64,000 nucleotides of DNA from Auanema rhodensis (taxonomy: Eukaryota > Animalia > Nematoda): contig OZ059895.1 of assembly GCA_964057225.1 (NCBI GenBank), positions 16,864,001 through 16,928,000 of the forward strand. Direction: 5' to 3'. This document shows, one piece after another, positions 1 through 64,000 of this stretch. The notes below the pieces were generated by a model. It made no database searches, was not told the origin of the DNA, and saw only the letters and a list, made by a program, of their open reading frames with translations. The first letter of the stretch is position 1. Every line of letters begins with the position of its first letter. The position numbers and the translations under genes were made by a program.

Positions 1-50
<50 letters not shown>

Positions 51-234
51 AGTAGAAAAAATGTACGAGAAATGAAGTAGAATAGATTGTTGACATGTAA
101 AGTTTAAAAGCAAGAAAAGCAAATGAATAAAGTCAGTTACCATCTGGGTGGGAAGACATAGAGAAAGAGAATGAGAGATAAAGAGTTCTAATGAGGATTT
201 GAAATCTGTATTTCCCTTTTATTTGGTTCACCTA

Positions 235-292
<58 letters not shown>

Positions 293-1566
293 CAATATGT
301 TTTATTTAAAAAAATGAATTTGTTAGGAAGAAAAAGAAATAAAAACAAACAGAATCATCTTAACTATATGTTTAAAAGTATATCGTATAGTAAAGGTGGC
401 ATAATGTGATGTGACACCGAGAAGTCGTTGAGAAGGGAAGAATCACTGTGCTAATCGCTGCTTCATCGATTCTATCGAACTTACAGCTAAAGCTCAACAG
501 TTTCAACTTCAACATACGACTGGACAATGAACAATAGAACACCTCATGACATCATCCTATACCACTTGATACATGTTGATGTGGTTGGACGAATTCAGAA
601 GGATTACGATGTATGAACAGGCAGATAGTAATAGATGACAAGAACATCATTGTGATGATAATGTGAATAAGTAAGAACAACGACGTTGACAAGATGAGGA
701 GACGTAGATGATGATGAGATGAAGCCAGATGGGACACCCGATGCTGTATTCATCTTCATCTAGCCGCCATCATAAAGTTATTTCAATTGGTGTTGAGTTG
801 ATTTCTCTGGCACATCAGTGAAGATATATACTCATTGGTTTCAACTACCTTCTCTCTCTCTTTCTGTTTCAATAGCTCTCTCTCTCTGTTTTGAAATCTG
901 GCAAATGGATGACACACTAAACGAACGTCCTACGAAATTATAAATAAAATTTCTTAATTATATTAATATAAATAAATCACAAATAAGAAAATATGATAGA
1001 ATACAATTCAAATCTGATGAATAAGCAGTATCAGAGTAGTAGTAGCATGAGGAGTAACAGAAGGATGAGGACAATGAGGAAGACAAGAAGGGAGGGGCAT
1101 GAAGTTACGACGGCGACAACGACGACGACGATGACGACAATATTAGCGATTACGAATGCTTTCATCAATGGAAATTTTAGATGAAGTACGAAGATACAGA
1201 CATCGTATATCATATATCTTGCTTGAGTTTGATAAGCTGATACAAAGTTGATTATAGAAGAGAAAGAGCATCAGTATTAGGGTGGGGGGTGAGGGCAGAT
1301 GATGATGATGATGAGTTATATAAAGTATGAATGTAATACATGTGTATGCATATAAATGGTTAGTATGTAAAATAGAATATAAACATCATTTGACAAAAGT
1401 AAAAAAGAAAGAAAAAGTCCAAATTTGATATTTTGTGTAAAAGGTAAGAGAATAGCTATTCGTGTGTGAATGAATTTGAATAAATTAACGAGTACAGGTA
1501 TAGTTAATTCCATATAGAAATATTAGTTTTAAATTGAAAAATCGACATTTATGAATTTTCAAACCT

Positions 1567-1604
<38 letters not shown>

Positions 1605-1929
1605 TAAGAGGGCTACAGAGAGAGAGAAAGAAAGAAAGAGAAAGACAGCAGGAGAGGTAGGAAAAAGAGGAAGAGAGGGAATAAATGAAGCTAAACAGAG
1701 TGAACTGAAACATTCAATCTTTACATCTTCAATTAGATATAACTACTTATAACTATATGCATATGGTTAGTGAGTAGAATAATTGACTACTGTAACAATT
1801 ATGAAGCTAAGACACAGATATCTGGATGAACTATGCAAAATAGAACACACAAATTCTTTAAATCATTTCCTTATTCTTTTTCTCTCTTTATCTCTCAAGG
1901 TAGATTGAGAAAAATAGAGAAAGAGAGAG

Positions 1930-1975
<46 letters not shown>

Positions 1976-4900
1976 TATCAACTACATGGAGGTTTTGGGG
2001 AGTATATCAGATCAAAGCACTTGACAGTAGTTCATTCAATTTTCAGAACACTTTGAACTGTTTACTATTGCTTATTTCATTCTTCCTTCTATCTATAATA
2101 TCTCTCTCAATGACTCTCAGTTCAAACGTCTTCTGAAGCATGGAACTCAAAGTACAATCAATTTTACTATTTTGTCGGATTAAACGGCTGAGACAAATAG
2201 TTATGAACACCTGAATGCTTTATGTGACGTCATGCTGTTCGTGTCATGAGGTCACTGCTGTCGAAGAAGCTGGACAAGACAATCATTGGGTGACACAGTA
2301 TCGTACAGACAAAGCATCAGCATGGCACTGGCATGTTCAGCTTGAATTGGTCTGGCATATGGTACTGTCTGCATTGACTGTCTGAATAACTGTGTGAAGC
2401 TGTGAATGAGATTTCAGCTAGAACTGACGATGGAACCGTTAGCACAGAGGCTGAAGTCGTGGAGAGGCAGACTAGGGTGCCGAGGGGAACAAGCAGGGGT
2501 GCTGATGATGAGTTGAGCAAATTGGAGGCCAAATAAGGTTAACGCCAGACGGCCACTGCCGACAGCTAATGACGCGCACATAATTTGGTGCGAGAGGCTA
2601 TGGAATGAGAAAAATAGAAAATGAGGGTCAAAAGAGGGAAGGGAGGGACAAGATAGAGAGATAAAGAAAAAGAGAAACAAATATAGAGGGAGAAAAAAAG
2701 AAAGAAAGAGAGAGAGGGTAAGTGTGTTGGGACTACAAGAAGAATATACAGAGCTGCACACAAACTCTTTGAGTCAGGATGGCAGCGCCGACGACGACAA
2801 CGACGACGACGACGTCGGTCGAAGGCGGTTGACAATGCTGATGAGATGATGAGGATGATGAGGAGGAAAGGGGAGGAGACTTCATGCCGAATGAAATGGG
2901 AATTGGAAATAGGCAATATACATTATTACCATATACGGTGAACAACTTTGTTAACGCCAACAAATATTTTAAGGCGAATGTGCCTCATGAAGTTAGTGGT
3001 TTTAAGCTTAAAAGGAGACATACAAAGATAGAGAGAAAGGAATAGTTTTTTTTTGAAAAGATGGTATATGAATCTGATGTGAACGTTGTCGTCGTTGACG
3101 TCTAGAATTGTATAAGATAGTTGAGTTATTCGAAAGAAGAACATGATGTATGAAATGAGATGACATAGCTCATCAACTCATCAGCATCATCAACATCATC
3201 AGACATGCTTCATCATTATTACAGTTATTCTTCATGTGCTAACGAATCATCAATTGAAATAGAAGAGGAGAGTTAGAAAGAGAGAGAGATAGAGAGGGAG
3301 AGGGAGAGAGAGAAAAGGAGATTGAGATATAGAGAGAGAGAGAGAGAAGAATTTTTTTTTGTGAAAAAGAAAATTTAAAATGAAATAAATCTAATTTAAT
3401 GCTTTAAAACTGCCATCATGCTCATCATAATTACATTTTTTTGTTATTTTCAGCTTGATAGTCAGTTAGCTGTGGACGAACAGCAATAGAGAAAACAGAC
3501 ATGAAGTTCATTTGGATAACACATAGATATAGATAATATTTATGATTTGTCTCTCTGAAAACTAGAGCATAACCATTTGTAAAATTTGAGAAAAAGGCGA
3601 AACAATTCCATTTATGCTCAAAGCTTTAAGGTTATGCTTCAAGCTGTAAGAAAAAGTACAAGGTGTGAGAGAGAGAGAAGGAGAGTAAGGAGTTTATGAG
3701 ATGGTACTACAGGCAATACTAACTAAATCTATGATGTAAGTACAGATGAAGATATCAAAGATCGTTCATTTTCATTCAAAACTCTTTGGGATTCATGTTT
3801 TCCGTTTCTTTTTTTTTTTGAAGAAAAATGATTGAAAGAAGAGAAATTGGATTCGTAATATGCATAAGAAGAGGAAAGGAAGGTAATAGATTAAATCACT
3901 AGTAAGTATACGGTAGGTTGAGGTGATAAAAAGCTGAAAAAATGGAAAAAAAAGTTGATTTAGGAGGGATTCGGAATGAGGTAAACAGATGTAGTAATTC
4001 ATAATTTCTTGATTTTCAGAAGCTGAATCCAATTTCCCTTTGAATTTAAACGAATAACTTAATAGAAAATGAAGAATAGACGCTTCGAGAAAGATTGAGA
4101 AATACGAAGAGATAAAGAGAGCAGAGGTTAAGGAGAGAGGAAGAATATAGATGAAGATAAGAGAATTCTAGAGTGCAAAAGAGAGAGAGAGAAAGAGAGA
4201 GAGAAGTAGTGGCTACGGCTTCCTAGGTAAGAGAGAGAGAGAGCGAACTTCTGAAAGATTGGTGATGAACAACAAGCCGAGTGCTTCAGCCACAAAAGGC
4301 AAATTGGCAAGATAACGGAAGTCGGCAGGTGCGAACAGGTGGAGGAACGGACGTTGTCTCCGGATCATAGTCATCAGGCTGTTGCCGGACCGGCGTTAAC
4401 ACATGCTGTGGGGCGTTGACGTTTGTTTTACGGAAAAATCTGACGAAGGAGAGCTGTTGGAAGAAGAGGGCTAGAGCAAGGATGATGGAAGAGTAGAAGA
4501 AGAGGGCAAGACGATGTGATGAAACATGAAATGGATTCGTTGTCCAAGAGAGGATGAGAAGAAAATAAAAACTATGTCACATAGTTAGGAGATAGATGAT
4601 GAGTTGAAGCGGAGATAGTTAACTATGTGATGGCATAGAGATAGGGACTAAAGCATAAACTAGCGATTAGGAATATGCGTATTCAATGAAATTTCCAAGG
4701 CAATATGTAAGCTGATTGCTAAAATTATCCACACTATCTATTGGAATAAATAGATGTAAAGAGAGAGAGAGAGGGAGGGAAAGAGATAGAGAGAGAGAAA
4801 GCTTCACTAAGCAGTTTCGTCAAATATCGTGAAGAAAGACACGTTGCTTCTTCTAAGCTTATCCGTATATAATCTTGTCTAGTCAATGAGTTAAAGCTTT

Positions 4901-7839
4901 AATACCGTTAATACCATGTTCTATCTATGAATGGTGCAGTTAAACATAAAATTATTGTTTTTAACTATATGAATATAATTAATTTATAAGATAATGATGA
5001 AGCATTGAGTAGTTTGCAAAGTTTTCTAGGCGGTAGCTGGTCCCAAACTTGTTGTAGTTTAGGGTGGGGCAACTAGAAATTAGGCAACTCGAGCTTTAAT
5101 CCAATCTGGAGTGAATTAGCTAATTGTGCATTGGATGGTTGAGAGAGAGCAAGAGAGAGAGAGAGAAAGAGAGAGGCAGTCATTCGAAGGAAACGTTTGA
5201 ACGAGGGAGAGATGACTAGAGATGATGATATAGTACATGAATTAAGAAGAGAAATGAAAAAGAAAAAACAGAAAACGAGAGGAAGAGAGAGAGGGAGAGA
5301 GACTGTAAGAGAAAAAGAGGAATAGTAGAAAGAATGAACAGCTGAGATAGTCAAGAAGATGGTTAACGGTAGGTGCTAGAGACCAGATGTTAAAAAGCAT
5401 CTACCGCAACTGAATTGTTTTGGCAAAAAAAAACAAAACAATTATAACGCAAAATGCATCATAAAGTTTATAAATTTGTTAAATTTAATAAACTATATCA
5501 TATAAATAGCATAATTAAAGATATTTGATACAAATAGGATTAGTGCATATATGCATGTAGTGCTAGTTAGAGCTTAAGATATGAAGACCGTACTGGCGAA
5601 CGGGGGCTATGAGGCTAGACGAAGGACGGCTGTCAACTGGCTAGTAGATTCATTGCTTCAGAAGCAATGCTGGAGAAAACCATAATAATCAGCAAATTTC
5701 ATGGCGTTTTTTGTTTTTTTTTTGTCAAAAAAATCAGCAAAAAAACTTTTTTTTTGAGACAAGACAATCATGTTATCTTATTAGGTTGAATTGTTCACGA
5801 ACGAAGCAAATCATCTGACTAGGTCTCAATTCCTAAACTTCATAAATCTGCTAAACGAAAGAACAAACAAGTCAGCTTGAAGATAAGACGACTACAAGAA
5901 AGAAAGAGAGAGAGAGTAAGAGAGAGAAAGTAAAAAATGAGAGAGAGAGAGTGAGTTCAAAGATACTTTCTACTACTACTAAGAACCCAAGAAAGACAAG
6001 CTGTGTCTTGTTCCAGCCAATATTGCTTGTTCACAAAGGTATAAATTTGGAATTTGTTTGTTGATGAACTGGAAAACGTCTAGAGTATGAAGATAATGGT
6101 TTGAGAATGGCAACCTATCAGCAGGCTTCTATTCATATGATTAAGCTGTAAATAAGATGGTAGAAGAGATGAGATGTAACTTAATGGAGAAGGTACGATG
6201 ATGGTTGTTGCATACTTCACACCTGAATCTAATGCATGAAGGATTACAGTGACATAGATTTGAAGAATTAAATGCTTGTTCAGGAAATGAATGTACAACA
6301 TCTTACATGTATCTTTGGTTGCATCACACCTGTTCCATCAGCAACTGTATGATCTTCATCCACGTGCCAACTGGCAAGCGTCTGGAGTGACGTCAACTGT
6401 ATGTATAATGCGGTACATGGCAACAGCTTCAGATGACAAATGAGGTGGCGAAGTGACATATAGGCAATGAGGCAAAATACAAGATGATCATAGGATGTGA
6501 ATGAGAGTTATCTTCAGAACATTAGACACAGAAGTGGACAGCTGGTGCTTAACTCATTGGTGCTACTGCTGCGGTAAGGATGGTGGTGGTCGTGGTAGGG
6601 TGGTAGGATCGGGGGAGGCAGAAGGGGTTTAACCTTCGGTAGGCCGTTCAACTAGCCTGCTTGTCTTCCTACTCTTCATCTCATTTGGTAAGCAATTGAT
6701 TCAAGTCATCAACTTCGTAGCCTAATGAGATTAGCCGAGAAGAAGAGCAGAAGCAGCCGATTAGGCTGCTCCTTACAACTATCTTTTCCCTTCTCTACCT
6801 CTTCTTCTACTCTCTATCTTTTTCAATCTATCTCCCTCTCTCTCTCTCTTCTTGTATCTTTCAGAGCATGTTATGATGATTCTATAGTAAGATACGGCAT
6901 ATCAAGCATTAAAACTTGAAGAGGAATAGCAGCCAACTAATCTAATCTCTTGTACTTTGAAAAAGTAAAATCAAATCTCATCAGAATTCAACGAATTAAT
7001 TGATATAAAGCCAAAAAAAGTGGAAGGACAAACAAGGAAGTAGAAAAAGGAGAAGAGAGAGAGAGAAATAGAGAGGGCAAAGACGAGAGAAAAACTACAA
7101 ATGTTTCTGAAAATCAGAAGATCATGAACAATCTTTCTCAGCTGGTACGTCTCGTTCACAACATGATCTCCATTTGCTCTAATCGTGTATATCTCAGCTG
7201 ATACAAACCAAAAGTACTATGGTTCATGCTGTGAGGTATTGTGAAAACCTGAGATTGAGCCTGAACATGATGATCATGACCAAAATTACTAAGCTGCTGC
7301 TGCTTACTGGAATTCGTTGTTGCCATAGCCGATTAAAGAAAGTTGTGTATGACTATTCCTCACCGGAAGACTTGGTCCGGCAAATTAAGGCAGGCCGTCT
7401 AATCATTTGTCCAAATTAGGCATCCGTAATGCCGATTCTCTAATTTTGTAAACATCTGGAGAGCTTTCGTTCGTCCTTGTTCTCTTCTTCTTCTTCCTCT
7501 TCATCAACATCACCCCTCATCATCATGGTCATCATCATCATCATCATCATCAACACATTCGGTATGCTAACAAGCTACATGGACAAGCTTGAAGAAAGCT
7601 GAGCTTAAGCATAACGAATATATAATGATGATGATAATTTAATAAAAATTCATAAAAATTCAATTAATAATAAAAGTTGAAGTTGAAATAGAGGTTCTTA
7701 AGATCAATAAGATAGAGGGAGAGAGAGATAGATAAAAAGAGAGAAAAAGAGAGAGAAAGAGAGAGAGAAAGAGAGAAAGAAGGTAAAGAGGGAAAAATAA
7801 AAAAAAACTGTCAATATTGATTGCAGAACTATCAAGTTG

Positions 7840-7913
7840 CAACCGTGTTCATATCAACTGCAAGCGATAAATGAATTAGTTCACGTCTAAATGACGGCAA
7901 AATCACGTGAAAT
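7840..7913 (+). promoter_or_regulatory. Dispersed CAACCG...ACGTGAAAT module, copy 1
   Basis: CAACCG 7840; AAATGAATTAGTTCACGT 7869-7886; TCACGTGAAAT 7903-7913. Confidence 0.5.
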
Positions 7914-8495
7914 CTCATCTTATCTTCAGATTATTTTAATGAAAACTATGGAAATATTTATAAATATAGCTATGATATATAAAAATATATATTATATCAT
8001 ATAGTATTATATATAATAAAAAATTTAAATTTCATAAAAACGAATATTGGAAAAGATGATGATGATGACGATCATCAATCAAACTTTTCTGTGCAACATT
8101 ATCAAAATATCTTATAATCTGATTTTGTAAAATATTGATTGAAATTTAAAAAAAGTTATATGATATAGTATAATAGATTATTATATATTATACTATACTA
8201 TACTATATAAACTAAATATTTTTGCTTTATTTCATATGAGAATCAATGAAAAAAAATTATTTCAATGTTTAATCCTCATCGAAATTAAGTTCACACAAAC
8301 TGTAGGCAATTTGCTTGAAAATGATTGCTAATTCATACTCATCTACAGCCTAATTAGTAGTAGAAGATAGTATATGAGTATACGGTAGCATAATTAGTGT
8401 CTTAAATATCAAAATTATTGTTTCGTTTTGTTGTGTTTCGCGTATGAGATGAGAAATTCAACATTGTTCAGGTTTCGCATAAGTATAGCATGAAT

Positions 8496-8538
<43 letters not shown>

Positions 8539-9411
8539 CACAACATTCTCACACATTCATCCATCCACAACAACACATATAAACATATGTAGTTCAGACA
8601 TCCCCCCCCCCCCGATACAGACTGATTGGCTTGTCTGGCCGATAGAGCTCAACACATGCATCTGATGACCTGAGCATTATGCTGACCATTGTGTATGTGT
8701 CGGATATCGTTCTTAAAGAGAATAATTGAAGAGATGTGACAAGATCATATTCAATTGACCTTACAAGACAATCGAGATGTCTACACCTTGTTAAAGCATT
8801 GTGATCAGTCTTAATGCTTTTTCGAATTTAAGTTCTAACCTTATGAACTTGATCATTATTGCTTATTTCAAACGTTCAAGCTTGATATGACTTTGCTCTT
8901 GTTGCTCTTTGAAGTCTTATTCCATGATTCAGAATGAGACTGAAGAAATCTAAGATTGAAAATTCATAATGTAGACTGGATAGTAATTTAAGGAGAAAAA
9001 AATATCAAATTGAAATTGAGAAAGAGAAAGAGTTTCAACTTGAAATTAAGAGACAACGCTGTGCACGATTGAGGCGTTAAAGCATTAAGCGGCAGAGCCC
9101 TCAGGTTAGAGCTCTCCTGAAATTGCGACATCTCAGTAGGCGACGAACCGTAAAATTGGGCCCAATAAGCATTTCAGCATTAGTTTCCTCACTTCCAAAC
9201 CTCAAATTCACTAACTAACTAATCAATAGAATAAAAATTTTAAAAATTAATATAAAATACAAATTGGTGGCACCCCCTGAGGCAGCAAAAGAATTTGACA
9301 GAGAGAGAGGGAGAGAGGAGAAGAGGGAAGAGAGAGATGCTGTGGATGAAAAGTGTCAAGCTAGGTGAGTGGAATAGCTGAATGAGCGTATGGTTGAGTG
9401 ACTATATTATA

Positions 9412-9453
<42 letters not shown>

Positions 9454-9956
9454 ATGTAATAGTTAATTTGAAAATTTTTATAATTGAATCCACAAAATAT
9501 GTATTCAATCGTTCAAAAGTTGAGAGGAAAAGCATATAAGAGAAGAAGAGGGACTGACAAAGAGAGAGAGCTAGAGAGAGAGAAAGTTTGAATATGATGG
9601 AAAATCATCATAGCTTCTCATCTAATTTGAATATAAAGCTTAAAACTGATTAGATGATGTTGATGAAGGATGGTGAAGAGTAAGGAAAAGGACATGAAAG
9701 AGTGCATATAAGCTGAGAGAGAGAGAGAAAAAAAGAGAGAAAAGAGAGCAATGACGATGTTCTTTCGAAAATTATGTGTTAAATCAACTAGTTAGTACCA
9801 TCTGCTTATTTCGTTATAAGGTTATGTCAAATTGAAGAGATAATGAAAGATGTTGTAGAAAGAATAAAAGGACCCCCTGGCTAGATAGATGAAAAGAAAG
9901 GGCAAAAAGCATAAGAGAAAGCATGAATAGATAACAGAGAAAAGGATAGAAAGAGA

Positions 9957-10020
<64 letters not shown>

Positions 10021-13000
10021 AATGAGAAGTAGAAGAAGAACAAAAATAGCAATTTGACATCTGAATATGAATTACTGGATTAAGACGATGATGAGATAAA
10101 GAGGGAGAGCACAACGAGCAGGAGGCCAAGTCGGTCTGTCTGGTTGTACAGGAAAGTAACAAACCCCAGCTAGTCATGAAGTGAATTCAAACACAGATCA
10201 AAGAATACAAATGGATGGAGAGGGAGATGATGGCCAGAGGGGATATAGATAGATAGTTAGAACAGCCACACATACGGCTTACATAATTTGTAGCCAATAA
10301 GGAGAAGCGTGCATTAGGGTCAAAGAGGCTGAGGTGTGACTAGTTAAGGGAATACGGTAGCTTTTTCAAATGTGATGAGGCCACTACGATAGATGGGGTG
10401 AGAGAGAAAGAGAGATAGAAACAGAAAGAGCATGCTTCATGAGGAGGCAGAGACAGAGCGGCTGACGAGGGGGGGGGGGTCGAAGAAGACAACGAACACA
10501 TAAGATGAATGAGAAGCAATGGAACGTAGTGAAGTGTTGCAACATAGGTAACAAGTTAACACAGCAGAAGTAAGATGAACAATCACAACAATGATTGAAG
10601 CTTATATGCTGTATGACAGGTGTAACTCAGCAGTGCAACAGTCTGAACCTGATGGTATGAAGCAGTATGTTTTGACGGAGTTCACACACATATGCAACGC
10701 TCATACATGTATTTACTGAAAAAGACGACGAAAACTTGAACTCTGAACAAATTATCATAACTTGACCGGCGAGCTCAAAAGCAGAAGCAACAACAGTAGG
10801 ATAAATGAAAAAGGAAATGACAAAATTAGGGAGATAGAGAGAGAAATAGAGAGAGAGAGGGAGATGGCGAGCAAGGAAGAAGAAATGAGAGAATGAGCAA
10901 GTAGAAAGAAACAGCTGAAGTTAGTCGCGAAGATTACTCAGATGAATAGAAATTGTATAAAAGTGGACGAAATAAGCTGCGCAAGCTAGTTTAGCTTAGT
11001 TAAGCAGATGATGAACTATGAATCAACGAATATGTATAAATGAAATAATGTGAAGTTCACGAAGGGATTCAGATTCTGATTCAGCTATTTCATGATCTAT
11101 CATGTAGAGAATGCTCATTTACTATGATTTTGAGCAGTATGAACGAACATATAGTAATCTAAACTATGCGGCATAGTTAGAAAAGGTGGAAGACGTAGCA
11201 TTTACAAATAAGGAAATGATCTTGCTTTGTGTGTATATGATAAGCTTCACAGTTTCTGAAGGATTTTCATGTTATATTCTTCGAGATGCTTTGAACTTTT
11301 GATTTTGAAGATGTCGATGACTTGAAGAAAACTATAGAATAAGAATGGAATGATGATGAAATGAGAAAAGGAATTAGGATGACGAAGTGACGGGAATCTG
11401 AAGTTGAAAGGCTAATATGGTTGATGAAGAGGCTAAAGCTACAGTGAGAGATGAGGGTGAGAAGAAGAGAAGATGTTGAAAAAGATAATGACAGAGGAAG
11501 TTAATCGTCATGAAATTTTGTGGCTCATTGTCGGCATCATCTATGATTTGTTTCGAGTCTCTGAGGCTGTCCGGCCAAAATTAGGGATGTCAAGCCTATA
11601 CAAGAGTAGACGAGAAACGAAGAAAAGAGGGTGAGAAGATGAACATGTCTAAGCTTAGCATAGCTTGAAACGGAAAAGCTTTAAGGCTCATCAGCTTCTT
11701 GTTATAATATTGAATTACTAGCGATGTGCTATATCTTCGGCGAAGCGCAGATTCTGATTAGTTATAGTCGTCAACGATGCTGATCATCATCATCATCATC
11801 ATCATCATCATGAGCATGATGAGGACAACGACCGCGGAAAGACAATGATGACGACAAGAACAGGGGTATGAACTTCTAGTACGACGATGATGACGACAGT
11901 CTGAAGCTTTTGAAAATGATGAGCAGCTATATGAGACGATGTACTCAATCCGTTGAGATCACATCAAGTTTGAGACAGTAATAGCAATGTTCTAACGATG
12001 TTGAAGCTTTGAAACAAATAGCTAAGACAAGATAAAAGATGAGCAGTGATAAGAAGCTTATAAGACTAGATCAAGAAGAACACCGAAAATCATTTTTATG
12101 TTTTTCTCGTCATGGCACAGCCAGCAATAGATAGACTGGCACTTGGTGTAGTATGTGGATAAAACAGTAAAGGTCATGAAGATGAAGAGATGGAAATCGG
12201 CCGGAAGCATCTTGTAAACAGATCATGATATCAGAGAAACTAGCTGAGCTTGTTGAACGAACTATTGTAAAGAACAACATGTTGATTTACAGATCTGAAG
12301 GTACTTTGATGTCAAGATGGGGTAAGCGATTGCTTCGGCTTTAATCAGTTGCAGCTGAATATATCCGATAAGCTGAGAAACAACTTGTAAGCTGTGTAAG
12401 TGTAGAAATTAGGTAAAACATAGTAACAAAGAAAAGAAAAGAAAAAGAAGAGAAGGTGAGAATAGGGAGGAGGTGATGTCTGGTAGGATTCATCGGCCAT
12501 GAAAAGGGAAAATCGAGGACTTTCCGTTCCAACTGCTAGGTATCGAAGGCGACAAAAGACGGTGAATGAGGAAGAGGGATGGAGAAGGGAGGTTGATGCA
12601 ATGCAGAATGAAAACCAAAGAGAGAGAAAGAGGTAAAGAAAGAGAGAAACAGTATGCAAATAGAAGAGGAAGAGAGAAAAAGAGAAAAAGACATACATAT
12701 GAGGGTTAATAAATTAGAAAGGGCGTGAATTATCCTATGTATGTGCGGTAGAATCTAAGCTCTGCTCCGGTTAGAAATGAATTCAACCGGTCTCACGCTC
12801 AATTTCACATCTGCAGGCTGTGGCTTGAATGCTATTAACAGGGGCGAAAGACAAGAAGATAGATAGATATATAGAAACATATATAGAGAGAGACATAGAG
12901 AGAAACAGAAAAGTGGAGAATCAGGTAGAAGATGATGTTGAGATGAGCACGACATGAAAGAACAGTGATTCACTGAAAACAAGGCAAAAGCTAGATTGTA

Positions 13001-13148
13001 TTCAGAGAATACATGTATGATCCGAGTAAGTGACGGACAAAGTCAAAAAGAATTTATCCGAATAGATGTTGATGAATATTCAGTTCGAATACACCTTACT
13101 TGCAATAGCTTGAAAATAACTTGGCTAATCATTTCAAATTTTTCTTTT

Positions 13149-13185
<37 letters not shown>

Positions 13186-13706
13186 ATAAGCTAGTAGTGC
13201 TCAAGTGAATAACCTGAAGCAGATGATGATGATGATGAGGATGATGATGCAATTATCTCATAGTAGATTTGAAGATGCTTCAACTGACTTGTTGAAATTC
13301 AGATAATCGGGAATGAGAAAATGCATTTTTCATCATAATCAAGTAAATGAAGATGTGTAGTCGTAGATAAATGGAAAGAAACGATAGAATTTGAATTTTA
13401 GAAGAGAAGGAAGAGGAAAAATAGAGGTGAAGGGGTAGAGAGAGAAGAAGCTGAACAAATTGTTAAATTTAGCGACTTGACACACTTGAATAAGTATCGA
13501 ACATTAAGGTTCACATGAATAAAACTAATGAGAAAAAAATTGAAGCTGGAAGATTACGAGAGAAACAAGACAAAAGTGAGAGAGAGAGAGAGAGAAAGAA
13601 AGAGAGAGGGAGAGAGAGAGAAAAAGAGAGAGAGGGAGGGAGGGAGAGAGAGAGAGAGAGAATTTAGAGATAGAGAGAAGATGAAAAGGGAGATACGTAC
13701 CGAGCA

Positions 13707-13783
13707 CAACCGTTCCCTATAAGAAAAAAGAAAAATGAAAGAAAATTGAAAATGAATTTTTCACGTAAAACGTCATCACGTGG
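13707..13783 (+). promoter_or_regulatory. Dispersed CAACCG...ACGT-cluster module, copy 2
   Basis: CAACCG 13707; AAATGAATTTTTCACGTAAAACGTCATCACGTGG ending at 13783. Confidence 0.5.
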
Positions 13784-16737
13784 TCTAATTTGAATATAAA
13801 ATGAAGTAAATACCATATAGTTAATATGGTATAAACAACGATATTTAATTTGAACAATCAGAGCGAATCAACAAGAAGCTAAAGTATGAAACATGTATGG
13901 AATGAAATAGGAAACAGGATGTTAGGCTGGTTACAAAGCTCAATGCTCATGCACTTGAGTTCGATCATCAATACAGCAAAAGTGAAAAATGCTTAAAAAT
14001 TCTAATTGGATATGAAAACTACACAAAATTGGTGATTCATATGCGCAAGCTCAAGTGCTACTTCTTGCAGCAGTACCAGCAGCATCGTCGTCAGTAGTAG
14101 ATGTAACAGCACGTTCAAACATAGAGAGAACAATGAATAGAATACCGAAAATGTAGCTGTTGAAACACAAATTGATAGAATATGAGCTATGCTTCATGAG
14201 CTAAACGTTGAACAAGACCGCCTTCGCAGCTATCTGATCTGAAAACCAGAAGCAGCACAATCTGTCTTATATAGGCTTTCTACAACAGCTCAAATCAGCT
14301 CGTAAGAATTCCTGAGAATTTCATGATTCCAGCTCTAATTCAGATGATATTATCTAATCCGCTATATAATTTTTGATACAGGATGCAACAAAAGATACAG
14401 AGAGAGAGAGGGGGGGGGGCGAGAGAGAGAGAGAGAGAGAGAAAGTAGAGGAAGAGAGAGAAGGTGAAGTGAAAAAAGAGAGAAAAAGAGAGCTGGAGCT
14501 AACTATTCTGAACTGTTTCGGCAAGCCATCGCATCAAAGAAATGTGAAAAAAAATCCTAAAATCTCTATCTATTCACATATATATAACATATAGATAATA
14601 CCCAGCTAAGTACTAAGCTATTATATAATATTAATATATATATATATATTTATATATTAATATATATTTTTTTGAAATATATTTATTAGTTAAAAAGACA
14701 AATGTTTTTATCTTTCTTTCTTTCTTTTTTTCCTCTCATTTTTTATTTGAAAATCTGCCACCCTACACAGATTTGCATTTTGACTTGCATGCTCAGCCCA
14801 GCAAGTCATTCTCTTTCTAATCGGCATTATCATCATAAGCTATTAATTTGAAGAAAACTTCTCATTTCCATGAACTATTCATGTAGTTGGAATGATTTTT
14901 AGCCATATCATCATAGATATCTTTTCTATATTTCATATAAATTAATTTTTTTTAACATAATTCCTAACTTTGAACAAGCTTTAAGCTGTATTTCTTGGTA
15001 TTCAATTTCTTAAAACGTGTTCCTCGTTTAAGCATATATCTTACATATAATATATGTACGTATAGTTAAAGATGATGTCAAAACTTGGATGATAAGTTGA
15101 AATAAAATTTTTTTACACACAGGAAAGAGAGAATAGAAGGATAGACAGAGACATTCATTCTCTTCTTCATCGTCTTTCATGTTTGATCTTTCAATATACA
15201 ATCATCTAAGATATAAACTGCTTATGATTTTTAAAAATTAATTTATTATGATTATATAGATTATATAGTATATTATGTTATGATGGAATTATATTGTGGT
15301 TTGAAAAGAGAGAGAGAGAGAGATAGAGAGAGAAAGGGAGATGTGAACTTGTGTACGTTCACGTATGTTATGATCCGGACTATACTCAATATCCACATCA
15401 TCATTAACGCAAATACGTCGTTAAGAATGAGATGTAATACGTAAGTTAGTTCATACAAGTTCATTCTTTAGTGATAATACCAGAATATGCTCTTACATAC
15501 ATGCAGCTTTATCGATTCAGCTTCTTGTTTAATCTTCAAACTTTCATAAAATTTCTTGGATAACGATGAGATGAAGAAGATGAAGACGAAGAATGATGAG
15601 TAGAAGGACAACAACTACTCACGAAAACCTAAATGAGTTGAGGGTCAAGCTTTCGAGTAAAATCTCATCATCAATCAGTTCTCATCATCAAACGACTTCG
15701 TCGTAGTTTCCACATTGCTTGGGTGCTCGGTTCTGCCGGCGGCCTTGCTCGCCATCATCATCAGCAGCAGCAGTAGCATCAGCAACATCCAACATATAAA
15801 CACATTCTCATCATTGTGTTTACATGTTATTGTTGTTGTTTCATTAATGATAACAGATGCTGAGATGATGAGACCACTACATGTGTCTGAACAGACACAT
15901 AGGCACAAGGTGAAAAAGATTTCAAACGAAGACTATTTGGACTATCCTCATTCAGCTTGTATCAATCTATGATTCAAGTTTAATATTCATTAGAAACTTA
16001 ATTAATCAATTAAAGAATAACTAGAAGACGAATTGTCTGTCCTTCGATATGATGAACGTTGATGTCTCAGACATATGGCTCAAAATTGAATGTTGAGAAG
16101 TGAAATGCTTAAATTGGCCAAGAACATAGCAGGTTCATAATAGAAAAGATAGTCGAGAGTTTTGAAAGGGATAGAGAAGGGTAGGTGTAGGGTGATAGTG
16201 TATGAATAAGATGAAACAGAGCTTCTTCTTCAGAAGGAGAAGCAACTTTATGAACTTCATCGAAAGTATCAACATCTTCTTTTTCTTTGTTTAACAACGA
16301 ATTACCTACAAAAGTGGAATGGAAATGAAAACGTTTATGAGTAACAACCTCATTCATAGTTCAATCTGAGCATTTTCATCACAAAATTCTATTAAACTAT
16401 TTCAGTCTGAAGGGATTTGTTGAGTGTAATTTAAGGATAATACTACAATCTTTCTAAAAATCTTCTTGTTATATCATCATACGATATGACTGTGTCTAGT
16501 ATGTGAGTACAAGATAGAAGAAGGCAGAGTTAGATGAGAATAGGTTAATACTCCTACAAGTTCAAGAAAATTCGATGAAAAACGGACTAACTATACGATA
16601 TAGTTCATGTAATTTCTTTTCAAAAATAGTATGTAACATAATGTTATTTCTTGGTCTCACTATATAATTTTCTTGCAAATTCTAACAAAATATTCATCGC
16701 TTAACTAGAGAGCATCAACCTCTTCCTTCTCTCTTTA

Positions 16738-16776
<39 letters not shown>

Positions 16777-17926
16777 ATTTCTCTCTCTCTCTTTCTCTTT
16801 AATTCTATCTATTTATATATCCATCTAATGCTTCAACTCTTCGCCAAAACTTTCGTAATCATTCCTGTCTCTAAACGAAATTTTTCTTTTCTCCATAATG
16901 GCACGCAAATTGGGTGAAGAAGTGTGAAAAAGACGTTTATTTAGATTACGTTAACCATTCCCTTTAGCATCCAAATTGAACTTAACTCTCTCTTTTTTTC
17001 ATTTTTTTTACCATTTCGATAAGTAAGTAAGCTACAGAAGACGAATAATACGACGACGACGACGACGATGCCATGAGGATGATGATGACGATGTTCTAAC
17101 TGATGAACAAATTTGGCAGAAACAACTTGATTTTGCACCAAAAACATAATTACATTTTCAAGCAATGCAAAAGAATTTAATAACTGTTATATGATATTGA
17201 AATTCATCAATACATCATTAATCCGCTTGTTAACCATACTTAACAAAGCTGAAACTTAAAGCATTAAGCTTTGCAGAGTTTAGACCTTGACACATACTCC
17301 TGCCTCATTTCTCTTCTGTATGGTGTTATGAAATCTTGTTTTTCTCATCAAAATTTCTTTTGAATTTACTTCTTCAACTAAGTTTCACATATTACTATGC
17401 TTCTCCTTCTCCTCCTCATCATCATCATCATCATCCTCCCACTACGTCATTCTCTTAGATTCACGAATTAGATTCTTGATTTCTCAAGTGGATGAAAAGT
17501 CAATTTCTTTGATGAAATGTGCACAAGCTTCTCATAAAGGCTTTTACTTATACATCCAAACATGAAACCAATGCTTATTCGCTAAAAGAGAAATAGAGAG
17601 AGATAGAGAGAGAGAAACTAGTCCTTCTCATGGTATTAGCCTGTCAAAGGTTGTAAGTCATATCTTCTTGTTTGGCTGTTTGTTTGAAGATTTTCTATTC
17701 AAATTCAAAATCTTACTTCATTCTTTTTTTCTCTGGAATTTGATGAAATTAGCTATGTCTTAGAATGAGATAATATATAGTTAATATAGTATATAAATAC
17801 ATAAATATAACTATATATATATAAACTAATCACATAATAAAATATATTATAAAGATATCAGTATTATATAATAATAATTCTAATTAATAACAAAAACTCC
17901 AGAAGAGGTTGAAAGCTAAGCTCTCC

Positions 17927-17927
<1 letters not shown>

Positions 17928-18000
<73 letters not shown>
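17928..18000 (+). repeat. (AG)n microsatellite, ~73 bp perfect
   Basis: Read directly. Confidence 0.95.
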
Positions 18001-18003
<3 letters not shown>

Positions 18004-18694
18004 ACAAGTAGCAGGCTATAAACAGAAATACAGCCTATTAATACTTATAAGATAGATTTATAAAAAAGATTTTCATCTAATCATCTCCGTTTAGGATTAA
18101 ACATCTTTCACGCCATACATCATTAAAGTAAATTGTCTATATTATAATAATAATAATCAAAAGAAAAGACAATAAAAATTAATTTTTTTAAAGCTTTTTT
18201 CTAAAACTTAAAAACTTAATTGAAACATAATATATAGAAAATGTGTAAAATTCATTTTTATATCAATTTTAAAAGCTAATAATAATGAAACGTTAAGCTC
18301 ATAATAAACATTCATCACGAGGAAACAGGTAAAAATAAGATTACGGTAATATTTTCCGTGAATGATTACGGTAATTGGGTAAAAAGACACGGGAAGCATA
18401 TATGCACAAATACATAAATAGCATAAATATTTGAGTGAAAAAAGTCCGTAATCATAAAGAAAGTCCGAAAAATTATAAAACTTTAAAACTTGAAGAGCAT
18501 TAATCAACTTATTTTCTTTAAATCAAAACATTTTTTAAATGAAGTTACTTTTTGTATTTTATAGAAAAATGAATTCATCACATGGCATCATACATATGAT
18601 GTAAATGAAATGGAAAAATGAACAAAATGTTTAGAAGTTTGTCAAGTTGGAATTAAATTTCTAATAGACAAATTATTGAAACTTATAAACTTAC

Positions 18695-19014
18695 TTCAGA
18701 ACTAATCCAACAAACTAGCACAGATACAGCTTCTCCCCGTTGATGACTCTCCCGTATATTCTTCAAATTGTATCTTCAAACGACTTCCGTTTCTGCTTCT
18801 TATTGTTCTTCTTCTTTGTAATTAGTCTCTCTGTTTTTTCCCTTTTTCTTACTCTCTCTCTCTGTATTTCGATTACCGAAATTTACAAAAGAGAGAGAGA
18901 AAAAGAGAGATAGACAGAGAGATTTTAAAAATTAACAAGCTGACAAGTAATACAGCTTCTGATACTTCGCCTCGTTGGATCACGATCAATCGTGAACCAC
19001 GAGTTCCTCTGGAA
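18695..19014 (-). other. Candidate non-coding (5'UTR-like) exon of a leftward transcript
   Basis: Minus-strand acceptor TTTCAG (plus CTGAAA 19015-19020) and donor GTAAGT (plus ACTTAC 18689-18694) flank 320 nt with no convincing ORF. Confidence 0.25.
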
Positions 19015-19139
19015 CTGAAACAATATATATAAATATTATAATTATTCTATATTATTACATATAAATAAGATAACTGATATATGATATAGTTAAAGATAAT
19101 GATCTATGTCATTTCAAGTTAATAAGGAAAACACATTAA

Positions 19140-19171
<32 letters not shown>

Positions 19172-20515
19172 GGGGGAAAGGCATAGAAAACAAGGCAAAC
19201 TTTATCTACAAAATAATTAATTTATAAAATTAAGCAAAGAAAAAGAATTGAGAGATGAGAGAGAGAGCAGGGTGAGAGAGAAAACGAGACAGAAAGAAGT
19301 ACAAGTAAATCTTAAATTATTTCGAAAAATTTCAAAATTTTATAAATTTAATTTTTTTAAAAATTCAAAAATTGTAAATCACTTGAGATAAAATGATTAA
19401 AGTTTGTAAAGCATGCTCTTAACCAATCAAGATAATTCGCAATATCATCTTTCTTTTGAATATTCAACTGATTTGGCTTGATTGCAACAAAAAAAATAAA
19501 GAAGATGATTAGAAAAATAGAAAACTAATTATAAAATTATAAATTAGTAAATAAATAAGAGAAAAAAAAGATTAGAATGATATGAACAGGTGATTGTTGT
19601 TGGATAGGCTGGCAGGCATAGACAGACTGGGTGGCTTAGATGCAACATGGGATATGAGCTATGAGATGGTCAACTCTTTTGATGATAATCTTTGAAGATG
19701 AAAATGTTTTTAGAACTAAATGAGATAATAATTCAGAAAAATATTCATAATTTGGCAGACGGCGAAGAAAAAACAAAAGAAATTAAAGATTATCTTTAAA
19801 AAAATAAATTTTTCAATCAAGTTTTTACGTTAAAAAATGAGTTTAATGCGTTTAATTGAATAGAAAAATGTGATGAAAATATATATTTATATTTATAAAA
19901 ATAGAAAATATAAGAATAACTTTAAAGAATAAGATTAAGAAAGTGACAGAGAGAGAGAGAGAGAAAGGGAGCAGAGAGAAAGAGAGAGATAAATAGAGAA
20001 GAGATATAAATTGCCTGAGGGTGATTCAAAAAAGAAATAACTTAATAAACACATAATTAATTATAAATAATAATAATAAAAATAATTGTCAAATGAAAGA
20101 AATTTGGAATGAAATGTAAAAGGAAATGTGATTATTAGAAAAGAACGACAAGGATCAAGAGAATATCGTTGACTATAAAGTACAAAAATCAATTTGATTT
20201 ATGAATCATTTTGAAGTTGAAATATGGATTTGGAAACTTGGCATGAAACTCTAAACTCTTGTAAACTTCAATTTCCTGATGAATGTGCTGTTGTATCTGC
20301 CTTTTCTCATTCTGTCTATATACCTCTTCATCTCTTGTTCTAGGAGATGCTGATCATCCTTCTTCTATCTTTATTTGTGTGAATAGTTTTGAGAAAGAAA
20401 TAAAGAGTCACGATCACTAATTGCAGGAATAATTAAATTAATTTTCTCAACAAGACTTTAAGAACTCTTTGTTTTATTTTTTTTTTCAATTCACTCGATG
20501 CTGTATTATTTTATT

Positions 20516-20571
<56 letters not shown>

Positions 20572-21315
20572 CTGAGATCTCATACAGTTAGCAAAAACTT
20601 GCAAAACTGACCAGCTCAAAATCATAGCATGTGGTTGACTCTCTTGCTGTCACTCCCTCATTCACGCTCTGTCTCGGTAGATTATACATATAAATAATCT
20701 ATAGAGTTAAAAACATGATGATGTTTATCAGAAATTTCCTATATAGTTTACCAGAATTCATCTCTTCTTCCTCTTTTTTTCCTGCTCCTCCTTCTCGTCA
20801 TTGCTCTCCCACATCAGTTAGTAATGAAGCTCTTACTCTCGTGTTACTACTATTGCTACTACAAGGTCTGACTCAGCTTCTGCGCCTTCTGATTCCTTCC
20901 TCTATCTTCATTTTTTTTAATTCCCTCCCTCTCACACCCTTCCCTCTCTCTCTTTCTCTCTTTCTTTTTCCGTTTTCTTTTCTCTCCAAAAATAAAAATC
21001 GTTCAATTAATAGCAATTAGTAGCGCTAGTATCTGAGCAAAAGGCATGTCTTTTCCTCATCAAATTAGGAAATTGGAAAAGCCAGTAAAGCAAAAAGTCT
21101 AATCAAACCATTGTTCTGGATGAAACAATCATATATTATACTCAATTAGGTAATGTATAACTTAATTATATACTTTTTATCTTATCGTATAATGAAATAT
21201 TATTATTTCATTAATGTTCGGAGAAATAAATGAAAAATCAGCTAGTAAAGGCAGCGTAACAGCTTATCGTTTTCATGCTCTTTCTCTCTTTCTCTCCCTC
21301 CCTCCCTCTATCTCC

Positions 21316-21318
<3 letters not shown>

Positions 21319-21408
<90 letters not shown>
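21319..21408 (+). repeat. (CT)n microsatellite, ~90 bp perfect
   Basis: Read directly. Confidence 0.95.
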
Positions 21409-21412
<4 letters not shown>

Positions 21413-23185
21413 TCTAATAGGTCCAGCTACTGATTAAATAGGCTCCAACTTCAAAAAGCTTTACATAGTAAGCGGGTAGTGAGTCAGTCAGAAAATTATC
21501 AAAAAAAAAGATGAAAATAAGAAAAGTTGAAAGAAGTTAAAGAATTATATCACCGGAGCTTTTCAAAGAAAAAGCTTATTGATTTCAATAAATTTGAACA
21601 AAAAATCAAAGAACTTTGATAAGTTAAAGCAATTAACATCATATCTCTGAGAATAATGAACATCATTATGTCATATTTAATAAGAAATATTACTATTTAG
21701 TAGCATCATATTCATATTTTTGATGAAAAATATGAAAAAATTGATGAAAATGTTATGAAATACGGTTTTTTGGCTGAAAAAATGGGCTGAAATATAGAAG
21801 AAATCAAGAGCGTAGAGACAAATATGTCATAAAGCAGGAGAGTAACAACTGCTAATTTCAGTGATAATGAAACGGAAATTAGAATATTGCCGCAGGCATG
21901 GTAAGCTAGAGAGCTGACAATGATATGTACCCTGAGGCAAGTTAGACAGAATATGAGAGAGAGAGAAAGAGAAAAAGAGAGAGTACGTTAGAAATATAAT
22001 TTAGTTAATCCATAAATACAGATGAACAATCAGAAGGTCAATATACAATGGGAAGCAGCTTCACAACAAGATTTCCATGTCAAAGACAACCAAAAAGGTT
22101 GTAAGCTTATAACTCTAACTTACTCTTTGAAAATCTCTCTTCCTCTCTTTCTTGCTATTCGTCGTCTCTATTTCGCTAAATTGCTTAGTTCGAGGTCAGA
22201 TGATTCCTTATCACACTGAAGCATCATGTTCCGGCATATTCACAGAATGTTTCTCGAAATCTGCGGTAATCTCTTTTTAGCTTAAATCCATGGAATTGAT
22301 TTTTGTATCAACTTAACTAAGATTATGTACTAAGTGAATTCATGCTCTTGCACTTCTGATTTCATGAAGTCTTTTTCGATCTCTACTACTTTCTCTCTAT
22401 TCCTCCCTCTCTTATATTTGCCTACTCTTTCATTATCTCTCTTTCTCTCTGCTACCTGTCTCTCCATATGTTAGTCCATTATTCAATCTCTTGACTCAAT
22501 ATCCTTTTATTCTGGCTAATAAACCGTTAATTAGTCCTTCCACGATATTCTAAATTAAATTGAAAATCAGAAAAGAGACTCAGTTGAATGGAACGGGAGA
22601 GGCCAGTTTGAGGCAGGGTGGTATGTCAGACGTGCATGTAGACATGTATGCATCTCTGAAGTCGTACGACACGAGATAGAAGACGTTAAGATAAAAGAAA
22701 TGTGAAAGCAGATGAGTACAAGCATCATGAACTTAAGCATTTCCCTATCGTTGACCGCTCCATCTTCGCTTATTCATATCTCACAAATGAAACTCACAAA
22801 TTCAATAAAGATTGATAGGTGCTAATGTCTCATGAATTGAATATGTGATCATTTGAATGACTGATGCTCAAACAGATTGTTGTTGTCGTTCAATGTGTTA
22901 GTTGTCTCGTTTGTTTCATTTCACAAATCATCAAGAATAAGATTAACTATGAATTGAAGCTTTCTGTATATCAATAGTCCTTTAATTTTTAATTATTTAT
23001 ATTGTATAATTAGTTATTTAAACTTTCATTATGCAACATATGCAGCCGTTTTTTCTTTCGTTTTTGCTTGCACATCATGATTTCTCTTCTACTATTCAAT
23101 TGGTTCTCTCTCTCTCTTTCTCTCTCTTCTTTACCCCTCTCTCTCTCTCCCTCTCCTTCTCCCCTCTCTCTCTCTCTCTCCTTCT

Positions 23186-23221
<36 letters not shown>

Positions 23222-23313
23222 CGTTTCCTTTTGAAAAATTGCTGTTTAATTATGAATTATAATCTCTTGGTATGCTCACATAGCTCTTGCAAACAGCTCA
23301 AAAAAGTGCATGC

Positions 23314-23409
23314 CACGTGATTAATATACAGGTTGACACCGTGTTCACGTGAACTATCACGTACATCGAAATTCATTTTAGCTTAATCAAGTGGATGTGA
23401 TTGGTTGCA
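23314..23409 (-). promoter_or_regulatory. Dispersed module, variant copy (TGCAACCA)
   Basis: Minus strand reads TGCAACCA...AAATGAATTTCGATGTACGTGATAGTTCACGTGAAC...CACGTG; includes the 12-bp palindrome GTTCACGTGAAC 23343-23354. Confidence 0.4.
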
Positions 23410-24447
23410 TACTATACTACTTTATATAAAATACTGTATAATAGATTAAAAAGTAAAAAAACAAACATAGAGAGAGAGAGAGAGAGAGAGATAGAGAGAG
23501 AGAGACTGAGAGAAAACGAGAAAGAGCATATATAGTTATACAAGATATATATATATAAGCTATAACAAGATATAGAATCACGGTTGAAAGGCATAATATC
23601 CAAAAATCTTAATTATATCCTTCAATACGGTTATTACAGAATATATATTGAAATACATAAATAGATAGACAAATAGATAATATATAATATAAATATGTGT
23701 CACATAGTACTCAATTTACTTCAATCTCATTTATCAATTTGGATATTTAATCAATTTCTACGATATAGTCATTTGAATTGAGAAACAAGAAGAAGAAAAA
23801 ATATCTGAATATATTATATAAACTATACAATTAGTTAGTTAGCTATATATACATATAGATAATGCTATTCATCTACTGTTCAAGCTATATTCAGATATAC
23901 ATGTACATACATAGTATAGTTAAATCATTAACTATATATATATATATATTAGAAAATAAAGAAAAAACTCTTAAAAGATAAAATGATAAATCATATATGA
24001 GAATTAAGGATAAGGATACATATACTTTAACTTATAAATAACTATTTCTTATAATTATTCAATTATTATGTTTAGTTTATAAGAGAATTAAAACAAAAAA
24101 ATGAAATTGAAGTTGTTAGAAGGGGAAAGGTGAAACGAAGACAAGCTGAATGAGATAGATGATGTGCTCATCATCTTCCAGTTTCAGTACATTTCAATGT
24201 TATTACATCAAAACACAAAGAAGAATCAAAGAAATTATGAGTATGTATATGTGTTAATTTCCAATTTTTTAATAGTTATCATATTAAAATTATAAATTAA
24301 ATAGTTAATTCTAATTAAAAATGAAATAAATTATGAAAATAAATAATTTATAAGAGAGAAATAAGAAGCGAAACATGTATATAGTTATATGTATGTAGTA
24401 TATACATAAAGAAATTCTCATTTACGTATTGTTTAAAGAAAAAAAAG

Positions 24448-24500
<53 letters not shown>

Positions 24501-25712
24501 AAATATATAGTTAACTGAATATTGTCAGTGACAGTAGTTAGAGAGAGCTGAATACTAGAATGAGCAATACTAATAGATGCACAGGGAATATGGTTGCCGA
24601 ACTGTAGATGTGAAGCAGCATAAGGCTCGTTAAGCCTTAAGTTTTGAACAACTGAAATTTGATATTAGTAAAAAGTGTTTAAGACACTATTAAGAAATAA
24701 TATATGAAGAAGAAGAATTAAAACGAGAAACATGAGAGAAAGAGAAAGAAGAGTTGATGATCTGATTGAATAACTTATTTCTAATAAAATATATTAATCT
24801 AACTATGTGTAAATAATAAAATATCTCAAAAAAATGAATTGAATAGACTTTAAAAGTTAATTTATTTGTAAAAAAAGTAACGAGAGATTGCTTTTCAAAG
24901 CATAAACGAACAAATCTTGAGCTCGCCCATATCTCGTTCGTCAGTCTAACGGGTATTAATGCATTAATTGGCAGGTTGTCTCTCTCTTTCTCTTTTTCTC
25001 TCTCCTTTTCCCTTTCTCTCTTAGTTTTTCTATCTAGTTCATCTAGATATTTTTCTCTAATTCTCTTCACGTACAATGTTATAAATATATCTTTTTTTAT
25101 ACTTTTTACTCATTTTCTATCTTATATTCCACATTTACAACCTTGTCACAAAGTGAAATAAAGACTTAAATACTCAAATCAAAAGGTAAATTGTTGTCAG
25201 ACTGGATTGCTCTCCTTCTCCTCTCTTTCTTTCTCTCTCTATCTCTATTTCCTCTTCTCTCTTTCAACTTTTCATGAGCTTCTCATATATTTCTGACTTT
25301 CCATGACTCCGACGGCTTACTCCTCCATTCGTTTCACCTACTACTCGTCAGCTTACTCTCCAATCTCCAGACCTTCATTTCAAAAAAAAAAACTTTAAAA
25401 ATAAAAATAAAAATATAATTATATGTATATAGTTAGTTACCGAAATTTTTCGTTTTATAAATATATTTTAATAACAATTTGTTCACTAAGTACTTATTAG
25501 AAAATGCCTGATGAAGACACAATAATTTTCGAAATTTTCGTTGTCATTCTCCGAAAAAAAAGACAAAAAACTTATCAGAATTGTAAAGAAAATCCATTTT
25601 CTCAAAAGAATATAGCATAATTCTCATATTTTATTCAATTCAAATATGTTTAATTCTGGAAAAACATTGATGAAAAATCAGTTCCTCTATTTCACTCTCA
25701 ATGTCTTTTTAA

Positions 25713-25751
<39 letters not shown>

Positions 25752-26544
25752 CAAACTCGCAGACTATAAAATTATAAAATGGTCATAATTATGGAAATTA
25801 ACTAGATTATATGTTAAAAATAGGAAAAAGCAAGTTTACAAGTTGATCAGATGACGGTTGGAAAAAAGTAAAATTATGTTTCCAATTCCTTTTTAAAAAA
25901 AGGAGAAAAGAAAAAAAACAAAGAGAGACGATGTACAAACAGATAGATTCAAATATTTTTTTTTTTTGAATAAAAAAATATAATTTTGCTTATAGTTAGT
26001 GGACAATGGATATATTCAGATAGTTAAAGCTGTTAAAGCTCAGTATAAACTACTAGCAGCTTGACTGGTCGTCTGCGTCATCGGTTGGTCAAGGTAGACG
26101 CTATGTCTGTGACGTCGTCACCACCTTCAGCTTTAGCAACAGCAACATAGCATCAGTCTGTGTTTGCTTCTTATCCTCTTGCTATCGTCCTTCTCGTCGC
26201 CATCGTCGTCGTCGTTGTCTTTTGAAGCTAACTGACTAACAACATTAATTAGTCGAGGGAGGGCTAATTTTGATTAAATTAACGGCATCGAAGAGCTAAC
26301 AACCAACCTAGTCATTTACTTACTTTTCTTCTCTTTTGTCTTTTACTCTCTCTTCTTCCCCTATCTCCCTCTCTCTCTCTTTCTCTCCCTCTCTCTCTCT
26401 CTCACATATACTGCCCTTCTCTAACTCTTCTTAAAATTTTATTCTAAACATTTCGATTTTGATCATTCCCTCTTATACTCTATTGTTTCTCTTATCTTTT
26501 ATGTATATTCTCTATCTCTCTCTCCCTCTCTCTATCTCTCTCTC

Positions 26545-26601
<57 letters not shown>

Positions 26602-26812
26602 ATTCGACTAAGCCGTTTTTCATGTATCTGTTCCCTCTCCTTCCTATGCATATTGCTCCAGCTCAGTGCACCAGTTCCGTCGCCATGTATTTCCTTCGAA
26701 TACTTGTCCTCTTGTAGGCTTCGAAGCAAAAGCTTCATATAACAATCAGATTTGCATTACATTGTTTTGTATGTTTTCAGTCTACGCCTCCCCCCTCCTT
26801 CCTCTCTCTCCC

Positions 26813-26850
<38 letters not shown>

Positions 26851-27392
26851 TAACCAAAATTTCCTTTATTTCTCTTTCAAAATACATATAGTATATATGA
26901 AATATTAACTATTAAAAGAAATGTACTTTAATACCTATTAATCGTATATATGATTATAAGTAGTATCATTATAATAATTATCAAAAACGTTTCATGATAA
27001 TATGATAATTGTCTTTAAAATTCTCACAAAGTTACTTTCATATACACAGTTTGTTTCTGGAATATAGTAGAAAGTATGTTCTTTCGATTACATTACAGAT
27101 TATTACAGTCCTCATGACCTCCTGAACAGAGATAGAGAGAGATAGAGAGAGGTAGAGAGAGAAAGAGAGACTAAGAGAGAGAGAGAGAGAGAGAGAGAAA
27201 ATCAACGATTAACTAAACAAAAATAAAACAAAAAAATAAAAGTTTTAGCATCGCAAAGCTAGATATTGATGAACATGTAACTTCAAACTAAATCTTTTTC
27301 ATTACTTTCAACGGTTGTCCATAATGTAATTAGTATCTCCTGGATTTATACAGAGAGAAAGAGAGTAAGAAAAAGATAGAGAGAGAGAGAAG

Positions 27393-27443
<51 letters not shown>

Positions 27444-27922
27444 AGGAGAGAGAGATAGCTTAAGAGAACGACACACAAAGAATCAAAGAAAATATAAATA
27501 AATGAAGGGAGAGAGAGAGAGATAGAGAGACATATCAATGAAGAGTTTAAAGAGAGATGACCAACGAAATGACTTGAACTGAATTAATTGATTGTTGTTC
27601 AAGTTTGTTTCTTTCTTATTCTCTCCCTCTCTATATTCCCTCTCTTGCTTTCTCTTTCTCTCTCTTTATTTAAATATAAAAGAGGTTTAAGATGTACGTG
27701 ATAAGTGACATGCGTGTATGTTGTAATTGAAACTTATATGCTTACATGCAAAGAGATATTTATCTGATCAGCAGTTTCTATATATAAATTAAATTATATT
27801 TAATTAAATAATACAAAAATTATGTAAAATACTATTAAAATTATTTAATAATAAGTCAGAAAGAGAGAGAGAGAGAAAGAGAGAGACGAATGTGGAAGAG
27901 AATGAATAGTTGATCATGTAAG

Positions 27923-28013
27923 CAACCGTGCCTCTTGTATACATTCAATCAAAATGATCCTTATTATGCAAATTCATAAAATCACGTGTAATACGTCAAC
28001 GTGAACTTACGTA
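27923..28013 (+). promoter_or_regulatory. Dispersed module, copy 3
   Basis: CAACCG 27923; four ACGT cores at 27984, 27993, 27999 (ACGTGAAC) and 28009. Confidence 0.5.
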
Positions 28014-28472
28014 GATTACAAGAACATACGCTAAAAAACAAAAAAAAATTATAAAGAGAGAGAAAGAGAGAGAGAGGGGGGGGAGATAGAAGAGAAAGAG
28101 GGTGAGAGGTTAGAAGAAAGAGAGAAAATGCATAGGATAGCGTCAATAAGGTAGGGCTACAATGAATGGATTAACTATCTGAACTAAGCAGTTAATGAGA
28201 AAATTAGAAAAACAAAAGTCAATTAAATTTGTCAAAAAAAAAGATAAAAGTGTTAAAAATGAAAATTGAATTGAATATAGATGGTTGATTACGAAATAGA
28301 GAGGATCGGATATTGCTGGATGAATAATGAGCTTTTGGTTTGTGGTTCTGAACGCTGAAGCAAAAGCAGAAGAATACAGTGATAGATAAGGAAGATGAAG
28401 TTGACAAGCTAATTGAGCTTTGACCACACAGTGATAGAAGAGACAGTAAGGTATAACGAGAGGTCTTCAAAC

Positions 28473-28521
<49 letters not shown>

Positions 28522-31500
28522 AATAGAGCTATGATTGTTCAAACGTTTCCTCTTCACCTTTCTCTTTCTCTCTCTCTACCTCTCAGTCACCCTCTTTAGA
28601 GAGTCCAAGGACGTGCAATGATATAGAGACAGACAAATTAGAAGATTTTTTGCGGCTTCAAGGATATAATTAGCATAGGTTGAAGAGACAGCAGGCATTT
28701 GACATGTCGTCTGTCCGGCATGGAGTTACACAGGCCGACAGACTTAGTTGGATTTGATAGACAGGGGGGGGGAGCGTGAACAAGAAAAGAATTTTAAGGA
28801 AAACATGAAAAAAGAAAAATAATTTAAAAAAAGAAATTTGAAAAGAGAACGATGAAATGAGCGAGATTGAGTCAAAGAGAGAAAGAGAGATGGAGAGTCA
28901 AGAAGAGAGTGAAAGAGGTGGGAGCATGTAAGAAAGCATAAGTTCGAAGCAATAAAAGCTTAACAATGCATAGTGCAGACAACAAAAAACAGTAAATTTA
29001 CAAGTGAGAGCATCATAATAGTAAAGCTTTTGCTGTTATTATTATTATTTTTTCAATTTTTTTCTGACTTCCAATAGTCCTCTTAAGAAAATAAAATACA
29101 GTTAGGAGGGAGGAAGAGAGAGAACGAGGGAATAGTAAGAAAGCTTGTTGTATCTAATTGATTTCAATACTTTCTTCCTGGTATAAGTGCAGGTTTCAGC
29201 TTCATAGATCAAAATCAAATCGAATCGAACAGGAATTGAGAATGAGCTCAAAGAACGGGATGTGCGTGGCTTGACAGTTGACTATGTGTATTACTCATTC
29301 ACTATATAATCTATTTTTCTATCTCAAACTATAACATATTTCCGTATGCGCTTCCTTTGTCTATACCTGAAAAGCTGTCATATTTCAATGCTTCCTTATC
29401 ATCTCTACATCCTGTTCAATTTTCAATTCTTCCTCTTCTCTCTGGAATAGGTAGCTCAATCTCTCTTTCTCTCGTATTTCAGCATTTCAACATTGCTCTC
29501 TATAACTCAACCACCCATACTGGCTCAGGTAATTACTAGAGTTAGTCGCGAGAAATTTGTTTGTTGTCGCCCGTCCTTCCTCCCTCCCTCGCTCGCTCTT
29601 TCCTCTTTCCGATTCCCTCAAAATTTTCTGATTTTCAGAACAGAAAAAGAGAGAGAGAGAGAGAAAAAAGTAAACGAGATATAAAGTAAATGAACTGGAG
29701 GAACTGAGAGAGAGAGAGAGAGAGAGAGAACGATAGAAAGAGAAAGAGTTATGAGGTAAAGAGGGAGAGAGTGAGGGAGAGAGAGACAAAGAGAGAATAA
29801 GAGTAAAGCAATGTTTTTCTTTCAAACATATTCCGTTCAAAGAATTTCAACTGTTCCTTTATACTTTTTTCCCTTTAAATTTTTACAGACAATCAAGTCT
29901 GCCAACTAGTAAGCAGAGCCAAGCTGCGGGTTCTTTTGATGACAACTATCCGGTTCAATTGGCTTACCTAATTGAAGTAGACAAGCTATTATAGGAAGTA
30001 AAGGCAGTCAACTACAAGACAACTTCTGCCTTCACGGTCTCTTTCTCACCTTTGGTCTCTCTTTCTCTCTCTCTCTTTATATATTCCTTTCTCACTCTCT
30101 ATCTCTCTTTAAGTCCATAAATCTCAAAAATACTAAGTAATTTCTTTGCCTTCTCACCTTCTACCGTAATCATATATGAAGTATTTAGATGTTTTTGATC
30201 TATAACTATGCGAACCATTCACGAATATCCTTTCAAATAACTTTTCTTGGCGTATTTCCAAATAAATTTCTTTAATTTGAATTGTGAAAATTATTTTCAT
30301 ATTAACCAGCAAAATAGAAAATTAGCGACAACTAAACTAAAAATGGTTATAAAGCTTGAAGAAAGAAATATGTGTATGAATATACATTACAAGACATGAA
30401 TCAGGATAGTGAGAGAGAGAGAGAGGGAGGGAGGGAGGGAGAGAAAGAGGGAGATAAGGTAAGAAGAACACAGAGTTTGTTAACAGGGATGACACATAAG
30501 AGGGAAAATATGAAAATGTTAGTACAATAATAAGAAAAAAAATCAGAAATACGTTATAGTTCAAGTATAAATATATGAATAAAAATATAAAAATATTAAT
30601 AAAGAACCAAAAAATGTGGAAAAATTTCCTCATTCTTATCAAAGAAATATCAGATTACATATAGATATGAAAAGTTTATAATTAAAAAAAAAATAATAAT
30701 ATTAATAAATATATAAAATAAAGAAAAATATAATAAATATAATTAAGAGAGTAAGTCAAAAAAAAATAAAGAGAGAAAATAAAAATAATAAAAATGAAAT
30801 GAGTAGAGCACAAGAATAAGGCGGGAAAAAATAATTTTAAATAATATAAATATAATTTATATAATATTTGTGATAATATGTATAATATGCATTATAAATA
30901 ATGTTAAATAATATAAGGAAATGAAAACGATAACTGAATTAGTTTTCGGAATAATGATGATAATCATTTTAATTTTGAAAATTTAATAGAAAATTCATCA
31001 AAGTATTTCCTATTTTAACAATTTTTGCCGAGACAATTAACTTCATATAAACAGGTAGATAGTTCATATTTTAACCATATCATATAATAATTATTAGTAT
31101 AGAATAATGATTTGTAAGGAGAATGTAGAGGTTACTTTTCCTGTCAGCTTAACTATATGTATAGTTAAGTTGAAGAGTGTAATCATATCAATGTATAAGA
31201 ACTAGTATTGACTGTTAATAACATGAATGATAATCACATGAAGTAGACATAAAGCTGTGAAGATGAGACTGCTCTCTCAGCTGGAGTCGATGAGCATGAT
31301 AGAGATGATGCTTGATGATGGTGACAAGGGGGGGGGGAAGCATTCTCAGCACTATGTATTCACAGACACCGACACACAAATTGAATTTTCATCTAATTAA
31401 ACGAATTCAAGAATAATTAGATGGTAAATTTAATGAGAAATGGGTTAAAAAAGTCTAAAAATCTGGATGAATCTGTGACAAAAATGAAAAATAATAGGAT

Positions 31501-32193
31501 TATGAGCATTGAAATAAATGGTAAGGAATGAGTGATGATAGACGACGAGATGCAAAAACGGCATATAACATGCTTATAGGTTTTGAGACTTCATTCCAAC
31601 AGTTGGAGTTATGAAACTGTGTGCATGTACGGTCCGAGCAGCAAACTGATGATGCTGCTCGGACCGTGAAGCAGAAGAGCATGCTCATCACTAATCGTCA
31701 ACGATGAGATCTTGCTCATAGATGAAGCTGAGAGAGCAGCATTTGCCTCGAAACCAGTCACGTCGGTCTCCTTCGCATCCAGGGTGGTTGCAGACGTAAT
31801 GAATACTAGCTAATTAAGAGATTAATCTCATTGTCAACTAGTAGCCATGCAGACTCTTTTCTTAGTTTCCTCATCATCTCTTTAGTTATAATGCTATTTC
31901 CTGTTATTTCTGTCTTTCTTGCGCTTCTCTATTCTTCTATTCTTCTGTCTCTTTTACTCTCTTCTTTTCAATCCAAACTCTTCTTTCTCTTCATCTTATA
32001 AACGATCATCTACCTACTCTCTCCTCCCCCCTTTTCTCTTTCAATTTACTCATTGGTTTATATCTTCAGGATCTGAAAAAAAAACTATTTTCTACTTTCA
32101 AGGTACATGGGTCAGTATTTTCATAACAGGGCTCAAAAACAGCGCTTCTTTCTGTATGCTTTTTCTATTTCTCTGTAAACTCAGTTTATTAAA

Positions 32194-32252
<59 letters not shown>

Positions 32253-33437
32253 AATTCATACTTCTCTCTCTCTCTGTATATATATCTGTCTGGCCATCTC
32301 TCTCATTCTCTTTTCATTTTTCTCTGTTTAGCACAATTCTGATGGTTCATGTCCTTACATTGTTCTAATATAGATTAATACAACCAGGCATTAGAAGGAA
32401 GTATAAAATTTCTCTATTACTCCAACGACAAGCCAGATGTCTCAGCTGACTCATCTTCTTGTTAATTGTCTTTACTAAAGCCTTTGAAAGACTTTTTCAA
32501 ACTTGTCAGAAGATGTGTTGCTACATTCTACTTGCCGTTAAAGTTCAGATGTTCATTATAGATTGTGTGATTGCTGTTCAGACATCTACATGCATGTGCA
32601 TATGTCTCTTCGTGCCCCAGATGATTTTCATTCCATCACAAATTGTTCCGGGATTGTTACCGTCGTCTGATGATCAGCAGTGACGTTGTTGATGTCACAT
32701 CATCACCCTATTGCTTTCTAAGCTGTCACTGTTCAACTGAAGCATATTTGAAATCAAAAAATGTCGGAAACTTCATAAGCAAAGTAGTTTTACGTAGCCA
32801 AAAGCGTTTAAAAAGCAAAGAAAACGAAGATAGTATGATGATGAGACTTGGTAGTTTTCTTGAAGCTGAGCCTCTCTTTTTCTTTTTTAATTAAAAGCAA
32901 ACACGTCTATAAATGAGACTAATTGGGACAAGTAATGAGAAGTCCAATTCGCCTAAGCAAAAACCTTAGCCTTTGACATAAAGCCCATGAAGTGCGTTGG
33001 ACATTTGATCAAATGATGCAACATTATTCAAAGTAGTATATAAGCATATACCTAATAAGTTTTAAAGTTTTCAAGTTTTAAAGTTTGTATAAAACTTTTT
33101 AATATATTATAAACAAATAAAGAAGTAAATTATAAAAACATAGTAGATGAGATCTCCTCATCTGTGATATATAGTTGAATGCTCAGTCGACATCAGCAAT
33201 AAGGTTGTAGGACAAAGAACTATTCTTAATTTAATTAAAATTATAATTAAAAATGTAATTTTAGGAACACAATTTCCAAATGTTTTGTTGCAAAATTTAA
33301 GAAAAAAAAACATTTCTATGCGCATTTTTAACAATTTTTTAAAAGAAAGCGGGAGACAACTAAGGTGTTATATGGAAAAAGTTAGAGAAAGAGAAATAAT
33401 ATTTTATAAAAAAAAAAAACTTTTTTTTTATTAAATG

Positions 33438-33530
33438 CAACCGATAATCTAATTTATTAAAATTATAATCTGAAGATGTTACACGTTACTCATTATTATT
33501 TTGACGTACGTGTAAAATATTACGTGAAAT
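33438..33530 (+). promoter_or_regulatory. Dispersed module, copy 4
   Basis: CAACCG 33438; ACGT at 33483, 33504, 33508; TACGTGAAAT 33521-33530. Confidence 0.5.
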
Positions 33531-34048
33531 TACTATATATGCAAATTTTGATCATTAGAGAATTTACATGAAAAAAAAAAGAAAAAGAAAAATTATTTTT
33601 CGAAATATTGAACTTTGTCTATCTTTGTCAATTGTGTCAAAAATGGAATTGACGACAAAAAAAAGTAAATCTAATGTATTAATAAGACAAAATGATGGCG
33701 ATGAAGATTATTCAGAAATTCATGAAGCAATGAAATGACCAAAAAAATAAACTATTTTAAGAAATAAAAGTAATATATGAAAAGAGAGAAAGAGGGAGGG
33801 AATAAGAAAGAGAGAGAGAGAGAGGAGGAAAAGAGGGAAAAAAAGATTGAAAGAGAATAAAAAGAAAAAAGGTGAGGAGATGTATAAGACACTTCTAAAT
33901 GACAAGTCAGTATGTCGGTGTTATTGTTTGTACTAAAAACGATAGTGAAATAGATAAAATTTTAAAAATGAGTTGAGCTGAATGAAGAAATGACATGGAT
34001 AGATGAAAGAGAATAAGGAAAAGTTGAGATCCAAAGGAGTTGGTAAGC

Positions 34049-34105
<57 letters not shown>

Positions 34106-36556
34106 CATGGAGGTTCTATAATCAAACAGAAGCATAAATTTTGGCATTAATGACGTTATGGTGTCACTTACTTACACCTGGCTAACGACCTTAGTTGGAG
34201 AGAGGGAATGAGAGAAGCAAGGCCATAAGATGAAGTCAGGGATTTCAATCGAATTAATTATATGATTCTCATATTTTGAAATTGATGTTATAGTTAATGA
34301 TACATGTTATAGCTATAAGTGTAACAACAGGAGACGAAGAAGAAGAATACTGTCAAGTCATGGAGCTAAAGCATAGTAAGCTCTTCAACAATCTTGTAGC
34401 ATATGCGGTAAGCTATACCTTATGACGAACTTAAAAGTATATTCCGAGCATCTAAATCATAAAGAATATAATGGTATGATATGACTTTTCAATAATACGA
34501 GCCTGAGGCTATCTGACGATGATCTTGTGTCAAAATTATTCAAAGTCGCTCTAACTGTATAAGCATAAGTTCGAATACTAAATAGCAGCTTAGGTTTTAT
34601 GTTTAATGTGGTTATATAGCACTAGAGGTATGGTTCCAAGCTTTTCATGCTTCATACTAAGTTAATTCTTCTTAGTAATATACCTTTCCTTTCATCAGTC
34701 TACGTTTATGACTTCGTTCTATGTTGCACCTGCATGTCTCATATGCTTATCCACATGCATTCATATTCTCTCGCAATCTCTCAGTTACTCTCTCATCCTG
34801 TTACCCTCTGAATGTAACCTGCTATTTTCATTTCTTTTCTTGATCTGTTTTACTTGCTCTCTCTCTCTTCATCTTCATATAATCTTACTCCATTTCTCGA
34901 TCTCAACTTATTTGTCGCATTCGAATCCGGAAATCAAGAATACGGTAATTAAAGGTGGCTCCCGTCAAGAGGGCCTTCTATGCCGTCTGATTCTGTCTGT
35001 TTCAGTCTGTCTTTCCTTCTTTGCTTCTTGCAATCAAACTCTCAGACTCTCTCATCTCACATCCGTCATTATTCAGTTGAAAAGTAGGTGAGGAAAATGG
35101 CTAATAAAGCTTTCAACCAAATAACAAACGAATTAAAGTTTTCGTTTAAGGCTAAACCAAAAATTTAAAGCTTATATGTATGAATTTATAAATCAGAGAA
35201 TTTTGCGTGTATGTTTTATTGAAAAAGCAATTGCACAGCTAACCTTATAGAATTGAGAAAAAAATATTTTATTTTTAAATTGAGAAACGTTTGCTTGATG
35301 AGAAAAAGAAGGAGAAGAAGAAGAAGAAGCATCACGAGAAGGAGCTTGAAGCTTGAAGCTTGAAGTGAAAAAGCTTATACAAAGGATACAATTGCTGAAC
35401 GGTAGTTAGTATGAGTATATCAGATGTCCTCTCCAATTATCAGTTTTAATTCACGTATCTATGTGATGAAGCAACTGTTAGTGCTGCTAAAGATAAAATT
35501 TTTGATTATGGTGATGCAATATAGGTTGTAACTTTATGCTGTAGAATCATATAATTAGCAGCTTAATATATTATTAGTTTACTTTTATTAATATTTTAAA
35601 TTATGCTAATTAGAAGTATGTTTATATAGATGTAGGCTTTGTATATATTTATGTATATTCAGATTCACATTTGCCTCTGATGGAAGGAAGGACAGCACAG
35701 ATGACACAAATAGCTTAAAAATTTAAATGTAATGCTTTTGATTTGAAAGACAAAGTTAAAAATCTTATCGTGCAAGGAAAAAGCATTGCAGAGATAGAGG
35801 GCACAAAAGAGAGAGAGAGAGAAAGAGAGAGAGAGAAAAAATCTCGTTCAATACTAACTGATGAACTAGCTTGATCCTGATTACATCATCATCTCATCTA
35901 CGCTCATCATGAAAATTTAAAATTTATTCATTCAACTTTCGGTTATAAATGAGGCCGACAGCCGGCCAACGAAACGACGTGCAGCCGTGAAGCATGTCGC
36001 CGACGACAAGCACGAAGTTGGAAAGCTGAAGCTGATGAACAGCATCAGTACTTGACTGGCCTGCACAGATTGAAGATGAAGCAAGAATTTTCGAATTGAA
36101 TTAACTGTGTCGCTTGACAAGTTATTTATCAGCTTTGCCGATTAGGCACTCTGTTCAGAGCAAAATCAAATTTTTGACCGGCATCCGGCTTCTTCATTAG
36201 TTAGTGTGGGCAAAAGTTTTGATCTGATTAGAAGTTTCGTCATTCTGGAAAATAGGTTCTTTTTTTTATTTTTTTGAAAACTGAGGGACACCTCAAAAAT
36301 ATTTCTTATCATTTTTCAGAAAGAAAGAGGGGTGGGGTGATAGAGAGAGAGAGAGAGAGAGAGAGAGGGGAGTATAAAACTTTTGATCAAGTGATATGAT
36401 ATATGCTGAAATTTCAAAAAAAAAATAATAATTAGCATAGCATTATATGACTAATTTAGTTTATTAGATAAAAAGAAAAATGAATAAATGAGAACAGAAA
36501 CAGAAAGAGACGGAGATACATAAAGAAGGAAAAGAGAGGGAGAGAGAGAAAGAGAG

Positions 36557-36597
<41 letters not shown>

Positions 36598-36822
36598 TAA
36601 AGGTAATAACAGAGCAATTTAATCATAGCCTTTTTGTTTATGATAGCCTTCAATTGTTCGTATAAAGCTAATAACTTAATTAATAATCACCAAGGAAATA
36701 AACGTATAGCTACCGTTTCCTCAAGATTTATGGAATGAATTGCCCTAATTTCTTAATTGCCTTTCCATATCTCACTCAAATCATATTAGCAATTGCTTGA
36801 CAGCTCATGTGCTAGGCTATTT

Positions 36823-36884
36823 GTTTCACGTGATCATTTCACGTAAAAATGCATTTCGATCAGTAAGACTCAGTTGTACGGTTG
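36823..36884 (-). promoter_or_regulatory. Dispersed module, copy 5
   Basis: Minus strand reads CAACCG...AAATGCATTTTTACGTGAAATGATCACGTGAAAC. Confidence 0.5.
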
Positions 36885-36998
36885 GTTTTGAATGCGACAG
36901 AGCACAGCTTTCAGACGAAGTCAACCCAACCGAAATGTTTTTGGACGGCCTATATGTCCAGAATGCATACTTGTAGCCTACCATTGCCATCATCAAAG

Positions 36999-37002
<4 letters not shown>

Positions 37003-37074
<72 letters not shown>
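37003..37074 (+). repeat. (CT)n microsatellite, ~72 bp
   Basis: Read directly. Confidence 0.95.
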
Positions 37075-37088
<14 letters not shown>

Positions 37089-37872
37089 TTAGCCATTTTC
37101 AATAATTTCTCTTTAGATCTTAATTCCAATTGAACAGGAAGTTCGGAAGACTTCATGAAGCTAGTATTGTATTGTATTAAACCACTAATTTTCACACCTG
37201 CCCAATTCGATGAATCATAGCCTGTCTGACTCTCTTTGACATACATACAATCTTGGCATATGTCACGGCTTCTTTGCAGCTGGAGGTATCGCTATGATTG
37301 TCCAGACTCCAAGTGGCCTACCTTTAAACGCTTCCTGAACTTGGCTAATTACCGAGCCATTGTGGTACCCTTATTACCAATAATTGCCTAATTTGCTCTC
37401 TAATTGTATGCATTTGCTGTCTGAATACTCTCCAGTCATCGGATAATATTTCTTAAGCATTTCCTCGTCTTCAGGTAGTTCGTTTTTCATTTATAATTTT
37501 ACGAAATGAAATGTGAAAGGGGGGGGGGGAGATGGAAGGGATATAACTGCGGAAAGGAACCAACAAAAAACTGCTCAAAAATGCTTTTTTGACGAAAATG
37601 CTCAGGGTGAATTCCATGAATATTCTAGCGAAAAACAACTTATTCATGTTAAGCAGATAACGAAGAAGATTTTTTTTTAAATTGTCGAGAAGCGCCAATT
37701 AATAATATTGAGAGAATAAATTTATTTTTATATCTTCAACATGATGTTATAGATTTGAATTATGCTATATATGGATACATAGATTATAATTAAAACGATA
37801 ACATGATCTACTTAATTATTGGCTTTGAACTATTCTGAAGAAGTGATGATGAAACACAGAGAGAAACTAAGC

Positions 37873-37921
<49 letters not shown>

Positions 37922-38957
37922 AGAGAAAGAGACAGAGACGGTAAGTTGATGATAGGATTGAGAATGAAAATGAAAAAATAAATGAATAAAGGGACAATAT
38001 CTTGGATGATTTTAAATAAAACGAATATTTTGAGATAAAAATGAAGTGATAAATCAAAAGAGAAAGAAGAAAATGAAAATACAGTTAATTCTGAAATAAA
38101 ATAAAGTGAAAACCTGAATAAATTTAGAAAATGAAGATGAAGCTGGATGTTATACTATCAGCATATCAATTCGATAAAGTTATTTAAGGTATTTAGAAAA
38201 GAATATTCAATCAGAATCATCAACCACACAACCACGACAACAATGAAGAAGAAGACGAAGAAGAAAAAAAAAGAAAAATAGCTAGAGAAATGGTTGAGAT
38301 TTGTCGAGAAAAATGAGAAACAAATGCCGTTCAGCAGATACATTATCATAGCTGTTTTGAAGGCAGTCAGTGCCTATCGTCAGTATTAACTGTAATTATG
38401 GAAAAGAGACGAAAATATCTAATCAAGCATTGTTTTGCACCTCTCACGACTATGGATAATCAGTAGTAACTGCGATAATTAATAATTGGCTTTCATATTT
38501 TCTCTCGCAAATGAAATTATCGTTTTCGTTCTATTGTGATAATCTGTAGTTTTAGCAGAAAAATGACAAGCACCACAATCAATTTATTTGACAAAAAAAA
38601 AAAGAAAAAAAACCGAATGTTTGGCTGAATATAGCTACTACTACGATGGTGATCACGACCACCTCGACCACCACCACGACCACCATGATGATATCGATAT
38701 GAGAGTTCAAAAATTAGAGTTTCTTCATAAGTGATCAGTTTATATAAATATAAATATAGATAATATTGTAATAATTGTTTTTTCTGAATATTTTCAAATA
38801 TTTTTAAGATAAGAGAGATATGCTTTATTCTGATTTTTTTTTTAAGTTATTTGCCATTGAAACAAGGTTTTTTCAACTTTTTTTCAGTTAATTGTTGCTG
38901 CAACTTGTTGCTATTGTTGCTGGTTTATATTTGAATATCTTTGAAAACATAAAGAGA

Positions 38958-39009
<52 letters not shown>

Positions 39010-39307
39010 AGAGAGAGAGAGAGAGCTGTTATATCTCATTTCCGGTGATCTTTGGTAAATACATATGTGTTTTAGGAAATTTTGAATGTGAATGTTCCAG
39101 ACACGTCCTATAGTACTAGATTAACCAATCACCAAGCTGTATCACTTAACAGTCACTTGTTAGATGGATATTCATTAATGTTTGAGCAAGTATTATGTAA
39201 AACAAGAAAACAAGCTCATATTCATATGGAGATTAAGTTGGATTAAAGTTGGTAATAATGCTGTTCAATCCATATCAACTTTGTTTTTTCTTTCTTTCTC
39301 TCATTCT

Positions 39308-39356
<49 letters not shown>

Positions 39357-39809
39357 ACTCTTTCTCCCTCTTTCCCTCGTAACATATGTATTCAACCTTT
39401 TCATCCAATTACGATAAGATGTAAACCTTGAAGTATATGAAAAGAAAAGAAAAAACTGAACGATTTATTTGAAAATTCATGAATTACCAACGACAGCTAC
39501 CTTACTCCGTTCAAGAAAATTTAGTTTGATTACCTTTATGTATGAATAGACTTCATTTCCATTTGAATCAAATGAGTCTAATGACGAATCTCTTAGAGAA
39601 ATGTTTCTTCTCTTATTATTTTCTTAAAGCTTAAACATCATAAAAGACACATTATCATCATCAGTGCAACCGCACTGCGTGCTTATTAATTTTGAAATGG
39701 CGGGTGATTTACATTTCAAAATTAATTTTAATTAGAATATACGTGGGTGATCTTAAACATGTAGGTTAAAGATTAAATTGTAGTAATCATATTAGATAGT
39801 TCAATTCCA

Positions 39810-41097
39810 ATGTATGACACTTATCCCTGCCGTTTGTCAACTGATCAAACTGATCAATTTTTGCCTTCATTCAAGGATACAGAAGTCTCATTAAACAATG
39901 TTGAAACATTGAGTTATACTTCGATTCTGAGATCAAACTCAGAAGGATCACGAACTGCACGTACATATGTTTCCTGTCCTGAATGCTACCGTATGCTATC
40001 TTGTCGGAATGTCATGTACCGTCATCTACGCATAGTTCATCGATGGCCGGAGACTTCTGTCCAACATTTGATCAGATGGTTTCGTAAAACCTCTGAATGT
40101 TCATTGCAGCTTTATGCATTCAAATCTGAAAATTATAATAGAACCAATGAAATAGTCACCAAATCAAGGAAGAACTTCAGTACAGTTGATGAACCCTTAT
40201 CCAGAAGATTATCATCAGCGGAAACGTACAATTCTCATTTGAAACTGGTACATTTTGATTATTTTATGAATTTAATGATTCAGTTGACAGTATTTTAGAA
40301 ATTCGTTCCTTGCCCTGTACCCGGATGTACATCTATACTTGGATTTCATGAAGCATTAGCTAATCATTGCGAATTGCTTCATCAAGAAGTTGGAGCAGCT
40401 GGTCAGCCTCAAGACTATTCTATCAAAAAAGTTTTTCATACTTCATTCAATGATTTTGAGGTATTTCATATGCTGCATGCTCATATACACATCTTCATTT
40501 TAGAATTGGCTCGTCGCTCTACAACGTGAGACTGGCAGTTGCTTCATAAAGCGGACAACCAGACACAATCAAGATATCATGTATAGATGCCATCGAACTG
40601 GTCATCCACCAACAAAACGGACAAACAGTATAGTACATCGACGAGGCCACCCAACACGCAAAGTCCAGCTACACTGCAGCGCCTTCATACGTTTGCGTCA
40701 ACTGCACAACGGCTTATATCAGACGAGTTACTGTTCTGGACACATTGTGCACGACTTGGATATATCCAAGACATGGCTAAACAAAGCTGACAAGGAATAT
40801 TTACGAAATCTGCTGTTACAACATCGAAATTACGAAACGGTGATTGAGACAATTCGTTCGGAACGTGGATCAGATGAGCGCATATACTGGACGACACGTA
40901 ACGATTTACAAAACTTAAGTTTGTCATTAAAGTTTGAAGAGCATGCTTCTCCTCAAATATCATCATATGAATCTATATTAAGTAGTAAAACAATAGTAAA
41001 CAAATGCTTATATAATATATATTTAGATCATAGTTATGCTAAAATAGATTCAAATGCTATTATATATCCAAATGGAACTACTTTATCAATGTTATAA
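39810..41097 (+). CDS. C2H2 zinc finger / MULE-transposase N-terminal-like DNA-binding protein, left copy (~397 aa; exons 39810-40247, 40299-40460, 40504-41097)
   Basis: GT-AG introns of 51 and 43 nt keep the frame. Motifs: CPEC-x12-HLRIVH; CPVPGC-x12-HCELLH; F..W...YRCHRTG...C.AFI...YCSGH..H (WRKY/GCM1/FAR1-like); helical region ending R.YWTTRNDLQN. No DDE domain. The start codon and a possible 42-45 nt in-frame intron near 40982-41026 are uncertain. Confidence 0.8.
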
Positions 41098-41737
41098 TCA
41101 AATATATTATATACATGTTAGCAAGTATAAATGTATTTTTTCTTTTCTTTTTTCGTTGTTTCCTTATTTGTTTTTTTGAAGAAATTATATTCTAACGAGT
41201 TGTTGTACCATTTCATGAATGTTTTCATGGTAAATATTAATTTTTTTTGCATCTGAAGATCATATATTTATTTTTTTTTTCTAAAAAAATTATTAAAAAT
41301 AAATAATAAATGGTTTTAAATTACTACTACTACGATTATTTTATTCTATCTATACCTCTTTTTTTTTGTTTAATATGTTTTTCAGCTCAACTTAACTAAA
41401 AAAAATAGAATACAAATGAAAAAAAAATTGAAAGAAAGACAGTAATCATCCTTTACATTGTAATTAAAATATTTTTAAGTTGACATCTTTTTCTCTTTTT
41501 TTTCTTTAAAAAAACTTGTTGAACAGCTCTAATTTAGAGATTGTAGATGATAATTAGCTGGCTTTAACAAAATTTAAAATTTCAGAATATATAATATATG
41601 ATTTGTTTTTTTTTCAGCTGAAAATGTAAATGAACTCTTTATATATTATGATTTTTTTCCTTTTTTTTGAAACAAAATGATTTTCAAGGTTTAAATCAGG
41701 CGGTAAAATAAGCTGAAGCGGTAGTACTGAACGGATA

Positions 41738-41781
<44 letters not shown>
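41738..41781 (+). repeat. (ATG)n trinucleotide repeat (mirror (CAT)n at 43249-43292)
   Basis: Same repeat length in both arms (14 Met in both ORF translations). Confidence 0.95.
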
Positions 41782-41786
41782 AGTAG

Positions 41787-41796
41787 TATATAAAAG
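41787..41796 (+). promoter_or_regulatory. TATA-box-like TATATAAAAG pointing into the spacer (mirror 43234-43243 on minus strand)
   Basis: Matches the TATAAAAG consensus and is followed by GC-richer sequence. Confidence 0.35.
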
Positions 41797-42103
41797 GTTG
41801 ACGCTGGGACAGCTCGGGGACCGTTCAGCGAATTTCATAGTCTGGATAGCGATTATTTCTTCGAGTACAATTTTCCTTCTGTTATTGCCTTCTTGGACAA
41901 GCGCTTCCCAACCATTCGATTTTTTTTTATTTTTAGACACAAATTTGAAGATTCTTAAGGTCGAGCTTTTACAAACCGTTGACGTCTCCGAATAATACTT
42001 CCGATAGTTCTCAGATCATCTTTGACCTTAATTTTGTTCTAATATTCCTTGTGTTCTTTGAAACTTCATCATCAAGACTTCAATCTGAAAAAAAAACAGA
42101 AAA

Positions 42104-42775
42104 TTGAGATTTCATTTAAATTATTCAGTAAGAAGAGAATATAAAAATTCATTCATAAAAAAAAAGGAGGAACTAGACTTCGACGAGCTCGTCGATCTTG
42201 AAGAGGCATTGCTAGTCCCCATTCCCCAGTCTACCGTACTTCATCCTACCGTACCCGCCAAAAGGACCGAACCGTTTAAAAACCGGGCCTTCAAAACTAC
42301 CGTAACCGCCAGACCGACCGTAAACGATGAGCCTACAGTACCTGCCAAAAACAAACAAGAAGAATTAGTCCCATACGGAAAACCACCGTCAAGTACATCG
42401 ATCAAGCTTGAAGAGATCTGTACGAAGATTCAGAAGATGGACAAGAAGCTGAACCTGATTATCGACATCCTCATTCGAAACGAGAGGAAGTACTGGAGAA
42501 AAATGGCCGAAGAAGAAGACAAGAAAAAATGTAAGCTGTGCGAGAGCAATCATGGGACCGATTTCTGCACTAACTACACCTCGATAGCTCAACGATTACA
42601 TAGAGCTCAAGAAATTAATCTATGTATGAGGTGATTAAAGAAGGACCACCGCACAGCCGATTGTAGAAATCCTACAATATGCCACCACTGTAACTCAAGA
42701 GTGTGGGCACATCCGATCTATCTAGAGAAGAGATGGAAGAAAGTAATAGAAAGGGGGGGGGGACAATACTTTTGA
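42104..42775 (+). pseudogene. BEL/Pao-type LTR-retrotransposon Gag-like remnant with three zinc knuckles
   Basis: CKLCESNHGTDFC...LCMR*LKKDHRTADC...CHHCNSRVWAH. The frame continues past TGA 42632-42634 for 46 codons to TGA 42773-42775. Upstream are a Pro/Thr-rich and a coiled-coil-like segment. No pol and no clear start. Confidence 0.7.
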
Positions 42776-42918
42776 AAATAAATCTTTTTCGCTTTAAACA
42801 GATTTTTTAATTTTTTTGACATAACACGCTATGCCACGTTTCAATTGACACACCTAATATTTTTTTTTAAACATTGACATAAATATCACAAATTGTATAA
42901 AAAGGGCACATATGCATA

Positions 42919-43236
42919 CTAATCGATGAGACTTTTTCTGGCCTGCAAGCATTCATAGGTTCTACTATTCATATCCCACATTGCATCGTTTACTCTACTA
43001 CGAATGGTTCGAAACTCTTCAATCATATGATCAACTGCCTTCCTATCGATAGCCCTCCCTGCATAAAGACGAAGAATTTCTTCAAATTTGTGTCTAAAAA
43101 TAAAAAAAAATCGAATGGTTGGGAAGCGCTTGTCCAAGAAGGCAATAACAGAAGGAAAATTGTACTCGAAGAAATAATCGCTATCCAGACTATGAAATTC
43201 GCTGAACGGTCCCCGAGCTGTCCCAGCGTCAACCTT
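42919..43236 (-). other. Unassigned 105-codon open frame spanning the right arm/spacer junction
   Basis: KVDAGTARGPFSEFHSLD...RHKFEEILRLYAGRAIDRKAVDHMIEEFRTIRSRVNDAMWDMNSR...LID*. No 5' ATG and no recognised domain. Confidence 0.3.
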
Positions 43237-43248
43237 TTATATACTACT

Positions 43249-43292
<44 letters not shown>

Positions 43293-45365
43293 TATCCGTT
43301 CAGTACTACCGCTTCAGCTTATTTTACCGCCTGATTTAAACCTTGAAAATCATTTTGTTTCAAAAAAAAGGAAAAAAATCATAATATATAAAGAGTTCAT
43401 TTACATTTTCAGCTGAAAAAAAAACAAATCATATATTATATATTCTGAAATTTTAAATTTTGTTAAAGCCAGCTAATTATCATCTACAATCTCTAAATTA
43501 GAGCTGTTCAACAAGTTTTTTTAAAGAAAAAAAAGAGAAAAAGATGTCAACTTAAAAATATTTTAATTACAATGTAAAGGATGATTACTGTCTTTCTTTC
43601 AATTTTTTTTTCATTTGTATTCTATTTTTTTTAGTTAAGTTGAGCTGAAAAACATATTAAACAAAAAAAAAGAGGTATAGATAGAATAAAATAATCGTAG
43701 TAGTAGTAATTTAAAACCATTTATTATTTATTTTTAATAATTTTTTTAGAAAAAAAAAATAAATATATGATCTTCAGATGCAAAAAAAATTAATATTTAC
43801 CATGAAAACATTCATGAAATGGTACAACAACTCGTTAGAATATAATTTCTTCAAAAAAACAAATAAGGAAACAACGAAAAAAGAAAAGAAAAAATACATT
43901 TATACTTGCTAACATGTATATAATATATTTGATTATAACATTGATAAAGTAGTTCCATTTGGATATATAATAGCATTTGAATCTATTTTAGCATAACTAT
44001 GATCTAAATATATATTATATAAGCATTTGTTTACTATTGTTTTACTACTTAATATAGATTCATATGATGATATTTGAGGAGAAGCATGCTCTTCAAACTT
44101 TAATGACAAACTTAAGTTTTGTAAATCGTTACGTGTCGTCCAGTATATGCGCTCATCTGATCCACGTTCCGAACGAATTGTCTCAATCACCGTTTCGTAA
44201 TTTCGATGTTGTAACAGCAGATTTCGTAAATATTCCTTGTCAGCTTTGTTTAGCCATGTCTTGGATATATCCAAGTCGTGCACAATGTGTCCAGAACAGT
44301 AACTCGTCTGATATAAGCCGTTGTGCAGTTGACGCAAACGTATGAAGGCGCTGCAGTGTAGCTGGACTTTGCGTGTTGGGTGGCCTCGTCGATGTACTAT
44401 ACTGTTTGTCCGTTTTGTTGGTGGATGACCAGTTCGATGGCATCTATACATGATATCTTGATTGTGTCTGGTTGTCCGCTTTATGAAGCAACTGCCAGTC
44501 TCACGTTGTAGAGCGACGAGCCAATTCTAAAATGAAGATGTGTATATGAGCATGCAGCATATGAAATACCTCAAAATCATTGAATGAAGTATGAAAAACT
44601 TTTTTGATAGAATAGTCTTGAGGCTGACCAGCTGCTCCAACTTCTTGATGAAGCAATTCGCAATGATTAGCTAATGCTTCATGAAATCCAAGTATAGATG
44701 TACATCCGGGTACAGGGCAAGGAACGAATTTCTAAAATACTGTCAACTGAATCATTAAATTCATAAAATAATCAAAATGTACCAGTTTCAAATGAGAATT
44801 GTACGTTTCCGCTGATGATAATCTTCTGGATAAGGGTTCATCAACTGTACTGAAGTTCTTCCTTGATTTGGTGACTATTTCATTGGTTCTATTATAATTT
44901 TCAGATTTGAATGCATAAAGCTGCAATGAACATTCAGAGGTTTTACGAAACCATCTGATCAAATGTTGGACAGAAGTCTCCGGCCATCGATGAACTATGC
45001 GTAGATGACGGTACATGACATTCCGACAAGATAGCATACGGTAGCATTCAGGACAGGAAACATATGTACGTGCAGTTCGTGATCCTTCTGAGTTTGATCT
45101 CAGAATCGAAGTATAACTCAATGTTTCAACATTGTTTAATGAGACTTCTGTATCCTTGAATGAAGGCAAAAATTGATCAGTTTGATCAGTTGACAAACGG
45201 CAGGGATAAGTGTCATACATTGGAATTGAACTATCTAATATGATTACTACAATTTAATCTTTAACCTACATGTTTAAGATCACCCACGTATATTCTAATT
45301 AAAATTAATTTTGAAATGTAAATCACCCGCCATTTCAAAATTAATAAGCACGCAGTGCGGTTGCA
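43079..45365 (-). repeat. Right arm (2287 bp) of long inverted repeat
   Basis: Reverse complement of 39665-41951; ends ...CGCAGTGCGGTTGCA. Confidence 0.97.
43933..45220 (-). CDS. C2H2 zinc finger / MULE N-terminal-like protein, right copy (exons 45220-44783, 44731-44570, 44526-43933)
   Basis: Exact mirror of 39810-41097; co-oriented with fce-1 and 270 nt downstream of it. Confidence 0.8.
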
Positions 45366-45368
45366 TCA

Positions 45369-45374
45369 TTTATT
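45369..45374 (-). terminator. Likely poly(A) signal AATAAA of fce-1
   Basis: Plus-strand TTTATT, ~117 nt after the fce-1 stop and 3 nt outside the palindrome edge. Confidence 0.55.
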
Positions 45375-45490
45375 GAAAAAAAAGATAAGATGAACAGAAC
45401 AGAACAGTATTATTCAATAAATGAGATAATAATAATAATAATAATACTGAACCGACGAAACAAAGAAAGCACGCAGAAGTTAATTTTTAA

Positions 45491-47338
45491 CTATTCAGGC
45501 TTATGCTCCTTAATGGCTCGGATTCTCTCAATAATTGGTGGATGAGAGTGGTTGAAAGCCGAATATAGAGAGTCGTCGATTGGCATAGAGAGGTTATCCT
45601 TTAAATAATTTTAAATATTTCTATTGTACAGGTATATAGAAAAGCTAACCTTGCTAAGCTTTTTAAGGGCGCTGATTAGCTCGCTTCCGAATCCAAGATC
45701 AACAGCGTATTTATCGGCTTGGAATTCACATCTACGAGAATGAATATTCATCAAAAATCCGTCAATCTAGAACAGATGGGTTGCTTCATGACTTAAGAAT
45801 CAAATTTTACTTCATTGTAAGGAGCCATAACGTATTGGAAGACAAGAATGAAACCAATAATCACAGGGGTATTGTGGAATCCAAAGCACTAAAAAGAAAT
45901 ATTTTAGAATCTAACAGAAATGCTAATGTATTACTTCATAAAGTGCAGTCCACTTGTAGAAGTAGCTGAAGGCGAAGAACATGAAAAAGATGTTGATTTC
46001 AGTAATGACCAAGTTAATGACTGTGTGAGAAAGAGCCCAATGTCCAAGCTCATGTCCAAGAACGGCAACAACTTCTTTATTAGACATTCCACGAGCCTTA
46101 AAATATTTGAAGGTAACAGACAAAGGTTCCGATAAATTTAGGTAGAAACCTTTTCCTTTTCATCCTCAGGTTCTTGCAATTCAGCACATTCTTTCATGAC
46201 CTTCTCTTTCTCTTCTCCGCTCAACAGGGTGTCATAGAGAACAATACGTTTGTTTTTCCAGAATCCATACATATAAGCATTACTGTGAGCAGAACGCTTA
46301 GAACCTTAAAAATTTAATAATTGTATAAAAGAGAAAACTTCAAGTGAACCATGAACAACATATAGCTTAGTCAACGGGTATTGAACAGAGGCAGCCAGGT
46401 TTTCAATAGCAGTCTGCAAAAAGATATTTTCTTTTAGCTTGAAAGGAAGAGTTAATATACCTTCAATGGACCATCAGGCAATGGAATGTACTTGTCAAAG
46501 AGAGGAGCAATGAAAGCTGGATAGATTGTCATGAGAACGAAGATGATGATAGAAACGAATATCCAAGTGTATACAAAGAAGTAATCTCCTATTAATAGAA
46601 GAAATTAGTTTCAAAACTCAGAATATGCAGAATAGTACCTCCAGAAAGAACAATCCATTCTAAACCAAAGACGATAGGAGCAGTCATAGCAGATGAAACG
46701 ATGAATTTCTTGATCTGAAAACGAATAGTTGGTAATAAATGGCTAAGAATATATTCAATTAACCATGTCAGCGAAGTAAAATCCAATAGTTTGCTTGTTA
46801 AATCCATGCTTTTGCTCAATTACAAAGGTATCATAAAGTGACCAAGGTAAATCAACGACGGTGGAAATTAAACTTGCAAGAATAGTAAAACAAACGGACT
46901 AAAATAGTAATATGATAAACATCAGCTGCTAGTTCATGAGTACTCACTTGGAATGGCATATTGTCACAGAAATACCAAAGTGCAGGTAACCATCCATTAA
47001 GTAAAACAGCCTAAAAGGATAAAAAATTATCCAAAAAAATTCGTTGTCATCCTTACAGTGTTAAAGAGTTGATTGAAAATTTGGTGGGCGAATCCAAATC
47101 TATGAGTATCTAATTTGTAGTTACGAGCTTTAGTATAAACCTGAAATTCAATAGAAAATGATTGTATGCGTCAGGAAGTAAACAAGCACACCTCTTCGGT
47201 TATCAAGTCAGCTACTTCTTTTGGACGAGTAGCATTTCGTTCATGAACCTTATACTGACGCCATCCAAGATACAGATCCCATAAGAAAACAGACCAATTG
47301 CCTAATACAATAACGAAAAAGAGAGTGGCTGGTTCCAT
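45491..47338 (-). CDS. fce-1: CAAX prenyl protease 1 (ZMPSTE24/STE24, peptidase M48), 12 exons, 438 aa
   Basis: Exons 47338-47192, 47140-47057, 47010-46948, 46898-46764, 46714-46639, 46588-46461, 46413-46350, 46304-46150, 46096-45935, 45888-45811, 45766-45650, 45598-45491 splice in frame. Motifs: [39 protein letters not shown] (HExxH), EFQAD, HSHPP. Confidence 0.96.
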
Positions 47339-47591
47339 ACCTATATTCAAAAAATAATAGACAATGAATTAAGCTGGCAATAGAAATAAGAAGTGAAATC
47401 GAACACCTGTCTTTGATGGAAAATAAGCAAAAAATTGTGAAATTTTATAAAAATGACCAGATTTCTATTTTTGATATGATAGCACTCGAGATATGACCTT
47501 GACATTAAAATAAATATTTTTTACAAACATGTGTACAAAGCGTGAACTGATAATTTGATATGAATTGTGAAGAAATAAAAGAATATAACTA

Positions 47592-50500
47592 TTATTCCAA
47601 ACTATTATTTATCCCGTTTGAATATACCGTTGTTAAATCAACCTGAAAAATACAATTTTAGATAAAAATAATGAAATAAAAATGATTTTAATCTGGCTTT
47701 TGGTTGCTTACATGGATATTTGCATATGTTTCCTGTAATAGAGTTCTAGCTGATTTCCTTTTCTTTGGATCTACTACAAAGCAATCCATCAAAAACTTCC
47801 TTTCTAAATCCGAAACCTAAAATTCATTTGTATTATTATTCGTAAATTTGTGAATAAAGTATACCCCATTCTTAATTGGAGGAGATTTTCCATTACCAAG
47901 CATATATTGAATCTGGAAATTATTACACGACTTCCATGGCACTTCTCCAGTCACCTGCAAATTAATATTTAATATTTATATTTTAATCAGATCACAAACC
48001 ATATGCAGTACAACACACCCTACACTCCAGATATCAATAGCTCTTCCGTAACCAGGTATTTGACCATCGCTTGTGCGTCCGAAATTCACAACTTCTGGAG
48101 CCTAAAAAATCGTTTGCTTTATTAACAGAAAAAGTAAAAAGAAACGCATACCATATATGCTGGAGTACCAACAAGCAGCTTCAATTCACCGAATGTTGTC
48201 GTCTGACTTGATAAGAAGATGGAACATCCAAAATCACCGAGTTTCAACTGAGAACATCTGCTTATGAATATGTTGTCAGGTTTGATATCACGATGAACAA
48301 TCTAAAGTCATATAGGTAAGAATTTGAAATCAAAGTAGACGTATACTTTATTCTGATGGAGATACGCCACAGCTTTCAAGAGGCCATTCGTGAAACCTCT
48401 TGCCAGATGAGAGTCCAAGCGATTTCCACCCAAGTAGTTGCCCAAAGTTTCCGGATAATATTCGAGAGCAATGAATACTTCTCCGTTTGAGGAAAATACT
48501 TGAGGATCATAAAGCTTGACCAAATTCACATGATTGACGCTTCGTAAGATTTTAATTTCATTGTGAACAGCCTGAACAGAACTGATGAAGCAAATCGATC
48601 AAAATAATATTGACTTACTTCTTTGTCTATAGCAGCCAACCTTATTTTCTTCACAGCAATCAGTGACATATCTTTTATTGCTATAGCTTTGTATACATCA
48701 GCTGATGCTCCACTTCCTAAATATTAACAAAGTTTGTTGAAGAGTTCAGTCTTACAAAAATCTGATAAAAACAATATAACATAGAAAATGGAAATCACAC
48801 CTATTTTTGGTAACAGGCGCCACTTGGTTTCCGAAACTTCATCAAATTTGACTTCACTTCCTTTAGTAACCTCTACTTCTTTACCAAGGCTGGATTCATA
48901 CTATACAATAATATATATACATATAACATTAGCTTTAATGATTTCTCACCTTAGCAGCTATACGAGCATCAAGTTCTTCACAAGCAACTTTGAATCTTTT
49001 ACGTTCATGACCGCCTTCGGAATGTTTGTAAAACTTTTGACGATGAATATTGCCATTAGAATTCTCAGGTGGTTCATGCGTTTTCATAAATAGTTCTGTA
49101 CAATTATATGATGTGTTTGCAAATTTCTGAAATGTTTTTAACTTTATAGGAAAACCCATAAAAAACAAACCTCTAAATCATCTTTACTAAGTAAAGCAGT
49201 ACTCTTTTCACAGAAAAGAAGAAAAAAATTAAGTGCTGACAAAGCCCAAACAGGAACAATATATTGCCTGCTGGGGTCAGTTTGAGATCTTATATTATTA
49301 AATTTCATGTTCTTGACTAGATCATACCAACTAAAGAACACATACTCAGTAAACGGGAAGATTAGTAAGAACTCGCCTTGTTATCACTTCCAACGATTCC
49401 TGGACGAGTTCTTGTTGCTGTTTAAGCATTCCCGATTCAAAGATCATTCGATGAGCATCACGATGCAACTGAAAAATGAGTCATCAAAAAACGGGAATTT
49501 AGAAAAAAATTAATTAAAACCTGGAAAAGAACATTAAAAGCTTGTCTCATGGTTGATTGAGCTTGATAATGATATTCACTGCTCTCCACTTCTAATTCTT
49601 GACGAACCTCTACTATCAATAAACGAAGCTTAGTTATCATTTGTAAAAACTTCTCCTAGAATCATATACATGAGATTATTTATATACTTGCAAAGAGATT
49701 CAACTTACATAAACATCGTTGATATGAGTTTCAATATTCTCATTGGTAGAGCAAAATTGCTTCGACAATTGAAGAATATTGTTCAATTTTGTCTTGTTAA
49801 GTTCAAAATTTCCCATTGAACAAACAAGATCAGTCTGGAATTAGGAAAATAAGTAAAATCTATTGGTCCAAGCTATCAATTACTCTTAAATGACTCAGAG
49901 AAAAGCTCGTTTCATCATCTCGATCTATGACTTTAATCCGTTTGTATGACCAAGCATCCCTGTTGTTTTTTTCAAAATAAATCTTCGGAAAACTGATTGA
50001 AATACCGTATTTTCGATTCCTCATCGGGTAAGATTAATGCATATCCTTCAGTAGCTGACTTCCATTTCCTTCCCTCACACAAAGCTGCTAAAAGCTCTCC
50101 AACTGCAGAAGGTTCCATAGCAGTAGTTTTATCGACAAAGATGGTAACTGCCATTGAGGAGCATTTCGATTCAACCTAGAGAAATGCAATTGAGAAACTA
50201 AAATTACTTGTGAATGACTCACCAGGACATGGTCAGATTCGATAAGTGGAATAATGTCATTTAAATTGCCCAAGAGCTCGTAGCCTGTAGCATTTTGAAG
50301 ATCGCCGAGCACTGTTCGAAGCAAGTTGCCAATTCGATTAGTTCTTTCATGAACTTTTCGAATTATGCGATTATACTCGCGACAAGTATGGAACGTTTCC
50401 CCTCCAACTTCAAGACTGGAAAAAAATGAATAAAATTTGAAGTTAAAGAGGATTTAGTTCCATACTCATTTGAATCAGGATCGTAATAATCTTGAGTGCC

Positions 50501-53003
50501 ATCCTTTGCATTCTCCCAATAATCAACGACCAAGGTTTCCAATAAGCTAGATATAAGTGATCTACAAATCAGAAAACAGATGCATTATTGGTTATTCACA
50601 TAAAGAACTTACAAAAAATATGAAGATTGATATTCCACTCCAGAAGATATGGAACGAGAAATCTGGAAAGCAGCTTGCCATTCTTCTTCGAGCACTGGCC
50701 AAAGATTGTCGAGATATTCTTCAGAAACTGCACGAGACCATTGTGTAAGATATTTGAGATAATTCTTTAAAATTAAATTTTAATTATATAATTGAACACA
50801 TTTAACCACTTACAGTAAACACTGATTTTAGCTGTAAATCAAAGTCTATGGAATACTGCTTCGGCAAAAGATTGCCTGTTGATTTTGCTATGGCTAGGTA
50901 CTGTCGTTTGATCCTAAAATAGTATTTTTCATGGTTAGCAGGATAAGTTCACATACTTAACAGCTTCTTCCACACAATCTTTGCAATCCACCATTAAAGC
51001 TTTTAAGGTTAAAACATCGTTTTTGTTTTCATCGTTTAACGTATCCCCCGATCTTAATTGTTGGATCATGATAGAAATAGTTCATATAATATCAAACCTA
51101 ACAGTAAGCCATTCTAATACTAATTCCATGGGAATATTAACTAAAAATTTAAACAGAGGAGCATATGATGGAAGTTGCATCTTGATGAAAGCTTCATTAG
51201 AAGGGCCAAATTTAGTTGTATAAACTCCTTCCGAATCATATCGTTTAATCTGGAAGTTCATTTCAATTATCTTTCTCTCTCTTTCAATGTTTCATCTAAC
51301 CTCCTCATCGTTTAGCAAATATGCTTTTCTCCTACTAACAGCTTCAGCATAGGTATGAGGTCTCTCATGAAGAAGAAGAGTTACTTTGATGAATGTAATA
51401 CTGGCAATCGATAAAACTCGTCTAAGAATCTTCTTCATTCCCTAAACACAATTTACATTTTAAAAAAAGATAAACTATAGAAAAACCTCCAAATTTAATG
51501 ATTTCTTTACATAATCTGTAAAAACAGACCGGGCATTTTGAACACAAACACAGCCTTGTTGTCCTCGATTATTATTTAAACCAATTTTTGAAGGCCATTT
51601 TTTTGTTTCATCGATTTCAAATAATTGTCGAAACTTAAATGAAAAAATAAACTTCATCTGTGGAAAAGCTGAATCTAACCTGAAGAATCTTTTCATCTAA
51701 ATCATCAACCGTGTTAAACCAAGCGTTAAGGACTTCAACTCTTTCAACAAAAACTGACACAGATTCTGCATTCGAGCTGAAGGAGATTCATTCCCTTTTA
51801 TATAATTTAGAAAAAAGAAATATTACTTTTCCGATAAATATGCTATCATAGCACGGAAACTAGGAAACAAGGATTGAAACTGTTCCAAGTCTTCAAGAAG
51901 AGTATAAACTGAAATTTTAAATTTGAGTGGTATTTCTGAAAACAATCATACCTCTTTGCCTGACATCAGCTAAATGTACCATATACACAGGTACTAAATT
52001 AAGTGTGACATTTTGAAATGGAACGGTCACAGTGAAATTTAGTATTTTATTAACTATTTTAGCATACTTTGTTCGAGCTTTCATAACATGAGTATCTTGA
52101 TCAACCATACCTGGTCGAGCACAATATAGAGGTCTAAAGAGAAAAGGTATTAACAGAATTTAGAATTATCTTTATAATTTTACCTTCCTGCTATGAAAGC
52201 ATTTAATTCTAACCAAACTACGTCACAGTATTTATGACCATCAATTATTATAACCTAAATGAATTAATTTGAAAATTAAGTTAATTTTCTATTTTCAGAA
52301 ATTTTTGTCTAAATTAATTAGACCGTCACTTATTAATTATTAAAAAAGATTTTTAGATTGTTCGAATTTGATAAATTTATACTCACTTCTTTTCCCTCTT
52401 TATCTTGTTTCTTAATTTTAGATGTTTTATCCGATTTACATACTAATGCTTGTAGTTGTTCATGTATAACTTGTCTAAAACTTCATTTTCCAGAGAAATG
52501 GTGGAAACAGTAGAATTCTTCTGCTCACCTAGCATCCTGTACAGGTGCCTGTACAGAATCGTAAGTATCGGTCGAAGTTCGTCCATCTGAAGATGAAGAT
52601 TGTTCTCGTCTCAACACAGGCAAACATAAATAAGTAGATTTCTTTTCATGCTGAAAGAAAAGAAAAAGCATGCAAATAGCCACAACGAATAACTCACCAC
52701 TGTTGATGTTCTATGAACATCGTCAGGATCATAATATAAGTCATAAGCTGCTCCTTTACTCTTTCTTGTCATATCTTAAAATAGTTCGTTAGAATAAGAT
52801 TGAAGAATGATAAGTTTTCACTTTTGTTTCCGCCTTTAGCAAGACTTGACCTCCCACGATAAAGCTTAGCAGTAAGTTTACGAGATGGAGTTGGCTTACC
52901 ACTGAAACAAAATTATTTGCATCATGAAAGCCTTGAAAAGGAAAAACCTGCGATGTTGGTAATTTTGTTCAATATCTGATAAACTACTCGAACGCTTAAT
53001 CAT
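47592..53003 (-). CDS. mtk-1: MAP kinase kinase kinase 4 (MEKK4/SSK2-like), multi-exon
   Basis: N-terminal VVWLELNAFIAGR (MEKK4-type WLEL motif). C-terminal kinase: GSGASADVY, IAVKK, IVHRDIKPDN, LKLGDFG, GTPAYMAPEV, GYGRAIDIWSVGCVV. ATG 53003 follows TTATAG-G; stop at 47594-47592. Internal exons were not all traced. Confidence 0.9.
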
Positions 53004-53179
53004 CCTATAACGACTATCAGAATATTGTATTCATGCCATAAGTTTCAAGTATGTCTTGGTGTATCAGCCCAATGAAACATGTGAAAAAAAGAAAAAGACT
53101 AGATTTACGTATCACAACCTTATTACCCGTGATTAGCAATAAATTATACAAAAATAATAAATTAGTCTAAATGTACATG

Positions 53180-55963
53180 TTAGAATGGTTCTTTGTTATC
53201 ACTGCATATTTGAGATAATTTGCTTGGATGAATGAGAACAGGATCAATGCAACGCTTCAAAGCTGAGGAAAGTGCTTGATCAACCATGGAATTTACAACA
53301 ACTTCATCCGCTACCAAGGGAGCGAGATGTCTTTGCAGGTAGCAGCAGTCAACCTACGAAATCATTGAAATAATCGAATAAGATACAAGTAAAAGTACCT
53401 GAATTTGTTCTACAGCATGCCTTCCATATGTGTATAAACGGATAAATTCTATGAAAGACTTTAAAACTATTTTGACAATAGCAGTAAGCATGGAACCTCG
53501 GTTAAACTGTAAAATAAATTTTCAAGAATATAAGACTTGACATAGAAGAAGCATACATGAACTTGTTGATGGAAGTCTATTCGATCACACCATAAGGAAT
53601 CACGAGGAGCATCTGGTACACGTCGTGAGCGGTTTTCCTTCCTAGAATCACCACCAAATGAGTGGAGAAGCAAACGATCAATTCCATCTAATTCTTCAAC
53701 GATATTCTTAACAATATCTCTGAAAGTTAATAATTATAATGAGATGTCGAAGACATAAAATATACATTACACCAACAGGAGTGGATTGAACGGCAGAATA
53801 ATTACATTGCTTTATTAAGAATTCGCCTAATTCTAATCCTCTTGCATGAGTGAAAGAACGTATTAATGAGTGTCCACAAGATTTTAAAATAGCTGAAGCT
53901 TCCGTAGCATCTGAAACATATACTACTACTTCGTATTGGAAAGTGATTGAACAAACTCGTTACGGATTCATTGCTACTAAGTGCAAATTGTTCTTTGCAC
54001 AAGCTGAGAAGATACAGCGCAGACTTGTTCGATAAGTGATGTAATGTGGTGGCAAAAATCAAAGTTATAACAGAATTGAAATTACTCGCATTATTATCAG
54101 AAACTCCTTAATGAACAAATGATTCAGAAAAGGAATTTTTAAAGATACCTATTGTACCAGCAACATTGGCAAGATCTTTGAAACTTCCAATTAATAGATT
54201 TTCATACACATTCTTAGCGAATTCATTTTGAAATTCATCATGTGGCAATCCGGAAAATGTTACATCACTAGCTATGAATAACAAAAGGTTTGCCAGTGCA
54301 GTCTATAGGTATGTGCATGATTATATAACGAATACAAAACATTTTTGACTAACCTTGACTTGGAAGAGAAAGGCATGTTCTATTTTATTTGCAACTGATT
54401 GAAGATCGAAATCATCGTCTATGGTGCCATCCTTTATCTGCAAAGTGCAAATGAACTACAAAACAATATACTGTAAAATACAATTACTTCTTGAAAAACT
54501 CGAAACATCTCATCCTTAATCCGTTGGCAAGAAATAGAAATTTCATGTTTGGATACCTCCTTGATAAGTGAAACGGAAGAAACTGAGCAATCCAAACCTT
54601 TAAAAACTTTTCAATTCACAAAACGAGAGAGAAAGTTTATAAACAAACCGGGTATTACATGTGGACAAGTAGACATTTTTCGATAATAGCGATCAAGAGC
54701 TCTAACAACTATAGAGCAATCTTTAGGATCAGCTGATGAAAGGAATATACGTTTAACTATTTCATGAAATTCATCTAATTTTACCTAGAAGTTAAAATGA
54801 AAATAAGATTAAATTAGTTTAAATATTAGCTTACAGTTAGCATACTAAGAAGAACATTGTTATCCTCAGGAAATAATTTTTGATGTAAATTAGCAAAAAG
54901 AGTCAAATTTGGTATAAAAGAGCCACAACCTCTTAAATAATAAAATTATTTAATTAATTAATATAATAAACCTATCAATCATATCCAAAACATCAGCAGA
55001 ATAATTTTTCAAATTAGATAAATCATTAGATAAAGAATTTTCAGCAGCATTGAGTAAAAGATGTTGAATCTTAATATGTAAGAATGTTAGTAGAAAAAGT
55101 ATTCGTTTAAAGAAAACCTCAGAAGCATCATTGTCTAACTTCAATAAAAGTTCAACAGCTTCGGCAACAAGCTCCATCTGGTCAGTTTTACCTGATACCA
55201 TTTCACGTAACTGAATTTTTTAAATTCCAAATAAATATTTAAAAATTCAAAAATTACCTCTTGTTGTGTTGATGATATTATTTGTTTCGTTTTTTCCAAA
55301 ATGATTGCAACATTAGAAATATCTTTATATTTTTCTAAAGCCCCCATTGCTAATGTTGAAATTCGAACAATATCAGAAAATCTACGTTCATCATAATAAC
55401 TCTAGAAAATAATTTTAAAAAAAGGAACAGCTGTGAATCAAACTTACAGATAGTACAGTTGGTAAATCGAAAATAAATTGTAAACTTTTAACAACTTTAT
55501 AGGAGCTTCCCAGCTGAGCTAAATCATCACGTTGTCCACTCAAGACACCACCCATTTGATCAATCAATCCGGATATTTGCTTCATACTATTACCTAATGA
55601 ATCCATTTCCTACATAGATAATTTTAAGTTTAAAATGAATTATGAGTAGATGTGTAGGAAACTTACATTATCGAGCAAATTAAATTCATCTTGAATCTTT
55701 CTAACCGTATTAGTAGCGGTTAAAAATTTATTATAATTTTCATAAACAAGCTGATGTATATCTGAATCCAATCTTCGTACCTTCAATGATTTACTAATAA
55801 CATATTTTTAAGAATAATTAAATGAACTTACAGATGTGACCATCTCTTCCTCTTCTTTCACTAGATCATCTAGAGATTTTTCTTTTAATTGTCTTGAAAG
55901 GTATGCATCAACATCAAAGTTAGGGCTTGTGACATTTAGTTTACTGGATTCAGGATTATTCAT
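53180..55963 (-). CDS. vps-51: GARP/EARP complex subunit VPS51 (Ang2/fat-free), multi-exon
   Basis: [22 protein letters not shown]...SLDDLV...[29 protein letters not shown]; C-terminus ...QVDCCYLQ...[13 protein letters not shown]...; ATG directly after TTTTCAG. Confidence 0.92.
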
Positions 55964-55970
55964 CTGAAAA
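55964..55970 (-). promoter_or_regulatory. Trans-splice acceptor TTTTCAG immediately before the vps-51 ATG
   Basis: Plus strand CATCTGAAAA. Similar AG sites lie just before the ATGs of mtk-1 (53005-53010) and fce-1 (47341-47346). Confidence 0.65.
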
Positions 55971-58900
55971 TGTCAGCATAAACAGTATCAATATCTGAAG
56001 CATTAGCATAGTTAGAAAGTAAGCTCTTTTATTGGTATTGGAGCGCATAAAGTTATCCATAGAGCAGACATAAAGAATATAAAATGGTAAAATTAAATAA
56101 ATATTTTATATCAATTGAAGGCCAATTTTCCCATCAACTTTCATTGTATAAATATTATTCAATTTACAATTGTTTGCGGTAAACATTATATTGGAATTCG
56201 AAGGAAATTGAGCAAAAATAAACTCTAATTCTAATGCAAAATGAAATTGTAAAATTAAATAGATTATTTATGTTTTATCAATTCATAATATATACTATAT
56301 CCCTGTTTCGAGATAAATTTAGGTTGTTTCCTACAATACATCCATAAAAGTTCTCATTTAATATAATAATGAGGCGCTAAGTATGACTCCGCATAGCTGA
56401 ATACAACCGAGCTGTGAGTTTGCATGTTTAAAATGGAATCATGTTTGAAATTAATCTGCTGCAAATGGAACAATAACATAATGTTTGCTAATTCAGCATT
56501 TTAATTCAGCATTCCCCAGGAAAACATTGATGTCAAAATTCTAGATTTTTTTAGTTTTAGTCAGTATTTTGTATAATCGATGTCATTTGAAGATGCTTTC
56601 ATCTTTCAGCACATGGCATACTCTTCAACGTTCAAGTCATTGAATTTGATCCCTGATCACGTGTCTTTTTCCTTATTTAGTCATAATCTTAAGCACGTAT
56701 TTTATCCGAAACAATGTGAATGACGAGTAAGGCGTGTAAGGAAAAATCAATTCGTTTGAAGTAGACGGACGTCTTCGGGTAAGAAGAAAGAAGCAAGATG
56801 AGAGTAAAGACGAGTAGCGAGTGAATCTAATAACCTGGACTTGCAATTTCTGAATTGAGTCTGCGCCCCAAAGCAGAATCTGGACAAAGCACCTAATCTA
56901 AGCAATTCTTGTGTTTGAGCTTTTATAGTACGAGGAAAATGGCAATGAATTTACCTTTTATAGAACCCTAAGCACAAAACGGACTTCTTTTCAAAGCTTA
57001 ATCTGTTCGACTTTTCCTGTTTTAAAATTCGTATGAAAGTACGTTTTGAGCTAAAATAAGATTTGTGAGCGTTTAGCGACTTCTAATATTGGATTAGGAG
57101 ATGAAACGTTTTTTAGTTTTTGAACAAAAAAAAATAAAGAGAAAAGCTAAAATAAAGGAAATGAATAAAGCATGACTTGTTGTTTTCTTCTTAAATTACA
57201 ACAAAAAATAAAGGTTTTCTATATTTAGAGGAGATGGTACTGAAAGTAGAGTTGCAGCACCCAAGCAAACATTTAATATTATTTTCTTTACATGTATTCA
57301 CGTCCCTTTCTTCGATTTTTTACCAATTATCCAAGAGAAAACAGAGCTCTAATCAGTGCTTTGGACGAAACAATCATGACAACATTTCTAAAAAATCTTC
57401 TTTTATTTTATTTATTTATTTTAAATTGGAAAAAGTTCCATATTAGGACAGGAATTCCCTCGGATATGCTCATGTATCACAAACACTACACAAGTGAAGT
57501 CCAATAACATAAACAACTATGACTACATAGAAGCAACCAATTCACTAAGATTTTCTGAGATTTTAAAACATCCATTGGTTCCCCCCCACTTCGTTTTCAT
57601 CTCCCTACATCTAACCTCAATATACTAACTCTGAACCATCTCTGCATCTTTGAAATTAGTCTTAAAGCTGACGTCAGTAATTGCAGAATATTCTCAATTG
57701 GACGGATAACACCAGTTGTACTAGTCTACCTGAAACGTTAAAATCACAGAAAATCTAAGAAGTAACATGATTGTAATTATTCGAAGAAAAAAATCTTCGT
57801 CTTGAGGCTTGTGCATATGCTTGTTGTGTTCTAATAAGGAATAGGATCTATATTTCCTCACACAGCTTGTAAAGTTTTTCGAAAAAAAAAAACAATTAAA
57901 ATTGCTCACATTGAAGATTATGAAAAATAAAAAAATTAATAGAAAACAAACAAATTGTCTAAACTATTCATCAATTCGTCAGTACCATAATCTATTCCAT
58001 CCAAACTTTATGAAAACAAAACTTTTAAAATACGCGCATATTTAAATTTTATATTTTTACTTTTTCTCTTCAATCTACTAAGTTATAACACATTTTTGTG
58101 TATCGAAAATCGCTTTGTTTCCTAAAATATAAACAACTGAATGTCTTTATTCAATGCTTCATCTCTGCTTCTCTCGACTTCAATCAACTGTCAGGGGAAA
58201 ATAGAAGATTTACGTCTCATTATGAAATTCATATAATTTTTGACAAATCACCTTCTGAATAAAGTTGAAACATTTGAATGATTTCAGCTTCAAACATGCG
58301 TTCAAGCTTGAATCCGTCATCCTACACATCGATACTATGTTGTTGCTCATTATTGTTGGCGTCTGTTTTCTTCATTTGAATTTAAAGTTTGCATCGAAGA
58401 AACAGCATGAAGAAGAATGTTTCAATAACTAGAAAAAAGGATATTTTGCTCATCTTATCCATCAACAGTATTGAAAAGGGAAAAATTTGTTTCTCCCTCC
58501 CTCCCTTTCTTCTCTTTCTCTTTCTCTTTCGCTCTCCCTCTCTCTATCCCTCCCTTTATCTTTCACTCTCTCTCTCTTTCTATTTTCCATCTATATCTCC
58601 CCATTCCTACAAGATATATTTTTGTATGAAAGTTCAATGAAGGCAAAGCACGAGAACCGAGCATTGCATTCAACACACAATTCCAGCAATTAATTCTATT
58701 GAATATAGCATTGTTTTGCTAGGAGGTCCAGAACATTTGCCTATTTGCTCTCCTTCTTCAATTGCAATTTCATATCCAATTTGTGGTCAGGTTAGATGAG
58801 TCCTGGAGCGCCGTGTTAGGATAGTAGCCGAAGGTCAGCCTCATCTCCTCTCTATCTCTTGCATCCAGGCTCATCCGTGCTCTCATCTCATTCTCTTTCC

Positions 58901-61896
58901 ATTCTCTTCATCTTGACAACGCAATTGCATTCAATTTGCTCAAGTTCACGTTTGTTAAGCTAATGAATTCGATGGACACCGAAGACTACACACAACTTTC
59001 TTGTCCTTCCATTTGTCTTTGACTTCTGAAACCTCAAACACATTGACGTCATACCACGTATTTTCACAAATGTACACATCCACATCCGCTTAGATGAGTT
59101 AAATAGAAATGGCGAGGAATTTTTTTTTTGAATATTTTCTATTTTCTCAGCTTCTTCTCATATTATCTTATGAAAAACACTGACGACATCTGGAAGAAGT
59201 GTCAACAGAATGTGGCACTGAGCTCTTTCTATTGTCGTCAATTTTTCCAGATCGCATCGCAACAAGATACTGTTTCAAGCCGACTCTACAAGTATATTAG
59301 GAAAGTCACAGCACTAACGAAGAGAGATCATCAGTAAAAGTCCTTCTATACATATACTCTCTTCCAGATACTGCGGAGGTCGAGGGATGACACGACGGCA
59401 CCAAAAGCAGCTCCAAAATGGGGTAACATCGGAAAACAGGCCTCTCTTCTGGTCGGATTTTCGGATTTAGTCATTTTTTTAGCTTGCCTAACTAATTCTT
59501 TTCGAGCAATTCCCTCTTTCTTTATTTTACCTTCAATGGCATGTGCTCAGTCTGTAAGTTAATTATAGCCGATGAAGGCACTTGAAGCTCTTGTGAAAAT
59601 TCTGTTGGTCTTCCCAAATATAGCACCACGTTAGAAGCAGTATTTCCATCTCTCCGCCCTCGATCCCTTTTTGCTTTTTCTCTCTATACCACAATCTAAC
59701 TCTCATCTCTAATATCCTTTTACTCTCTATACATCTCTTCTATTTCTCTGTCTCTCTCTCTCTCTTTTTGTCTCTCTCTCTCTCATTCACTTCCCCTTTT
59801 CTCCTTTGAATGAATATTAAACCGACTCTCTATAGAAAACTTCATCTCCCTCGTAGTTTCAAGCGGTCATGTCGACATCTTCTTAAGGTTTTCAATCGTT
59901 TTTCTAATGTTTTAGTGGGGTCACCACTACATGCCGTCTTCCTAACGTAATGTCTCCTAATAAGCTTTGTTCGTTGCCTGACACATCTCTCTGCTCTTAA
60001 GACAATTTCCTCAATTCTGTCAAGCTTTTGGATTCGCTCAAGTCAACGAATGAAGCGTTAAACTTGAGCATCGCTTTAATTGATTAGAAAACAAATTATT
60101 TTTTCACTTTGCCTCAACACATACATATTCGAAATTTATTAACCTATTTATTTCTTCTTTCTTGTTTTCCTCTCGTCTTCTTTCTTCTTTTCAAGGAAAA
60201 TTCTTCCCTCGTTTTCCTCTTTCGCTTCCTCTTACCATCATGGCTCCTCTCTATCCCTGCTGCTGTTGCTACTGCTGTTGCTCTTACTGCTCCATCTCAT
60301 CTTATCTCGTCAATTTATATGAAATTATGTATTTTTTCTTTTTTTAGTTTACTCCCTTATACACAAAAATACTTTATCGTATTCAACTAGCTTAAATCAT
60401 GTAGATGAAGCTAATCTCCAGTATAATGCTATATCAAAACATGTATGAATTCTGATTAATTTGAAGCTCATTAAGCCAACTTTGAAACTTCATTTTATTA
60501 TCCAAGCTAATGCTGCAATACTAATAATGCTTGTCTCAGTGTCTTTGCAACAAGTATTAAGTGTATTTCCATCTGATTCAGGTGACGATGACGTAATGTG
60601 TCAATTGTTTCCAACAAATGGCCATAAATGGTCAGTTATTGCTCAGTATGCTTCTCACTCTTTCACCTTCTCTCTTACTCTCTTTCTCTCTTTTTCCCTC
60701 TTTCCCTTTTTCGTTTCACTTTTATGTCTTCTAACACGACTTCTCCTTCTTCAACATTATATTGCTGTCAGCACTATAACGTCAATCTTCAAGTTAATCT
60801 GACATAAAGAAAGGTACAACGAAATTGTAAACGATTGAAGAAAGTAAAACAATAAAAGTGTTTCAAAACCAGAGAAAAAGATAAATTTATAAGAAAGATA
60901 AGAAGAGAGAGAGAGAGAGAGAGAAGGTTGGATAGGGTGAGAGGGAGTGAAGTAGGAGTTCCAAAAAAAGTTATAGTGTAGTCAACCAGAAAAAAAGGAA
61001 GGAAAATATAATTTTTACTTGCTTATAAACACAAGATTTTTTTCATTTTCTCTCTCAATTTCAACTTCAATTTTGTTTTTTTTTCAACTTTCTTCTGACA
61101 ATTTTTCATGGCTGATGGATATAATCAGGCTCATATGTTTGATTGTTCTTCAGAAACTTAAAATATTCTCTTTTTATCTATTTGAATATACATATCTTTA
61201 AAATTGATTTGAAAAGAAAACATTCCACCAGATGATGATGAATTGTTTATTTCTTATTAAAATATATTGATTATTATATAGTTATAGATGAGATATATAT
61301 AAAGATTGCGTCATGTTTTTGTTGTAATATAAGTTCTTCATCGTCTGTCAGTAGCTTTGTGACTTCAACAGCTTGTCATCTGGCTCCAGCATTGCAGATA
61401 GCCAGATACCTATCTCTTTCGTTCAATCATTTTCATGTCATTTACTTCTCACTTCTCCATCCACCTTACGTTTGAAATTACTCCCCCCCCCCTACCCCTC
61501 TCTCTCTCTATTTCTCTCTATTTCTCTCTACCTCTACAACACACATTAGACACTATCTGCTTAAATGGTAATATCTGATAATGCTTCAGCTTTTACAAGA
61601 TACTCTCGGACTATCTGAATATTCTCACAGTTGCTGCTTCATTCAGCTTATAGCATCGGAAGACTTGATGCATGAGATGCTTGATCTGTCACCCTCGTTT
61701 CCTGCTCCACAAGCCATCTCTATCACCCTTTCTTATTGCCAGCCCCCCTCCCTTTCTCTCCCTTTTCCTATCTCTTTGTCTGTTCTATAAAAGTATCGGT
61801 TCTACCTTTTCCACTCGTAGGCGACTTTTTTTGTTCTTTCTACCCTTTAAATACCTCTTCTACTACGTATTCACTCAATTTTCCTACTCCTTCATT

Positions 61897-61900
<4 letters not shown>

Positions 61901-61972
<72 letters not shown>
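61901..61972 (+). repeat. (CT)n microsatellite, ~72 bp
   Basis: Read directly. Confidence 0.95.
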
Positions 61973-61975
<3 letters not shown>

Positions 61976-62994
61976 CTCCTCTCTTCGTTTTTTCTATTAC
62001 TTTCTATCCCTTATATTTCTTTTCAAACCTATGACTTGTGTTCTTCAAAAGCGTACCAAATCCGGGTGGGAGCTCAAAAATCTGTCTTTTCACGCCATCG
62101 TAGTCCTATCTGTTTTTCTTATTATTCGTATAGTTTGCTGTTGTGTAGCTTTGGCACAATTTAGTCGTGTAAGCTGTTCTACTATATCTTTTTCTCATAC
62201 ACTCCTAGACAAGTGAGTTGAATAAAAGAAAAAAAAAGTCAATTTCTTCACATTTCTACGTCTATCCTACTTATGTATATTCTATATATGAAAGTAGGTG
62301 ATGTGTTATTATTTTTCAATTATATTATTATTGTTTATTATTTATTTATTTATTTCAATTTATAGTTAATATAAAATATTTTTAACTATATACACTACAA
62401 TCTGTCTATATATTCCTTTAAACATTTTCTAAATTAGTCATTAGTTCATTCAATCATAACATCAAGTAACATATCTGTATGTATAGCTTAAAGCCCAAAA
62501 ATGACCTTAGCACTAGCACATACTTACACATAAGCTTGTACTCTTCTATTCAAGTTTTCAAACATCAACAACCTTTTTCTTTTTAAAATTTATGCTTAAA
62601 TTCTCACATTCATAGGTCAGAAAATGTTTGTAGTATTTTGTAATAATCAATTCATATTTTTTACAGTAATTTTCAACAAATTCTTTTTTCTTTCACAACT
62701 TTTTCAAGTTCTTTCATCAAAAAAGTTTGTTATTACCAGACATAACAACCAAAGTTGAAATGAAAGTATGCGTTAACAGCTTTGCTGCCGATCTATGCTG
62801 TATGCTCTACTTCGTTGCTTTCAACAAAACTCACAAGATTGAGCCCGTGCAGCAACAGAAATCGGATTTGACGACAGTACACAGTCAATCTAATTGCGTT
62901 TGTCGGCGATTATTCTTCGTTTTATCATTCTTTTCTTAACTCTTTTTTCTTTTGAATCTTTTTTTTTTCGCGTGTAAAGGAATTATTTGAATTT

Positions 62995-63083
62995 ATTTCA
63001 CGTCATTTCACGTGATATATGATGTACAATTGAATAGTTGTCATTCTTTCATTTTATTCTTAAAATGATATGATGAGCGGTTG
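62995..63083 (-). promoter_or_regulatory. Dispersed module, copy 6
   Basis: Minus strand reads CAACCG...ATCACGTGAAATGACGTGAAAT. Confidence 0.5.
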
Positions 63084-64000
63084 TGTTTTCTATTTTTAAT
63101 TAATTTTATAATCACGTTATCATATTTTCTTCTTTTTTCATAGAACATGCTTGTGTTACTTCTCAATTCCATTTCAACATATATTCTTCAAAGTAAATCA
63201 TGAATATAGTTGTAATATGCATTCTCAAGTATCAGAATGAATTTCCAAAAATCATCATCAGGTAATAGAAATATAGAAATAGTTTAGAGTGTATAAAACA
63301 TAATCCTAACTATTACTGAAAGCTGATAGATGGTTAGGGATAGACTGAGAAGCCAAGATCACAATCAAGGTGTCAGATTGGTACACCAACCTCGATCTCA
63401 ATAGTGTTGAACATCATAGTTTGTAAGAAGGAGCAGTGTAATATGGATTCATGATGCAAAACTTTAAAAATCATTGTTATAGCTCAGTTAGTTTGTCTAT
63501 AATTAGGTTGCCACGCATCTCTTCCTTCTACAACTTTGCAACATCGGCTTCTCATCAGCATCCAACAACTAACCTGATAGTTTCATTAACGAATATTTTG
63601 TATTAGCAGCCACTAATTATAAATCGGATCCATGCAATCTCCAAACTTAAGATATACTATTATGTCCGTATCTCATATTAGTTCTTCTGAATTTTTGATC
63701 CAAAGTTTCTCTTTCTCTCTCTTTCATTATTACTCCACAAGGGGTGTCAGATAACATTGGAGTTGAGAAAGGATGTCTTCAGCAACTTCCTGTCACATAG
63801 CACTAACTCCCCCCTTTCTTTCTCTCTTTCCGTCGCCTTTCTCTCTCTCTCTTCTTGAACATCTTCTCACTTTTTTTCTTCATAATCTTTTTATATTTCA
63901 TAGTGATAATTTGTCCGTTCATTGATTTTCCTATACTTGATGCTTTCATGGAAATTGCAAAAACTTTGTGACATCATTAGTTATCATTCATGTAACTGCT

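Follow-up and report, generated by a model that had tools for sequence, protein, structure and literature searches.

A perfect gene-bearing palindrome of a nematode chromosome, probably a very young inverted segmental duplication

Within the window analysed here, a stretch of 64,000 nt, two arms of identical sequence and opposite orientation each carry the same zinc-finger gene and enclose a short single-copy spacer. In our view, to which we assign a probability of about 70%, the palindrome is real and goes back to a very recent inverted segmental duplication, confined to one locus, in a chromosome of a rhabditid-type nematode. A very recent inverted duplication was one of several explanations offered by the first-pass annotation, and it is favoured by the single locus, the sharp ends and an inner boundary that cuts through a conserved open reading frame (ORF). 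On the best reading, the palindrome is a young gene duplicate of a common sort, and inverted copies like it are known to make up most of the young and close duplicates of C. elegans. It would illustrate, in clean natural form, how a gene becomes duplicated in inverted orientation in one step, the mode behind most young duplicates of rhabditid nematodes. What sets it apart is only the relic ORF severed at one breakpoint, from which the direction of the event can be deduced. A conserved MULE-derived DNA-binding gene would now be present in twice its former number of copies, and the duplication could exist as a presence/absence polymorphism; a new kind of mobile element is not revealed by it.

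Geometry and content of the palindrome

A repeat search returned the two arms as an inverted pair of 2287 nt each, 100% complementary and 1127 nt apart, and a script comparison gave exact reverse complements (Table 1). Thus, the arm coordinates, the lack of a net indel and the spacer length given by the first-pass annotation were all reproduced. The same holds for its statement that the homopolymers it had checked and the (ATG)14 tract match: all homopolymers of at least 7 bases (13 of 13) are identical between the arms, as is the tract. No N occurs between 38 and 47 kb. The palindrome is the sole repeat of at least 150 nt within the window and sits approximately 16.9 Mb into a chromosome-scale contig, with unique flanks on both sides. 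Each flank matches once in the assembly, and no alternative haplotig with an empty site was found there. The left flank ends with ...CATCATCAG and the right flank begins with TCATTTATT...; a target-site duplication was looked for at the outer ends, but the flanks share no direct repeat, in line with the earlier remark that a convincing one is missing. Past either arm end there is no decayed extension of the palindrome, the similarity being no better than that of shuffled sequence. In the arms, TRF found no FB-type subrepeats and the trinucleotide tract as the only tandem repeat. A search of the whole window against Rfam yielded no RNA gene.

Table 1. Positions of the features in and next to the palindrome (numbering of the window)
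Feature	Position	Strand	Remarks
Left arm	39665..41951	+	probable derived inverted copy; exact reverse complement of right arm
Novel junctions of left arm	39664/39665 and 41951/41952		
Left gene copy	39810..41097	+	exons 39810-40247, 40299-40460, 40504-41097
(ATG/GAT)n microsatellite, 14-16 units	41734..41781	+	TRF; identical mirror at 43249-43296
34-nt motif	41782..41815	+	mirror at 43215-43248; identical to C8:12471617-12471650
Truncated relic ORF duplicate, left arm	41794..41958	+	cut at 41951; stop two codons past arm end
Spacer	41952..43078	.	asymmetric, single-copy mosaic
Gag-like retroelement fragment with Cys/His boxes	42112..42717	+	87% identity to C4:11968618-11969224
3'-terminal ~145 nt of a multi-copy dispersed repeat	42720..42863	+	at least 17 genome copies; left side truncated
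Relic ORF, 105 codons	42922..43236	-	spans right arm/spacer boundary
Right arm	43079..45365	-	probable parental copy; contiguous with spacer's right edge and right flank
Right gene copy	43933..45220	-	exons mirror those of left copy
Exon of Ste24-like CAAX protease gene (Peptidase_M48, HExxH)	45923..46123	-	stop near 45491; outside palindrome

Read from left to right, the spacer consists of 160 nt of unique sequence, the gag-like fragment, the end of the dispersed repeat and the 3' part of the relic ORF. The retroelement Gag remnant announced for this interval corresponds to this gag-like fragment. It is truncated at both ends, its frame is broken by a stop at 42632-42634, and its Cys/His boxes are visible in the translation; neither this fragment nor its homologue on C4 gave a match in Pfam. 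The C4 homologue is flanked by a Pao-type integrase on one side and by an RT/Peptidase_A17 fragment on the other. Judged from these similarities, the spacer appears to be ancestral intergenic transposon debris with a gag-like part of Pao type. That a class II-derived gene encloses a class I fragment, regarded before as an unusual composite, would then be a coincidence of a duplication landing in intergenic DNA rich in such debris and not the mark of a composite element.

The relic ORF and the direction of the event

In its full form, the relic ORF is open across 43078/43079. It resembles a nematode family of 175–221 aa, but only over the C-terminal ~90 aa of the latter, and no Pfam domain was found for this family. 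The alignments with its paralogues on C8 and C5 cover residues 10–101 of 105, hence extend across the right-arm boundary, whereas the alignment of the left copy with the paralogues ends at the arm edge (41951-41952). Since the relic ORF is whole only on the right side, right arm and spacer are to be seen as the original and the left arm as the copy. For the inner boundary, these alignments show the right arm to be ancestral and the left end to be a breakpoint; for the outer boundary, we infer the same direction by parsimony. A Peptidase_C5-like ORF adjoins one of the paralogues. A Maverick/Polinton origin of the family was considered and rejected, the wider region on C8 holding only an RT-bearing ORF.

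Two adjacent inverted copies at one locus with a single-copy spacer between them are what a one-step inverted segmental duplication should leave behind. One copy contiguous with the ancestral sequence and the other one at novel junctions, likewise to be expected, were found for the inner boundary only. The ancestral order would have been left flank, spacer, a segment X (43079-45365) and right flank. On its minus strand, X would have carried the complete host zinc-finger gene and, after it, codons 1–53 of the relic ORF, which continued from X into the present spacer. A reverse-complement copy of X would then have become inserted between 39664 and 41952. Most likely, the left edge of the spacer suffered a break or a stalled fork by which a 3' end became exposed. 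This end may have folded back on its own strand over approximately 1.1 kb, copying 2287 nt before it was joined, thus extended, to the left flank without microhomology. Such an event would result in two identical convergent genes, a truncated second relic ORF and an unchanged ancestral spacer. The microhomology expected for fold-back priming seems to be imperfect here. A 5-nt inverted match noticed post hoc, AAGAA at 43072-43076 versus TTCTT at 41952-41956, is displaced from the junction by 2 nt; at the outer junction, inspection revealed no inverted microhomology.

Fold-back inverted duplications with a single-copy spacer have been documented in humans (Hermetz et al. 2014, PMC3907307). They share with the palindrome the inverted copy and the spacer in normal copy number; they also have short inverted sequences at the spacer boundary, to which the 5-nt match noted above may correspond. 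However, the human cases are large, terminal and formed via a dicentric intermediate, whereas the palindrome has arms of 2.3 kb, is interstitial, requires a second join to the left flank and possesses an inverted microhomology that is imperfect. Closer to it are the young adjacent inverted gene duplicates of C. elegans, described by Katju and Lynch (2003, as cited in PMC3194840) and by Ezawa et al. (2011, PMC3194840); more than 80% of the youngest and closest duplicate pairs of this species are inverted (PMC3194840). As in these, the copies are of kilobase scale, nearly identical, neighbouring and in opposite orientation, include partial copies of neighbouring features and point to an origin in one step instead of a tandem duplication followed by inversion. 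The differences are that another nematode is concerned, its species being absent from the protein databases searched, that the arms are fully identical and that the polarity can be read from the truncated relic ORF.

Alternative explanations for the identity of the arms

Human Y palindromes are kept identical by arm-to-arm gene conversion, and frequent conversion of this kind might also have preserved an older palindrome here. Under such conditions, arms that are 100% identical, hypermutable tracts included, are equally expected. Gene conversion is documented between adjacent inverted Caenorhabditis paralogues (PMC3966223), and for C. elegans it has been suggested that close inverted duplicates are homogenised preferentially (PMC3194840). 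However, the arm ends are sharp and lack a decayed extension, and conversion would need to reach every part of the 2287 nt, even non-coding AT-rich stretches and the remains of a dead ORF. Furthermore, the relic ORF family forms another palindrome in the same genome, on C8, the arms of which have drifted to 95% identity. Thus, inverted pairs in this genome do diverge. The orthologue of the arm gene in Auanema sp. JU1783 consists of two nearly identical proteins with the consecutive accessions CAI4228510.1 and CAI4228511.1 from one contig, which could be two gene copies; but they differ by a single 16-aa internal gap and, on sequence grounds, look like two splice models of one gene. Taken together, we consider an old palindrome maintained by conversion as unlikely. 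The palindrome resembles the hsp-16 inverted repeat of C. elegans, which likewise bears genes in a rhabditid nematode, with an arm length of ~2 kb around a unique spacer measuring a few hundred to a thousand bases; for the hsp-16 arms, however, homogenisation by conversion is assumed, and expression of both copies is established.

It is rather improbable that the palindrome is a working locus acting through hairpin RNA and RNAi, or an old, conserved palindrome that is kept by conversion and shared with the Auanema orthologue. In the former case, a transcript starting at the left gene copy and extending across the spacer into the right arm would contain a perfect stem of 2.3 kb, which could feed the nematode RNAi machinery and silence or tune the encoded MULE-derived zinc-finger gene. 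In the latter, the two near-identical Auanema proteins would be two palindromic copies.

A perfect palindrome is also what fold-back chimeras produce, and a fold-back or chimeric read might have been built into the consensus during library preparation or assembly. The location inside a chromosome-scale contig, the unique flanks and the asymmetric spacer of 1.1 kb make such an artefact very unlikely; a chimera from a missed adapter or from template and complement would have almost no spacer. In addition, the left inner junction joins sequences without shared overlap, therefore neither a false overlap join nor the mixed orientations of a heterozygous inversion would explain it.

The duplicated gene and the mobile-element reading

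Each arm contains one complete gene of three exons, and the two copies are identical and convergent. The two convergent, intact and spliced genes noted in the first-pass annotation are borne out by introns of 51 and 43 bp, both of the GT..AG type, and by exons 1–3 being colinear with the Auanema protein CAI4228511.1 (343 aa), at 41%, 69% and 50% identity, respectively. The right copy lies approximately 270 bp beyond the end of the Peptidase_M48 reading frame, downstream of its stop codon and on the same strand; its left counterpart retains only 145 bp of upstream sequence within the arm. The product combines two C2H2 fingers with a DNA-binding domain of the FAR1/MULE type. A word-index protein search with exon 3 gave no match, and Pfam returned only sub-threshold matches for the ORFs of arm and spacer; for FAR1, exon 3 alone reached 14.2 bits against a cut-off of 28.1, the domain being split by an intron. 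An exhaustive search of representative proteins, by comparison, found 176 homologues at E ≤ 0.001. Among the best 73 of these 176, 13 carry MULE, eight the ZSWIM1-3 RNaseH-like domain and two FAR1, and the homology covers the N-terminal region of the MULE or ZSWIM1/3 proteins. The Atlas neighbours are FAR1 and ZSWIM3 (0.94). Proteins from Auanema and from hookworms (strongylids) are among the relatives. The ligands C195, C223, H244 and H247 of a Cys-Cys-His-His set are nearly invariant in the alignment of the homologues, and exon 3 carries the same residues at the aligned positions. A transposase core, MULE or DDE, was not matched in any ORF of arm or spacer in Pfam, nor does the orthologue-like 343-aa Auanema protein have such a domain. 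Therefore, the label of a transposase-derived zinc-finger gene is appropriate in a deep evolutionary sense only: from its homologues, the arm gene appears to be a conserved gene of the host, with a DNA-binding domain of the MULE/FAR1 type.

The domain type is that of the N-terminus of MULE transposases, and the layout superficially resembles very long terminal inverted repeats (TIRs). Hence the proposal of a foldback or Mutator-like transposon, whose long TIRs encode their own DNA-binding protein and which captured a gag fragment. In the 181-Mb genome, however, the arm DNA is restricted to its two copies, both larger exons have none beyond the palindrome, and the 25-nt arm terminus, with up to 3 mismatches allowed, was found only at the two arm ends; a single locus with no related elements was the outcome that the first-pass annotation itself had named as speaking against mobility. 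Long inverted arms and the encoded FAR1/MULE-type domain are shared with foldback/MULE transposons. Against such an origin stand the single locus, the lack of a target-site duplication, of a transposase core and of subrepeats, and arm ends that represent breakpoints, the inner "TIR" edge cutting through a conserved ORF that belongs to a different family and extends to one side only. As the gene, moreover, has orthologue-like relatives in Auanema and strongylids and behaves as a host gene, a transposon origin is hardly credible.

The exons of the arm gene having been searched singly, the Auanema orthologue served as a proxy for folding and for full-length comparison. A PDB profile search returned generic C2H2 fingers only, and Foldseek with the predicted model of the orthologue (mean pLDDT 79.6) found no significant match in the PDB. 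When tested for a WRKY-GCM1 fold, the model matched the DNA-binding domain of AFT2 weakly, with a Foldseek probability of 0.66 and a VIA Z of 5.6 (102 of 120 residues aligned, rmsd 5.0).

Structure of the palindrome and its spacer

The repeat search returned the inverted arms exactly as the first-pass annotation had described them: 2287 nt each, 100% complementary and 1127 nt apart. In a scripted comparison the arms were strict reverse complements, and the region contained no N. The palindrome is the sole repeat of at least 150 nt within the 64-kb window. Past both arm ends the two sides resemble each other no more than shuffled sequences do, so the palindrome ends are sharp, without a decayed extension. 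Both flanks are single-copy in the genome (a 181-Mb assembly of 112 contigs, in which the window is C3:16864001-16928000). The protein matches given below mark the genome as that of a nematode, and nothing in it resembled human sequence.

Features of the palindrome (window coordinates; C4 is another contig of the Auanema rhodensis assembly)
Feature	Coordinates	Strand	Remarks
Left arm	39665-41951	+	
Arm gene, left copy	exons 39810-40247, 40299-40460, 40504-41097	+	GT..AG introns of 51 and 43 bp
Spacer, part 1	41952-42111		unique
Spacer, part 2, gag-like	42112-42717		87% identity to C4:11968618-11969224
Spacer, part 3	42720-42863		3' end of a dispersed repeat with at least 17 copies; left side truncated
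Spacer, part 4	remainder		unique; contains tail of relic ORF
Relic ORF	42922-43236	-	105 codons, open; begins in right arm, 53 codons into spacer
Right arm	43079-45365	-	

The C4 homologue of the gag-like part is flanked by a Pao-type integrase and an RT/Peptidase_A17 fragment. In the spacer itself the gag-like frame is truncated and interrupted by a stop. Pfam does not recognise the fragment; the earlier label of a Gag remnant therefore rests on this context and on the visible Cys/His boxes.

The gene within the arms

The exons of the arm gene were searched singly and unjoined. Exons 1 and 2 each contain one C2H2 finger. For exon 3 a word-index protein search gave no matches, and an exhaustive search of representatives gave 176 proteins at E <= 0.001, led by CAI4228510.1/CAI4228511.1 of Auanema sp. 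JU1783 (E 8e-35, 53% identity) and followed by proteins annotated as 'zinc finger, C2H2 type' from Ancylostoma and Nippostrongylus. Exons 1, 2 and 3 are colinear with residues 42-119, 115-166 and 168-337 of the 343-aa Auanema protein (identities of 41%, 69% and 50%), from which it follows that the gene is complete in each arm. Among the 73 best of the 176 homologues, a MULE transposase domain was found in 13, a ZSWIM1-3 RNaseH-like domain in eight and FAR1 in two, and the neighbours of the arm-gene domain in the Atlas are the FAR1 and ZSWIM3 clusters. A C..C..H..H set is nearly invariant across the homologue alignment and is retained in the window gene. A model of the Auanema protein, used as a proxy for the window protein (mean pLDDT 79.6), gives only a weak match to the WRKY-GCM1-type DNA-binding domain of AFT2. 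The DNA-binding domain is thus of the type that MULE transposases carry N-terminally, and the protein, which lacks a catalytic core, behaves like a conserved host gene. Paralogues of either large exon were not found elsewhere in the genome.

A Peptidase_M48 (Ste24-like) gene on the same strand precedes the right copy, which begins about 270 bp 3' of its stop codon (interval 45220-45500), and an AATAAA poly(A) signal lies at the edge of the right arm. Same-strand spacing of about 270 bp is typical of nematode operons. As a speculation, the two genes would fit such an operon, in which case the left copy, with only 145 bp of upstream sequence of its own, may be promoterless.

Polarity, age and origin of the probable duplication

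The relic ORF corresponds to the C-terminal approximately 90 aa of a protein family 175-221 aa long, with further members on contigs C8 and C5; no Pfam domain was found in this family. The left-arm counterpart of the relic ORF meets a stop two codons beyond the arm end. The C8 and C5 paralogues cover residues 10-101 of the right-hand ORF, unbroken over 43078/43079, and match the left-hand copy only up to 41951-41952. Hence, before the event the spacer continued unbroken into the right arm, which makes the left arm the copy. This polarity, together with the sharp ends, favours a very recent inverted duplication, one of the origins proposed at first pass, and we regard a young inverted segmental duplication with the right arm as parent as the most likely explanation (probability roughly 0.7). 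The proposed route starts with a break or a stalled fork where the spacer now has its left edge. The 3' end would then have invaded the strand it belongs to some 1.1 kb away, copied 2287 nt and been joined bluntly to the left flank, leaving two identical convergent genes and a truncated relic. At the outer novel junction (39664|39665) no microhomology was seen. At the inner one, the spacer opens with TTCTT (41952-41956), and the reverse complement of these five bases, AAGAA, occurs at 43072-43076, two bases short of the boundary of the parental arm; the match was spotted post hoc. That boundary itself falls within a 13-nt near-palindrome. These sequences agree only imperfectly with fold-back priming.

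There are no differences between the arms in 2287 nt, and the match of homopolymers and of the (ATG)14 tract noted earlier extends to 13 homopolymers of 7-10 nt. At an assumed nematode substitution rate of about 2e-9 per site per generation, in line with C. elegans estimates, a first substitution would be expected after about 1e5 generations; the identity of the hypermutable tracts suggests a shorter time. A possible but less likely alternative is an older palindrome with arms kept identical by gene conversion. However, an internal gap of 16 aa is the sole difference between the two Auanema accessions, which resemble two splice models of a single gene. Moreover, C8 bears a second palindrome (about 9091180-9093769), with two convergent relic-family ORFs of 219 and 221 aa and a 127-nt spacer; its arms measure at least 1232 nt, may reach past the end of the examined locus and are just 95% complementary. 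Thus, inverted pairs in this genome are not all held identical.

An assembly artefact is unlikely, since the contig around the palindrome is of chromosome scale, a long, asymmetric spacer separates the arms, and the sequences that meet at the left inner junction do not overlap; neither a false overlap join nor mixed orientations of a heterozygous inversion can have produced that junction. The proposed foldback or Mutator-like element with coding terminal repeats is rejected, because arm DNA has no copies elsewhere in the genome except a 34-nt island, the 25-nt arm terminus (at most three mismatches) occurs genome-wide at the two arm ends only, the flanks are unique and show no target-site duplication, the arms hold no subrepeats besides the trinucleotide tract, and the inner boundary cuts another ORF.

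Comparable cases and further observations

In C. elegans, more than 80% of the duplicates that are youngest and physically closest are inverted pairs, as stated in PMC3194840 with reference to Katju and Lynch 2003. A gene-bearing inverted repeat of 3.8 kb with a 416-bp centre forms the hsp-16 locus (PMC3966223), and human fold-back inverted duplications have a single-copy spacer with short inverted sequences at its edge (PMC3907307). The palindrome adds one more case, of modest interest, to a known kind.

The relic-ORF family is patchily distributed: its best match outside the genome is in C. remanei (73% identity, whereas the arm gene reaches 53% with its best match, in Auanema), and the next best are in C. 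nigoni, C. brenneri and Auanema sp. JU1783. Such a pattern might point to a mobile gene or to one that moves horizontally. The 34-nt stretch at 41782-41815, present in both arms, has an identical counterpart on C8 (within about 12471300-12473100). The C8 site is immediately adjacent to a truncated 28S rRNA gene (Rfam: 5.8S and the 5' part of 28S), and some 200 bp downstream of it come an adenovirus-protease-like ORF (Peptidase_C5, E 0.002) and a relic-ORF paralogue; the stretch may be the terminus of an element that inserted into rDNA. Two inverted copies of the 140-nt dispersed repeat seen in the spacer, at C8:6006170-6006304 and 6008526-6008661, about 2.2 kb apart on C8, share at least 60 nt of identical flank on both sides, which suggests another inverted duplication. 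Within the window, GC skew is mostly +0.23 to +0.34 over 1-14 kb (only +0.09 at 6-8 kb) and of opposite sign, -0.17 to -0.30, over 58-64 kb; the AT skews of 1-14000 and 58000-64000 are likewise strong and opposite, and the middle is rich in (CT)n/(GA)n microsatellites.
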